The notes beneath the pieces are model-generated. The model was not told the origin of the DNA. It searched no databases and saw only the letters and a list, made by a program, of their open reading frames with translations. The position numbers and the translations under genes were made by a program. Shown here piece after piece: positions 1 to 64,000 of a stretch of DNA of 64,000 nt. Positions within the stretch are counted from its first letter, which is position 1. The number at the start of each line of letters is the position of its first letter. The DNA is from Phyllosticta citribraziliensis (Eukaryota): the NCBI RefSeq assembly GCF_038025025.1, contig NW_027117344.1, positions 1,984,001-2,048,000 on the forward strand, given 5' to 3'.

Positions 1-1437
1 TGGGATCCCAAATCAGACCCATCAGACGCCTCGCGTTGGTCCAGCTTTTCGGTCAATCGCTAGTGGATCAGTCGGACCAGAACGTGAAGGCACTGAGCAG
101 CAGGGGCACACTCACGTAAGTCTCTTTCCCCGTGTAGAAGATGTCATTACTGAAGAGTCTAGGTTGATGATCGCATGGACATCGACCTGCCTGAGTATGG
201 CGACGAGATGATCATCCCCGACGGCGAACCTCTCTCCTCCGTCCGCGAACACCGAAGTTCCCCTGCCGCAGAACAGTCCATTCAAGACGTGGCTGTACAG
301 TCGTCCTCACCAGTCCAGGTTGCACCTCAGCGTCAGCGCAAGTCGCGCGCAATTCCTCTTGACACGACGATGGAATTGCGAAATACCGAATTAGTCGGCT
401 GGCAAAGAAACTACCTTCAGGACATGGCACAAGCAGCGCAGCACAAGCACAATCTTCGAGCGGCTGCCCAGGCAAAGAAGAACGCTGAATACTGGGTCTT
501 GGGACTTGGAATCGGCGGAATCGGCGCCATTACTGGTTCCACTGGCATCCCAGGTCCACTGGACATGTTCAAAGGTGAAGCGCTCCTTCGTACATTGGGT
601 ATACGGAGCGAACCTCCTGCCTCGAAGAAACGTGGGCACCCAATGTCGACGATAGAAGAGGAACCCCAGGGCCGTCGTGTTCGTCAACGCTCGGAAGAGG
701 ATGAACTTGGCCGCGGCAATGAAGACGATGTGGTCTTTCATGGAGACGAGGACATCGAAGTGGGTCGAGAGGCAGCAGAAGAGATCCAGTCTCAGTTATC
801 TCAACACTTCCCGTGGAGTGTTACTGCCTCAGCTCGCGCATCTTCCGTTGCTGCCAGCGCCCGCAATGCTCTTGGTTTCGGCGGACACGGCCTTCCTTCA
901 TCTGCCGCAGGTCCCAGCTCCATAGGGGTCGCTGGATCCCTTGGTCGCAGAGGTAGGCGCATGATAAGCGCCAGTCCACTTCATGGTCGCGGACCACGCG
1001 GCCTGGAAAATGCAGAGAATGAACAAGAGCCGGAAGAAGTCCTCGAAGAGACTCTGGGAGCATTCGATTCCGACATGGCAATCGACAATGACGAATTCGA
1101 GCTCTATGGAGCCGCAGCTGGCGTCGACACCCAAACCGCCAACCAGTCACAATTTGCTCACGCACAATTTGACCATCAAATGGTTCAATTTGGCGAATTC
1201 ATCTTCGAAACCATGCAGAAGAAGAAGGCCGGCGATGATGACGAAGCCGGCGAGGTCGACAAGCATGACGAGGTTCTGTTTGGAGAGCTCATTCGCCCGG
1301 AGTCAAACACCAAGACGGTAGCTGCTCAAGGCTTCATGCATCTACTGGGCCTCGCAACCCAGGGCCGCATCACCGTTCAACAAGACGAGCCATATTCGGA
1401 CATTGCCATCAGCCTTCCCTTTGCCGGTTCGCTCTAA
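1..1437 (+). CDS. rec8: Rad21/Rec8-family kleisin (meiotic cohesin Rec8-like), 5' end outside the window
   Basis: The C-terminus VLFGELIRPESNTKTVAAQGFMHLLGLATQGRITVQQDEPYSDI matches the Rad21/Rec8 C-terminal winged-helix. LRNTELVGWQRNYLQDM resembles fungal Rec8. A GTAAGT..TAG intron at 116-162 joins an open upstream frame (2-115) to ORF 175..1437. Confidence 0.8.
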
Positions 1438-1930
1438 TTGCCGATGTCCATCCCAGACAGTCAGACTGTCCTGTATTCACCTGCCCGGCCAAATTTGCTT
1501 CTGCAACTGTTTTCGACACTCCGGGACTTGCTTTTGTTTCTTTTTCCAATTTACCTTTGACTCGCGTGGCTTTTCCAAGGGCCAATACTGGAATCAGCTT
1601 TGCTACAGCTGCTTCGACATCATGGATTCGTAAAGACGTTTTTATCCGGGGTGCATGTCCAGCGCAAGGACCATACAACTACTGCAGGAGTTGCTTTCGG
1701 ATTCGCGGGGATGCGGTACGCCTCGCTGAGAGATTTTCGCTATTCGAGGTCATTGTGGCTAGCACAAGGACTACTACTAAAGTTGTTTCCGAGTTCGCGA
1801 GGGTTATGGGTCATGTCGGTGCCGATTCGAGGGCACGGTTTACTAAGGAGTTAGCTTTGCTGTAGCTACTTCAAGAATGATAAGCAGATTCATTTTCGGA
1901 TCGTGCATAGGCCTCTTGCTCTTCCCAAAT

Positions 1931-2872
1931 CTAATTTGCAAAGGCTTCGTCCTCGACCTCTTCCAACTCGACCTGTTTCAACTCCCTCTCAAACCGTTCC
2001 TCCTCTGCTCCGAGATCAGGATCGCCTTCAGCCTCTGCCGCGGCGTTCATCATGTTGAACTCAGCCTCCTCAATTGCCGCCTCAGCAGCCTGCTCCGCAT
2101 CCTCCTTGCTGCTCTGGACAATCTTCTCCTTCTCCTCTTGATTAGGCTGGTGGCCGACGGCACGATATCCCGACTTTTCCAATTTCTCCAGCTCCTCTGG
2201 CTCCAAGAGCTGTCCCGGTGTCTCGCCCTTTGCCGCTGCAACCTTTCGGGCCACCGCCGCGGGCATGAACCGTGATGTGGCCTCCTTTCTCAAATCCCGA
2301 TGCACAGGCGCAGACTCGTAGACTGTCTTGACTTCTGCGGGCTGTCCGGCTGGGGCGCCGGGCTTTGCAGGCAGCGCATGTGGGCCAGAGTGGGTCGTTT
2401 GGTTGTCGGTCCATCTCGGCCTGCGTGGGATAGGTGGTGGTGTGTCGCGCGGCATGGGAATGTCCCTGGCATCATCGTCCGTATCGCTGCTGTCGCTGCC
2501 GTCGCCCTTGTCGTAATTCCCACCCCTTCGCCTTTTGCCGAGTATGCCTCCCCCACGACCGCCGTCTCCGCTGTCCCTTCGCCTCTCGCTGTGGAATTGA
2601 GGAGCCTTGTCTCCGAGCGCCTCGCGAGCTTTCTTGATTGCTCGTAATTCTTTTTCGAGATTGTGTAGCGTCTCCCGGTCCTTGGGCCGCAGCTGGTTGC
2701 GCTCTTCGGCTGCCTTGAGGTCGTCTATTTGCCGTTGGAGTCGGTCGGGGTTGCGTTTCGCCAGACGCTCGTTGCGTTGCGCCTGGACATTGGCCTTTGA
2801 CTTTTTCAGGGCGCGAGCCTTGTCGGCCTTGTGTTGCGCTTGTACGGGATTGTAATTCTTTTCCTTTGCCAT
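1931..2872 (-). CDS. WW domain-binding protein 11 (Wbp11/Saf1)-like splicing factor
   Basis: N-terminal MAKEKNYNPVQAQHKADKARALKKSK..RNERLAKRNPDRLQRQIDDLK is the Wbp11 domain pattern. It is followed by Pro-rich DIPMPRDTPPPIPR and the YESAPVHRDLRKEATSRFMPAAV motif. Single exon, ATG at 2872. Confidence 0.8.
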   Translation of the reverse strand: MAKEKNYNPVQAQHKADKARALKKSKANVQAQRNERLAKRNPDRLQRQIDDLKAAEERNQLRPKDRETLHNLEKELRAIKKAREALGDKAPQFHSERRRDSGDGGRGGGILGKRRRGGNYDKGDGSDSSDTDDDARDIPMPRDTPPPIPRRPRWTDNQTTHSGPHALPAKPGAPAGQPAEVKTVYESAPVHRDLRKEATSRFMPAAVARKVAAAKGETPGQLLEPEELEKLEKSGYRAVGHQPNQEEKEKIVQSSKEDAEQAAEAAIEEAEFNMMNAAAEAEGDPDLGAEEERFERELKQVELEEVEDEAFAN

Positions 2873-3070
2873 GGCTGATTCGAAGTCGAGTGTTGTTGGA
2901 GTTTTGGGCTTGCGTGATGTGTGTAGGGAGCAGGTTTCCTGTCGACGTTCGGGGTCCAGCAAGATGACTTCATCCCACGGTTCCCACCTGACGACGCGCA
3001 CCCCTGTCGCGCGCCAAAGATTTCGTCAGAGCGTCCGCGCTCGACAACACCACACCTTCAACAACCCAAC

Positions 3071-5666
3071 ATGGCCGACAAGCGCAAACAGCCTCCCACT
3101 GCCCAGCAAAATACGAACAACGGCCGCCAGAAGAAACGCGCTCGAACCCGCGATGCTCGTCAAATCGCTGCGCAAGCCACCGGCACAGCGTTCAAGAACG
3201 GCGAGATCGATGTCGACAAATTCGTGAAAGCGCGACAATTTGAGATCAAGGCTCTCGAGGATGGCATGAGAAATGCACGCAAAGGCTTGAGCACGAGGGC
3301 ATTCCAGGGCGTTCCGAGAGAGCTCAGAAGGAGGACAGCGAGCCACAATGTCAAGAGGGTGCCCAAGAGATTGAGGCCGAGGGCCGCAAGAGAGGTACAT
3401 TTGCCCATGGCATCTCAAGAATCTTCTGACTTTCCTCTCACAGATGGCAGAGGATAACACACCTACGGTTCAGTCGAGACGGAGAAAACCCAGCGGTCAT
3501 ATGCGGTTGAGGTTGGACAACGTCAAGAGGCTGCAGACGCTCAGCGCCAGGGCCAAGACGAAAACGAAGAAAGGCCCTGATGCCATGGATGTCGGGGAAG
3601 ATGCTATCGACAGGATACAGACCAGGAAAGCTCGTGTAAAGACGCAACACCTGAAGAACCCTCCGACTCCACCGGCAAGGTATCGAAAACGACAGCTAAA
3701 CAAACAATGGCTTCCCACGCACATATTCCACACCAAACGAGCCCACATGACAGCTCCAAAGGAACCATTGTGGCGCTTTGCAATCCCGCTGTCACCAACG
3801 CTCAAGTGTTACAGACCCACGCACAGAGCAAGCGTGACGAGGGGCGCGGTAGCTTGGGACATGAGCTACATGTCGACCATTGGCTTGCGGGGAAAAGAGG
3901 AAAACATTCAAAACATGCTAAAAGATTTGGGTATTGGAGATGCGCATGACCCAGAGGGACTCTGGCAAACAAAGGGCGAGAAATGGAGAAACGGGTCAAG
4001 AGCGTGGTCGGGTTGGGTACTTGAAAAAAGCGCGTCCTTACAAAAGCCAATTGCTCCAGTCACGATTGTTTGGCGGTCGATGTCGACAAAAGATGATGGG
4101 AAGAGTAGCGCCCAAGCTTCCAGCAGACCCCAGAAGAGGAGCCTGTTGATTCGCGTCCATCCTTCGGCATTCATGCAATTGTGGGATCACATTCGCAAGC
4201 TGAATGCTCCAGTCACGGTCGAAGATTTGCGCTTCGAGATTGGAAGCATCGAGATCACCGGTCCTGGCGCAACCGAAGCTTTGATTGGTATTTTATCCCC
4301 TGTTGCGCAAGCAGATGTTGACGGCACTCCCGAGGCCGTCTGGAAACAGCTAGGAGCATTGAATAACTTGGGTCACCTACCTGCCGGTGCGCTGCTTGGA
4401 TTCGAAGTCTCGGATCCGCGACTGCATCATCCACCAAGGACGGTAGCGCCTTTGAACACCAAAGACTCGCATTCTCGTCTTCTCACCACTCTTGCGGAAT
4501 GGCCCCTTGACCGCACACAAACCCCACCGACTGTTTTCGACAGGTCTGTCCGTCTCGCAGCCCAGCGTTCTCTCCCTAGCCAAAAGTCCATCAACCGGCG
4601 CAAGGCTGTCGCAAAACCTGGCTCCTACCCCGAACCTAAATCCTCTGACCCAAAGATTCCACTCCTACTCTTTGCTTCGCGCGGAAATGGAGCAAACGCT
4701 GGTACATGGACTGTGCTCTTGCCTTGGAAATGCGTCAATGCCGTATGGAACAGCCTCATGTACTATCCGCTGTCCACGGGAGGCAACGTCAGATTCGGAG
4801 GCTTGGATCAAAAGAGACAACTTGCCTTTGAGGCTGGTGTTCCATGGTTCCCTGGCGATTTTCCTGGCACCGAGGCCGGAATGAAGTGGGACGAGTTGGA
4901 GACACAAAGACGGCACGCCGACTGGGAGAAGAGACCAAAGGGAAAACGAGTCGCATGGGAGAGTGTGAGACTGGGCGAGGGCAAAAAGGGCGAGGTTGGA
5001 AGAGGCTGGGCGTGCGATTGGGAATTGCTGATGGACAGGGGGCCTGGTAAGTTTTGGTTAAACCAACTGGCGACATCGTGGTGTTAACTGAATCCAGCGG
5101 ATGCATCAAAGAGGCTGTGCCATCTATCGTCACAAGCTGCGTCTAGAGCTTTGGCCGCGGAGTCTCCATTTCTTCCCAACCACCAAATCGCGGTTTTCAA
5201 CATCAAACTGACGATCGTCACCCGCGGTACACCAACCACCTGTGCTCGCATCTATCGTCTTCCCAGAGATCAAGAGGCGCGCAACAAGTGGCTGTCGCTG
5301 CTTCCAGGTCCCAAATCCAAAAATAACCGACACAAGAAAGCCGCCCGACGACAACCTCGTCCGGGCACATCGTCACTAGAAGTCGAGGCATATCTTGCAT
5401 CCACCCTCGTCGATCCATCTCACGATCCTTTCCAGGCGGGCACCGGTGACTATCCCCCAATTCCGGACCAGGAAGACCTGATCGGCTTCATTACTGCAGG
5501 GAATTACAATCTCAGTGAGGGGCGAGCAACTGGGGTTGGAAATCTAGCCATGGAGAGAATTTTGGGGACCTGGAAGAGCTCCAACGCCTCTGAGAGAACG
5601 TTGTGCATCGTCCGGAACGCAGGAGAATCTATCGGGAGGCTGGCAAAGTGGGAATTCGCAGAGTAA
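3071..5666 (+). CDS. POP1: RNase P/MRP protein subunit Pop1
   Basis: Contains the POP1 R-box RAFQGVPRELRRRTASHNVKRVP, the W-box WLPTHIFHTKRAHM, and the POPLD-region motifs WTVLLPW and FPGDFPGT. Introns 3395-3443 and 5047-5097 join ORFs 3071, 3444 and 5151 in frame. Confidence 0.93.
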
Positions 5667-8600
5667 AGCACGTCGAGTAAGTCGCCATCAAGGGGACAGC
5701 CAAAGAATTCAACTTCCACGCAACAGCCTTTCGTCCCTGAATTTCGAGATCGACAAAGTCCACATCCTCTACACCATTGATCGAGATTCGCAAGTCCAGA
5801 TGGGTCCACTGTGCGAAGAGACTGTGGCGCAGCATTTAATAGTTCCTGGAAAGGATGTCAGTCCCTTGTTAGCCCCACCCGCGTGAAGCGAAGACGCATT
5901 CGATGATCCTCTAGCTTGGAAAGTGGCTCTCCGTTGCGGCCGTACCGAGTAGCTCTGATCAACATCACGTTCTCATTAACTCGGCCAGGAAGTACTGGTG
6001 AATTCAAAAACCCCCTCAGTCTTTGCTTCAAACAAAACAACATCATCCCGTTCCGCATGACCTGCCTCCAGCAACGGCTTTCCAGACCAGACAACCACAG
6101 GCCGACGATTGGCCAGATGGGAAAATCAGGTGGTTGGCGAAGGGAACAATAGATGCCCTTGCAAATCTATGTTTACCGCCGCCGGAAAGATTCCACCCCG
6201 GTCCTGGAGGCAAGATAGAGTTGAGGTCAATGCGGAGCAAGAGCTTATTTTTACCCCCAGCCTTTTACCCAGCACTCACAGGACTGCCATTTGATTTGCT
6301 TGGACGAGCTCGCCGGCGCTTGCTGCAGCAACAATGCAGGCTCATGACATCGCGTGCGCGGAGACAGTTTCGAAACCCCAAGGATTACACACCAGACTCG
6401 GACATCCTTTGCGGACTGGGGTGTTTTTGCGCAAACAAGGTTCGGAAAAGCCGACCAGGTAACGATACCTGCCACTCGAGGCTCGCAATCACGCCTGCGA
6501 TTCAAAAGACTCCTTGGTAAACCCGTCTGGCTGGGCATCCATGCCTGAGCTTTTTCCTGGATCAAGACCTTGTGCCTTTTGTCAAGACCGCCTGCACCCA
6601 CCACCGGCGGCTTCCCCCGTGCTTCCCCGGCACCATTCAGTCACCATTGCACGGGATCGACATGGAAGCGCGGGTGGCCCCGAGTGCATATTCTTGTCTG
6701 TGTTGACATGTAGGATGAGTGACCCCGCAGCATGTCTTCTCAACGATTATATTGTTCTCGCCCAAAGAGGTCGACCATGCGCAGCGCCGGGATACATCGG
6801 AACTGGTGACGTCTTACAAAAAGAATCCGCCACATTCGACAGATAGCATGCAAAATGGTCGATACTCTGGGAAAGATTACTCGCGCCGACCTCGAAGCTG
6901 GGACGAAGTTTTTCGAAAAAATTCCTTTTCAAGCTGCAGCAACGATTCATTCAGTCAATGCATGACCAAGGGTCCAGACAAGCTCCAGAGTCAGCTGCAG
7001 TGAAGCACCAAGCGACGACCCTGTCTCGGGATGCAGCAGTGGTCAAGCATGCAGTTATGCAGAACATGGATCGGCACTTTTACAACCGAACGTGAAACTT
7101 CTCTTGACTCTGGTATAGTTTGTTGGGTGTGGGGCCAGAAAATGACGAATAGCACGACGGCATTTTGTGTCCGAGGAGCACCCTTTCGAAGCCTGACCAG
7201 GCTGAAAACTTTCTGGGTTGCTGGATATCCGTACGGACGCCTCGAAAATGGGGCCCAAGTGGTTTTTTCAGCTCCGGTCGCAAGTCTAATGCTTTGCATA
7301 GCCTTGCATTGGCCGCCTCCGCGGCACGAGTATCGACTGAGCCGCAGCCTTTGCTGTGAACATCCGCGACCAATTGCAAACATTGCAGATATTACGAGCC
7401 CACCAACTCAGTGGACCCGTGATCAATTGGAAAACACACTTCCGACGAGCAAACTGGCTGAGCTACGCGAAGATGTTCGACTCTACGCTGCTGTCGGTTT
7501 TGAACACCGATCGAACGTCCGTTGCCCAGCAAAATCTCGAACAATCTGTCCGATGACGATGACGGCGAGCCACTGGCTTGGTGTTTGGTATGCACGAAAT
7601 GTTTACAGTCAAACACCATCGAGCCGGGAATCGCAAGCACCTCTCCAGCCGTGTCTCGGTGCGAACCGCCTGAGATAAGGCTCCCTGGAACCAACCTAAT
7701 ATCTCGTCGACTCGAGGCGGAGCTGGTACCGTGCGCCCCATGTTTTGCAGCCAGAAGATGTTGAGCAGTCTCTTTGAAGGATTGCTGCGCCTTTCATTGG
7801 TCGCCAAGGCATGTTGGTCAAACTCGGAGCACTCAGTTTCAAACATGTTTGGCAGTGCAACCTACGTCGCTACGTGCCGTGGGGAAGCTGTCGTGCCGAG
7901 GACCCTTTTTGACGGACGAGACCAATTGGGTCGCAAGAAAATACCAAAAAGCCCATGCACGGAAAGAGGTTCAAGAATAGAAATTGATGCCTTGACTGCG
8001 TAGAATCCAGCACATGAGCCTCGGCAAGGCAAAAAGTTTTCGTCTTTGAGGTCTTATCTCGTCCTCGACAATCCGGCAAAATGGTACCTCTCAGTTTCAG
8101 ATCATGGGGCTGATCTACTTAGCATCTTGCTTTGCGCAGTCAACAGTTCCTTGGCCATCTCTTGGGAAACACGAACTTGATATTGGCCGGCGATCACTTC
8201 GGACAAGAAGCATTCTGATTTGGCAGCGAGAGGCGTCAATGAATCGCGTCTTGCATGTCACTCAAGTTTGGGCCCAAATCATCAGATACTTGCGTCCGTT
8301 CTGCCCAAGAAAAAGAGCACCATCACAGCTGATCAATGTGACTTAGACTACCGCCGAGCGACGAGTCATGATCGACGTAGGCTGAAGAAGGGAGGAGGAA
8401 AATTCTTTCACGACTTGCCCCCGCATGTCCGACACTGGACCCGCTACCCCAGCTTCCGCCCGGGAGATCGTCAGCTCCGAATGAGCTTGTCCGGGGACCC
8501 TAGCACAGCACATTTTTTCTGGACACGCAGTCGACGACGTTGGAGTCGGCAAAACTTGAACGACCTGTCAGGCAGCATTGACGACAAACCTGGCGACTAT

Positions 8601-10887
8601 GTGGAGGGTAAAGATGACGAAAATATTGGATGGGATGCAAGTTTTTCCAAAAAGGCGTTTGGCAGATGAACTCAGCAGACCAAGCAAGGACAAGGTCGTT
8701 TGACATCCTGGATGCTTCTATTTGGGCTGTCCCCGCGAATAACAAGTCAAGGACGATTTGCGAGCATGTTTGTCAAAGTCTACGAGACAAACAAGTCGAC
8801 GTCGACTCGCTCGAAAACCTCCCATCCTCAGTTCGACTTGCGATCACGTTGACAACGAATGGGACGCCTATCACTTATTAAAAGCGACCGCTTGCCATTC
8901 TCGTCATTCTCAAACACAGCAAGTTGGCATCAGTCCAAGCTATAATAGTCTGGGCATCACCGGGATGGTGAGGTTCTCGGCGTATCAGGCATCAACCTGG
9001 CCTCAATCTTAGGTGCCGAACTGCCGATCACTCACCACAAGGCATCTAGATTCAGCGTCAGTCTCGTTCCGTAGAGAGCCGAATGCGTCGCGAGTCAGCA
9101 GTTCGACCTGTTGACCCTCTGACGAGAAGCCGACATGCCATGCATTTGTAGCGTCAAGAGGTCTGCATCTACACTTGAAACACAGCTTTTGCAAACTCCA
9201 GGATCATCACACCACCGCGAGACAGGGGTCAGACGTGGACACGTCCGGATGAGGTAGACTTTGCAAATGTCAGCTTCAGCAGCAAGACGACCGGGGTTTT
9301 GGGAGAGTACAACAATATCACCAAACGCATCCGAATCCCACAGACCAGATGGTGAGGGTCTCACAGCATAGGGAGTGAGGACGGTACTGCAGGAACGCTC
9401 GGGTGCACCGAGGCTGTCTCCCAGGATGTGGCCCCAGGCGAGGAGCAGCGGTTGGGTCGAATTCTTCCGACATCCAGTTTGGGAACTGTATGCATGCCCT
9501 GGGTGCATACGGACCAGCCTGACAAGATGAAACTCGACGATCTGGCAGGATCTTCGTGGACAAGACGGGCACGACAGCCAAAAGCGGCAGTTGAGCCTAG
9601 GTTGCATTTTCCCAGCAAAAAGACCCCACTGGTCAATTGCATCGAGATAGTTTGGCGCGACCCCTCTCTCAAGCGTTGAGAACCCGGCTACGAGCAAAGC
9701 AAGCCAAGGCGAAGCAAGCGATCCGAGAGCATCGTGGAGAAGGGCGTTTGCACGACTTGACGGTGTGGTCCACCAATGCAAGGAGCATGTGATGGGCAAC
9801 CTAGGCTCTTCCCTGCGCGTCGCTGGAGACGCGAAGCTCGTGGGCCTGACACGACGGGGGGACGACGAAGGATCCGATCCTGGAGTAGCGGTGGCGAGCA
9901 TAGCTACCTACGGCGAGAAAATGCTTCGAGAGCGAGAGTGGAATGGGTGCGGCGCAGCACATGTGTACAAACTCCGGCCATCGCCGTGTGTTGGTTCCAA
10001 GAGGACGAGGGGGTCCCAGAGAGCGAGCGAGAGTCGAGGTTGTGGTTGTGTCCGGCGAGAGGGATGTTCCGCCGAGCTCGCTCCAGTCTCGCGTCCAGCT
10101 CCAAAGCCAAATCCCACGTCCGTCAGCATCTACAACAACCCTCATCCATCCCGCACATCGCTCTGCAGCGCCGCCACCGTCGGCCAGGGATATGTGACAC
10201 CTCCTGCCACAAGCAGCCAAGATCAGCCCCGTTGGCCATGGATCAGGGCCCCTGCTCCAATCACCACCACCGCGGCGGCGGGCTGCCCTGCTCGACTGCG
10301 CTGGGCCCGAGGGAGAGGCTTGGACCTCGTCGCCACACTACCATCAGATTGCCTTATTATCAGCAGCGCGCGAAGGATGCTCACTTGCTGCGAGAATAAG
10401 GTTACAGCCTCTAGGCCACTCGGAGCTGGCGGCCGCGCTGACGCTCGCATTACCAATTACCGTCTTTTTCACCAGACCTAGTGCTGGGTACCTCCACTTC
10501 GTATTGATTGGCCCAGGAAACGTGTAGTCCACTCGTCCTTGCGCCTAAATCTATGTCCTGGTTAGATTTCCGCCCCCCCGCTTGCTCCTTGGCCTGGCCA
10601 TTTTAGAAGAAATAGCTCCAAGCCGCCAGCGCGTTGTTCCTGAGAAAACACATCCCTCGAGGCTGCTAGCACAATCTGCGTTACTGCCTCTACATCAAAC
10701 TTGGTTTTCGGACGGTCCCACCCTCCCGGATGACCGGCTCAATAGTTAATGCGATTACCACGCTCATCTGGATTTCCGATTAGAGTCTATGGCTGTGGGG
10801 TCTCTCGTAGCACACAAGCACCGCCGTCACCACCTCTTCCCTAACCGAAGCATCAGCGTCGTGTCCCCAGGGTCTTTGCACCAAGGA

Positions 10888-12182
10888 ATGTCATATAATC
10901 CGTCTGGCCCGGTTTCGGTCACGAGGGTTGCGCAGCCGCTGGACCATTCTTTTGGCTTGAATGGACTTGGTCCTGACCATTCCCCTGGACCTCACGCCTT
11001 CTCCAACCACGCCCTCGACGAAGCTGTAAAGAAGCGCAAATCGTCCAAAGGAAGCATTTCGTCCCTTTCGTCTTTTGAACGGACGTCGACTACGCCGCAC
11101 ATGAGGTCTCTTTCTTTGGGGGAATCGAGCTCGATCTCTCCCAACTCTGACAAACGGCGCAACAAACTCGGTTATCATCGCACTTCTGTCGCGTGTGGTA
11201 TGTTCCCGTTCCCACTTTCCTCTTTTTGCTTGACACTGACATGGTTACAGGCCATTGCAGACGGAGGAAAATCAGATGCCTGTTGGCTCCTGACGACCCG
11301 CAAGGACGATGTTCAAACTGTATCCGGCTGAAAAAGGAGTGCAATTTTTACCCGGTGGAACAGCAAAACTCGAACGAGTCTCGAGCACAATCGGCGAAAA
11401 GAAGCAGTATTTCACATATCCCTTCATCGTCAACTTCTTCATCACCTCGTGGCTCCATTCCCACTGGACATGAACACTTCGAGGAGTACGGTTCTTTTCA
11501 ATCCATCCCTCCTGACGCACCACCTGGCTATCCAGTGCCCAATCACATGGATGGACCTGTAGATATTAAAGCTCATCACGGTGGTAGGTACTGACGCTCT
11601 CTTCGCAACATTTGCTGACTTGCGGCAGTGATTCCCCAATCTGAATTTCCATATTCCCCCTCGTTTGATTTTCAAGGCTGGAATCAAAACTATGCCGGAC
11701 ACACGCCGTCAGACGGACAATCCGACGCCTCTTCGATCGCCTACTGGTCCTCATCCGGGCCGCCGGTCTCGTCGGCTTCGCCTTTTGTTCACGATCCCAT
11801 GAGCATGCCCACGCAAATGGAGGCGCAAGTCCCTCCGCACCATTTCCCTGGACATGAGCAACCTGTCTGGCCCGGGTTGCAGAGATCAATGTCTTACGGC
11901 GGTCCGGAGACTTTTTCGCAAGATCCGCGGTTTCAAAATGGCCTTCCAGTGCATGGGCAACGACACTCGGCGCATGACATTCCGACCATGGAGCCTTCGC
12001 AGGACCCTGAGCACTTGAGTCACAGTCCAATGCCCCCGAATTGGCAACCTTTCGTAAGCGTACCTGAAGGAACACAGCCTGGCCCTGTACAGCCTTATAA
12101 TGGTCATTGGTACCCTGAGCCGCAAGGCCTTGGTTCGGTGGAGGAGGAACACAATCTTTCAACTCCTTATCGTCCATTTTAA
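10888..12182 (+). CDS. Zn(II)2Cys6 transcription factor with a short Pro/Gln/Ser-rich C-terminus
   Basis: The spliced product gives KRRNKLGYHRTSVACGHCRRRKIRCLLAPDDPQGRCSNCIRLKKECNF. Introns at 11198-11250 and 11584-11628. The start could alternatively be the in-frame ATG at 10789. Confidence 0.88.
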
Positions 12183-15100
12183 GAAAACTCTCCTCCGGCG
12201 CTGTTGTTTTCTTAATGATACCCAACCGGAGTTTGGATCATGATGAGATCATGGTCTTGAATATTATGAGAAGACGACTGTAGGACGGAATTCCGTTCTC
12301 CAACCCGGATCGGCACGAAGTTACAGCTGAGGCTACCTTTCGTGCCATGGCTGCCTCCCCAAATACGAACGATACGACCGTTTGTTGGCCTCTTTTACGA
12401 CTGCTTCACTGCTCTATGCTCGTTGCGTTGCCTTGATTCCTTTGCCGGTCTGCGAAATCATGTAATTGCTAAAGAAGGCGTGGCGCTACGTGTGAGGCTG
12501 GAATACTATCTTCAATTTCTGGCGAGCATCCATTGCGTCCCGAAACTCCCAGAAAACTCCTCCACCCCTACAATCTAACGCGTTTAATATAGATTACAGG
12601 TTCTGCGCTTCATGGAGCTAGCACACTGGTCAGTCTTTTGCCATCTTCTCGTACATAATTCAGTCGATTTCATCTACGCAATGACGAGACTATGTTTGGG
12701 ATTTAACAAAGACTTCAACAACCAGCGATTTCGCAGACGACTGGCTTGTGCGAAGGTCAAGAGCCGGAGATTCATCTGACCCAATGCGACGTTGGCACCT
12801 GTACCCATGTCAAGCGCAACGCGTGGCAATGAGAACGGAGATGCAACCGGATTCCCAATCATCTAACGTTGCGGCAGTCAGACTGCGCTGCACATCACGC
12901 GGGCTTGCAACATGCAACTCGACAATTCCATTCGACACAATCCTTTTGGTCAGGCGAGTCTCGGTCATCAAAATGCTGACGTCTGGCGGTGAGGACTACT
13001 CTCTTGCTGCGTACAAGACTTCCCTGTACAACGTGAGACGAGCTTAGACGCCGTTGGGCAGATCGTCAGGTACCTTGTTCCTTAGCTCGCTTCCTATGCG
13101 GACGTGGCCATGGAGGACGATGCATCTGTCCGTTCGCGCCGTTGACGATGCCGTTGGTCGCATTTTCCAACGAAACAGACAACACTCACCACATGAACAA
13201 CAGCACGATAGGCCCAAACGCCACATTTCCGACATCTTCGCCGTCTTTGGCCGGTGGCACAAGCTCCGGGGGTTGAAACTGGAGCTGCCACTAATCTCCG
13301 CGCCGCCGCCGCATAACCAGGCAAGGCGCTGCGCCGCACTGGACAGAATGCGAGTTTACAGACCGGCCCGTCCACCCGCAGGAGCAATGACGCCACCCGT
13401 TACAGTGCCGCTTTCAACACCACCAACGTGGAGCACAAAAGTCATGGAATTCGCCGTCGATATGTCTCGCCTGCTGCTTACGGTTCCTCGCTCTGGCTTG
13501 GATGGCACTCTTCGTCACCAGCTTTGGCGCAGATTGCTCTTCTGAGAACAACTTCCACTGCATTTTCCAACGCCAGCGGGGTTTAGACAACGCTACAAAA
13601 CACGTGCCTCCGGAGAACGTTTGTTGTCTGACGCTGGCTGCTTACTATGCTAGTCTATCCGCTTTGTTGGATGCGCGCTACTACAGCGGGACCGGCGCCT
13701 TCCAGCGCATCGTGAGGCGCCTCCCTCAGCCTAGCTGCGGCTCCTTGGCGCCAACGTGGTATCGTGCTGTACAGCACAGTCATGGACACCTAACTATTTG
13801 CGTACTAAGTGGCAGACAAGCTCCTCTCCCAGGCTCGAAGGGGCTAAGCACGACCGTTGAGATGCAGTCGTTGTCTGCAACATTGCCAAGACCCGTTGTT
13901 GCAGTGGGAATAGCCTCATTCACGACGCTAAGCAGCCGCGCGTCGGTCGCATTACGTCTGGGGTGACGCAAATGCTACGAGTACGGTGGACGTGGAAAGG
14001 GGAAAGAGCTGAACAAGAGATGCTGCATGCAAAGGTCAGCAACGAGTACATGGTGGGATTGAATCAGCTAAAGATGGTCGCCGGCAGCAGACGGTGTCCC
14101 CGCAATATGGCTTCAACCGGTGGTCTCAAGGTTGATGTCTGAGTGAGTTCCGCTTCGCCTTGTTGACGGAATGAGTTTTCGAACTACAGTCTGGCAGATT
14201 TGATTGTTGGCAACGAGCTGTCAACTGACCCGACGTCTATCAACCTCTCCCGTGTCGCATATTCAAGCTCTCTGATATCAGTCAATTCCCATGTCGTTCA
14301 TTCGCTGATTGTTCAAAGTATTGGAGCCTTGTTTGCCAATTCTTTCTAATCAGCGACAGGTCCCATGCTTGACCAGACAAAATCAGTCGGCAATGTTCTT
14401 CCCCCACGTGAAGCTATCCTTTTTTCGATAGACTTTGAACCAACGCACCTCAATCAACCAAAGGAAGGAGTTGGAATAAGCGAACCCGTCGCCTGAGAGA
14501 TCCACAAACATGAAAACAAGGCGAACACGAACTTTGCCAATAGACTTTGATGGTCAAAGTAACTCTTTGCTATCGATGTAGAGGTTCTGGAATGCTCAAC
14601 TTACCAGGTCACCGGGTAGGAAGAAGGAATACTGTCATGGCGTGTCGGTTGACAGCGCTTGGAGAAATTCGGTCTCAAGAATCCGCCTTGCAGTCTCGTG
14701 AGGGAATTATTCAGAGCCCTTTGATCGGATCCGGTGATACCTCCTCGGCGCAATGACGTCCTCCATGCAGCCAAAATCTGAATCATACAGACTTGCAGGA
14801 CCGATGGAGTTGACTATGCGTATCCCACATTGAACGACGTGCACATGGGTCCAAATCAATCTTGGCATCCATCGGCCTCGATGCCCATTGACGCTTGTGT
14901 GAGGAGCGTCTGGCTGATGTGCAGGTCTCACATCTTGCTCCCACGCTGTTCCTCACAGCCTCGAATGCAGCCTGGCCCAAGATTCCAGCTCCAGGACGAT
15001 AGACATCCAGCGTTTCCGACATTGAACCAAGCTTTCGCACCCCTCACGTCGGCGCTAAACACGAGAAGCCTCTCCCACGACACAAGCGCAAGTGCAAACC

Positions 15101-16257
15101 CCTGCTCCGGTTCCCTTGCCTTTCCTTGCCTGCGCGTACAATGTCTTTCATCCTTTCGCCCACGCCCGGTCGTAGCTTCTCTTCACTAACTCCGACAAGG
15201 CCTCCAGCAAGCCAAAGATGTCTTGCTCTTCTCATCCCATTTGTTTTTATGACCGCGTTTCCATTCTCAGCTCGCAACTGTGCAGACATAACGCGACCTG
15301 CCGAAACCATGCTCGCCAACCGCAGATATTCACAACGGAGAGACTGACACCAGTCGTGCACATGAATTCGAATAACACTCTTTATGTCGGAGGTCGGAGT
15401 CTGAGGGCTGAGCTTTTTTCCCTTTTCTGCTGGGAGTAGGGGTCGAACTGGCCTGGCATGAATAAGATCTACAAATGACTTGGTGCCAATCCTCAGTTGG
15501 CTCAGAGTTGCAAGTGTGAAGACCAGGACTTCGAGTCTCGCCAACCAATCAGAATATGCCTCGGGGCTTGGAACTGGGCAATTGCTTCTCAGCTGGGACA
15601 AAGAACCAGTATTCCTTGAATGTTTCCCAACTCAGCCTTTCATGAGAAGTTTTGGGCGACTAAAAAAAGTTGCTGCCCGTACCTGAGCAATTGTCATTCG
15701 ACAACCCAACTTGAGTACGGAAGTCCAATCTTCAGTCGGCCAGCCAGCAATCCATCACATCATGGTCAACTCTGTTCGCCAAAACGCCAGAGAGCTTGAT
15801 GGCTGCTTGAATTAACCTTGGGCTCGGCAACGCAGCGACAGGCCGGGGCCATCCGGCGCGTCGGGAGTTTTTCCAGGTCCCGACATGCAGTCGGTCTTTG
15901 GGCAGATGCGCCGACTTGTCCAACGAATCGGTGCTACAACAAAGGACGAAGCGATTGAATGCATATGGGTTCTCATGACGCAGACGGAGAATGTGGCCGA
16001 TCTTGGAGCATGTCTTGTGTCGTGGCACGCCTGGCCTGGAGCTGTCGACTTTGAGTTCGGAAGCGACGGGCGCACGCCGAGCGATTGTTAAGCTGCAGAC
16101 GAAGAGGTCAGCTAGCGAGTAAGGATGCAGCGAGTACTAAGTGGTGCATTTCTGCACCACCGGTCGGTCGGCCGGGTCAGCGTGCAATTGGTCGTCGACT
16201 GACTGACTACGGGCGGGATCTTTCGACTTCGCGTTTGCCTCTCGACGTTCCAGCGCA

Positions 16258-17342
16258 ATGGCCGAACCGAGGCAAGTTACTATACCCCCAAGCGGCGTCT
16301 GGTGAGTGCTGCCCTACTCTTTACTTTTGCTAGTCATTTGCATTTGCCTTCAGCTTGTCCGTACAGACATGATCCAGGGCTCTTTTCGGGCTTGATCTGC
16401 CTGCTGACGTCTGCCAACAGGGTACCCGCCATCACCTTCTACGACGACAGCGACGAACTCAGCCTCGATGCGCAGGCTCAATACTATCGCTACCTCTCCA
16501 CGACGGGCCTGGCGGGACTGGTCATCTTGGGAACCAACGCGGAAGCCTTCCTCCTGACGCCCGATGAGAGACGTACATTGATTGCGACGGCCAGGAAGGC
16601 TGTTGGGCCCGACTTTCCGATCATGGCTGGATGCGGTGCTCACAGCACCAAGCAAGTCCTTGGGCACATCAAGGATGCTGCCGACGCTGGTGCCAACTTC
16701 GCGCTGGTTCTTCCTCCTGCGTACTTTGGCAAAGCATCGACTCCGGCTGTGATTGAACGCTTTTTCGACTCGATTGCCGCCAAAAGCCCGTTGCCAATCG
16801 TCATTTACAATTTTCCCGGCGTCTGCAACGGGGTAGATCTGGACTCTGACCTCATTACGCGCTTGGCATTGAGGCACGAAAACATTGTGGGCGTGAAGTT
16901 GACCTGCGGATCTGTCGCCAAAATCACGCGTCTCTCCGCCGTTTTGCCCAAAGAGCGGTTTGCGACTTTTGGCGGTCAGAGTGATTTCTTGCTCGGTGCC
17001 CTCGCCAGCGGCGCCGCAGGATGCATTGCCGCCTTTGCCAATGTTGCGCCTAGAGTCGTCGTGAAAATCTATGACCTTCACCAAAGCGGCGAGAAAGAGG
17101 AAGCTTTCAAGTTGCATCAGAGCGCAGCTCTGGCTGAGCAGCCTTGCAAGCTAGGGATTGCGGCGACCAAGTACGCTGCTGCCATCTACACCGGAAAGAG
17201 AGCAGGAATCGCAAATGTCGAAAAGCTGGCAAAGCCAAGGGAGCCCTACACTGAGCCGTCAGAAGCCGTGAAGAAAACGGTACAGGAAACAATGGCGGAA
17301 ATCCAACAAATCGAGTCCCGGGTGGCGGAGTCTGGACGATGA
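16258..17342 (+). CDS. DHDPS/NAL-family class I pyruvate aldolase (HOGA1/GaaC-like superfamily)
   Basis: MAEPRQVTIPPSGVW|VPAITF spliced across intron 16302-16420. Motifs GLVILGTNAEA, PIVIYNFP (catalytic Tyr) and NIVGVKLT (Schiff-base Lys). Confidence 0.9.
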
Positions 17343-17957
17343 AGAGGCCAGGGGTGACTGTCTGGTCTCCAGTCTGGCTGCATCGAGGCCGATTTCCGGC
17401 CCCTTGATAGCACGCCGTCAACTCTCGGCTTTCTCAATTCCATTCTCCTTCAAGCAGTGGTACTCCATATGAAGCAAACCATCAGCTTGAGCCAATTGAT
17501 CTTTTGTGCCGTTCACCAGAGACGGAGACGTACCTTCAAACCCTCGTCTTGCGGCTTCCCAACGGACATCACGCCAAGGCGCGAGCTCGCTCCGCCGCAC
17601 ACTCCGGCCTCGCCATTTCAACGACCCGAAAGCACGCAGTCAGCGATGCAGGTGAGTCAATTGGAGTGACTGTTAGATGTGGAGTCGTTGAACTGGGGAA
17701 GAAAGGAAGCACGGCACGCCGCGAGGCCCCCGGCTCTCACTCGGAGAACAAAGCGCGCAGGCGAGCGCCGTAAAAAAAGTGGGAAAGAGTTTTCCAGGCA
17801 CAACATAAAGTCAGGAGGATACCCCTCCTCACGCCATCGTGTTGTTGTCCATTAAAGCCCGCCGCCTTGCCCCCGTGTTGACGGATTTTGAGCCGCATCT
17901 GTCGCATTCTTTTCCAACATCTTCCCTTGAGCCGCAGTCAGCCGCCATTTGCCGAAC

Positions 17958-19291
17958 ATGGGTTCTCTTCCGATCCCGGACTCTCGATTTGCCCATCTGG
18001 ACGAGTATCCTATGGATGAGGCGTTTATGATTATGCGAGACTTTGCTCTGGATGCTCATCCGCACAAAATCAGCTTGGGGGCTGGTGTCTACCGTGACAA
18101 TGAAGCGAAGCCGTGGATTTTGCCCAGCGTCCGCGAGGTAGGAATTTTTTTTCATCCCAAATTCATTGTCACTTATGAAAGACGTCCACCTGCCGTCAAC
18201 AGAATGAATACTGACCTGTTCAGGCTGAGCAACTCATCGTTCAAGACCCAAATACCGACCATGAATATCAACCCATGGCCGGCCATCCTCCTTTCATCCC
18301 ATTGGCGCAAGAACTCACCTTTGGCCCCCTCATGGCCTCGCTGAGCAACCGCATCGTCTCCTGCCAAACCATTTCGGGGACAGGTGCTTGTCACTTTGCT
18401 TTCCGATTCATCTCTGAAGTCACCTCAGCCAAGCGCGTCTGGATCAGCAATCCAACCTGGGGCAACCACCACCTTCTCTGGGACATTTCGGCGCCCCAAG
18501 TAAAGCAGCAGCTCTACCCCTACTACAACGCCAAGACGTGCTCGCTCGACTTTGAAGCCATGATTCAGACGCTCGACGCCGAGGCCCAGCCGGGCGACAT
18601 CATCCTGCTCCACGCCTGCGCGCACAACCCCACCGGAATCGACCCGACGCCCGAGCAATGGGCGGTCATTGCCGACGTGTGCGAGCGCAAGCAACTGTTC
18701 CCCCTCTTCGACTCTGCCTACCAGGGCTTCGCATCCGGCGACCTGGACCAAGACGCCTATGCCATCCGGCTCTTCGCCGAGCGCGGCTTCGAGCTGGCGG
18801 TGGCGCAGTCGTTCAGCAAAAACTTTGGGCTGTACGGGCAGCGCGTCGGAGCGCTGCACATAGTCGTGTCGCGCAGCGACGCAGTCCCGTCCACACAGTC
18901 GCATCTGACCAAGCTCGTGCGCGGCGAATTCAGCACAGCACCGGTGCACGGCGCGCGCATCGTATCTAGGATCTTGAGCGACGCGGCGCTGCGCAAGCAG
19001 TGGTACGGCGATCTGCAGGTCATGAGCAGCCGCCTCAAGGACATGCGCCGCGCGCTGTACGACGAGCTGCGCCGCCTGGGTACGCCCGGCTCCTGGGAGC
19101 ACATTGTCGACCAGATTGGCATGTTCAGCTACACTGGTCTCAACGAGAAGCAGGTCCGCCGCCTCCGCGATGAGCAGCACATGTACATGATGAGCTCTGG
19201 CCGCGCGAGCATCGCCGGACTCAACACGTCCAACGTGGCGGCGGCCGCGGCGGCCATCGATGCCGTCGTGCGCGCTGAGAAACAGGCTTAA
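17958..19291 (+). CDS. Aspartate aminotransferase family (class I PLP) paralogue
   Basis: Motifs KISLGAGVYRDNEAKPWILPSV, NPTWGNH, LHACAHNPTGIDPT, FDSAYQGFASG, SFSKNFGLYGQRVG (PLP Lys), QIGMFSYTGL and SGRASIAGL. Intron 18138-18223. Confidence 0.93.
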
Positions 19292-19408
19292 ACGCCGTCC
19301 AGCCCTCCTGCTGCGCCGAACTCGAGGCGCGTGACTGGCAGGAGGTCCTAAGCTCGTCTCGGATTCAGTCAACATTTCTTCTCGTCGAAAAGCGTTTCGC
19401 GTCGCATT

Positions 19409-20172
19409 CTGCATTGAAAGGAGTTTGTTCAGAGAGAAGGAAAGGAAAGTAGAGGAGGAAGGATACCCCCGCGGGTGAACAACGTCATCACAAGGTCTGT
19501 CGGTGCATAATTTTCTCTTCATGGTCATCAACATCATGTCTTACGTCTGCATCGAAAGGAGTCTGTTCACGTTGGGTTTCAACAGCATGGAAAAATAAAA
19601 CCAAAAAGTGTTGCATGGGGTTGGACGACGTCTCTTTTCGAGCAAGTTATCACAAGGTCTGTCGATGCAGCCAGCGACGCCGCTTTCCCTTTTCTTTTGG
19701 ACGTCTCGGCATTCGCCGGGACCCGTCCCACGTTATCTCGTTTTCGTCACCATCATAATCATCACTGCATTGGAAGGCGTTTGTTCGGGTCAGCAAGAGG
19801 AGGATGAGATGGAGAAGATACCCCCGACTGGACAGAGCATCACAAGGTCTGTCGATGTACACACCATGGCATCGGAAGGAATTGTTCACGGGACTTCAAT
19901 GTTTTTCTTTGCTTTCAAAGGCATGTCGACGTCGTTGCGGTGGCGTGCGCTTGCTGAGCCGTGGCGCTGCAGCGTGGCTGATCGTCTCGCCCTGCGATTC
20001 CGCAAGCGTGGATTCGGCGCCCTGGTGCCACGGTGGGGGAACGTTGTGGTGATGACTTCGCGAGCTGGACGGCGGGAGGAGTCTCCAGCGGCCGAGAACG
20101 AGCATCAGTCGTGGCGGCATGTAGACGTAGTACTGGTACCTGGACAAGTCAGCACAAGGTCAACCTAATGCA
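19409..20172 (+). ncRNA. Candidate structured ncRNA array: four A-arm/B-arm hairpin units (milRNA-precursor-like or tandem cis element)
   Basis: ATCACAAGGTCTGTCG is identical at 19487, 19649 and 19839, with a degenerate fourth copy at 20151. Partially complementary arms GCATYGRAAGG..TGTTC lie at 19411, 19549, 19767 and 19869. Stem variation is almost entirely G.U wobble on the + strand. Confidence 0.5.
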
Positions 20173-20750
20173 AGCATTCATTAAGCAGCAAGAAGCAAAA
20201 TAGGCGGCGGCGGCGGCGCTTTCCACCATGGCAGACCACTGTCTCGGGATAAATTCTTCATGGCGGGTTTTTTGCTTTTTCTTCTTCTCTTCAAGAGGCG
20301 CGGTGGCTTGTCTTGGCTCTTCGTGATCGTCTTGCCCTGCCTTCGGGGAATTTCCGCTGGCTTGTGTCCTCGCGTTCTTTGCTTTTCGCCCACCCACCCC
20401 TCGGACGTCGCATTTTGGCTGAATGCAGGGCTGCAGGTGCTAGCGGTCTGGGCACTTCCCACCCCCACGGTCCGGAAAGCATCACCGTCGTTGTGGCGCC
20501 CAATGATTGAAAGTACGTCGCGTGATTGGAGCTTGTGGTCGGCGGTCGGTCTGATTGGCTGGGAGTTGGTGAAGCAGTCGTCGTTACTTTGATGGAATCG
20601 TAAAAGTCAGTCGGGCATTACCAAATTGGATATGGAGAACCGGCGACCGTCGTGAGTCGTCAAGTGTTGGAAATGTCTAGTCCTTGTCGAAGGGTCCTCG
20701 ACTCGTGAAAAAAGGGTCTTTATACGTCGTGGTATATCGAATGTTACCCA

Positions 20751-23700
20751 TCAGTTCCCTGTCGCCATTGCTTCTCTTGCGCTCACACTCCCCTGCGCCC
20801 TGAAAAGATACGGACTCCGAATGTACTTCTCGTGCCTCCTGAATGTGCCTTCCTCCAGATCCACTGGCTCGGTCTCCTCCAAACTTCTATCCTTGCCCCA
20901 TCCTCCACCTCCAGGCGTCTGGACTACAATGCGATCACCCTTTTGCATGAGCGTTGTAGCCCTGCCTCCAAGATTGATGGTTCGCACGCTGCCGTCGTTT
21001 TCCTTCTTGATCCAAAGGTTGACACCTCGTGCACCTTCGCCACCGCCCGCCATGCCGTAGGGCGCGTTGACTCGGCGCTCGCTCAGGATGGAGACTTGCA
21101 TTGGCCGGCGTAGCTCAATGTCGCGGATGCAGCCGTCGCCGCCCCGACGCAGACCACAACCACCGCTGTTAGGTCGGATGCTGAAGCGATGCAAGAGAAC
21201 GGGGTAGCGCTTTTCAAAGACTTCGGGATCCGTCATGCTATGGAATGTTAGCTCGAATAAACCCAGTAGCATTGTAAATCTTACCGCGTGTTGGTGATGT
21301 GCGTGTGGACGCCGCTCTGGCCCTCCCAGTCGGCACCTGCACCGCTACCTCCTGCAATCGTCTCGTAGTATCCAAAGCCCTTGGTGATGTTGCCGCGCTC
21401 GTCACGCCCACCGTAGCCAAATGTCAGATTGTTACACGTGCCTTGGCTTGCGGCCGCAGCTCTGAAGGCCTTGAAAATCAAATCGACGACGCGCTGACTC
21501 GTCTCTACATTGCTTCCCACTGTTGCGGCCTTGAGGCTTGGTGAGAGCAGCGTGCCGTCGGGACAATACACCTCAATCGGCGTCAGGCAGCCTTGATTCA
21601 GGGGAATGTCGGAGCTAATCATGCAGCGCAGGCAGTAGATGATGCCCGAATACATGATTGCTGGAGGAGTGTTGAGGTTGTTGAAGGCCTCCGGGCCTGT
21701 GCCAGAGAAGTCAAACTTGGCGGAGCCGTCTTCGGGATTGATGGTAATCTTGAGCGCGAGCGGTGTGCCGTCATCCATGTAGTCGATTGCTTCCAGGGGC
21801 TGTCCGCGGAACCGAGTCGAAAAGGTCTTGAGGAGCTCACGCACAGACTCTTCCGCATTCTTTTGAATCGCTTCCATGTAGAAGCGGACGACAGGCCAAG
21901 TGTACTCGCGGACGAGTGAGGTAATGAGGTGGATTCCGCGGTTGTTGGCTGCAATGGCGGCTTTCAGGTCAGCAATGTTGTCGCGAAGCGTTCGAGTGCC
22001 AGAGCAGCCCGGATATTGCGAGGGGACGTCGTAGAGATGGTAGATGAGGCCCTGTTCGTCAAAGACGCCCTCCTTGACCATTTTGAAGGACTCGATGGCG
22101 GCCCCTTCTTGCCAAAGCTCGGTGCTGTTGGGCGGCATTGAGCCGGCTGAGATGCCGCCAATGTCGGCGTGATGGCCTCTATTCGCGACAAAAAAGAGAA
22201 TCTCCTGGGGATTCTTTTCGTCATCAAAGACGGGTGTGATGACTGTGAGATCTGGGAGATGGGTGCCACCGGCACAAGGGTGATTGCTCAAGATGACGTC
22301 TCCAGGCTTGAGCTCTCCTTTCTTGTAGCGGTTGGCTTGGTAAGAAATGGCAGTGCTCATCGACCCCAAGTGGCCTGGAATGTGAGGAGCATTTGCGACA
22401 AGACCACCAGTCGCTGAAAAGACTGCACAGCTGTAATCTAGCCGCTCCTTGATATTTGTCGATATCGAGGTCTTTTGAAGTGTTTGGCCCATCTGCGGAA
22501 TGGTTAGACTTGTAATCATCGAAAGAGATAAACATACCTGCTCCGCAACACTCATGAACCGATGTCCAAAGACACTCAACTGAATCGGATCAATGGCCTC
22601 GGTACTCACGGCCACCTTTTCCGTATCGAGCAACTCAATGACCAGATGCTCGTCTGTAATTGTCGCCTCGCTAGCCGGATCCAAAATAATGGTCTGCGTA
22701 GCATCAATAGCAACGGCCGGGCCCTTGAGCTTACAACCCTTGGGCAAATTCGCAATGCTGTAAACTGGCGAATCTACCCACCCGTCCTTTTCAAAGTAAA
22801 TCTGCCGAGTTGACTTTGCACTGGAAGGATCGACGTAGTTGTCCTTTTGAATCTTTTCCAATTGAGCAAGAGGAGTGGAGACGTGCAAGTCCATGGCTTT
22901 CCCAACACTGCGAACGCGTACATCGTCCACGAGTATATCGCGCGGTTGGGTGAAGCCAAACTCTCTGTGATGTCGCTGGACAAACGCTTGGGCAAAGTCG
23001 CCATCGGCGGGCTTGGAAATCATGAGCGCAGTGTCAGAGCCCTTGTAGCGCATATTCAGGAAATGTTCGTGCTCGACGCGGTTCTCGCGGAAGCCTTGTT
23101 TGGTGAGGGCGTCTGTTGCTTGCGAGCACAGCGACTCAAAGCGGCTTGCGATGCGTCCAGCAGCTTCCGGTCCGTACGCGACTGCTTCTGGTTCCTGCTT
23201 TTCGACCACGACATCCGCCAGTGCCATTCCGTAGGCCGAGAGAATACTGGAGAGCTGGTGAATTAGGACGCGCTTGATTCCAAGGTCTCGCGCAATGGCT
23301 GTCGCATGTTGTCCACCTGCTCCGCCAAAACAAGCCAGGTTGTGACTTGATGTCTCGAATCCTCTGCCCTCGCTGAGAGTGCGAATCGGACGGGTCATGG
23401 CCGCGTTCGCAACTTGAATGAAGCCCATGGCAACCTGTTCAGGAGTAAGCTTGTCGTCGCCATGCTTTTCAGCGTTGACGAGCTCTGTGAGTTGAATAAA
23501 TTTCTTCTTGACAACCTCTGAATCAAGAGGACGGGGAAAGTAGTCTGGAAGAATGCGGCCGAGAAAGTAGTTGGCGTCGGTGATGGTCAAGGGACCTCCC
23601 AAGCCATAGCAGGCAGGCCCAGGATTTGCCCCGGCGGATGATGGGCCGACCTTGAACAGTCCATTCTCCCAAAAGAGAATGGAACCGCCACCTGGACGAA

Positions 23701-24938
23701 GTCAGCAAATTGCACCAGATCTTGAACCAGCAGAGAATGCTCACCTGCTGCCACGGTATTAATGTCCAACTGGGGACTCTGAATTGTGACCTCTGCAGTC
23801 GTACTCTCAAACACGTGCTCCAGAGACCCGCCATATCTCGAAACGTCGGTGCTCGTGCCGCCCATGTCGAAACCCAGCACCGGTGTGCCTTCTTGGGGAT
23901 CAAAGCAGGTCTTTGCGTAGCCGACAACACCACCCGCAGGCCCTGATAGGATTGCCCGCAACCCTGTAAACTCGGTAAAAGGGGTAAGTCCGCCGTCGGA
24001 TTGGGAAAGCAACAGCTTCTTTGCATTGGCGCCCGTCAGTGCCCCCTTGAAGCCTTTCCGAAAGCTGTCGAGGTACTCTGCTGTAATGGGCGAGAGATAG
24101 GCATCTGCGGTCGCCGATTGCGCTCTTGGTACAATCTTGATCATGGGCTGGAGTTGTGAGGAGAGGGCAACCTTGAAGCCCATTCGTTGTGCAATCTTTC
24201 CAACCGCCAACTCGTGCTCAGGAAACGTAAATGAGTGCATGAGGGCGACGGCAATACTCCTGTAGCCTTGGTCCCAAAGAGTCTGGAGATCCTTCTCGAC
24301 GGCTTCATAATCTGGCGTCTTCAAGACTCGAAGTGGCTCGCCCGTGAGTCCGCGGACGAGTTGGGGGTCAGAATCAATTTTAACAGATGCTGGCTCAGGG
24401 TCTTCGGAGAAGCCCTCGACAGTCACCCGTTCATCGACTTCGACAACGGTTTCATAAAGGCGGTCGAGCTTGCGCACCGAGAGATCAAAGAGGTGCGGGC
24501 GCGCTTGATTTCCAATGACGAGAAGGTCCCGGAAGCCTTGGGTGATGAGGAGGGCTACGCGCTCTCCCTTGCGTTCCAGCAATGCACTGCTAAAGTTAGT
24601 AGATTGTCGCCAGAAGATATCGGTCCAGCCTACTTTGTTGCCACAGTAGTGCCCATACGGATCGACTCGACTGGATCCAAATCTATGGGTTCCCCTCGAG
24701 GGATACTTTTGCCCGCGGCAATTTCCAGAATTTGACGGATTCCTTCGGTCGGCGCATCAGGATACTCTGACGAGACTGAAAGGAGTTTGAGGACAACATC
24801 TTCATTTCGTCCAGGAATACGTGCCCAGCTTTTGATGGTCAGTTTGAGTCAGCATGGTGTCGAGCACACTTACAAGTCACAAAAGGTTCCTCCTCGGTCA
24901 ATTGCTATCCGCACACCTTCCTGGGCAATAGAGGGCAT
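20751..24938 (-). CDS. OXP1: 5-oxoprolinase (ATP-hydrolysing), fused hydantoinase A/B family
   Basis: Motifs IAIDRGGTFCD, ILSGPAGGVVG, FDMGGTSTDVSRY, FGGAGGQHA, STNIKERLDYSCA, HPCAGGTHLPD, RGHHADIGG, YYETIAGGSGAG and TPGGGGWG. Introns 24829-24873, 24587-24633, 23692-23744, 22493-22537 and 21238-21284 restore one reading frame. The family is clear, but orthology to housekeeping OXP1 is not established. Confidence 0.93.
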
Positions 24939-25588
24939 GTTGGGTTATCGAAATGTTTTTCGAGCGGTCATTAAAGTTGGAGTGTCGGTGTCTTTATAGA
25001 TTGGTCTTGCAGGTCTGGAGGAATGGAGGGTGCTCCGCTGACGACTTGTATCTATGGAGCCCTCTTCGGCAAGAGGTCACGCAGCCCTCGAACCCCTCCT
25101 TGAAGACACGGGACGGGCTTTGATACAAAGCCGTTGCCCAATAGACCGCCATTGTCAGCATATCGCCATAGAAAGCTAGGTGTTTTGGTGGGAGAGCGGT
25201 CCGGTTGATCGCCTCAAGTTCCCGATACACGTGAAAGGCTTCGGCTGGATCGGCCGATAGCCGTAGTTGCCGACTAAGCTTCCAGTCCTGGTCAGTTTTG
25301 AAGCAACGCACTCTACTCCACTTCCCCAACTTTGAAGCTGCCCATGATGTGGAGAAGTCTGCTGAGTATCTTAGTGGTGATTGTTGAGCGTTCGATTCCT
25401 CATGACTCTCCCATGCTCGAAAGAAACAGCTCAATATGCTAATCTGCTCCGTTGAACCATTGCTTCCAAGCCACATCTGTGGTTTTGAACGATTGCTTCC
25501 TAAACGCGCAGCCATCGTGACGAACGGTGGTCCTCTGGGTCCGGCAGCAATAAACGGTTGGCAATTCTCCTCAGAAACCCCGTCATTC

Positions 25589-27010
25589 TTACTCAGTGTG
25601 CTTTTGTATCCACTCATCCTCTACCAGCTCCCGGGCAGAGCTGCGTTTCTCTGGCTCCCACTGCAGCATCTTACGCATCAAGCGCAAGAAACACTCCCTG
25701 TCTTCTCCTTCGAGGGATGTTTCCCTACGCTCGAGCGGTGTGGATTCTGGTATCGGGATTCCTGCGCAAAAGTCACCTGTAAAAATGCGCGGTCAACGAA
25801 CAGTAAAATTCCTGGATCAGCATCCTAAAAGCTAGGTGTGCAACTCACCAGCATCGTTAAAGAAATTGCTCTTCAGGTTCGCTCGGGCAAGCAAATTCGG
25901 CGGTGGAGGCCCGAGGAGGGCTATCATCTCAGCAAGATGAGCCCGTCCCCGATACAGGTTCAATTCGGGATCCTGGCCGGTGAACAGGTGCTCGCCTTCG
26001 AAGGCATCCCAGACCTGCGGATGGAAAGAGAGGTGTAAGCCAGAGCACAGTAATTCAAGGTATCAACACTTACCATGCACCCCACGTTCCATATGTCGAC
26101 GCTGTAAGTCCACGAGATGTCCAAGATGACTTCTGGCGCTCGATAGACATCCGGTTGAATATCTTCCCGATGCTCGGCTTCGTCATCCAGCGGCATCGCC
26201 GATCCAAGGTCACACAGCACAGGCGCACCAAAGTCTCTGGGCATATTCAACTTGCGGGAGAGGTAGATGATTTGCCCATCGAGTTGCTTCCTCGGGCTTG
26301 GCTCCTCCAGCTCCTCTCGTTCGAAAGTTTTGAGTACGGGACTATCTGCTCCGAGCAAGACGTTGGCCTCCTTGATGTCAGTATGCGCGACGTGGCACTC
26401 TGTGTGAAGAAAGTCCAGGGCCTGGAAGAGGCGCTTGAGCACAAAGGCCACGACCGGCTCCGGCAATCTCCTCACGGGGTTCCGATGCCTTATTTCAAGC
26501 AAACTCTCCCAGAGCGGTGGATGCACGAGGCATCGATGCCGCCCTTTGGGCCCGTCAACGTAAAACGAGTCTAGCAGCGAGCGGACGGCACTGCGGCCCG
26601 GGTGGTCCTTGGCTGCGGTCTCAATGCGCTTGTAAACGTCGAGCTCATTTTCCAGCTCACTCCCCGTGGACACGGAATGGATGAAGATCTTGAGGGCAAC
26701 GTGGCGACATTGGCTAGGAATGTGAATTGAGCGACAGGCCATGCAGGTAGGGAACCGATACTGACATGAGATCCCGTGCTAGCCACACGGTCGAGGTGAC
26801 TCCAAATCCCAGCTTCCCGACGATCTGGAAGCGGTCGCGAAGAATTTCACCGATCCGGACAGGATAGTATCGTGACGCGACGTAGTTTGGAACGGTCTCC
26901 TCTTCCACCTTCTGGTTTGCAGAAATGAGGAAGAAATCCTTGTTGGAAAAGGTGAGCGGTTTCCATGTGCGACTGAAAAGCGGCCTCCATGCGCGACGGA
27001 GAATCGACAT
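25589..27010 (-). CDS. SRPK-like (CMGC) Ser/Thr protein kinase of the fungal expanded family
   Basis: Motifs YYPVRIGE..KLGFGVTSTVWLARDL, HVALKI, HTDIKEAN, DLG, YRAPEVIL, VDIWNVG, HLAEMIALLGPPP and KMLQWEPEKR. Introns 26714-26765, 26015-26073 and 25777-25848 give an intact frame. Confidence 0.9.
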
Positions 27011-27679
27011 GGCAACAACTGTGTTAGGTGTGATGGCATCAAAAGTAGTGTTGCAATTGGTCGAAGGCTCAGTCGCAAAAGTCGTGGCGCGTACAATCCT
27101 ACGGTTGTGTAAGTTGGGGCGAATGCTCCCTAGACCTATTCTCCCACGGGCTTGAATGCTCTTGACTGACCTCAACCATCGTTGTGGCTACGACTTTTGC
27201 GATCAAGCCTTGGTCCAAGGGCAAAAGGCAGATTTTCGACCGTGCCCCTCTAGCCGATCCCCTGTGTAACAAATAAGCGCCAAAGCCGTTGCACGCTTCC
27301 CCAGCTTTCAAACTGTCTATGATGAGGAATGCTCCGGGTACGATGGTGGTTGAACGAATTCTCCGTGTTGTTCCCCGCAACTTGAGGACCTAGTCGTCCG
27401 AGGCACTGACGCAACTGACTCGGTGCATCTCCGAGACCGTGGTGGCTCCGAAGCTTGGATGGCTGGACTCTGCGGCGTGGACCTTCTCAAATGGAGCGTC
27501 TGCAATCTCTGGCTCATCCCAACATCACTATCAGCTGTGCCATCTATGCAGCTCCCAGGGTCTGCTGATAACATGAGGCTATAAGCATCGTGGCTCGTGA
27601 GTCTTGATTTCTTTTTCGCACCAACGGGTTTTTATCCGACGGTTGCAAATTCTGTCTTGTCCACGCCTGTGCAGCATCA

Positions 27680-29413
27680 ATGGCTTCACAGGAGGACGTT
27701 TTACAGAGTCCCAAGGGGAGTGAGACAGGGTCCAGGATCGTCGAGGCGGCCCACATCGACCCTGTCAAGGAAAGGAAGATGATGAGGAAGTTCGACGTAA
27801 GTTTGTCCTAGAGCAAGTCGTGCTTTTTCAAGTTGCGATTTCTAACTGAGTGACAGGTGTTTGCCGTCGGGTGCCTAGGCATACTGTACATGCTGGCCAA
27901 CCTAGACAGGTAAAGTGAACTTTTCGTACTGATTCTCGGACAGGAACGCGGTGTTTACACTCACCAGGAGCAACATTGGCAATGCCCGGATCGCAGGCAT
28001 GCCCGAGGACCTTGGTCTGGTTGGTAACCAATACGGTGATGCGGTGACTCTGCTCTATGCCACCTATGTGCCTCTTGAGGCGCCTGTTGCCGTTTTGCTC
28101 AAAATCATTGGTCCCAAACATTTGCTTTCGTTTTGCGCCGTTGCCTGGGGGCTAATCTGCCTCTGCACTGGGTTCATTCAAAATTGGCAAGGGTTGTATA
28201 CTTGCAGGTTGCTCCTGGGTCTTTTTGAAGCCGGCTTGATTCCTTGCATCAACGTCTACCTGGGCATGGTGTACAACAAGAATGAAAGAGGCAAGAGGTA
28301 CGAGGACCATTCAGCTGCGCAGGGGCAATGCTCACGCGTCCAGGTCGTCCGTCATTTTCGCATTTAGCGCCGTCGCGTCGGCATTTGGTGGAATCCTGGC
28401 GTACGGGTTGACCCAAATAAATACTTCGACCTACTTTACCTCGTGGAGAGCCCTCTTCATCTTTGAAGGGGCATTGACGCTCGCGTGCGCGCCTCTCTTC
28501 TTTTGGGTCTTTCCAAGCGCTCCGCGGACGGCCTGGTTCCTGGACGACGAAGAAAAGGAATTGATGAAGCTCCGCTACGAGCTCAACCCGTACTCTGGAA
28601 TCGACGAAGAGTTTACGTGGGCCGCCGTCATCGAAGCGCTGACCGATCCCAAGTGGTATGCGTTTTGGGTTTTCCAATTCTGCGTCGACGTCTCGCTGTA
28701 CGGCTTCACGACATTTCTGCCCTCCATCATCCAAGGGCTGGGCTACAGCTCGGTCAACGCCCAGCTGTTGACGGTGCCCATCTACTTTTGGGGGACGTGT
28801 ACGTTTCTCTTCACGGCGTACATGTCTGATCGGACGCAGAATCGAGGATATTGGATTGCTTGGCCAATCGCGTGCCTGATTATCGGTTACGCAATCCTCA
28901 TCTCAGTGGATTCGGTGGGGGTGCGATATTTTGCCTGTTTCAGTAAGCCAGCCACTGCCCCAGAGCGAAAAGAATAATCTGACAAGGGCGCGCAGTGGCG
29001 GTAATGGGCATCTATCCGACGACTGGCATGAGCATGATGTGGCTGCAGGATAACGCGGCTCAGCACTTTAAACGCGCCACCATGGTTGGCGGCGCGTTGA
29101 CGCTGGGAAATACGGCTGGAGTGGCCGTAGGCAAGTGGCCTGTGCCGGATTGGGGTGATTGTCCGCGATTGCTAACCGCATTGCAGGGCAGATCTTCACG
29201 ACAGAGTCGGGCCCACGCTTCATCAAGGGTCTGTCGATATCGCTGGGGTTGGCCGTGGTGGCGCTGGCCATGGTTGCGAGTCTGATGATTGGGATGGCGG
29301 CGGCCAACCGGCGGCGGGCAGTAGCGCTGCGCAAAGCGTCAGAGGCAGGGCGTCCGATCAGGCCACGCCCGGAGAAGGGCGACATGGATTTGCACTTTGT
29401 GTACGGATTGTAA
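27680..29413 (+). CDS. MFS transporter, anion:cation symporter (Dal5/Tna1-like) family
   Basis: Motifs ERKMMRKFD, LANLDRSNIGNARIAGM, RLLLGLFEAG, FGGILAYG, WRALFIFEG, FLPSIIQGLGYS..AQLLTVP, and a C-terminal GDMDLHFVYGL. Multiple introns, the last apparently GC-AG (29131-29186). Confidence 0.9.
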
Positions 29414-29718
29414 ATAAGGTGGAGGCAAGGATGCGGTGGTTGACGATACGGGGGCGGCGAAAGAGGAAATCCGGCGGAGCAGTTGGCCGGATGTCTTGTC
29501 GTCAAGTGTCGTGTCGCGGTGCGGGGAGGACCGAGAACCTCATCGTGAGCCACTCAGCTCCGTGATGACTCGGACGTATCAACTTCGGCATGCGCTATCG
29601 CCCTATCACGCACGCCCTGTTGATTGCGGAGAAGCTGCCCTGATGCGAGACGCCGCCGCTGCCTCTTTTTCTGCCATTCAACCAGAGTATAAGCCGTTCA
29701 AGTCCTGCAAACGCCGTC

Positions 29719-32283
29719 ATGGAGGCCCAGATCACCTGCAAAAAGACCAAGCAGCCCGCCAGAATGTGCAGCCCGGAAGAGGCCCAGGAACCGCCCACCA
29801 AGAAGCTGCGGAGGAGCTACGTCGCGTACGTTTCCCCAGACTCCGAAGTCGGACCCGTTGCTCAACACCAGCGACCAACAATTGCCTGGACCCTGTACTG
29901 ACTGCTCCAGCTGCCATCGCTGCCACTCGCACAAGATCAAATGCTCCGGCGAAAAGCCCTGCCGCAGCTGCAGCAAGTCCAACAACTCGGCCCATTGCGT
30001 CTACCCAGTCCGAGATCGGAAGGTTGTCATTTCTGAGAGGTTCGCCGCCAGCAATCCTCCGATTGGCAAACGCTGACCGTTCCAGCTATCTGAAGAAACT
30101 CGAACAAGAGAATGCCGCCTTCAAGCACAAGACCCCCTCGTCCACGGCCGACACACCCCCTAGTTCCGAGGATTCTAAGCCCCTCTCCCACCAAGATCCC
30201 GGCGAAGACACAGACGTCGACGTTGCCAGCGTAGATGTCGCCAATCCCCTGCTCGAGGATCATGCCAACCAGCGTCCAACTTCGTTTGACCGAATACCAA
30301 AACCCCTCTATCTCGGCGGCGCTGCGTGCACCGCCTTTGGCACTCGACTGCGCTACCATGTCAAGGGAGAAGACATGGCTCCGCCCCCACGTCGCGTCGT
30401 GTTTTACAAACACCGCGGACTGCTGCGCATCGCCAACACCGAGTTCCAATTGCCAAATAAAACTTATGCCCGGATGTTGGTGCAGGTTGTTTTGCGCTTC
30501 ATTGGCTCGGACTACCACCTCATCCAGAGAAAGAGCTTCATGAGGCGCCTGGACGAGACATATTCGGCCCAGACTCACAATGATCCTGTTTTTCTCTGCA
30601 GAGTCTTTGTCGTCTTTGCCCTCGGCGAGCTATACTCGAAAAAGACTGCCGTGGCAGGAAACAGGAGGTCGGTTCCCGGGACGTCATTCTTCTTGCAGGC
30701 CATGAACCTTTTTCAGGACTTGCACGAAGAAGCGGATGTCGACTACATTGAGACGTTGCTGGTCATGGTATGTGTAAATCAATTCAATATGGACGATGGA
30801 CAAAGCTGACTTCAAGCAGTCATTCTACTCGCATGCTCTCAACAGAAAGAACAGTGCTTACACCTACGCTGGTCTGGCTCTCCGTCTCAGCCTGACTCTT
30901 GGTCTCCATCGAAATATTACCTACGACAAGAACACTAGTGCAATTGAAATCGAGAACCGGCGGCGTGTTTGGTGGACCGTGTACACTTTTGACCGCCTTT
31001 GCAGCTCCAAACTTGGCCATCCGGTCATGATTAGGGACGAGGACATCGATGCGCCATATCCTTCCGTAGAGGGCTTGTCTCCGGAAGAGCGGGACGAGTT
31101 CCTGGATGTTGACCAGCTTTGTGCCAACATCAAACTCGCACAAATAACCGGCAACATCTTGAACCTCATATACTCCATCCCAGGAGCGCAACACGAGGTC
31201 AACTTCGTCCGGAACGTGCACAAAATCTTGACCAGCTTGAAGGAGTGGGATTCAACGTTGCCCCCTAGCTTGAGGCTAGATCACACAGCAACACCTCCCT
31301 ACAAGTCACGTTCTGTAGCCTCTCTACGGCTGCATTTTAATCAGGTAAGCTACACCCGACACCGTCAAACACTCCCGTCGCTAATTTTGCAGTGTATTAT
31401 GCTTACGACGCGTCCGATTCTCCTTTATGTTTTCAAATACCATGTTCGCCCTGCAGGAACAGCTTCTTCTCCTAACACCACTCGGCCCCTCTCGCCCATG
31501 ACCACCGCCCTGTCCGAGGCCTGCATTCACGCAGCCCGCAACTCGAACAAACTTCTCGCACAGCTCTGGATAGACGGAGCAATAGCCACCTTCGGCTACT
31601 TTGACGCGCACTACATCTTCAGCTCGACAATCGTGCTCCTCATGGCCAACATCCTCAACCCCTCGGAGAGCGACAAGGACGCCATTGACCTGGCGTGGTC
31701 ACTGCTGCAGTCCATGGCCGACGACGGCAACCTACCCGCCAGCGAGTACTGGGAGCGGCTGGCCTTGCTGCAAAAGGACCTCGACGACATGTGTGGCGTC
31801 AACAGTCCGTCGGATGACCCGAGCAGCGCCTCTCGTGGCAACGTCATGGCGGCCATGCAGACACCGCCGCAACGCAAGGCATTCGCACAACACGGCCTGA
31901 AGCTGGAATCGCACCTCTCGCCACCGCACACATCAGCTGGCCCGCAATCCAACGCGCTCGGCCAACAAGAAGCAGGCGCTTCCGGCACAGCGGCGGCTCC
32001 GGCAGTATCCACTCTGCTCAAGAGCTTGTCGGCGACCAACGCCGCCGCTGGCAACCCAGACGCACAAGCGGACGGCGCCGCAGCGGCAGCGTCACCAGCA
32101 GCGTACAGTCTCCTCGGCGAGGCAGCAGGAGCGCCGCTGGACGACCCGTACATTCAGGATTTCCTGACGCATCCGGATACGGAGTGGAGCCCGGGGACGC
32201 TGGGCATGGCGGGCGAGGGCTCGGTGCCGTGGGGCTTTGCGTGGGAGGCGGGGGAGCTGCAGGGAGGTTTTTCAAGGCTGTAG
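29719..32283 (+). CDS. Zn(II)2Cys6 transcription factor with a fungal TF middle-homology region (Put3-like architecture)
   Basis: Spliced RRSYVA|CHRCHSHKIKCSGEKPCRSCSKSNNSAHCVYPVRDRKVVISE|SYLKKLEQEN. Also YLGGAACTAF, ALRLSLTLGLHR and ENRRRVWWTVYTFDRLCSSKLGHP. Confidence 0.9.
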
Positions 32284-34336
32284 AAGCCAGCCTGCCGTTG
32301 TGATCTTTGTTGAATACGCATTTCTGGGAGGGATTAGCACCGAGGGAAAATCGCACCACAAGGAAAATGTTGAGCGTCAAAAGCTCAAAACAGCGAGAAG
32401 ATGAGAATGGGATGGCCATGTCCCGCATTATATACCTCGCTCTGGCATTGGCGTTAGTGGTGATGGTCCACATGCAGTCGGACCGGTGGTCGCGTTGCCG
32501 AATAATATAGACAGACCTACATGTATGATGTCGTTTCCATGCTGCAATTGATTCGTGTAGTGGAGGCCTCTCTGGCAACATGGTCCCGAGCCCCAACGAG
32601 GCCATGGTGTTATCGCACACATGATCTGAATGAGTAGCAGCCTTCCTGCCTGCCTTGCCGATCGACATGTTCGGCATCTTTGTGGCGGTTGGACAGGTCG
32701 CGTGCCGAGGGAGGGAGATGCGCTGCTGACGCGTGAGGATGGAGTTGGAGATTCATGCCAGTAAGTGGGAGGGTAAAGTGGATTCTGTGCGACTCAGACA
32801 GTGCGCATTCGAGCGTTCTCGCATCGATGGAGTGATAAGAAGCATTGAACCAACTGAGGAGCATTCAAGCTCCTAAGCTTTGAGTGAAGCGGCTATGGTT
32901 GGAGCATCAAACCTCGGTACCTTTGAAGCTTGGTGCACTCATCGGTGTCCTCCCCAGCCTGATAGCATGAAAGTGGAATGGTATCTTGCTGCGACTACGC
33001 TGCAGCGCGGGCCGATGTTTTGCATGGCCCAAACAATCTGCACCCAGCCCGCATCCACATGAAGAAATGCAGAGCATCAGACGGCGTCCGATTGCATGGC
33101 GTCGCGTTGCGTCATGCGTGCCTGAGCTGCCGTGGGCTGAGCTCCCTTGCTGACGTGCATTAGGTACCTCGATGTACCTGCAGCCTGACTTGACGACAGC
33201 CCACAGCTCTCTCCTAGCTCATCGATCGAGCAATGACAGCGACATGACTTGACCGGCGGCACCAAAACAAGATGGAGAACGGCGACGCGTAACGGTGGCC
33301 GTAAACAGGGGCGCAGCGTCGCCTTGGTAGGCCATCAGCTTGCTCGCACCTCGCAACTTGCTCGCAGCCAGACCATCAGTGGCGAGGAGCCGACAAGACC
33401 GAAATGGAAACACGTCGACGAGGGAGACGCTGCTGGTGCTGAGCTGGCCGCTGATCGTCACGTCAATGGGATAAGGGGGGTCCCTCGTAGGTAGGGCTGG
33501 CGGGCTGGGTTCGCCGGCCTCCGCTGGCTGGCCTCATGTTGCACCTCGCTGGCTTGCTGGCCTCTTGTCCACTGCGCATGTTCAGCACCCAGGGTGGCCG
33601 GTGTGAGAGTCTGGTGTTGGCGGTCAACCCAAAAAAGACAAGACTGCTTCGCGGCACGGGCTCCCCTGCTCATCAAGGGGGCAGAGTCAGTGCAGCTTGC
33701 TGGCGGCTGGGGTCTCTGAACGAATCATTCTGCCGTCGAAAAAGTGGTCGCAGGTCGCACGCGCAAGCAAGAGGAGATCAAGCAGATCAGGTTCCCCAAT
33801 GGCGTCAATGATGGTTTGGACGGTCGCGGCGTTCTGATGGCATGTTTTGGTCCAGGGCGAGCGTGGGGCAGACTGGCGGTGGGCAGGACGAGACGCTGCT
33901 GTGTGTTGTTTCATCAACAACACCCCCGCCACTTACCAGCCAGTGCCAGCCAGCGAGGCCAGCGCGAGCGGAACACGGCGGCGCGGCGGCCGTGACCATG
34001 ATCCGCTGGAGACTGGGGACTGAGTGGCCGGGGCGGGAGCTGATGATTTACTTGGCTGCTTGCTTCACCGCTGTTGTACCTTTTTTTTAATTCGTTCGTC
34101 ATCAGGATCCTCACCCCTCTTCTTTCTCCATATTTCCTGAACGCCGTCTTTTGTTCCAGAAGTTCAGTCTCTCATCTTTTTCTGCTCGTCAATCGCCCTT
34201 CAGTCGGAGCAATCGCGCCGTCTGTCTTCGTTTCTCGACCAAGCGACGATAGACTTTGTCGACTACGACGCACAAATCGGACCAACCATACGTACCGGCA
34301 CCCTCTCTCGCGACGACGGTCGTGGCAGTACCCACC

Positions 34337-36041
34337 ATGGCCTCATCTCACGACATTCCGCTTGTCGACCGCCTATGCGCCTTTGTTGCTGCGCTCCCCT
34401 TGCACCATCTCAACAAACCCGTTCCGCATTTTCTTCTCGACGTCCACGACGCCATGCTCCCGCACATCGAGACCGTGCAATTGCGCCTTGAAGAGCGAGG
34501 ATGGGCTTCCGTATCTCTCCCGCCATATCTTTCCACACTACAGGCGCGTCTGGCCATAACCGGGCTCGTCATCGCCTTGACCATCTTTTTGTTAGCGGCA
34601 GCGTTGCCGCGTGGGAAGAGCGGTAAAACACAGAAGCAAGAAAGCAACGTTGAACAAGAGGCGGTGGTGGAGGTGGAGACAGAAGAGGTGGTCGGGGAGG
34701 TTAGCGTCGAGAAGCAAGAAATCAGAGTTCAGGGAAAGGTTGAAGAGGTTGAAGTCGAGCGGGAGGAGACAGAGGTCGAGCTCGAGACCCAGCCCGTCCC
34801 AGCCAGCCCCAGGGCCGTCTCCGTCACATCGACCTCCATCGCCGCGGTTGTCGAGAAACCCATTGCTCCCGTGCCCGCCGACGCGGCCCCTGCCTCGCCC
34901 CCTTCTGCCCTCCCGACCACCACGCCAGGCAGCCCGGTTTCGCAAAAGACCCCTGCCAACGAAGTCGAAGTCGAACCGCGCAGCCCGCGCCCTGCGCCGC
35001 CAACTGCCAATCGCACCTCGCCCATCCGCACGCGTAGCTCCACGTCCTCGATCCCAATCCGCGTCCCGACGACGCCGGCGCGCTCCAGCTCATACCCCAC
35101 CGCCATCAACACGTCTGTCAACCACAGCAGGCATGTCAGCACCCCAATCGCACGCACGGCTACTTCGCCGACATCGCCCGCGTCCGCCAAGGTGGTCGCC
35201 GCGTCGTACGCGTGGGTCATGAGCGAGGGCCTGGAGTGGGACGACCGAGCTGGCAGCAGCGACGAGACGGGCGAGCACTCGGACAACTCGGCCTCGTACT
35301 CTGACGACGATGACGACGAGAAAGAGAAGGATAATTCGTCGCCCCGCTCGCGCCGCAGCCTCGAGGACGAGCTGCAGGCCGCAGGCTACGCGGGCGCCGA
35401 GCTGGACGGCGACGCCCAGTACAACTCGGACTCGGACAAGGACAACGACGAGGATGACGATGCCTCAGCCAACAAGGGCCACGCGCGCTCGGCGGTGCAG
35501 GACGACAAGAACAGCAGCAACGGCGCCCTGCACCCGCGCCGCCACAGCCACACGTCCGACATCGAAGCGCGGTACGAAGCGTGGAAGAAGACGCGCGCCG
35601 ACGGCGTCAGCAACGGCGGGAGCAGCAACAAGACGTCATCGTCGCCCATCGGCAGCGGCATCGGCGGCATCGGCGGCATCGCCAGTGGCATGGGCGGCAT
35701 CAGGAAGACGCGCTCGCACCACTCGCGCAAGGACAGTGTTCTGGAGTAAGTCTTGAGTGTAAACGCCCTTTTCCTTGGTTTCGCCCCGCGCACAACTGCT
35801 ACCGAAACTGGAGACTGACGAATCCCGTGTGGTGAGCAGGTCCCAGAACAACAGCCCTTCAAACACCGGCCGCAGCAGCTTGACCATGTCGACCCGGAGC
35901 ATGACGCGACATGCGCTGCAGCGCAAGCGGAGCAGCGCGTTGAAGCCGTGGGCACGCAAGCGAAAGGAGGATTTTGGAGAGTGGTTGAAAAAGAAGACTA
36001 CGAACGCGACGACAACGGGTGCATCTACGACGAAAGAATAG
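34337..36041 (+). CDS. Hypothetical single-pass membrane protein with long Glu/Val-, Pro/Ser/Thr- and Asp-rich low-complexity regions
   Basis: Long ORF with GC-rich codon use and one hydrophobic segment, LAITGLVIALTIFLLAAAL. A probable intron at 35746-35839 (GTAAGT..ACTGAC..CAG) extends the frame into ORF 35775..36041. Unspliced, it would stop at 35749. Confidence 0.6.
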
Positions 36042-36519
36042 GGGTAAGGGATGTTGATGATTTCATGTTTTCCATGTCTGTATGATTTGTCTCTCTCGCC
36101 TGTTCTTCTGTCCGAGTTTGGGAGTGTTGTACTATTTGTTCATGAGTTATGATTGGTACGCGTGTGGCCCTTGCAGTTCGAACGGAGGATATTTATGGGC
36201 GGTTGAGAATTAAGACCTACCGAGTTTGTACTGATGGTTGGGAGGATGTTGGACAAGAGAATTCAGGCGCAGTAGGTGGCAGGAAGAGGAGCATCTGTAA
36301 TGTCTCATTCAACACAGTCAAACAAAGCAAAAGACACCACATCGAGCACTTTCAAGTCAAGTCAAGATCAGTCAAAGGAGAATTGATTTCCGTTCCCACC
36401 CACCAAGCCTCTATTACTAGACGGATATCATGTCAGAGGGATAGACCCTGTTTCCATTCCCATTTGCCGTTCCCATTTCCCGTTCATGCATCGTCCATCG
36501 TAGCCGTAGTAGTCATCTT

Positions 36520-36884
36520 TTACTTCTTGCCGTTGATGGTGTCGGAGACGGACTGAGCAAGGCCGCCGACGGCTTCCTGCGCGCTCTGAATGTAGCCCTT
36601 GCTGGCGTCCGAGGCGTCGTCGGAGCCACCGCGCACCTTGTCGGAAGCCTGCTGCGTCGTCGACTTGGAGTCGTTGGGCTGGACAGCGTCGGCAGCACTG
36701 GTAGCACGTCAGTTCTTTGTTCACTCTTGACGGGAGCTGGATGTGAGGGAGAGGAGAGAGGGGCTTACCGGTCGTAGGTGCCCGTGACAGTCTCCTTGGC
36801 CTTGTCGAGGGTCGACTTGGACGAGTCGGGGGTGATCTTCTCGGTGACCTGGTCGGTGACGGACTTGCGGCCTGCGTCAGACAT
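36520..36884 (-). CDS. HSP12: Hsp12/Hsp9 family small stress (LEA-like) protein
   Basis: MSDAGRKSVTDQVTEKITPDSSKSTLDKAKETVTGTYDR|AADAVQPNDSKSTTQQASDK..; intron 36698-36768. Not present as such in the supplied ORF track. Confidence 0.92.
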
Positions 36885-37232
36885 GATTGCTGAGTTGGTG
36901 TTGGTTGGTTGGAGGTAGGTGAAGGTTGTTGTTTGGAGTTTGGATTGTTGCTGAGAGGAGAGGCTTGTGTGGTGATGGAGAGAGAGACAGGGAGAGGCGA
37001 CGCCGTGTGCTCTTTATGTATCCCTCGACTGCCACGGCCGCTTGCCCGTTCCGTTCAGTGTTGTCCAAACCAGCCCAGCGCTTGTCCTGGCTGGCTGCGA
37101 TGGAGGCAGGACCTACGTCATCAATGGGAGAGCTCCTGCTCTCCTTTGGTTCTGTTCCGATGGCCACTGGCAGCCACCCGGAAACCGCCCCGCCATGGAC
37201 TGCGCGCGGCATGGCCCACCAGGATCGGAATG

Positions 37233-38023
37233 CCCCTCCTCCATCATCATCAGCGGAGGACAAGGGCCCTTCTCATCTCCTTGATTCCTCACGATTCGCC
37301 GATGATGGTGGGATTCCGGGTAGCTACGCGGGGGAGCCGGTCCATGCTGTGGCTGCTCCTACGTCATCGTGGCTGACCTCACCTCAGGCAAGCTCCGGCC
37401 ATCGACTTGTTCTTTGACGATGATGCGTTTTCACTTTTGCATCACGCCCGTCTCCCCTCCATTGTGCTCTGCTGTGACGCAGACATGTCAACATGTTGTT
37501 TCGGAGCATTCATGCGGGACCCCTGCCAACCACCCATCGACGTCGACGGCGGCGGTTGCTCCCGTCGTCCCGCTTCACCAAACACGCAAAGACGCACGCA
37601 ATGCACGCACTCGATGGCTTCGGTTGCATCTTTACCCGCCAGCCACCACGTTCCTTTGCATCACATGCTGTGGCGCTGCTCCCCTCCCGACCGTCTTCCA
37701 TCGCGGATTGACAGGACAATCGAAACCAACCAACATCCTTTGCCGTCCGGAATGCCTGCGGCGTCATCGCCATGACATCACAAGCCTGGGCCTCTGGGCG
37801 CGCCCCTACCTACCTACCTACCTATTGAGCTGCCCTGGCCGTGCTCCTCAGCTTGTCGACTTTCCCATTTGCATTCGCCATCGTTGAGTGCGGAATGCCA
37901 TGTCCGGGCTGCCTGCGTGATCCCCCTTGCCCCTCACGACACGCACGCCCCTTTGCCCGCACGCACTCGGCCGTGAGAATGCCATTGTTGCCCGTCCTTG
38001 CTCCGCTTACCTTGCCTTCCCCT
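37233..38023. promoter_or_regulatory. Cluster of STRE (CCCCT) elements upstream of HSP12
   Basis: CCCCT at 37233, 37454, 37520, 37681, 37803, 37923, 37930, 37948 and 38019. A TATA-like sequence on the minus strand near 37013-37021. Confidence 0.55.
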
Positions 38024-38729
38024 GCCTTGGCGGGGCGTCGACTGGCGGCGGTGCGTGCGGTGCACCCTGGGAGCCCTGGAACGCGGGGCAACTCTGTGCC
38101 ATCGAACCAAGGGATTTGATCTCGATCTACTCCCGACGCGGATTAGTGATGGAATAGCTCTCATCTCGCCATCATCAGCAGTAGCCGCCGCGGGGCAGCA
38201 TTGCTCCCTGGCCGGCTAGCCTACAGGAATGGGCATCCAATCGAATTGGCCTCTGTCCTCGGTGCCGCTATTGCTGCGAACAGCAAGTCAATGGCGTCAT
38301 CACAAGCTGCAAGAGAGAGCGCAGAGGCACGCAGTAAGAATGTCGCGATACTTTTGCAGTGTTTGCGCGTTCGCGGGCATGCATGTGGTTGGGTCTTTGG
38401 AGCTGGTTGCAGACTTGTGCAGGGTCTTGAGCTCCGTAAATGCCGCAGAAGAGAAGGTTTCGTACGGAACCGTGGCGACATTCTCGACCAGCATGTGAAG
38501 GTTTGTCGGAAGATGAGTAATTGGAAAAAGGATCAAGTCGGACGACCAACGGACGACCAAGTGCCGAAAGACAACTTCACTTCAATTTGGTAATACTGCA
38601 ACGTGTGTAGCAACGAAAGAATTGTGTGTAGCTGGTTAAGTGTTGGGAATATGAAGAAATGAGAGGCTGAAGACAGCATCAAATGAATGTCAGCTCATCA
38701 ACTTTTTAACGAGATTTTGGCTTGTTTCC

Positions 38730-40423
38730 TTAGAGCTCTTGCCACTCCTCGCCGTCGGTAGCCTCTTCGTGCTCGACATATGGCTCCAGCCTGGCCTTGA
38801 ACTCCTCGACACTCATCTCCTCGCCCATCCAATGCTCAGGCTCGTCTTCGGCGCCCTGCTTGGGCGGGATCAGCACGCTGCTCACAACTTGAATGACGCC
38901 GTCCTTGGCGATGCCGTCCTTGACTGCGACGCGCGAGAAGCCGTTGACCTTGATCTCGATGAACGGACCACGCCTGCCAACGTCGACGGAGAGAGCACGG
39001 TCATCAAGAAGCGTGGGCAGGTCAAAGTGGTAGCTGCGGCGAGCCTCGATGTCGCCGACCGGCTTTGTGTTGTAAAAGGCGTCCGAGTACAGGGTCTGGT
39101 TGAGGACGACGTGGTACTTCAGAATGGCCGTGAGATACTTCTCGCCGTAGTCGGAGAAGAGGAAAGCGTTGATGCGAGGGCCAAGCTTCTTGAACGCCCA
39201 GTTGGAGGGCGCAAAGAAGGTGCCGCCGAGATGAGCAGTCTCGTTGAGGGCCTCGAGCAGGCCAGTCTTGGTCAGGCCGAGCGAAAGCGTGGAGAATTCA
39301 GAGGGCAGGAGGCTGATAATCTTGGTGACCTCTGGGGGCGGCAAGAGAATCGAGTCGATGGCGTGAATGACCCCGTTGGAGCCAAACTGCACTTGTGAGC
39401 GATGCCCAGTTGAGAGAATGGGAGACTTACAATGTCGACAGCAATAATGCGGCTGTAAAAGTTGACCGTGAGCCCCTTGAAGCCAACGTGAAGACTAAGC
39501 CTCTGGGGCTGGGGCTCCTCACCGAGCTCGGGCTCGTTGTACAGAGTGGGGATGGTGTAGGTCTTCAAGACGCGGCCAGCAGGGTAGAAATCACCCGAAA
39601 CGTGGTAGGTCAGCAGCTTCTTGATGAACTCCTTGCTAGGCTCGTGTCCCTTGGGAATCTTGTCAAAAGCCTTGTCAGTGGGGGCAAAGACTGTAAAGTT
39701 CGCCGTAGTTCCGTTGAGCAGTTGAACCAAGTCGGGCTCGTCGTTGATGAGCTTGGCCAGCTTGGTAGTATATTTGCTCTCCGCAATCAGCTCGTAGATC
39801 GTCTTGTTGGACGGCTCGTGCGGCTTCTTGTGACCACCATGTTTTCCACCCTTCTTCTTGTTCTTCTTGTGGTGCTTGTCAGGGTTCGGAGGACCATCGC
39901 GATGGTGGGGCGGCGGAGGAGGGGGGACGTCGTCATCCTCAAAGATACTGAACTGGTGGTGGTCACCCTTGTGTGGCGGCGGAGGGAATGGGCGATCATG
40001 GGCCTCGATCAAGTCCTCCGGTGGTGGAGGCGGCTGGTTAGGGTGGTGTTTGCGGGGCGGACGACCATCCTCAAACAGAGGTTTTGGTGGTTGGCCCTGA
40101 AGATGATGGGATAGCCAGCTGCCAATGTCGCGAATCCTGTCGCTCATGTGGTCGTCCGTGTCGACCCATTGGGCGACGGCATTGTCAATCGCATTCTTCG
40201 ACTGCTGAACAGCGTCCCTGAGCCCGAATTCGACGGCCTCGAACTCATCATACGTGTCGTCCCAGACGTTCTTCACGTTTCCCTTGAGGTGCTTAAAGTC
40301 GAGGTGCGGCGGCTCCGGAACGGGAGGTTCGGCCTCGACGGCGACGTCATTCCACACCGATTCGTCGGGAATGACCAGGGCGGAGCCCAACGCGGCGAGC
40401 GGTAAGAGACCAGCGACCTTCAT
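38730..40423 (-). CDS. Secreted fasciclin (two FAS1 domains) protein
   Basis: Signal peptide MKVAGLLPLAALGSALVIP. FAS1 motifs FTVFAPTDKAF, LLTYHV, NGVIHAIDSILLP, TFFAPSNWAF, ILKYHVV and DGVIQVVSSVLIP. Intron 39387-39430. Confidence 0.9.
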
Positions 40424-41477
40424 GATAACGACAAATTCTCGAGTGTTGATGTGGAGAAGAGCAGGCAAGCAGACCGATGAGGAGACAACTGCTGCGACGG
40501 ATGGCGGAATGGCTAGGGTCCGATGGGCAAAGTCAATGACGATGACGGAATGACGGGACCCCGGCGTCTCGGAGTTAGGTAAGGAGCGTCTGACGGAGAA
40601 CACGAGCTGGCGCTACAGAAGCTGAATAACAGGGAAGCGGGGAAGATTGATTGGAAGATGAACTGGTTGCTTTATGGTGTTGTTTTGCTGCAGCCTAATG
40701 TCGAGAAATCCCACCGAGTTTGCGCTGCCGTGACGATGGAGCTGACGACTACTTTCGCTACCAAGGGTCGAATTCGGAAATGAGCACCAAGCAAAGTCCC
40801 GCAGAATGTCTTGAGGTACGAGACGCGGGAGTCGGCATGGCGAATTGAAGGTCGGTGAGCAGAGCAGAGCTGGAGGATGAGCTAATGGAAACTGGCAGGA
40901 GTTTGCTACCGGGGGAGGCTGATGAGCGAACCAACAAGCAGACGGGGTGTTGGTGGACAAAGCGGGGCAGCGGGAAAGACGGGAGATTTTCGACACGACA
41001 AGGATCGGCGTGCTTGGTATGTATGTATGTACTTGTCTGTTCACCGAGTTGAATGCTCAGTTGACTATTAACCGAATGCTCCTTGTTTACCCTTTTCCGA
41101 TTCCATGCCGTCTGCCACAACCTGACTGACCTGAAGGCCTGGGGCCCGGGCGGGACCTGAGTGCACGTCCGGTCTTCAGCCCCAACGGAAGTCAAGCTAG
41201 CGAGCTCTGTCAAAATGGCGTCACTCTCTCACATCACAGCAGAGCAGTCGGGAGCCTCATCCGCCAGAAACAAGCTTCACCAAGCTTTGTGTCTCCATTC
41301 AATTGCGGATCCAGATCAGCTCCACCCACGTCAGAATGCCCTGTTTCTAGCCCTGGCCCATGGGTACCTGAGTCCCTTTATCTGTTCTGTTTGCTTGCAG
41401 CTAGACTGCTGTACTTCTCAATTCACTCTGCTTCTTACCACTCAGGCTCTCTTCAATTGACCACCAACAAACTCATC

Positions 41478-43321
41478 ATGGCCGGCCTCGCAAGACACAT
41501 TGACCCAGACGACCTTGTCTCCAGACTTCATGACCACCCTACCCACCACCGTGGATTCCACTCGAGCAATGCCGTCTCCCACAACACCCCCTACTCCAGC
41601 CGCTACTCTGCAAACACCGAGCTGTCCAAATTCAAGATTCCCCACGAGGGTGCCCCAGCAGACACAGTCCATCAGCTCCTCAAAGACGAGTGAGCACCTA
41701 CCTCTCACCCCATTGTAGCTTGGATTGACCATCTCCAGGCTCGATCTTGATGGACGGCCAAATCTCAACCTTGCCTCGTTTGTCGGAACATATATGGAGA
41801 AGCAGGCCGAAGAGCTCATGATCGAGAACCTGTCCAAAAATATGTCCGACGCAGACGAGTATCCCGCAATGATGGACATGTACGCCTCCAATCCAGGTCC
41901 TCTCCTCGACTCGAGCTAACCGAACCAGGCACACTCGCTGCGTATCCATCCTGGCTCACCTCTGGGGCGTACAAAAAGGCGAAAAGGCCGTCGGAACAGC
42001 GACGACGGGGTCCTCGGAGGCAATCCATCTTGGAGGACTCGCCATGAAGCGGCGCTGGCAAGAAGCCCGCACTGCCGCCGGCAAAGACACGTCCAAGCCC
42101 AACATCATCATGGCCGCCAACGCGCAGGTCGCCCTCGAAAAGTTTGCCCGCTACTTTGAGGTCGAGGCACGCATCCTTCCCGTCAGCGCCAAGAGCCGGT
42201 ACTGCCTGGATCCAGACCTCGTGCGGGAGAACATTGACGAAAACACTATTGGTGTCTTTGTCATCTTGGGCTCGACGTACACTGGCCACTATGAGCCCGT
42301 CGAGGCCATTTCCAAGATTTTGGATGAGTACCAGGACAAGACTGGAATCGACATTCCTATCCACGTCGACGGTGCCTCGGGAGCCTTCATTGCCCCCTTC
42401 ACAAAAGCCAAGGCTGGAGATCAGAAGTGGTGGGTCATCTCGTGCACATTGTGAGAATCAACGTTGACCGTGGCCTTTAGGAATTTCGAACTGCCCCGAG
42501 TCAAGTCAATCAACGTGTCCGGCCACAAGTTTGGTCTCGTTTACGCTGGCGTTGGCTGGTAAGTCCCTTGAAGCTTGCCTGTAGCTGTTTTGTCTGCTGA
42601 CACGATCAGGATCATATGGCGGGATGAGAAATTCCTTCCCAAGCATCTCATATTTGAACTGCATTACCTTGGCGGCACAGAAGAGTCTTACACGCTCAAC
42701 TTCTCCCGTCCAGGAGCTCAGATCATAGCCCAGTACTACAATCTCATCCACCTTGGCTATACCGGCTACCAAGCAATCATGGAGAATGCACTGGCAAATG
42801 CCCGTCTCTTGAGCCGGGCACTAGAAGAGACGGGATGGTACGAATGCATCAGCGACATCCACCGCAAAAAGGGGGATTACGAGTACCGCGAAGGCCAGAA
42901 GCCCTTTTGCGATGGCGAGGACAGCGGCGCCTACAACGCCGGCTTGCCCGTCGTGTCGTTTACTCTGAGCAAGAAGTTCAAGGAAAAGTACCCGCACGTC
43001 AAACAAGTGGCCATCAGCAACTTGCTGCGGGCCAAGCAGTACATCATTCCGAACTACCCTCTGCCGCCCAACGAGGAGAAGACGGAAATTCTTCGCGTCG
43101 TCGTCCGCGAATCCATGTCGCTGGACCTGCTGGACAGGCTCATCACCGACATTTGCTCCGTCACCGAGACGGTCATGCAGAGCGACACGATGGACTTGTC
43201 GGCCTGGCAGCCGACTAGCTCGAGCATCGAAAAGAAGCATGGAAATCATGGCCTGGAGGCTGGTGACAGGCACAAGGCGCGCCGGCCGATGCACCATGGT
43301 GTCCACAGATCTGTCTGCTGA
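41478..43321 (+). CDS. GAD1: Glutamate decarboxylase (group II PLP decarboxylase)
   Basis: Motifs [64 protein letters not shown] (PLP Lys), [16 protein letters not shown] and LRVVVRE. Four short introns. Confidence 0.95.
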
Positions 43322-43713
43322 GGGATTCTTTCAAGGATGGCGTTTTGTGTTTTCTAGCGTATCTAGGTGCGAGAGCGGAGCTGTGGCGGAAAGCTCGTGA
43401 AGCACCAGGCAAATCAATGTTGATTCGACAAGTACTTCCGTGATTCTCATTCAATCCATTTCCTCCGTTCAATATGTTTTGGAGGAATATCGCTACCGGA
43501 GCTCGGCCTGTCCTTGCAGTCTCAATCCAAGACATGGGCCGGAGGCACTTGTGTCTGCCCTCGCATGGTTGCAGGGCGTGTCCGTGAGATATCCAGGCAT
43601 GGCTGTGGTAAGGCTTCTCCCAGTCGTGGCTCGGCGGTGAAAGAGAACGCATGCTCCCGGCACTCTCAATATCGCCGCGTAAAGGGTATCTCGAATCCAA
43701 TTTTCCTCGGTTC

Positions 43714-44252
43714 TCACACCTCGTCCTCCTTCTCCACCACCCACGCCTTGACAATCTTGACCTCCTCCAGCGGCTTATCATCGCGATCCGTCCTCGCCAA
43801 CCCCATGCGCCTAACCACAGGCATGCCACTCTTGACGCGCCCAAAAATGGTATGCTTCCCATCCAACCACGGAGTCGGCGCAAGCGTGATGAAGAACTGC
43901 GACCCATTCGTATTCGGGCCACTGTTGGCCATGCTGAGCACGCCCGCGCCCGTGTGCTTGAGCTGCGGGGAAATCTCGTCCTCGAACTTTTCGCCGTAGA
44001 TGGACTCGCCGCCGCGGCCGGTGCCCGTCGGGTCGCCTGTTTGGATCATGAAGTCTGGGATGATGCGGTGGAAGACGACGTTGTTGTAGTAGCCGCGTTG
44101 GGCCAGCGTGCGGAAGTTTTGGACGGTGCGCGGCGCGTGGGCTGTGTAGAGTTCGAGCGTAACCGTGCCCTGGATCTTTTGTCAGATGCCGTGTTTGGAA
44201 GGCGGAAAGATGGCCGAACCATGGAGGTTTCGAGGGCGACTTCGGTGGCCAT
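43714..44252 (-). CDS. Cyclophilin, PPIL1/Cyp1-type peptidyl-prolyl isomerase
   Basis: [81 protein letters not shown]. Intron 44170-44219. Confidence 0.93.
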
Positions 44253-44539
44253 GGCTGAAAGATTCAATGGATTTATAAAAAGGTGGGCAGTGCGGAATGT
44301 CGAAGGTTGGTCGAGTGTGTTGAAGGTGTTGTTGATGCTGAAAGACGTGGCCGTGTATCCGCCGCACGGACCAGTTTCAGCATTTCGTCACCGGCGGTGT
44401 CTTGATCGGATCCGTCGAGTCTCGAGGACTTGACCAGAACAACATTCATCCGTGATTTGGAGCGCAGCCAGACTTACAAACTATCCATCGCTAAGCCCAC
44501 GACCGACTATACTTTCAAACGCGCCGGGAAAACGCGAAG

Positions 44540-46165
44540 ATGGATCTCACCACGTGGGCTTTGCCCCAACTCGAACGCCTCCTGCCTCTGGATCAAGAAT
44601 CGCTGAAGCAAATCATCACTTATACCGACACCTTACCCCGGGATCAAGCGGCAGATCACTTGAAAAATCTTCTTGGGGACTCTCCGCAGGCGCTCGAATT
44701 CATATCCGCTTTCAACTCTCGCCGAGGGCCACCAAGATCCGAGGCAGCACCAGCAAGGGAGGAGACAGGAGTGCCAAAGCCAAAGCCGCGTCAGAAGAAG
44801 AAGGCAAACATCCATCAGTTGCCTCCTCGGCAGGTTCAACATGTGGGTAATGTTTCAGGAGCCTACATCAAGAAAGACGAAGAGGAATACATGTCTGGTG
44901 GAAGTTCCAGGACACGCAAAGACCAGGACGCCGTAGCCAATGCTCTCCAACTTCAAGAAAAGCCGGATGCAGTCAAGCAGCCAAAAGCCACCAACACTCC
45001 ATCTTCGACCAACCCGCGCATCTCCAAGCCTCCTCCATCAGCATCAGGCCCACTAATCTCAGACTCACTTCCTTCGTCGAAGAAAACCTCGCGCACAGCT
45101 TCTCCCGCCCCCCAAGCCAAGGCCAAAGTCAACATCTCCGGTGGCACCTCTATGAAGGGCCAATCTTCAGTCGTAAATGACCTCGACTCGGCGATTCGCG
45201 CTCTCGAGATTCAAACCAATCCGTCTTTGTCGTCGAATTCGGCCGAAGAAAATGCCAAGCGTCGCTGCAACTGCATGGCCACACGGCATCCGCTCCTCGA
45301 AGCTGCGCCCAACTGCCTCAATTGTGGAAAAATCATCTGCATCAAGGAAGGTCTCGGCCCCTGCACTTTTTGCGAGAAGCCTTTGCTCTCGCAAGCCGAC
45401 ATTCAGTCAATGGTGCGCATCCTTCGCGAAGAACGGGGCCGCGAGAAGATGGAAGCAAACAACGCTTCGAATCGTCGTGCTGAGGTTTCCAAAGCCCCAC
45501 GACCCTTTTCGGGCAAGACTTCCCTGGCAAGCCCGGGCGCGAGCGCACCATCCTCAGACTCGGAGGCCGAGGGCTTGCGCAAGGCGCAGGAGCACAGAGA
45601 CAGATTGCTAGGTTTCCAAGCCAACAATGCACGCAGAACACGCATCCATGACGAGGCCGCCGACTTCGATACGCCGGTCACGGGAACCAACGTGTGGGCG
45701 AGTCCCCAGGAGCGTGCACTGCAGCTGAAGAAGCAACAAAAGGTCTTGCGGGAACAAGAATGGAACGCTCGGCCAGAGTATGAGAAGAGGCGGGTGGTAG
45801 CCAGTATCGACTTGGCTGGAGGCAGAATCGTAAGGAAGATGGAGGCGGTCCAGAGACCAGAGTCGGACACGGAAGATGACTTGGACCAACTCGATTTACC
45901 GCAAGAGTCTGCAGGTCCTTCAGGCGGAAAGACTGGTGGGGCTTTCAGCAGAAATCCTTTGCTGGGAGGACTGATTCGACCAATCGCAAAGGTAGAAGGT
46001 GCCGAAGACAAGGGGAAGCAGAGGGAGAAGGAGAAGAGGAGTACGTGGAGGAGAGTGCAGGACGACTTGGATGACAACGAGCAATTGATCTTGGATGGTG
46101 GGGCCTATGGTGGGAAGACAGATGGAAGAGTCTTGGGCGCAGAGGAACACGCTTCTGGTCCATGA
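44540..46165 (+). CDS. C2HC5 zinc-finger protein (ASC-1/TRIP4, yeast Rqt4-like)
   Basis: CNCMATRHPLLEAAPNCLNCGKIICIKEGLGPCTFC, followed by HRDRLLGFQANNARRTRIHDEAADF. Single exon. Confidence 0.88.
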   Translation: MDLTTWALPQLERLLPLDQESLKQIITYTDTLPRDQAADHLKNLLGDSPQALEFISAFNSRRGPPRSEAAPAREETGVPKPKPRQKKKANIHQLPPRQVQHVGNVSGAYIKKDEEEYMSGGSSRTRKDQDAVANALQLQEKPDAVKQPKATNTPSSTNPRISKPPPSASGPLISDSLPSSKKTSRTASPAPQAKAKVNISGGTSMKGQSSVVNDLDSAIRALEIQTNPSLSSNSAEENAKRRCNCMATRHPLLEAAPNCLNCGKIICIKEGLGPCTFCEKPLLSQADIQSMVRILREERGREKMEANNASNRRAEVSKAPRPFSGKTSLASPGASAPSSDSEAEGLRKAQEHRDRLLGFQANNARRTRIHDEAADFDTPVTGTNVWASPQERALQLKKQQKVLREQEWNARPEYEKRRVVASIDLAGGRIVRKMEAVQRPESDTEDDLDQLDLPQESAGPSGGKTGGAFSRNPLLGGLIRPIAKVEGAEDKGKQREKEKRSTWRRVQDDLDDNEQLILDGGAYGGKTDGRVLGAEEHASGP

Positions 46166-47781
46166 AGCTTCCAAAGTCAGATGCTCCCTTCATCGTACCC
46201 AACTTCTCGCTGAGCCTTGCTACGGGTGGTTTGCAGGAAGTCGTTTTTAGCGGCGCAAGTGGCAACCACTCGACTGGACAGGAAGTTCGAGCGACTTGTG
46301 CCGTTCCCCAAACACCATCATCATGCAATGGACGCTCCGGCACATGCCGTCTCCACCATAGCTGTCACCAATCAGATCACCAGTTTCTACAAATGTTCTA
46401 ACCCGAGTACGACAACCAAATTTGATTCGGGCCAGTGGAGCTCATGCGCCCTGCATTTAGATTCTATACAGCGCACAGATGCATCTTTCGAGATCGACCT
46501 AGGCCAGCAATACTGCCAATCATCTCATCAAACCCACGTTCCTGACGCTACGCGTCGACCCACATGCGCCACGCTAAACGGTCCGCTGATCTGCAGTAGC
46601 ACCTCGACGAACTGGCACAACGAACCACCTCGACAACCATCAAGGCATTCCGTCGGTGACTGGAGGAGATGGGTTCACTTTATGCCGTACTTCCTGCAGC
46701 GCGGCAGTCCAGCTGACGCGCAACACGGTGTTCATTCCAAGCTGATCAGCGCTCGTTGCTCTCGTGCAGTGGACCCATTTACATCGCTCGGCGTAGCGAC
46801 ATTCCTCACGTCCGCCTTCCCTGGGCTCCTGACGTTCCTGGTATTTTGGAGATACGAACGATGGCCCGATAGCAACCTCGGCCGTGCTTGGCGTCGCCGA
46901 AAACGCGCTCACGACATGTGCAGCGTCTCTTTTATCCTGCAACCGCAAGGTCGCTGGCTGGAAGGAAAATCCTCACGTCGCGCGTGGCGCTCGCTCTGCT
47001 TTGCTCGTTCCCGGTGCACGAGGATGCCGACGGACAAAGGCACGCATCGGGCACATCTGCACGACATGCCGGCTCGGCACGAGGAGACCTTCCTGATCGG
47101 GGACGTATTTGGACGAATAGCGCTGCTCGCACACCATTCTTTTTCCATTTTTCCACAGCTTGGGGGGGCCAGCTGACGGGTTTGTCAGCGCCAGTGGAAG
47201 GCCCTGATTTGTCCCCCGCGTTCCCGTCATCGCGGTGCCCGGCGCACTTCACTTTTAGCGCTCTATAAATCTCATTTTCCCCACGCACGGCGCAGTTTGC
47301 GCAAGCCACCCGCTGCGCTCTCGCACCCTTCCTCGGACCTTGAGAGCTGCAGCGCGCATGTAATTGGACGAGGCCGTGCAATGGCGATGATTGCCCCTCT
47401 TCTTGGGAGCCGGAAGATCCAGGGCCAGGAACAACCGTCTTCTTGGCCCAACGCTAGCTTCAGGTCCATGTCCGAGTCGATATTGTGCCTGTCGGCGCAG
47501 GGGCTCAAGAATAGGAGCGAGCGGTCCGAGTCAGACGGCCCTGTGGCCCTGAAACGGCCATGTGGTCCCGTCTTGGTGAAGAGGTTCGCATTGGTGGGCG
47601 CCGACTGATGCTGCTAGCGCACAGCACGTTGGGAAAATCCGGGGCACGTGCAAGCAATCGCGATTTTATAACTAGACAGTCGAGGGACACTGCATGGCGG
47701 GTGCGAGGCCTTGTTGTTGTGAGCAGCGCGCAGTCCTTCGTTCGTGGTTGGCTTGATCTGACCGGGCATCAGTAATACAAG

Positions 47782-49824
47782 ATGCTGTTCTCATCCGCTC
47801 TTTTGGCCTCTGCCCTTTTCACGGCAGCATTGGCCGCACCAGCGACGCCGCCAACCAGCAAGAAGCTCGGTCTCAAGTTTGAGAAGCGCGCGGATGAGCT
47901 GCCGACCCTGACTCTGCCTTACGGCACGTGGCAGGCCGCAGAGTACGACGACGATGCCGACGTCTGTTCCCGATGACCATATCTCCACCTCTTGGCTGAC
48001 CGCGCGTAGTTTTACACGTTCAAGAACGTTCGCTACGGCGCGTCCACGGCGGGTGAGAACCGCTGGAAGAAGCCGCAGGCGCCGCAAAACAACGACACTC
48101 TGCAAGATGGCAGTTACGGACCCATTTGCGTGCAGGCTCCCATTGAAGGCCTCAACTTGCTTGGTCCCGGCAACGATTCGCCCATTGGAGGGGCCCTGAA
48201 CCAATTCCTTGGTGGCATACCGTTGCCCATCTTCGACGGCGGCTCTGAGGACTGTTTGTTGTTGGACCTTTACGTCCCCGGTAAAGCGATCAGAGACCCT
48301 GATGCTTCGAGTCTGCCTGTCGTCCTGTGGATCCACGGTGGTGCATATGGTACGTCTTCCCTGCAAGTGGGGTAGATGGGTGCTAATGTTTGAGCAGTCT
48401 TTGGAAGTAAAGATGCACTGAGCGCCATCGGATTTTACAAGGGCGACGGAGTGGTCGAACAGAGCGGCGGCAATGTCATCTTCGTTTCTGGCAACTATCG
48501 ACTCGGCGCTTACGGCTTCCTGGCTGGAAAGACCATGGAGGACCAGGCAGTGCCGAATGCTGGATTGTGGGATCAGCGAGGTGAGTAAATCAAACAAAGA
48601 CGACCAACCTTTGCTAACACGCTCCTAGCCATGCTCGAGTGGGTGCAGTCTTACATTTCTCTCGTGGGAGGTGACCCGGAAAACGTAAATGCTTGGTATG
48701 ACAGTCCAATCCTCCTTCAGGGCTCTCTGCTAATGACGAAAAGGGGAGAGAGTGCCGGGGCTTCGTCGCTTCTCCACCACCTTGTGGCTCAGGGTGGAAC
48801 CCTCAATCCGCTCTTCAAGAGAGCTGTGCTCCAGAGTCCGGCATACCAGATCATGTGGGACCGCAACGGCACAGTTGAAGACGTATTCCAGAACTTCGCT
48901 TCGCTTGCTGGTTGTTCCGGCGGAGACTTTGAATGCCTGCGCTCCGTCGACGCTGCAACACTCGATACTGCGAATGAAGCGCTCATCAGAGCAGCCCCAG
49001 AAGGAGCATTCAACATCGGCCCTGCGGCTGATGGCGATTTCATTCGCCAGCTTGCCCCCTTGGAGTTTGCGTCTGGCAATTACTGGAAAGGACTCGAGTC
49101 TCTGATCGTCTCTCACACAGCTGATGAGTCCGAGTTGTTTGTCGACGGGCATGTACAGACGGACGCCCAATTCACCGAATTCATCGACTCCATCTTCCCC
49201 AACTACGCCCAGGCTGCTGGTATCAACGCTGCCATCGAAACCTTCTTCACTGCCGATGCGTACGACAGCGTAACAGACCGGATGAAAGCCTTTGTTCGGG
49301 ACACCAGCTTCACCTGTCCGGCGCGCTTCGTGACCGAGGCCTTTCCCGACTCCACCTGGAACATTGAGTACGCCGTGACGCCCGGATGGCATGCGACGGA
49401 CCTGCTGCCGACATTTTACAGCAGCTACATCTCGTTTGGCGGCAACGAGCCGGTCAATCTGATCCCCGGCTTCGGCAACCTCGCGCAGGGCTACCAGAGC
49501 TACCTGACGTCGCACGCGCGCAGCGGTGACCCGAACACGTACCGGTCTGATGACAGCCTGTTGGGCTTGTTTGCCACGGTCGAATGGCCCAAGCCGACAG
49601 ACGTTACTGCCGAAAATTTGGCCAACGTTTTGAGGGTCGAGGATCTCGGCTTTAGCATTGGCGAGGCCAACCAGTTCCCGTATAGCGAGTGTGACTTTAT
49701 CAGGCAACTCTGCGCAGCTGTGACGAACGTAGGCGGTTATGCTGTACCAGGGACAGAGCAAGAGCAGAGCTTGGTAACGTTTACCGGCGATGCAAGTGCC
49801 AATTATACCGGGTTGGGGGCGTAG
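47782..49824 (+). CDS. Secreted type-B carboxylesterase/lipase
   Basis: Signal peptide. Motifs SEDCLLLDLYVP, PVVLWIHGGAY, NYRLGAYGFL, NAGLWDQ, GGDPENVNAW|GESAGA (nucleophile Ser) and WHATDL. Four introns. Confidence 0.92.
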
Positions 49825-51107
49825 CTTTGCACGGTAGATGGATCAGGAGAGGGAGCATCGAGGCGATGCGCGGCGTTTGGGTTGATTTCATAGCATCGCT
49901 CACGGACAATGAGATCTCGGCCATCATGTTCAGTTCTTGAATGTACGCGCCGGTAGAGGCAGCGTTAACTTCTGCCTGTCGGTTGGGGAAGGTGATTTGT
50001 CATTCTTCATCGCCAGCTTGGAGTCCTGCTCTCGCAAAAATCGTATCCGATAAGCCTCGGGGTCTAGGGCCGTCCATATAATTGTGGATGCATTCTGCTT
50101 GGTCCGAGCCACAGATGATGGAGATGTTTCCCAGGACAAGCTGAAATCCAAGCCTCTTGCAGTGCCGTGCAAGAGATGTGTTCTTTTGCCGACCGTGGCG
50201 GTATTGGGTGGATGTCGGGCTTCTAAAAGAATGTCGCCTTTTGGGACTTGGGTGCTGGTGCTGCTGGTCTAGGGCTGGTCAGCCTCACGTAGACAGTAGA
50301 TCTGCCATGTCGCGGACCTTTCTCCGGCTGCAGCTCAGACATTTTGCGAATTGCGCCCTCCAAGGCCTAGGCCAGCTCGAATGCACCGCATTCGAAAAGC
50401 GAGTCGGGTGACGCAGACGATGGGAATTGCCATGGGTTCAGATGGAGATGTTGCAAGAGCAATCCGATGCTCGGGGTGTCGATATTGAGTGGTGTGAGAT
50501 ACCGCCAACTTGGATCGCGAATCTGGAGCCCGTCGTTGTGGCCACGCTCGTCCCACCCACCTCACACTCGCTCAACCCGTCCGGCTGCCCGCAAACACTT
50601 GGACCTCTTTCATCGTTTTCATCCACCACCACCCAGCTACTGCCATCATGTCGCCCTTAATTGGCCTCTGCTGTTGCCCCTCATGCGCTTGCCGTTCATC
50701 CAGTCTAGACCGACCCGTCACACGTGCAGACGCCTGCACCAGCGCCAAACCAAGACGCGCCTTCCATCTCTCTCACCATCCTCGTCCCTTTGATTGACGA
50801 CACTTTGCACATTCCGCCCGCTCCTGTCCATCTCGCTGGCCTCTCTTGCGACTTTCCATTGTCTGATCTAGCTTTTGCCACAAGGGCGCCATCAACGTCT
50901 CTCAGCATCCCAGGACCGACCCTTCAATTGCGCCGCCAGCTCCTACGAGAATACCGGCGTCTATGCGCCTCGACAGAATCGACCTCGAAAGGTTCAACCC
51001 AACATCTCTCACCTGATCCTTAATTGCCTTGACGGCCAAGGACCAGTCCTTCTACATTACATGACTTTCGGAAATCTCCAAGCGGACCCTCTGGCAACAT
51101 CGCGGCA

Positions 51108-53970
51108 ATGACGCCAACCCCACAGCGCCGTCCAATTTCGTACTTTCCCAAGGCCCAGTGCACGACCTTTCGGGCGCAATTATCAACGTCTTCTGAACCA
51201 ACTCCCCATACAGTCTATGATGTTGAGAATGCGACGAGGCCACTCCTGGAATTCAACGAGGCCGCGCACGAGGTCGACCACTCAGCGCGCGCAGACGCAG
51301 GTCCATCGGGGGCGTCCCTCAGGCCGTCCAATTTCCGCGACAAATATCTCATGCCAACCCTTTCGCGCAACGAGCGTCTCCGCCTGACAATGATGTGGTA
51401 CCACACTCGAACTCTCGCCGAAGATCAGGAGCTATTGCAAAAGCTGCAGACGACCTTGGCCTTGGTCAGGTCGTTCGTTGGCTGGCCTGTTGTCGTTTGT
51501 GGAATAATGGACAATCATTCATACTTACGAGTTGCCACCGAGGGTTTTCCAAAGGCAAGCCTGCCGCGCAGGGAAACCATGTGCGCGCATACCATCAATT
51601 CAGATTCTGGACTTATGGTCCTCCCAAGCATGCTCAAAGACTGGAGATTCAATCGATCACCTCCGGTTGAGTTTGACGGGCTGAGGGCATATGGAGGTGC
51701 GACGCTTCGCTGCGCGACTGAGAGCGGCGAATCCCTTGCACTCGGTACCTTGTGTGTGGCGGCAGATGTTGAGACAGAACTCCCGCCCGACAAACAAGCT
51801 GCCTTGGTTCAATTTGCCGACATTCTCAGCGCCGAGATTGTCAACAGGTCACGTCAAGCGCGCCAACGCCAGCGGCAACTCATGAATGATCGTATCGCAC
51901 AGATCAAAAAACAGGCCTCGCCTGAAAACGTGGAAGAATTGGTGCTTCAGGCGCTGAAGGATGATTATCCAAATGCGCGCGTAACCTTGCACGATTCAGA
52001 CGACGACGTAATTGAACTCGAAAACAGGGATTCCGTCACCTTTGCTGACTTTGAAGATGGGCTGTGGGAAGATTCAGAGCTGCTTGACACGCTCATCCTA
52101 ACCCGGAACCACGAGGAGCTTTCGTCGGATTCCACCATCAGGGCCATCGTGACGCACTGTCGCAAGAAGCCACATCCTCGGTTTCTGATTGTGGCCTCCA
52201 AAGAGGTTCAGCTCGTCTTCGATGATGTTGATTCGTGGTTTGTTCAAGTTTGCGGCGACATTCTGTTCGACTTTTATCAAGAACAGCTGCTGCACGACGC
52301 GATAAATGCCAAGGATCTGTTCCTTCGCAGCGTGACGCACCAGCTCAGGACTCCAATTCATGGTGTGATTGCCTCTGTCGAGATGCTTGCCGAAGAGCTC
52401 TCTTCAAAAGCTGTGACTGGATTTGTCACAGGTCCTCAAGGGATTATCAGTCGCGTCGATACAGAGTTCGCGTCAAGAGCGAGCCTGTACCTCACGTCAA
52501 TTAGATCAGCGGGAAGAGAGCTCATGTCAACTGTCAACAACATGTTGATGTTGAATCGCTGGGCCGAGTCGAGTCGATCAATGAAACCAGCCAGTCTCCA
52601 TGAGTTGAATGAACTGGAAGCAGCCGTACTCTACTCCATCTCCCAGATCGCCTCCGAGGATGAAGTTTCCACGTCCATCATCTTCGACAATATTCTCCCT
52701 GCTGGCTGCGGCGTGATCATCGATATTGCCCTTCTCAAAGAGGCACTCAAAGCACTCATACTGAATGCGATTCAGGCGACGCCAGATGGAAGCATTCACA
52801 TCGTCATTTCAGCCACTCAGGACTACTCGGTTCTCCAATTCGATATTTACGACTCTGGGTACGGAATCAGTCGAGAGAGTCAGGAAAGAATCTTTGGGGC
52901 TTACGAAAAAGGCAATACCCACTCCCGCGGCGTAGGACTAGGGCTTACAATTGCGTCCAAAATCGCCAACGCGATGAATGGATGCCTCTACTTGGTCTCC
53001 TCAGATCCTGGCAAAGGGTCCCACTTTCGAGCCGAGTTTCACAATCCGGGATTCGCGTGTCCAACCTCACGCGAAGCGCCGATCGAACCCAAGACGCCAC
53101 CACTCCAAAAGCTCTACTATATAATACCAACTGGAGAAGCCCCCACTCCATTGGTCAAACACTTTGTGAGCTATCTCGAGCACCGAGATTATCAGGAATC
53201 GACTCAGTCGCAGGGTGCTCTCAACGTTGTGAGTTTCACAGCGGACGAGAGCAGACTGCGCAGCTTCCTTGGACAAGTGGATGACAATGCCGTGGCCCTT
53301 TGCTTGATACCATGTCGTGTCAGGGCAATCCAACTTCAATTACCTCATCACGACAGCCGAATCATGTTTATCGAGGGGCCCTTTCTCTCCACGAAACTGA
53401 GAGAACATTTGAAAAAGGTGGACACGTTGTTGTACAACATCCGCGAGGGAACTCCGCCGAGGAAAGGAAGCCAACCAAATGGATCCCCTCATGGGCTTGA
53501 TGAGATGCTTCACAGAAAGCTACGCATCAGCGATCCAGTTCGTGCCTTGCTGGTGGACGACAATGCCATCAATTTGAGGGTGCTCAAAATGTACTGCGAA
53601 AAGAGGCGAGTGCCGTACGCCCTCGCAGTGGACGGCAACGAAGCCGTATCACATTACACCAGCAACCTCTTGACGACACCCTTCAATCTCGTATTGATGG
53701 ACCTGCAAATGCCAAACTGCGACGGGATTGAGGCAACGCGCAGAATTCGGGCGTTTGAACAAGATACCGGGCTTGCTCCTGCAGTGATTTTCATCAGTGA
53801 GTTCTGTTGCTCTATACTGAATCTGCACCTGCTAATGACTCCTAGTCACCGGTCAGGACAGTCCTGGAGACAAATCGGATTGCAAAAACGCCGGTGTCAA
53901 CGAGTTTTTCGTCAAACCAATGTCGATTAAGACTCTCGACAGCGGCATCGGCCAGTATTTTAGTGGATAA
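51108..53970 (+). CDS. Hybrid histidine kinase (GAF - HisKA - HATPase - receiver)
   Basis: GAF PRRETMCAHTI..DWRF; H-box SVTHQLRTPIHG; N/G boxes LILNAIQAT, DSGYGI and GVGLGLTI; receiver LLVDDNAIN..LMDLQMP..I|TG..KP. Intron 53797-53845, stop at 53968-53970. Confidence 0.92.
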
Positions 53971-55196
53971 GTCCACCTTGGGTCGGAGTGGCAGGCGTTT
54001 GCGACGAAGGCTTGCGCATCGTCGCAAGCACCCCATGGCGCGGGCTCGTGCTCAGCAATCCGCGGTGGCAAAGTTTCCGCAGGCACTTGGGAGCTCGCAA
54101 GGTCGTACTCTCCCTCTGTGTCTCTCTTCTTCTTCTTGTTGTTGAAAAGATGGACTCGAGGCGTTCTGATCTTTGGCTTGGTATGCTCGGCGTGGGAGCA
54201 GTGTGATGAGGCGTTTTGCATCGAGGTATTGCCTCTTTTGTTGATGTTCATTGCTTTATTTTTTCGATGGCTCGTTGGCGAGCGAATCAAGCAACAATAC
54301 CCTAGACATTGCGAGCGATTGCGTATGTATTGCTGTTGGAGTATTAGGTCCTCAAGGCTTGAATGTGCAATGGAGAAGGATGGACACGGTCATGGGTTCT
54401 GATGTTGTCTTTTGTTTGCTGCACGCTCACCTCATGTCCAGACAACATCGAATAGTCACACTCCACCCCGCTCCGCTCCCCGCGCCGAGCCAGCTCTCTC
54501 TTCGTGTCCGGGTGCCGAACGGAGAGGTGGGATCGCAGAGTCGCCCCAGCGTCCCCAGACGAGGCCCCACGGTAAGGTGAGGGGCAAGATACGAGAGCTA
54601 CAGCGGCAGCGGAAATCGGTTGTCTGAAACGCGGCGGCGCGTGAGCCCGTTGCTTCGTCCCATTGGCGTGTCGAACTGCAACTCAGCATAGCGACGACAA
54701 TGGCTTCGTCTTGTAGTCTTCGGACCTGGAGCAATGCGACTGGTGCGATAGGACAGCAGCCGGCAGTTGGGAATTAGCTCATCGGCAGTTCTGGTTAGAC
54801 TTGGTGGCAGGGCCAATGGCGGACGCCAGGGCACGGCACAAGGTTTGTGGCTGGTCGGGCTCAGATTTGAGCGGCGGTACCGAGCTTTGAAATCTGGGCG
54901 GTATCTCGGCGACCGACAAATTCGAGCGAGAAGAAAGGTCTCTGAGACGGATGGGTCGAGGACAAGGATATGAATGTGCGGGGCGGTAGCGCGCTCCTTT
55001 GGTTTGCTTTGTGCAAGCAGATTCGCCGGCACTTCTCGGCACTTGGTCACGCTCTCGAGACCAATCAACGTCAATCAAGCGTCTGGGGAAATGTCCAAGC
55101 CAAACAAGCCCGAGGTCATGCTACCTCTGCCGCCTACAAGAAGATGATTCTGCTCGATTCTACTCCCTCAAACACTGAGAAACGACGGGAGAAACC

Positions 55197-57412
55197 ATGG
55201 CTTCAGGTATCCTCCATCCACGGCACGCGCCCTGGTGCAACGTTGGCTGACCGTTGCGACGCCTAGTCGCCCCTCAAGCCGTGGCTGCTGCTGTCGCCGG
55301 CGCTGCCACAGCTTTAGCCTACGTCGACGCCAAGTACCACCTGTCCAAAGACATTGCAACCAACCGCCAGTTTGGAGCTGCCGCGAGCTTCTCCGCTGCC
55401 AAAGGTAAGATCCCCCCGATTCCGCCTTGCATCTTCCGGCACTCGGGTCATCATCGCCTGTCCGCCGCTAACCATCCCTTTGCGCCCCTCCAGCCAAGGC
55501 AAACCGCAACTCGCTCTGGTACGACTTTGAAGCTCAGGTCAACCGTCTCCCTGCACACGAGCAGTGTCTTTGGAGCCGCAATGGCAACTACACCTGGCGC
55601 GAGACGCACGCCAACGCCTGTCGCTACGCCCAAGCTCTCCTCGAGCTCGGCGTCACCCCCGGCACACTCATTGCGACCTATATCAACAATTCCCCCGACT
55701 TTATCTTTGCGCTGCTCGGCAGCTGGAGCATCGGCAGCGCGCCTGCCTTGATAAACTACAATCTGGGAGGCCAAGGCTTGGTGCATTGCCTCAAAATCAG
55801 TGGAGCAAAAGTACTCCTCGTCGACAACGATCCGGCCTTTTTGCAGCGGGTTCAACAAGTCAGGGATCATTTGGAGCAAGAGCTTGGAATCAAAATCATC
55901 GTGTTGGATGACGCCACCAAGGATGCCATCAATTCGTTTGAGCCAAAGCGACCCGAACGCAAGTACAGGGAGAATGTCAAGCCAGACTTCCCCATGTGCT
56001 TATTATACACGAGGTAAGCGACATTTTTACCTTGTCGAGCTAGCGTGCTAAAAGCTTCGCCAGCGGCTCCACTGGTCTCCCCAAATGTTGCCCGTTCGAG
56101 GTCGGACGGGCCTTTGTTCTTCAGGGTCCGCGCATCAAATCGTGTGGAATGAAACCAGGGCCCAACGGCGACCGATGGTACGACTGCATGCCATTCTACC
56201 ACGGCACCGGGCACACGGTAGCCGTGACCTGCATGACGACTGGCATCACGCTCTGCATCGGGCGCAAGTTCTCGACGTCGGGCTTCTGGCAGGACATTCG
56301 CGACAGCGACGCCACGGGCATGGTCTACGTGGGCGAGACGGTGCGCTACCTCCTCACGCCGCCGCCGAGCCCGCTGGACAAGCAGCACCGCGTCAAGCTG
56401 GCGTTTGGCAACGGGCTGCGGCCCGACGTGTGGGCGCGCTTCGCCGAGCGCTTCGGCATCGACACCGTTGCCGAAATCTTCAACAGCACCGAGGGCGTGC
56501 TGTCACTGCAAAACATATGCCGCGGCGAATACCAGCTCGGCGCCGTCGGGCACCAGGGCGCCATCAGCAGGCGCAACTTCTACGACGTTTACATCCCTGT
56601 TGAAATCGATTACGAGACGGGGCAAATGTACCGGGATCCGAAGACGGGATTCGCGCGGCGGAAGCCGTACGAGGAGGGTGGAGAGATGCTGGTTCGCGTC
56701 GCCAGCGAAAAGGCATTTGTTGGATATTGGAATAACCCCGAGGCCACGGCCAAGATGTTTGAGCGCAATGTGTTCAAAAAGGGTGATCTTTTCTACCGGA
56801 TGGGGGACGCGCTCCGCCGTACTCCTGACGGGTTGTGGTACTTCATGGATCGCCTCGGCGACACGTATCGGTGGAAGTCGGAGAACGTATCGACGGCAGA
56901 AGTGTCGCAAGTCCTTGGTCGGCTTTCCGGCGTCGTCGAGGCAATAGTGTATGGTGTCGAAGTTCCAGGTACGCCCCCTCGCCCATGTCTCCAATTCTCT
57001 TCCAATACTGATAGTGAAGGCAGGCCACGACGGACGCGCGGGCTGTGCCGCTCTCAACATCGACCCAACGCAGCGCGCCAGCGCCGCCTTCTACGTCTCG
57101 CTGTTGGCGCACGCGCGCAAACTGCTGCCCAAATACGCCGTCCCCGTCTTCATCCGCGTCATCGCCAACCTGAAGCCCATGCACAACAACAAGCAGAACA
57201 AGGCGCCACTCAAGAAGGAGGGTATCGACCACGCCAAAATCGCCACCGGGGAAGGTGGCCGCGAGGACAGGTTGCTTTGGCTTCCCGAGGCCCTCGGCGT
57301 CAAGGGCCGGGGCGAGGGCTATGTGGAGTTTGAGCCGCGCGATTTGGAGGGCTTGAGGAGTGTTGCCCGCGCGCAGACGGGTGGGGCGGGCACGGTCGCT
57401 GCGAGGCTGTGA
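55197..57412 (+). CDS. FATP/Fat1-family (very-)long-chain acyl-CoA synthetase (CefD1-like), predicted peroxisomal
   Basis: Motifs LLYT|SGSTGLPK (AMP-binding), MPFYHG, YVGETVRYL, FGNGLRPDVW, FNSTEG, DRLGDTYRWKSENVST, GHDGRAGCA and LPKYAVPVFIR. Ends in -ARL (PTS1-type). Confidence 0.9.
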
Positions 57413-57908
57413 GCGGCGAGTTTGTTGCACCGTAGAGACACGGGAGCTTTTACCCCCTTTTCATTCGTCTCTTTCAGCTGGACTGGACTGATGTCGACTG
57501 ACAGCGGTTCTCTCTGGTCCGTCTGTCGCGGCTTCTTCGTCGTCTTGAGCGTTCCAGCGTGCTGTTTACCCTTCTATTCCCTATTTCTAGCGTGTGTTGG
57601 CACGCTTGTATCTAGAGGACCGTGATCAAACGTGGTGACTCGGACAGACTGACATCGACACCAACTTGACACAGAGAATGGACGTGCGCAAATGAAATGC
57701 GACTTCCCGGCTCAACATACCACAGAGTAGAAAGCCAACGTACAATATCTTAGTCACAGACCCAAACCACGCCCGTCGCCAATCGTTCGTTGCAAGCTCC
57801 GTCCCCAGCTCCAACCAGAGCCATGTCGTCAATCGTCGAAACGTTGCAAGCCGTCCCAGCAGAGTTTTCACAAGAAATTCGTCCTTGCAGCCAAACACGC
57901 CGTCACTG

Positions 57909-60561
57909 TCAGCTCGCCAAAGCACTCTCGTCATAGACCCAATTGAACGGAATGACAGCCGCAAGCTTCCACTCAAAACTGCAGCGACACGCGCCGCCGC
58001 TACGCCGTGGCGGTCTCCAAGACGGCGCGACGTTGGTCGTCGCAACGCCGCTGCCCCACGCCTCGAAGCCAGCCACCTCGCCGCCCTCGACGAAGGGCCG
58101 CTGGATCAGCCGGACGAGTGCGGCGAACGGCGTGTTTGCGGCGTCGACGGCCGCTGCGCCTTTAGTCTCGCTTGATGACGAGGATGACGAGCGGCTGGAG
58201 GAATATTTGAGTGTTTGGAATGATGTTGTTCTCTTGTGGTTTGTTGATGATGACAATGAGGAGGAGGATGAGGATGTTGTTGTCGTTGTTCCGCCGCCAT
58301 TGACGGCCCTCTTCCAAAAGGCGTGCAGGGGCGCCATTCTAGCGAGGAGCGAACGCGCTACGCGGTCGCCTTTTGAGCACTTTGCCAGCGTGTCGAAGCA
58401 AGCGGTGGCGGCGTCGAGATACTCGCTTGCCGCCGGGTTGGGCTGTAAGGGGTCATCCAGGAGAAGGCTCTCCGCCACGGCAAACAAGAGGACTGTGCAG
58501 CAGGTGTAGGCTTGCGAGCTATTTGTTGATGTTTGTCGGCGTCAAAAGGTGCGTCTTTGCAAGAGGTGGTGGTAATAGTCTGGGGGCGCCTTACATGATG
58601 AGCCAGCACCGCTCATGCTTCCCCATGTGCTCTCGCACGCTCCTCATGATCCGCGACGCATCGAGCGCCGCCGCAACGGCTCGCGCGCTGTAGCGGTTCC
58701 GCAGGGCGCGGAAGCGCTCAGCATGGACAGAATCTGCAGAGGGCTCGCGGGTCAGAAATCTCCTGCAAAGAAGAATGATATTTCCGTAGTAAATGAGATG
58801 GAGGAAGTTTGTGACAGCGCGCGTGCTATCGAGGACGTTTGCGGGGAGGTGACCGAGGGCGTTTGCGGCGGTGTTGGTGGTGTTGGTGGTGTTGGTGGGT
58901 AAGGGGAGCTTAATTGCCTCTGGTAGCCTCTCATACCATCGCTCTAGATCTTGTATCATCGAATCGACGACTGCAAAACTGTTATACCTGAATGACCACA
59001 GCATTCGAAGCACTTGCGCTCCGAGAATGGCACACCGGGCGATTTCGGTCTGGACGAGTTGGTAGCGATCGCCTGATCGGGCGATGTTTGTTTGCTGTCA
59101 AGTCGTCAGCTGTTTGTTGTGGGGCTGCAATGAGCTGTACTGACTCTGAACAAGACGTCCGGCCGCCGATTCTGCTCGAGACACTCCATGGTGGTGGAAA
59201 TCCAGCTTCGACAAGTTAGTCTTCGCAATAGAGGCTTTATTCTTTCGCGAGGGAGCATTCATGTTTGCAACACGTGTTCGGTGCCAGTCATTGGGCCACC
59301 GAATTCAGCAGAATTTCACTGGACTTTCGACCATTGCAAGGGACACGGAGCAGAGCAGAGCGCAGGTGGGTGCGGGGATGGACTCTTGGTTTTCACACCT
59401 CTCGAGAAACAACAGCGTATTGAAGACTCTTTTGTAGTCGACCCACGACACTTCATCCAACTCCATCGGGCGTATCTCTCCGGCAATGCATTCTTTCTCG
59501 GCGAGGCGAATGCCCGTTTCTTCGCGGAGATTAGCTGATTGGTTCTGTTCAAGGAGCAGGCCAAGCATGTTCTGGAGTGAGCAGATATGCTGTCAAGGCT
59601 GATCAGACGGACCGACGAAATTGAGGGCGATTGGATCCTTGCTCATAATGTGCCACATGCCAAGGAGGGCCGATACCCTCATTCCGTTAAGGGGACTCTC
59701 GTAAATGATGTCTTCAAAGTAGAGCCTTGCGAGGTTGAAGAACATGTCGCAAGTATCTGGCCGGATGTCGGGGGTGAGGTACTGGCTGCCAATAGCAGCA
59801 ATCGAAAACAATTCACACAGAGCGACCCGTGACGGTTCGCTGCCTTCGCCATAGACTTGATTGTAATCATCAATGCCTTGTTGAAGAGTAAAAACGTGGA
59901 AGAGGCTGCCGCTATATTTGAAGAAGGCAATTACCGCCCGTTTGCATTCTTGCGCGTCAGGGAGACGCAACGGAGGGATAGGGCGCACAGCCGGGAGCTG
60001 TTTGGTATCGTCTGTTGCCAGGGTAAACTCAGCTCCCGCCAGCTCGGCATCCATTGAGACCGGGGAGAAATCATCATCGAGGTCCATTTCGCCTGGAGTT
60101 TCGTCTTCCTCTGCCGCGTGACCGAGTGCCGGTCCACCTGGCTGATCGGCCGCTGCTAGTACCGAGAGCGACTGAAAATTGTCCCCAGCTCGGAGGCGCT
60201 TGAATAAGTCTTCAGCCTCTGTTGTCGGCCTTGATCGCAGCATGTCCAGAACTTTCTTCATGCTGGTAACTTCTTGCTGCAGTTCCTCGTTTTTCGCTTT
60301 GAGAGCACCCGTCCTCGTTTCGTTTGGAGGAGTATCGTAAACACACTCGGTGTCCTTGTTGTTACACGGCTGGCACTGGGGACGACGTCCATCGCATTTT
60401 GATTTACGCTGACGACATGCTCCGCAGGCCGCAACCACGAGGGTCCCTTGTCTTGATCTCCGCGCACGTGGTTGGATCCCGCGGCCCGCAGCGCTGTCTT
60501 CCGGTCCCTTCGAAGCGCTTTCATTGCTGGGAAGTATTGGACGGTAATGAAGGTTGGACAT
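57909..60561 (-). CDS. Zn(II)2Cys6 transcription factor (NirA-like architecture)
   Basis: ACGACRQRKSKCDGRRPQCQPCNNKDTECVY followed by a coiled coil. The middle region has FFKYSGSLFHVF, LERWYERLP and LHLIYYGNIILLCRRFL. Several introns; the internal exon boundaries are only partly resolved. Confidence 0.82.
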
Positions 60562-61862
60562 GCTGAAATCGAGAAAGGAGAGGAAATCGGTTCTTCGCCA
60601 AGGGACTGAATCGGTCGTCCGCCCGTCGCCGCGGAGAAGCGTCAAGCGCGACCATCTTATGGTGGTTGACGCATGTAAGTTCTTATACGTGATCGCAAAG
60701 TTGGGGAAGAATCTGGGGAATTCGCGTTATTAACCCCTGAAGAGATTTTTGGTATCACAGATGCCTTCATCCTTGACGTGGAACCGCTCATCGCATTGGC
60801 ACGAGAAAACGGCAATCAGGCCGTGCCGGAACTTCCCTCCGGCGAAGCTCCTATTGGACGGAGGCACACACAGCTTCCTTATTCAACAATGGCCTCGACT
60901 CTCATAGAACGTAGGATTAAACCTGGACTCGGGGCCTTTTGCTTGGACAAATTTTGAATGTTTCGCAAAATCGTACCCTAGGAGTCGATCACTGGGATGG
61001 ATCGAACGACACATGGCTTGAAAGGTCCAGTGAAAGGTCTAGAATCGATGGCTCACCTTCGTTTCTCACCGTCGCTCACTGTAGAATGTCAAAGAGCTTT
61101 TGCAAATATTTCAACTTTGTAGTACATATTCCCCTGAATGACGGTCACGGTAGGACTCTGAGCCGTGTTATCGTGTCTTCAAATTGAATCAATCATAGTA
61201 GCAGCGGCGGCACACGCTGTCCGAGGAGCAAGGAATGTCCTTCACAATATACCCGTCCTGCCTTGTGACTAAGAATTAATCGTCAGTCCGAAGTGCATTA
61301 ACGGCTTGGAAAAAGAGCAGTGAGCCGCTTGTCCGAACATCAACGTCTCGGAGACGGCTCCTAAAGCCGCTGTGCGCGGAGCTGGGTCCGCCAAGGAATG
61401 GCATTGGGAACGTGCTGGTCGAATGAATTGAATTCCGTGAATCACACAATGGGCTCTTGGCCGAGCCTGCCAGAGTAAGTTGCTATTTTACTTTCTGCAA
61501 GAATTGCGCATGTCAATTGAGACATTCAAGACCTGGCATTCTCAACTGCACCTGGGCAAGAAATCCATCGGTGTCCATTCGACAAGGTATCAAAGCCACG
61601 TCCCATTATCGCTGTGTATGTAGAGTCCTATGAATCGTCAACCGACCCGCTATGCAATGAAATGGGAAATGCATCGTGTCAACTTCAGCCCCGTCCCATC
61701 CACAACATCAAAATCCCACATCCATCTCCTTTAATGAACTCAGAATCCAGGTCGGCTATCGTCAAGACTTTTGTGGGGAAAAAAAGGAAAAAAGAAAAAA
61801 AGAAAAAAAGAAAGGGGTCGTAAACAAGGTGGGTGAGGAGAAGCGGTTCATGAATCAACGAG

Positions 61863-63782
61863 TTACCTGCCAAGGCGAATGACACCTGCGGCGATAAGCT
61901 TCTGGACATTGATCTTCACCTGCGGGTTCTTCATGTGCTCCTGAAGCGCCGCAGGGTCGTTCTTTGCCTGTTGCAGGATGCTCTGCATGACTGGATCCTG
62001 GAGGATGGCAGCAATCTATGACTGTTAGTAATTGAATGGACGAGAACGCGGTCATGACTTACATCGGGATCCCTTTGGATGCGCTCCATGGTCTGCTCCT
62101 CGGTCTCGCCCTCGCGCGCCGCGAATTGTGCTTGCAACGCCTTTTGTTGCTGCTGGTCAATCTCGCGCGCATTCTTGCCACCCTCGTCGTGCCCCGAGGC
62201 CTCAGCACACACGTCAAGACACTTGTTGTACTCGCGCATGGCAAAGAGTGCCTGAGCCTTGCGCAGGTAGGCACGGATGAACTTGGGGTCGCGCTTGATG
62301 GCCTCGTCGCAGTCTTGGACAGCCGTGGGGAAGGCAAGCAGCTTGATGTAGCAGGCAGCGCGGTTGCTGTAACCGCGCGGGTCGTCGGGGGCACGCTTGA
62401 TCATCTCGCTGTACGCAGCAACGGCCGCGGGCCAGTCGGCCTCCTTGAACTTTTGATTTCCAAGCTCACGAGCCTCCTCAGCCTTTTGAGGATCGATGTA
62501 CGCCTCCCTCTCGGCCTTGATCTTGGCCTTTTCCGTTACGCGCAGCTTGGAGAGAATGTCGGGAGTGCGGTGCTCAGTAAGGGAGCGGTTGTAGTACTCG
62601 ATGGCGCTGCCGAGGTCGCCCTTCTTCTCGTACGATGTACCGATACGACCAAAAGCCCTACTGGAGTCAGTAAATTTGTTGACACAGGACTAGGAGCACT
62701 TACTTGGCAATGAGCTTGAAGTCAGCATGGACCTCGCGGCCGTGCTCGATGGCCTTGTTGCAAGCTTCGATACAGCCGTCGTAGTCGCCCTTTTCAAACT
62801 TGGCGGCGCCGAGGTTGGTGAGGTAGGTAATGTCCTGGTACGTCTCCCAAGCCTCATTGTACTTGGCAATAGCCTCGTCAAACTTCCTCTGCTTGTAGAG
62901 TTGTGTTCCCTCGGCCTTGATGGCATCAGCCTTGGCCTTGGCCTCCTTCTTTGCTTTGGCCTCCTCGTCTTCAGACTCAGGCTCCGGTTCGGGCTCGGGC
63001 TCGGGCTGCTTCTTCGGCTCCGCAGGCTTAGCGTCAGGCATGGGCACGTCTTCATCCTGCTCTTTCCTGTGCACCTCCTGCGCACCCTCAGGCGGCTGGC
63101 CAAATGACATGTCGATACCCAGAAGCACGCTCATGACTTGTAGGAAACGAGGATCGCTCATCGCCGCGCCAGCGCTCTGGGGGTTTTGCTTGATGGTCTG
63201 CAGCTTCTGCATGAATTCTTGGTCGGCGAGGAGCGACGATGTCTTGGGGTTCGCGGCAAGCTTCTGGAAGAGCGCAGGGTCGTTGAACATGTTTCCGAAT
63301 CCGCCAGAGGGATCGTTGTGTTCCTCGTTCTCAATGGCACGCTTGACGGCGTCGAGGCCAGACTTGGCTTGCGCGTTGGTGGGTTCCAGCTTGAGCGCGT
63401 GCTCAAAAGCATCAACAGCAGTTACTGCTCCCGTCAGTACCATGTTGTGCGTCTCTCAAGAGTGTAGACTCACCCAAATCACCCTTTCCATGGAGCGCAG
63501 AGCCTTTGCGGCTCCAGCCTTTGGCCCAGTCGGGCTTGAGTTCCGTCGTCTTTTCGGCATCCTGGTACGCGTGTTCAAAGTCCTTCATGGAGGCGAAGCA
63601 TCCGGAGCGGTTCGAGTAGAGGACATGGTTCTGAGGGTCGAGTTGGATTGCTTGGGTAAACTTGTCACTGCGCACGCGTCAGTAAGGTTTGGCGGGGCAT
63701 GACGAAATTGCACGTACATTGCCTCGGGGAACTTCTTTTCGGCAAAGAGCTTGTTGCCCTCGGCCTTGAGCGCGTCGGCCAT
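61863..63782 (-). CDS. STI1: Hsp70/Hsp90 organising protein Sti1/Hop
   Basis: [16 protein letters not shown] repeats ([30 protein letters not shown]), DP domains and C-terminal [13 protein letters not shown]. Four introns. Confidence 0.95.
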
Positions 63783-63922
63783 GTTTAAGTCGTGGGGTGG
63801 AGAGCTTGTTGGCGATGTAATTGGAGATGGTTCTGAGCAATGTGAACACCGAGATGCGAACTAAGAGGGTGAGAGCTCGGTGGAGTTTATGACCAAATCC
63901 TGGTACCGGCGAATCGCCAGCC

Positions 63923-63942
63923 AGAAAGCTCTAGAAGGCTCG
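63923..63942. promoter_or_regulatory. Imperfect heat-shock element upstream of STI1
   Basis: aGAAa-gCTCt-aGAAg-gCTCg: four contiguous pentamers in the nGAAn/nTTCn phase, about 140 bp upstream of the STI1 ATG. Confidence 0.55.
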
Positions 63943-64000
63943 GATCATCGATACCCCGCGTCCGTGCTCGCGAGTCAGGTCAGCCGCGCGAGCGAAGATC

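Follow-up and report, generated by a model that had tools for sequence, protein, structure and literature searches.

Gene Content and Transcription

Five genes, encoding an aldolase, an aspartate-aminotransferase-family protein (AAT), an oxoprolinase, an MFS permease and a Zn2Cys6 factor, lie intact and transcribed within the window (the whole 64,000-nucleotide stretch of Phyllosticta citribraziliensis DNA analysed here), as seen by Pfam search and spliced transcript contigs. They span 16258-32283, from the aldolase ATG to the stop of the regulator, and their Pfam matches and open spliced models (321, 415, 1316, 486 and 777 aa, respectively) bear out the original prediction of this set in both position and strand. 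Among the joints listed, 15 of GT..AG or CT..AC type come from spliced X1 and X2 run contigs, which hold at least 27 further joints; 14 of the 15 are used as introns in the gene models, and the remaining one (27099-27170) is a leader intron in the 5' leader of a kinase gene. This SRPK-like protein kinase (25589..27010, minus strand, 412 aa; CDS introns 25777-25848, 26015-26073 and 26714-26765) is a sixth transcribed gene, between oxoprolinase and permease, which the initial gene list had missed. It carries a Pkinase domain (E 1.4e-14), with four joints in X1 and X2, and a counterpart is absent from all 62 related loci described below; though it lies within the cluster, it is probably not a member of it. 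The flanks had been described as gene-poor, a description not borne out here, X1 and X2 contigs covering 15001-16300 and 33387-34000; the Pfam search of the window gave no match in them. No promoter motif common to the cluster genes was found.

The Three Enzymes

The first gene (16258..17342, plus strand, 321 aa) encodes a class I pyruvate aldolase of the DHDPS family that carries HOGA1-like residues. Its intron (16302-16420) is confirmed in X1 and X5 contigs, its exons match an NCBI protein of 321 aa at 100% identity, and the family domain (PF00701, E 4.6e-40, ORF 16203-17342, profile positions 9-286 of 289) spans the whole protein, placing it in the DHDPS/N-acetylneuraminate-lyase family. 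Relatives in UniRef and JGI bear the label "4-hydroxy-2-oxoglutarate aldolase", given by automatic naming. A true dihydrodipicolinate synthase (DapA), already rejected in the original prediction, does not fit: TIGR00674 yields 120.1 bits (cut-off 206.15), and the DapA signature, a Thr-Thr pair within the G-X-X-G-E loop and an Ala two positions past the Schiff-base Lys, is missing, the loop reading Gly-Thr-Asn-Ala-Glu and a Thr standing at the place of DHDPS Ala163. Thr53, Asn54, Tyr116, Tyr144, Lys174, Thr176 and Gly200 align with human HOGA1 Ser77, Asn78, Tyr140, Tyr168, Lys196, Ser198 and Gly222, respectively, all seven positions being invariant in 20 of 20 orthologues. The catalytic set is matched (Lys174 for the Schiff-base Lys196, Tyr144 for the proton-relay Tyr168, Thr53 for Ser77); from the substrate-binding set (Asn78, Ser198 and the backbone of Gly222) Asn54 and Gly200 are kept, and Ser198 is replaced by Thr176, with the hydroxyl retained. 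According to the available text of PMC3188589, Asn78 and Ser198 bind the substrate and are peculiar to HOGA, with Thr and Ala at these places in E. coli DHDPS; in human HOGA, the same text reports, a Ser-to-Thr change at Ser77 lowers kcat, and S198T keeps kcat with a 7-fold higher KM. In its catalytic residues and, in part, its substrate-binding ones, the aldolase thus looks like HOGA1 on sequence comparison, although by overall similarity to PDB sequences it is no closer to HOGA1 (E 6e-28) than to true DapA (2e-28); unlike mitochondrial human HOGA1, it has, by eye, no evident N-terminal targeting extension. The nearest solved structure, PDB 3qfe (E 1.7e-129, exon residues 2-299), is a putative dihydrodipicolinate synthase family protein with Thr-Asn and Lys-Leu-Thr-Cys motifs in common; since the entry title states no function, it adds a fold, and no activity, for the aldolase.

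The second gene encodes an aspartate-aminotransferase-family paralogue (17958..19291, plus strand, 415 aa), with an intron (18138-18223) confirmed in X1, X2 and X5 contigs and exons that match an NCBI protein of 415 aa at 100% identity; the identical proteins for both aldolase and AAT are named for Phyllosticta citribraziliensis. Besides an Aminotran_1_2 match (PF00155, E 1.6e-68, 18215-19291), it reaches the curated NCBIfam subfamily PRK09257 (384.1 bits, cut-off 377), this score and its key residues placing it in the aspartate aminotransferase family (class I, AspC/TyrB type). Its best PDB matches are 6ezl and yeast AAT 1yaa; aligned with the latter, it keeps Ser-Phe-Ser-Lys-Asn, the Arg of Val-Arg-Gly and Ser-Gly-Arg-Ala-Ser-Ile-Ala-Gly, which we take to supply the Lys that binds PLP and both Arg that meet the substrate carboxylates.

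On the minus strand (20751..24938), a gene with five introns (21238-21284, 22493-22537, 23692-23744, 24587-24633 and 24829-24873; three of them confirmed as joints in X1) encodes a putative fused eukaryotic-type ATP-dependent 5-oxoprolinase/lactamase of 1316 aa. Its Hydant_A_N, Hydantoinase_A, Hydant_A_C and Hydantoinase_B domains (Pfam, up to E 8.3e-152; minus strand 20751-24756) join A and B parts in one ~1300-aa chain, the architecture of yeast OXP1 and human OPLAH of the gamma-glutamyl cycle, with the same four hydantoinase domains. No solved 5-oxoprolinase of fused type was found in the PDB, where the best match is an N-methylhydantoinase (E 2.4e-52); the best NCBIfam matches are caprolactamase models, with scores far under their cut-offs. 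The 402-aa exon is 70-99% identical to relatives named 5-oxoprolinase or hydantoinase, and no sequence sign of an altered substrate was seen. Unlike OXP1 and OPLAH, the window protein is encoded in a cluster with permease, regulator, AAT and aldolase, and is one of at least two transcribed members of a family whose tree has several clades in Pezizomycotina: X1 and X2 contigs contain a second oxoprolinase-family transcript, as well as a second AAT transcript sharing merely ~70 nt (19088-19157) with the clustered AAT. The clustered copies are therefore extra copies, which removes the doubt that the oxoprolinase might be the sole housekeeping one and shows a separate AAT to be expressed besides the clustered gene.

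Permease and Regulator

The MFS permease, probably of anion:cation symporter type (27680..29414, plus strand, 486 aa), has five introns (27797-27856, 27910-27967, 28298-28343, 28943-28995 and 29131-29186), the two 3' ones being seen in X1 and X2. It has an MFS_1 match at 27933-28977, and both of its exon pieces score best with TIGR00893 (83.2 and 90 bits), below the cut-off of 395 because only pieces were scored. Dal5 and Tna1 are members of the anion:cation symporter family. The adjacent Zn2Cys6 transcription factor (29719..32283, plus strand, 777 aa) has four introns (29826-29910, 30040-30085, 30768-30819 and 31345-31392), all present in X1, X2 and X5, and combines a Zn_clus domain (37.6 bits, cut-off 21, at 29912-30037) with a fungal-specific TF domain (Fungal_trans, E 7.4e-26, 91.2 bits, cut-off 23, at 30778-32283). 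Both have orthologues in the loci compared below: that of the permease (58% identical) adjoins the oxoprolinase in L053, and those of the regulator (53-55%) sit between oxoprolinase and aldolase in L025 and L038.

Linkage in Other Fungi

The comparison set comprised 62 distinct metagenomic loci with an aldolase orthologue. Within the flanking DNA compared, an AAT lies near the aldolase in six (L003, L014, L043, L047, L048 and L053) and an oxoprolinase in three (L025, L038 and L053), with varying gene order and orientation. A rough Poisson estimate, assuming 5 AAT-family and 4 oxoprolinase-family copies per 35 Mb and ignoring the kinship of the loci, gives P values of 5e-10 for AAT and 5e-5 for oxoprolinase. 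The loci bearing either gene occupy separate clades of the aldolase tree; the AATs adjoining the aldolase come from different AAT branches, which suggests that AAT was recruited repeatedly to this neighbourhood. Oxoprolinase and AAT also hold consecutive locus tags in four named genomes of two classes (Fonsecaea multimorphosa, Cladophialophora immunda, Anthostomella pinea and Diaporthe amygdali). The expected co-clustering in other genomes is thus found in part, as partner genes are absent from 46 of the 62 aldolase loci, many of these 46 being short; neither AAT nor oxoprolinase occurs in 20 of the 26 loci whose flanks reach 10 kb or more, and linkage is not apparent in roughly 15 of the ~24 species listed for oxoprolinase as well as AAT. 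Also on the negative side, the aldolase-linked oxoprolinases are split over two clades of their own family tree. Overall, the comparison supports a functional link between the clustered genes.

Whether this link unites all three enzymes is a further matter, for two modules may adjoin by chance or share the AAT. In one, permease, oxoprolinase, regulator and an AAT taking glutamate to 2-oxoglutarate would use ordinary 5-oxoproline; in the other, AAT and HOGA-like aldolase would form the terminal pair of hydroxyproline breakdown. This is the main rival to a single pathway, and we consider it possible, if rather doubtful. The pairs do occur apart: aldolase and AAT stand without oxoprolinase in L003, L014, L043, L047 and L048, and in Anthostomella, Cryphonectria, Xylariomycetidae sp. 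FL0641 and Mariannaea the contig bearing the aldolase differs in length from that of oxoprolinase and AAT, so that in the several Sordariomycetes among them the latter pair stands without a nearby aldolase. The close identity of the 402-aa exon to proteins named 5-oxoprolinase would also suit plain 5-oxoproline use, as would Region B ("Ty7") of Saccharomyces cerevisiae. As described in the accessible portions of PMC12157680 and PMC13447093, this region was acquired from Zygosaccharomyces, its function being called largely uncharted, and resembles the window (likened by description) in that its OXP1 orthologue has as neighbours zinc-cluster-type regulators and a permease like TNA1 or a D-galactonate transporter. 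Of the gene types in the window, it is there credited only with the OXP1 orthologue, the TNA1-like permease and two regulators; unlike the window, it lacks AAT and aldolase, has a flocculin gene and is mobile in S. cerevisiae. Two independent modules sit less well with L025 and L038, where oxoprolinase, regulator and aldolase are joined with no AAT in the DNA compared (10 kb each side in L025), or with the window and L053, where the three enzyme genes occur together but in differing order; moreover, given the second oxoprolinase-family transcript, there may already be a housekeeping copy for 5-oxoproline.

Aldolase Neighbourhoods and Substrate

A P5C-dehydrogenase-type gene adjoins the aldolase in five loci (TIGR01236 scores of 610.3 bits in L018 and 603.0 in L003, cut-off 613.6), four of which also have an amino-acid permease and two an AAT. 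By analogy, this set of aldolase, P5C-dehydrogenase-type enzyme, amino-acid permease and AAT in one lineage looks like the mammalian hydroxyproline pathway and, together with the kept HOGA1 residues, points to 4-hydroxy-2-oxoglutarate as the aldolase substrate. A glyoxylate/hydroxypyruvate-reductase-like gene is present in L053, L025 and L055. Another context is seen in seven of the 62 loci, all of a single lineage, in which the aldolase lies with an MFS permease, accompanied in six by an enolase-superfamily dehydratase and in four by a short-chain dehydrogenase; the best match of the dehydratase is glucarate dehydratase (245 bits, cut-off 828.7), and an enzyme of this kind is also encoded near the aldolase in L070 and L075. 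Such neighbours, and the similar E-values to HOGA1 and DapA, would suit an aldolase acting on 2-keto-3-deoxy sugar acids (GaaC/LGA1 or YagE-like), the adjacency of AAT and oxoprolinase then being metabolically meaningless. We regard this as very unlikely in view of the AATs of different branches adjoining the aldolase in six loci, the P5C-dehydrogenase-type neighbours, mostly with an amino-acid permease, and the Asn and hydroxyl residue at the two positions by which HOGA1 contacts the distal carboxylate and 4-hydroxyl. Judging from chemical identity, dehydration of a pentaric acid would itself yield 4-hydroxy-2-oxoglutarate, so the dehydratase neighbourhood may be compatible with acting as a HOGA. 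An aldolase acting only on sugar acids, which the original prediction named as counting against it, is made less likely by residues and P5C-dehydrogenase-type neighbours, and more likely by the dehydratase in one lineage.

The same neighbourhoods bear on the role of the oxoprolinase, which might serve repair or salvage in a hydroxyproline breakdown cluster, re-opening spontaneously formed 4-hydroxy-5-oxoproline instead of providing a lactam entry step. The cyclisation is chemically real, the available part of PMC13117884 describing conversion of 4-hydroxyglutamate to 4-hydroxy-5-oxoproline during sample work-up, and L053 assembles aldolase, AAT, FAD-oxidase-type and 2-hydroxyacid-dehydrogenase genes with the oxoprolinase, as does L025 minus the AAT. 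Yet the anion-type permease beside the oxoprolinase in the window and L053 suits uptake, the Pfam search of the window found no proline oxidase, hydroxyproline oxidase or P5C dehydrogenase, and the oxoprolinase is absent from all five loci with a P5C-dehydrogenase-type gene; a repair role therefore seems unlikely to us.

Proposed Pathway and Related Systems

We tentatively favour a catabolic cluster whose three enzymes would act in one pathway, a 4-hydroxylated lactam being opened, transaminated and cleaved. From the gene families we infer the order of steps, the identity of the lactam, its uptake and its control, as follows: 4-hydroxy-5-oxoproline, or a 4-substituted relative, would be imported by the neighbouring anion-type MFS permease and opened to 4-hydroxyglutamate by the OXP1/OPLAH-type ATP-dependent lactamase; the AAT paralogue would move the amino group onto a 2-oxo acid, giving 4-hydroxy-2-oxoglutarate, which the HOGA1-like class I aldolase would split into pyruvate and glyoxylate; and the Zn2Cys6 factor would switch the genes on. 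The pathway first proposed from this DNA thus finds partial support, in the enzyme families, the HOGA1-like residues and the partial recurrence, although most aldolase loci lack the cluster. The conversion of 4-hydroxyglutamate to its lactam in sample work-up (PMC13117884) also speaks for it.

The last two steps are like the terminal ones of mammalian hydroxyproline breakdown (GOT2, HOGA1, GRHPR), with a transaminase of the AAT family and a class I aldolase of the DHDPS family expected to take 4-hydroxyglutamate as far as pyruvate and glyoxylate. Apart from Thr for Ser at 77 and 198, the aligned catalytic and substrate-binding residues are those of HOGA1, and related fungal loci have P5C-dehydrogenase-type and glyoxylate-reductase-like genes beside the aldolase. 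Unlike in the mammalian pathway, the fungal genes are clustered, and entry in the window would be through the putative ATP-dependent lactamase in place of proline dehydrogenase and P5C dehydrogenase. In the caprolactam pathway, an aminotransferase takes the caprolactamase product onward. The bacterial caprolactamase (CapAB) likewise belongs to the hydantoinase/oxoprolinase family and uses ATP to turn a lactam into an amino acid, as presented in the available text of PMC8453981; in contrast to the single fused chain of the window, it has two subunits, and it acts on a seven-membered lactam with no aldolase step. As the same set recurs in part in other moulds, a hydroxyproline-related ring compound is probably degraded here by a fungal route as yet undescribed.

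Gene Content and Transcription of the Cluster

Six transcribed genes occupy 16258–32283, a span bounded exactly by the ATG of the aldolase and the stop codon of the regulator. A Pfam search of stop-to-stop ORFs identified a DHDPS-family protein (16203–17342, +; E 4.6e-40), a class I/II aminotransferase (AAT; 18215–19291, +; E 1.6e-68), a fused hydantoinase/oxoprolinase (20751–24756, −; Hydantoinase_B E 8.3e-152), a protein-kinase fragment (25963–26778, −), an MFS permease (27933–28977, +), and the fungal transcription-factor domain of the regulator (30778–32283, +). The five genes of the original prediction are all there, but a sixth, the kinase, lies among them. Four public RNA runs were compared with window positions 15001–34000, two of them (X1 and X2) representing one organism in two studies. 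X1 and X2 contigs skip introns with GT..AG ends and are therefore transcripts; 15 joints are listed, with 27 further ones beyond the listing. Open gene models built from the contig joints and canonical splice sites encode an aldolase of 321 aa, an AAT of 415 aa, an oxoprolinase of 1316 aa, a kinase of 412 aa, a permease of 486 aa, and a regulator of 777 aa with a Zn2Cys6 domain (37.6 bits) in exon 2. The exons of the aldolase and AAT are 100% identical to database proteins of 321 and 415 aa named for Phyllosticta citribraziliensis, and the last permease intron (29131–29186) has a GC..AG boundary, not GT..AG, the joint being backed by X1, X2, and X5. The runs consist of assembled contigs with flat depth and give no ranking of genes by expression; X2 leaves parts of the oxoprolinase uncovered, gaps to which we attach no meaning. 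X5, a plant-metagenome RNA library, holds spliced contigs of a relative, mostly 85–95% identical over 16112–32053, and these represent all six genes, the kinase included, so that expression of the set in plant material is established.

The SRPK-like kinase (25589–27010, −), spliced and transcribed, sits between oxoprolinase and permease and is divergent from the latter, with which it has a common intergenic region. It has no counterpart in the 62 related loci described below, and looks like an insertion in the cluster. The flanks, originally described as gene-poor, lack Pfam matches, but their compared parts are transcribed, which leaves that description unsupported. Upstream of the aldolase, 15001–16300 has unspliced X1/X2 contig cover, with one X2 contig (2282 nt) extending past 15001; no ORF in this stretch has a Pfam match, and the transcript could be non-coding or unannotated. 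A second Zn2Cys6 ORF (11151–11591, +; Zn_clus E 6.9e-06) lies upstream of the aldolase at a distance of about 5 kb, with no fungal transcription-factor domain found downstream of it; this and the other flanking ORFs were rejected as cluster members, having no counterpart in related loci. A secondary-metabolite reading was likewise discarded, Pfam placing no synthase in or beside the cluster. No shared promoter motif emerged: among CGG/CCG pairs with spacings of 0–12 in the five upstream regions, no spacing was common to all five; CGG-N9-CCG and CGG-N8-CCG each occur in three of the five, with 26 and 33 occurrences in the window, respectively.

Identity and Additional Copies of the Enzymes

As originally predicted, the aldolase is not a true dihydrodipicolinate synthase (DapA), scoring 120 bits with TIGR00674 against a cut-off of 206. 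Its E-values to DapA and to the human 4-hydroxy-2-oxoglutarate aldolase, HOGA1, are similar and do not single out HOGA1 as its orthologue; automatic pipelines already name it "4-hydroxy-2-oxoglutarate aldolase." The closest solved structure is 3qfe (E 1.7e-129), a "putative dihydrodipicolinate synthase family protein" with no assigned function, and orthologues with 66–75% identity are known from Dothideomycetes, Sordariomycetes, and Eurotiomycetes. Aligned to 3s5n and 3s5o, Thr53, Asn54, Tyr116, Tyr144, Lys174, Thr176, and Gly200 correspond to Ser77, Asn78, Tyr140, Tyr168, Lys196, Ser198, and Gly222 of HOGA1, and none of the seven varies among the 20 orthologues compared. [quoted passage not shown] With Thr in place of Ser at two of these catalytic and substrate-binding places, the predicted active site fits 4-hydroxy-2-oxoglutarate.

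The AAT lies above the AspC/TyrB subfamily cut-off (384 vs. 377 bits) and aligns best to 6ezl and to 1yaa, the AAT of yeast, retaining the PLP-lysine stretch as well as the two arginine positions. The oxoprolinase has the fused eukaryotic architecture; its 402-aa exon is 70–99% identical to 120 relatives among the matches listed, many named 5-oxoprolinase. For the permease, scored as exon pieces only, the best model is TIGR00893, the D-galactonate-transporter subfamily. In all four RNA runs a contig matches the AAT over 19088–19157 only and then continues in different sequence, while X1 and X2 contain contigs whose match to the oxoprolinase is limited to two short conserved stretches and stops at 21347 and 24656; beyond these points they translate as oxoprolinase-like sequence unlike the clustered gene. 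Because the match is confined to short stretches before the contigs diverge, transcripts of another AAT and another oxoprolinase-family gene exist, provided that the contigs come from the same organism; on that assumption the clustered genes are not the only family members, and either oxoprolinase may be the OXP1 orthologue. The C-terminal motif of the second oxoprolinase transcript recurs in seven of the 120 close relatives listed and two of 150 representatives; the N-terminal one is absent from both sets. Pezizomycotina oxoprolinases form several clades in which classes are mixed, one of them (24 rows) bringing together Chaetothyriales, Aspergillus, Hypocreales, Colletotrichum, and Parastagonospora, a pattern suggestive of ancient duplication, of transfer, or of both.

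Linkage in Other Fungi

An alignment of 20 aldolase orthologues was used to scan metagenome contigs, where a relative is encoded in 282 stretches, of which the best 80 represent 62 distinct loci (L numbers), with flanks totaling 595 kb, and window proteins were compared with them by tblastn. In these 62 loci, from the best 80 of 282 stretches, the AAT is present in six (L003, L014, L043, L047, L048, and L053), the oxoprolinase in three (L025, L038, and L053; 67–73% identity), the regulator orthologue in two (L025 and L038; 53–55%), in both between oxoprolinase and aldolase, and the permease orthologue in one (L053; 58%), adjoining the oxoprolinase, whereas counterparts of all four are absent from 46. 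The predicted co-clustering is thus upheld for recurrent partial sets but is not seen in most loci, many of them short. Flanks of at least 10 kb are available for 26 loci, six of which carry AAT and/or oxoprolinase; where partner genes are lacking in longer loci (19), the neighbors are mostly unrelated housekeeping genes. By chance, ~0.09 (AAT) and ~0.07 (oxoprolinase) loci would be expected (Poisson P 5e-10 and 5e-5), on the rough assumption of five AAT-family and four oxoprolinase-family genes per 35 Mb and ignoring relatedness. Gene order and orientation are unlike among the window, L025, L038, and L053, and linked loci are scattered in the aldolase tree, whose members look, by sequence, like one orthologous group. 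The adjoining AATs belong to different branches: the L003 and L014 sequences share a long branch whose nearest neighbor is E. coli AspC, those of L043, L047, and L048 a separate branch nearest animal AATs, and those of L053 and the window fall inside a large fungal paralogue group. This suggests repeated recruitment beside the aldolase, as expected of a transaminase–aldolase couple.

Names in protein searches offer a second, independent line of evidence. Oxoprolinase and AAT carry consecutive locus tags, on contigs of equal size, in Fonsecaea multimorphosa (Z520_03841/03842), Cladophialophora immunda (CLAIMM_12316/12317), Anthostomella pinea (Uu.00g079180/079190), and Diaporthe amygdali (N8I77_005171/005172); in Biscogniauxia mediterranea, Xylariomycetidae sp. 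FL0641, Pleurostoma richardsiae, Cryphonectria parasitica, and Mariannaea sp. they share equal-sized contigs only, and roughly 15 of the ~24 species common to both match lists show no sign of linkage. The four consecutive-tag oxoprolinases group in the same clade as those of the window, L025, and L038, that of L053 in a different one. In several Sordariomycetes with this linkage the aldolase is on another contig; therefore, the three genes are linked pairwise in different lineages. All three enzyme genes occur together only in the window, its Phyllosticta relatives, where aldolase and AAT are on one contig, and L053. In L025, an M20 peptidase/deacylase and an M19 membrane dipeptidase (874–2025 and 11368–12610) flank the oxoprolinase–regulator–aldolase group, which hints at supply from peptides or N-acyl amino acids.

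In one clade (L003, L011, L014, L018, and L044) the aldolase is divergently paired with an aldehyde dehydrogenase of eukaryotic P5C-dehydrogenase type; the two scored with TIGR01236, L018 (610.3 bits) and L003 (603.0 bits), fall just below the cut-off of 613.6. An amino-acid permease comes next in L003, L011, L014, and L018, followed in L003 and L014 by an AAT and, further along, a sarcosine-oxidase-like FAD enzyme (whole groups at 7820–20333 and 2742–14816, respectively). This set matches the mammalian hydroxyproline pathway enzymes, beginning with P5C dehydrogenase and preceded by a candidate oxidase, and looks like a fungal cluster for the whole mammalian-type pathway, of which we found no published description. 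In the loci compared, oxoprolinase and P5C-dehydrogenase type are never found together beside the aldolase: the former is in none of the five loci just described, the latter in none of the four oxoprolinase-linked places. The FAD-oxidase-type neighbors of L003 and L014 are mutually orthologous, but not orthologous to those of L025, L053, and L079, and so give no basis for a common hydroxyproline oxidase beside the aldolase. L053 and L025 have in common a 2-hydroxyacid dehydrogenase (52% identical over the available 136 aa), and L055 also carries one; glyoxylate/hydroxypyruvate reductases are among the best matches, and the HOGA reaction releases glyoxylate. Finally, in a lineage of seven loci (L007, L010, L015, L016, L021, L031, and L041) the aldolase occurs with an MFS permease, accompanied by an enolase-superfamily dehydratase in six and a short-chain dehydrogenase in four; the dehydratase, with glucarate dehydratase as best match (245 bits), is also present in L070 and L075. 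Dehydration of a pentaric acid would yield 4-hydroxy-2-oxoglutarate, so the substrate of the aldolase may be reached in this third way as well. This lineage speaks against one single story for the aldolase; a sugar-acid role for the window enzyme itself is a lesser alternative.

A Candidate Lactam-Based Pathway

Class I pyruvate aldolases require a 4-hydroxy-2-oxo acid, AATs convert the matching amino acid to the 2-oxo acid, and oxoprolinases open 5-oxoproline to a glutamate; given these needs, a 4-hydroxylated chain is the only simple way to join the three enzymes. The oxoprolinase would convert 4-hydroxy-5-oxoproline, or a 4-substituted form, to 4-hydroxyglutamate, the AAT would turn this into 4-hydroxy-2-oxoglutarate, and the aldolase would release pyruvate and glyoxylate. 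Linkage and active site are observed; we infer the substrate, its uptake, and the control of the genes, and consider this sequence of lactam opening, transamination, and aldol cleavage, as originally predicted, a tentative but serious possibility, with doubt slightly prevailing. The lactam is chemically real, since, according to PMC13117884, 4-hydroxyglutamate turns into it while urine samples are being worked up, and an anion-type permease may suit a lactam acid, which has no free amine. In the main alternative, the AAT–aldolase pair is merely adjoined by a plain 5-oxoproline module, made up of permease, oxoprolinase, regulator, and perhaps AAT. Such a module, without AAT or aldolase, is described in parts of PMC12157680 and PMC13447093 for Region B of Saccharomyces cerevisiae, with an orthologue of the 5-oxoprolinase OXP1, a TNA1-like permease, and two regulators; yet L025 and L038 join oxoprolinase, regulator, and aldolase without AAT, and we judge simple adjacency rather unlikely. 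A repair function of the oxoprolinase is a lesser alternative. Extended to Pezizomycotina, the pathway reading would provide a second, lactam-based entry to the end of hydroxyproline/4-hydroxyglutamate breakdown, an ATP-dependent oxoprolinase paralogue replacing P5C dehydrogenase and a dedicated AAT together with a fungal HOGA processing the 4-hydroxyglutamate, with the permease as the first fungal (hydroxy)pyroglutamate transporter and the Zn2Cys6 factor as sensor; this broader proposal is speculative and, as a whole, improbable.

Each cluster enzyme belongs to a known family. Full-text searches, covering few subscription journals, returned no fungal hydroxyproline or 4-hydroxyglutamate pathway, no fungal HOGA, and no cluster uniting oxoprolinase, AAT, and aldolase, in line with the original prediction, which knew of no characterized fungal pathway with this gene set; hydroxylated lactam names appeared in full text in connection with synthesis or human urine only. 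Growth of Aspergillus fumigatus is slow when hydroxyproline is its only source of nitrogen, according to a passage of PMC2526178, and a passage of PMC13398684 (2026) states that "in yeast, the transporter of 5-OP is not known." The pathway reading is worth testing at the bench. If true, fungi would gain a defined route for hydroxyproline-type ring compounds, which plant- and animal-associated species could plausibly obtain from collagen and from plant cell-wall proteins rich in hydroxyproline, and a strongly conserved fungal aldolase with a structure (3qfe) but without known activity would acquire a function. Oxoprolinase paralogues could then serve as catabolic entry enzymes, beyond the glutathione cycle, the permease would be a candidate 5-oxoproline-type transporter, and the still-unexplained oxoprolinase–permease–regulator unit of yeast Region B would gain a lead.

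What the first reader, a model, noticed from the sequence alone, without database searches (positions are those of the whole stretch)
19409..20172. Unannotated array of four conserved-arm RNA hairpins (microRNA-like polycistron or tandem structured element) inside the catabolic cluster
Seen: between the convergent 3' ends of the aminotransferase and oxoprolinase, two motifs strictly alternate. Arm A (GCATYGRAAGGNNTYTGTTC-like) lies at about 19409-19431, 19547-19570, 19765-19791 and 19869-19892. Arm B (GRRCA..ATCACAAGGTCTGTCGRTG) lies at about 19476-19507, 19639-19670 and 19826-19858, with a degenerate copy at 20141-20172. The 16-mer ATCACAAGGTCTGTCG is invariant in three B copies, while the spacers (about 10-250 nt) are largely divergent. 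A and B pair: UGCAUUGA/UCGGUGCA, CUGCAUCGA/UCGAUGCAG and GCAUUGG/UCGAUGU, plus an inner helix such as UUGUUCA/UGAACAA or UUUGUUCGG/CUGGACAGA. Nearly every stem substitution gives G.U on the + strand and would be A.C on the - strand, which points to selection on + strand RNA folding rather than a neutral DNA inverted repeat. UUUGU of arm A can alternatively pair with ACAAG of the core, giving an imperfect duplex of about 20 bp. Established: a conserved ~21-nt arm, a less conserved partner arm and a free loop is the signature of miRNA/miRNA* precursors, and fungal milRNAs usually begin with U. Inference: this is a pri-milRNA cluster yielding roughly UCACAAGGUCUGUCGAUGCA, or a tandem protein/ligand-binding element in the aminotransferase 3' UTR. 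Each arm can pair with either neighbour, so two folding registers are possible. I do not recognise it as any known RNA family.
Basis: partly seen in the sequence, partly recalled or inferred. Interest (0 to 1): 0.85.

Follow-up and report, generated by a model that had tools for sequence, protein, structure and literature searches.

The report
Repeated paired motifs in aminotransferase 3' UTR
Two conserved 24-base motifs that can pair with each other alternate three to four times in the unusually long tail of a fungal aminotransferase mRNA; it is probably a regulatory RNA element, but its function, including any small-RNA role, is not shown.

Summary
Arm A (3 good copies and 1 gapped copy) and arm B (3 copies with an invariant 16-mer and 1 degenerate copy) alternate at 19408-20172. 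They occur nowhere else in the 64-kb window.

New here:
- Assembled RNA contigs from two coded runs carry the spliced aminotransferase coding sequence straight through the whole array. They stop at 20182 and 20188, so the array lies in a 3' UTR of about 897 nt, sense strand.
- The window's protein is 100% identical to one that NCBI names from Phyllosticta citribraziliensis.
- Between units the arms are 78-89% identical, while the loops are 42-64% identical, which is near shuffle level for two of the three pairs.
- A more distant relative's contig aligns again exactly over unit 1, after 127 nt of UTR that do not align.

Limits of the hairpin reading:
- Any A pairs with any B.
- There are 0 compensatory double changes.
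- Folding energies are no better than shuffles.
- In the full-UTR ensemble only A1xB2 forms.
- The one-sided changes are G.U-compatible on the + strand in 7 of 8 variable columns.

Best reading (0.4): a lineage-specific cis-regulatory 3' UTR module that presents the invariant B core to a trans-acting factor. The milRNA cluster is untested and fits poorly, because the loops are 57-85 nt. A neutral duplication or transposon relic remains a serious rival. No Rfam family, paper or true metagenome relative was found.

The parts
17959..19291 (+). Aspartate aminotransferase gene. ATG at 17959, one 86-nt intron at 18138-18223, stop codon at 19289-19291.
   Evidence: Pfam Aminotran_1_2, E 7.7e-66. Exon 2 is 100% identical to a protein that NCBI names aspartate aminotransferase of Phyllosticta citribraziliensis. 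The intron joint GT..AG is seen in contigs of X1 and X8. Sequence.
19292..20188 (+). 3' UTR of the aminotransferase mRNA, about 897 nt. It holds the whole array.
   Evidence: The X1 contig (2163 nt) covers 18222-20188 without a joint and then has 20 loose letters that I take for sequencing adapter. The X8 contig covers 18222-20182 and ends there. X9 continues beyond. Two RNA contigs stopping at one place is only a weak hint of the true 3' end.
19408..19431 (+). Arm A1. It carries the P1 5' strand at 19410-19417 and the inner-helix strand at 19425-19431.
19462..19471 (+). 10-mer shared by the loops of units 1 and 3 (copy 1). It contains ATACCC.
19476..19482 (+). 3' strand of the inner helix P2' in unit 1 (TGAACAA).
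19484..19507 (+). Arm B1. The invariant 16-mer is at 19487-19502 and the P1 3' strand at 19500-19507.
19546..19569 (+). Arm A2.
19622..19628 (+). 3' strand of the inner helix P2' in unit 2 (TGGACGA).
19646..19669 (+). Arm B2. With A2 it forms a perfect 9-bp outer helix.
   Evidence: (I3)
19764..19787 (+). Arm A3.
19817..19826 (+). 10-mer shared by the loops of units 1 and 3 (copy 2).
19829..19835 (+). 3' strand of the inner helix P2' in unit 3 (TGGACAG).
19836..19859 (+). Arm B3.
19868..19892 (+). Arm A4, a diverged copy with one deleted base. It lies 8-9 nt after B3.
20140..20172 (+). Arm B4, a degenerate copy that ends about 10-16 nt before the place where the RNA contigs stop.
   Evidence: D3, 82% over 22 nt
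20751..24756 (-). Convergent 5-oxoprolinase / hydantoinase gene. The ORF pieces are 20751-21272, 21281-23602 and 23587-24756.
   Evidence: Pfam Hydantoinase_B, Hydantoinase_A, Hydant_A_N and Hydant_A_C. RNA contigs of X1 and X8 start at 20715 and 20686.

Best explanation
The array is a lineage-specific cis-acting module in the long 3' UTR of a catabolic aspartate aminotransferase mRNA in Phyllosticta. It arose by tandem duplication of a unit of about 100-130 nt. Since then only three pieces of each unit have been kept: arm A, a short inner strand (TGRACRR), and arm B.

On the sense RNA, A can close an 8-bp outer helix with the end of B. It can also close a 6-7-bp inner helix with the TGRACRR strand. 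This would leave the invariant B core (ATCACAAGGTCTG) in a large asymmetric internal loop. Alternatively, A zips onto the B core as an imperfect duplex of 16 pairs.

The B core never varies, while its would-be partner in A does. So I infer that the core is read by something other than A, most likely a sequence-specific RNA-binding protein. I further infer that three to four copies form a multivalent platform that sets the stability, translation or 3'-end use of this mRNA.

Shown: the motifs, their complementarity, the transcription and UTR position, and the unequal conservation.
Inferred: folding in the cell, the binding factor, and the regulatory effect.
For: 1. Position. RNA-derived contigs of X1 and X8, from two studies and two coded organisms, carry the spliced coding sequence and the whole array in one piece.

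2. UTR length. The UTR is about 897 nt. The convergent neighbour's contigs begin only about 35-65 nt past its stop codon.

3. Unequal divergence between paralogous units. Arms are identical at 49/55, 45/55 and 43/55 positions. Loops are identical at 24/53, 30/47 and 22/52 positions (Fisher p = 1.2e-06, 0.046 and 0.00017). Shuffled loops give 43-51%.

4. Conservation in a relative. An X9 contig aligns to the end of the coding sequence at 19105-19279 with 22 other letters. It then has 144 letters that do not align in place of 127. It aligns again at 19407-19506 with 9 other letters and 4 gaps. That second stretch is unit 1 from the base before the first base of A1 to the base before the last base of B1. 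Another X9 contig aligns up to 19857, in the last bases of arm B3 (19836-19859), and then jumps.

5. Complementarity. It exceeds shuffles in units 1-3 (0, 0 and 8 of 300 shuffles as good).

6. Strand bias. 7 of 8 variable helix columns stay paired through G.U on the + strand. Cells paired are 44/45 on the + strand against 35/45 on the - strand, my count.

7. Constraint on the core. The B core is invariant in 3 of 3 copies, while the A positions opposite it vary or mispair in 2 of 8 pairs.

8. Uniqueness. It is the only such array in 64 kb.
Against: - There are 0 compensatory double changes in either structural model. Dealing the B arms out among the units gives the same pairing in 500 of 500 shuffles, so nothing ties A_i to B_i.
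- There is no excess folding stability. Units have z from -2.57 to +1.30. The array has z +0.66 on the + strand. The whole UTR has z -0.06.
- In the full-UTR ensemble only A1xB2 has a high P1 probability (0.99). The other combinations scored are about 0.00; the A4 row was scored one base out of register.
- The three units descend from one ancestor, so their complementarity is one observation, not three.
- The G.U bias (7 of 8 columns, binomial about 0.035) could come from transcription-linked mutation bias (recalled).
- Only fragments of two relatives' sequence could be seen, because most differences were not listed.
- No binding protein or matching known motif was identified.
- Contig continuity does not prove a single transcript, and the strand of the array RNA is inferred from its continuity with the spliced mRNA.
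Confidence: 0.4

Rival explanations
1. Neutral relic. The array is a tandemly duplicated stretch, or a fragment of a DNA transposon end whose subterminal repeats lie in both orientations. It became fixed in the UTR and has no function. The arms look conserved because of recent local gene conversion or chance.
For: There is no covariation and no excess stability. Any A pairs with any B, as expected of repeated inverted motifs. The outer 8-mer is the same double-stranded DNA word in alternating orientation. Unit 4 is decaying.
Against: Arms and loops diverge very unequally. A more distant relative keeps unit 1 about as well as the coding end, while the UTR upstream of it does not align. No other copy lies in 64 kb. 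I saw no consistent target-site duplication at the unit borders (by eye; only unit 3 has a matching 3-mer). The genome-wide copy number could not be tested, because no genome is held.
Confidence: 0.25
2. Small-RNA precursor. One or more A/B hairpins are cut by Dicer, giving an RNA of about 21 nt from arm B. The cutting lowers the host aminotransferase mRNA, and the small RNA may act on itself or on targets elsewhere. This would be a multi-hairpin version of Fgmil-2 in the FgbioH1 3' UTR.
For: The A/B duplex has 16 pairs over 18-19 nt with small internal loops. One arm (B) is more conserved than the other, as in miRNA versus star strand. The element is on a transcribed sense strand in a UTR. 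There is a precedent for a Dicer-made milRNA from the 3' UTR of a metabolic gene (PMC6804420, abstract read). There is no Rfam structural-RNA match.
Against: The inter-duplex loops are 57-85 nt (A-to-B register) or 40, 96 and 8-9 nt (B-to-A register). Well-supported fungal loci have under 20 nt (PMC9757828, section 11). Stability is no better than shuffles. The intact UTR is assembled together with the coding sequence. No complementary site in the window exceeds shuffles. The core string occurs in 0 papers.
Confidence: 0.12
3. Duplicated 3'-end-formation modules. Arm B, which also sits just before the mapped RNA end as B4, is part of a polyadenylation or termination signal. The repeated units then offer alternative poly(A) sites that yield UTR isoforms of different length.
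For: B4 ends about 10-16 nt before the place where two RNA contigs stop. The units are direct tandem duplicates, and a duplicated 3' end would produce that. ACAAGGTC occurs 5 times on the + strand of the window, and 4 of these are in the array.
Against: B4 is the least conserved copy. The contigs run through B1-B3, although contigs cannot show minor ends. I can point to no recognised fungal poly(A) signal in the motif.
Confidence: 0.07
4. DNA-level element. The alternating 8-bp word and its flanks are binding sites for a DNA-binding protein that acts between the two convergent genes, in termination, chromatin or replication.
For: The same double-stranded word recurs 6-7 times in alternating orientation within 450 bp. 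The location is between convergent genes.
Against: The substitution pattern is strand-asymmetric, and a site read as double-stranded DNA would not require that. The conserved flanks of A and B differ from each other beyond the 8-mer. The degenerate 8-mers are not rare elsewhere in the window, with 4-7 copies outside the array.
Confidence: 0.08

Closest known systems
Fgmil-2 hairpin in the 3' UTR of FgbioH1 mRNA, Fusarium graminearum (PMC6804420, abstract read)
   Same: It is a hairpin-forming element inside the 3' UTR of a metabolic enzyme mRNA of a filamentous ascomycete, on the sense strand.
   Different: Fgmil-2 is a single hairpin with sequenced small RNAs and shown Dicer dependence. Here there are three to four units with long loops, no small-RNA data and no excess stability.
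Tandem stem-loop arrays in 3' UTRs that bind one protein several times, such as the five iron-responsive elements of the transferrin receptor mRNA (recalled from general knowledge, no call); Roquin and TTP elements are mentioned in PMC10450656, Discussion passage
   Same: Several copies of a short conserved element lie in one long 3' UTR. Conserved loop or bulge bases are flanked by pairing arms whose sequence may drift.
   Different: Those elements are compact hairpins of about 30 nt with proven protein partners and covariation. Here the arms are 57-85 nt apart, the partners are interchangeable and the factor is unknown.
Khd4 AUACCC regulon of Ustilago maydis (PMC10450656; search listing and passages read)
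   Same: The hexamer occurs twice in the UTR, at the same relative place in the loops of units 1 and 3. In U. maydis it is a 3' UTR decay motif.
   Different: The two copies are paralogues, so they count as one event. The hexamer is not enriched in the window: 12 on the + strand of 64 kb against about 16 expected from length alone (my arithmetic). The organism is an ascomycete. I did not test for a Khd4 relative. Unit 2 lacks the motif.
Subterminal repeats and terminal inverted repeats of DNA transposons and MITEs (recalled)
   Same: Short conserved motifs lie in direct and inverted orientation over a few hundred bases, and the arms can form foldbacks.
   Different: There are no other copies in 64 kb and no consistent target-site duplication. 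The element is syntenic and conserved in a relative's UTR, and its substitutions are strand-asymmetric.

Membership tests
Fungal mi/milRNA hairpin locus (criteria of PMC9757828, sections 11 and 22) | A discrete, replicated small-RNA stack of about 19-25 nt from a hairpin arm | not testable with these tools
   No RNA holder is on record among the 19 runs listed. The runs laid were contigs, which cannot show small RNAs.
Fungal mi/milRNA hairpin locus (criteria of PMC9757828, sections 11 and 22) | A short hairpin, with inter-duplex distance under 20 nt in the well-supported loci | tested here: not met
   In the A-to-B register the distances are 61, 85 and 57 nt, so 0 of 3 units meet it. In the B-to-A register they are 40, 96 and 8-9 nt, so 1 of 3 meets it (coordinates).
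Fungal mi/milRNA hairpin locus (criteria of PMC9757828, sections 11 and 22) | Not in a coding sequence or transposable element, and no match to a structural RNA family | tested here: met
   The element is in the 3' UTR. The best Rfam match in 18800-21000 is 18.4 bits against a gathering score of 50. Overlap with a transposable element could be judged only within the window.
Fungal mi/milRNA hairpin locus (criteria of PMC9757828, sections 11 and 22) | [quoted passage not shown] | tested here: inconclusive
   X8 (another coded organism) covers the whole UTR with 66 other letters and 5 gaps over 18222-20182. An X9 contig re-aligns over unit 1. The per-site differences in the array were mostly not listed.
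Any Rfam family | Score at or above the family's gathering threshold | tested here: not met
   There are 4 matches at E up to 10, and all are far below threshold.
MITE or DNA-transposon end | Dispersed copies elsewhere in the genome | tested here: inconclusive
   There are 0 further copies in the 64-kb window. The whole genome is not held.
MITE or DNA-transposon end | Target-site duplications flanking each unit | tested here: not met
   I compared the flanks of units 1-3 by eye. Only unit 3 has a matching 3-mer, and units 1 and 2 have none.
Structured cis-regulatory RNA (conserved helix) | Compensatory base-pair changes | tested here: not met
   0 of 15 pairs (P1+P2' model) and 0 of 16 pairs (continuous duplex model) have a change on both sides. 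Only 3 paralogous sequences were available.
Structured cis-regulatory RNA (conserved helix) | Folding energy below that of dinucleotide shuffles | tested here: not met
   Units have z from -2.57 to +1.30. The 501-nt array has z +0.66 on the + strand and +1.53 on the - strand. The UTR has z -0.06.
Khd4-type AUACCC 3' UTR element | The hexamer in the 3' UTR, and a Khd4-type protein in the organism | tested here: inconclusive
   The hexamer is present twice. The protein was not searched for. The paper's text does not mention ascomycetes.

The most novel reading that the evidence does not exclude
The array could be a conserved, multi-hairpin small-RNA factory embedded in a metabolic mRNA. Dicer would cut three or more A/B foldbacks in the aminotransferase 3' UTR and release a U-initial RNA of about 21 nt from the invariant B arm. 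The same act would destroy the host mRNA. That would make it a polycistronic, self-limiting version of the single Fgmil-2/bioH1 case, in a genus where no milRNA has been described.
Probability: 0.1. Interest if true: 0.7.

Novelty: new member of a known kind. Interest (0 to 1): 0.4.

Why it matters
Very few cis-regulatory elements are known in the 3' UTRs of filamentous fungi. Almost none are known for ordinary metabolic genes in Dothideomycetes.

This element offers a compact, testable case:
- an invariant 13-16-nt core repeated three to four times;
- flanking interchangeable pairing arms;
- a UTR more than ten times longer than its neighbour's;
- conservation in related species.

If the core is a protein-binding site, it gives a handle on post-transcriptional control of amino-acid catabolism in a genus that includes citrus pathogens and endophytes. 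If it yields small RNAs, it would extend the one known example of a host-mRNA-derived milRNA. If it is a relic, it shows how easily tandem inverted motifs can mimic miRNA-like precursors.

Tried and rejected
- Own genome. None is held, so genome-wide copy number, RNAi genes and a Khd4 relative could not be checked.
- Earlier findings. There is nothing for this place or sequence. A word search returned only bacterial repeat hairpins, which are not relevant.
- Rfam. Only 4 sub-threshold matches.
- Sequencing runs. No RNA holder is listed. X1 and X8 gave no cover at 20223-20626. I do not use either as evidence.
- Metagenome scan with the 19-mer of arm B. It returned 6 loci. L001-L003 hold one isolated match each. 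L004-L006 are one eukaryotic transcript in three versions, 99-100% alike, one of which lacks a 61-nt stretch. That transcript has a 23-nt identity to B3 inside a tandem repeat. I considered it a relative and rejected it for three reasons. Its repeat reads as a repetitive peptide in one frame. It has no A arm or inverted partner. A few chance 19-mer matches are expected in a collection of that size, by my own rough estimate, since the size is not stated. Pfam finds nothing in 5 of its ORFs.
- Covariance model of units 1-3. It finds only its own three units in the window. The loci hits are there by construction.
- Khd4/AUACCC lead. The hexamer was recalled first and then checked in PMC10450656. 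That paper says nothing about a stem-loop context for the motif and nothing about ascomycetes. The window is from an ascomycete.
- Box C/D snoRNA on the minus strand. The reverse complement of B1 has a C-box-like word and that of A1 a D-box-like word (boxes recalled). The other copies do not keep them, and Rfam finds nothing.
- Coding reading. B1 and B2 are in one frame and B3 in another. The 167-aa ORF at 19665-20168 has no Pfam match.
- Splice-site reading of GTYTGT in both arms. The X1 and X8 contigs show no joint inside the UTR, although contigs drop rare forms.
- Trans targets. The best ungapped complement to the A or B core elsewhere in the window scores 11.5, within the range of shuffled queries, 10-14.5.
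- Literature. The core strings occur in 0 papers. Phyllosticta with milRNA gives 2 papers, 1 listed, not relevant. In the Botryosphaeria dothidea milRNA paper the main text has 0 hits. Of its 35 supplementary files, 12 were searched with 0 hits and 23 were not searched.
- One search used coordinates for the unit 2 inner strand that were 2 nt off. One search gives the corrected counts.
- One search returned no answer. I re-ran it.
Full report
**What is in the sequence.**
- Between the stop codon of an aspartate aminotransferase gene (19289-19291, + strand) and the stop of a convergent 5-oxoprolinase gene (20751-20753, - strand), two motifs alternate.
- Arm A has three good copies at 19408-19431, 19546-19569 and 19764-19787, which are 83-92% identical to the reference.
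- The degenerate A pattern matches 3 times against 0.13 expected, and 0 of 100 shuffles reach 3.
- A fourth A copy at 19868-19892 has one deleted base.
- Arm B has three copies at 19484-19507, 19646-19669 and 19836-19859. The 16-mer inside them is exact in all three.
- A degenerate fourth B copy lies at 20140-20172.
- Nothing like these motifs occurs elsewhere in the 64 kb. This holds for pattern search with up to 3 mismatches, for repeat search and for a covariance model run with filters off.
- The B family is the top local direct-repeat family of the whole window.

**Organism and neighbourhood.**
- Exon 2 of the aminotransferase is 100% identical to a protein that NCBI names from Phyllosticta citribraziliensis. 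Next come P. citriasiana at 96%, P. capitalensis at 90% and Diplodia seriata at 73%.
- So this is a Dothideomycete of the Botryosphaeriales.
- Upstream on the same strand lies a gene of the dihydrodipicolinate-synthase/aldolase family at 16203-17342.
- With the aminotransferase and the oxoprolinase this looks like a small amino-acid catabolic group. That is an inference.

**It is in a 3' UTR.**
- I laid Logan contigs of four coded runs on 17900-20900.
- A 2163-nt contig of X1 skips 86 nt with GT..AG ends, which is the aminotransferase intron at 18138-18223 (sequence). It then runs without a joint from 18222 to 20188. There it carries 20 loose letters that I take, from memory, for sequencing adapter.
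- A contig of X8, from another coded organism and another study, has the same joint. It covers 18222-20182 with 66 other letters and 5 gaps, and it ends there.
- X9 has depth in all 30 bins, so it continues across the gap.
- The spliced joint shows that X1 and X8 hold cDNA-derived sequence.
- The array therefore lies on assembled RNA that is continuous with the spliced coding sequence, which makes a 3' UTR of about 897 nt on the + strand.
- Three cautions apply. Contig continuity does not prove a single molecule. The strand of the array RNA is inferred from that continuity. Two contigs stopping at one place is only a weak hint of the true 3' end.
- The oxoprolinase contigs begin at 20715 (X1) and 20686 (X8), only about 35-65 nt beyond that gene's stop. 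So the aminotransferase UTR is unusually long for this locus.

**Is it conserved?**
- Within the array, the arms (A, the inner strand and B, 55 aligned positions) are identical at 49/55, 45/55 and 43/55 positions between units.
- The loops are identical at 24/53, 30/47 and 22/52 positions (Fisher p = 1.2e-06, 0.046 and 0.00017).
- Shuffled loops give 43-51%. So the loop of unit 2 is unrelated to the other two. The loops of units 1 and 3 keep some residual likeness, including a shared 10-mer.
- Between species, one X9 contig aligns to the end of the coding sequence at 19105-19279 with 22 other letters. It then has 144 letters that do not align in place of 127. It aligns again at 19407-19506 with 9 other letters and 4 gaps. 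This second stretch runs from the base before A1 to the base before the end of B1.
- Another X9 contig aligns up to 19857, in the last bases of arm B3 (19836-19859), and then jumps to 19972.
- This suggests that the units are kept about as well as the coding end, while the neighbouring UTR is not.
- I could not see the per-site differences inside the array, because 241 rows of that table were not shown.

**Does it fold?**
- The complementarity is real. The A_i x B_i duplexes of units 1-3 are -18.0, -19.5 and -19.6 kcal/mol. Of 300 shuffles of B, 0, 0 and 8 were as good. A4xB4 is not better than chance, with 86 of 300 shuffles as good.
- Each unit folds with an 8-bp outer helix (P1) and further inner pairs. 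The B-to-next-A register folds in the same way.
- I tested two models. The first is P1 plus an inner helix P2' between the end of A and a TGRACRR strand just upstream of B. It leaves the B core in a large internal loop. The second is a continuous imperfect duplex of 16 pairs between A and the B core.
Slid controls give 30-48%.
- Neither model has a single pair with changes on both sides. RNAalifold also finds 0 of 16.
- Dealing the 3' partners out among the units reaches the observed pairing in 500 of 500 shuffles. So any A fits any B.
- Energies are unremarkable. Units have z from -2.57 to +1.30. The 501-nt array has z +0.66 on the + strand and +1.53 on the - strand. The whole UTR has z -0.06.
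- In the partition function of the whole UTR only A1xB2 forms P1, with probability 0.99. The other combinations scored are about 0.00; the A4 row was scored one base out of register. The B cores are no more buried than the UTR average, with unpaired probability 0.39-0.59 against 0.38.

**Strand asymmetry.**
In P1, 4 of 8 columns vary, and each alternates between a Watson-Crick pair and G.U with an invariant partner.
- In P2', 3 columns do the same and one cell is C-A.
- By my count, 44 of 45 cells pair on the + strand and 35 of 45 would pair on the - strand.
- Duplex energies agree. Over all 16 combinations they are -8.8 to -24.5 kcal/mol on the + strand and -3.8 to -17.9 on the - strand.
- By columns this is 7 of 8, a binomial probability of about 0.035.
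- The result is suggestive only. The inner helix was defined on the + strand. The units share ancestry. The favoured changes (C to U and A to G on the sense strand) are also those that transcription-linked mutation bias would give. That last point is recalled.

**What it most likely is.**
- The invariant B core faces A positions that do vary or mispair (2 of 8 inner pairs have a broken cell). So pairing alone does not explain why the core is frozen.
- This fits, together with the UTR position, the unequal divergence and the re-alignment of unit 1 in a relative. I therefore favour a cis-regulatory module in which the arms frame a core read by a trans-acting factor, repeated to give several binding sites.
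- I put this at 0.4.
- The folding in the cell, the factor and the effect are all inferred.

**The milRNA reading.**
- It is not excluded, and it has a precedent. Fgmil-2 is cut by Dicer from the 3' UTR of FgbioH1 (PMC6804420, abstract).
- Against it, the inter-duplex distances are 61, 85 and 57 nt in the A-to-B register. In the B-to-A register they are 40, 96 and 8-9 nt.
- A re-analysis of 1727 reported fungal loci found this distance under 20 nt in all well-supported ones (PMC9757828, sections 11 and 22, read).
- Stability is ordinary. The intact UTR is assembled with the coding sequence. No complementary site in the window exceeds shuffles.
- The core strings occur in no paper of the library.
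- I put this reading at 0.12.

**Other rivals.**
- A neutral relic of tandem duplication or of a transposon end fits the lack of covariation and the interchangeable arms. It fits the unequal divergence and the cross-species block poorly (0.25).
- Duplicated 3'-end modules (0.07) and a DNA-level site (0.08) are weaker.

**Leads that failed.**
- Rfam gives nothing near threshold.
- The metagenome scan for the B 19-mer gave six loci. Three are isolated chance-like matches. Three are versions of one unrelated eukaryotic transcript, whose repeat reads as a repetitive peptide and has no A arm.
- The AUACCC hexamer in the loops of units 1 and 3 recalls the Khd4 motif of Ustilago maydis (PMC10450656). 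However, the two copies are paralogues, the window is from an ascomycete, and the hexamer is not enriched.

**Verdict.**
The element lies in the aminotransferase 3' UTR on the sense strand. The miRNA-like reading is untested and fits poorly.
- It is a new, lineage-specific example of a familiar kind, repeated motif or stem elements in a 3' UTR. It is of moderate interest until comparative or small-RNA data decide its role.

Noticed in passing
window 27051-27088 and 27187-27224: An inverted repeat with 38-nt arms, 79% complementary, 98 nt apart. It is the longest inverted pair found in the window.
   Followed up: no
L004, L005, L006 (for example L005:1700-2050): A metagenome transcript of an unknown eukaryote with a tandem repeat that holds CACAAGG 12 times on one strand. 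It includes a 23-nt stretch identical to arm B3. One version lacks a 61-nt stretch, which may be an intron. No Pfam family matches. I judged it a chance match, but the long identity is not fully explained.
   Followed up: partly
window 16203-24756: A DHDPS/aldolase-family gene, the aminotransferase and a 5-oxoprolinase lie side by side. This combination could serve hydroxyproline or glutamate-family catabolism, which is an inference from the Pfam families only.
   Followed up: partly
window 18701-18769 and 19088-19157: Much deeper RNA contigs in X1 and X8 (depth 123 and 1216, against 111 and 54 for this gene) align only to these short conserved coding stretches and then diverge. They probably come from a highly expressed paralogous aminotransferase.
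   Followed up: no
window 19432-19475, 19508-19545, 19670-19763, 19788-19828: The loops of units 1 and 3 are purine-rich (GA-rich). The spacers after B1 and B2 are pyrimidine-rich and CAUCA-rich. In the minimum-energy fold the unit 1 loop pairs with the spacer after B1, which encloses B1.
   Followed up: no
window 19665-20168: A 167-aa ATG ORF lies entirely inside the 3' UTR and starts in arm B2. It has no Pfam match and is probably a chance ORF in GC-rich sequence.
   Followed up: partly
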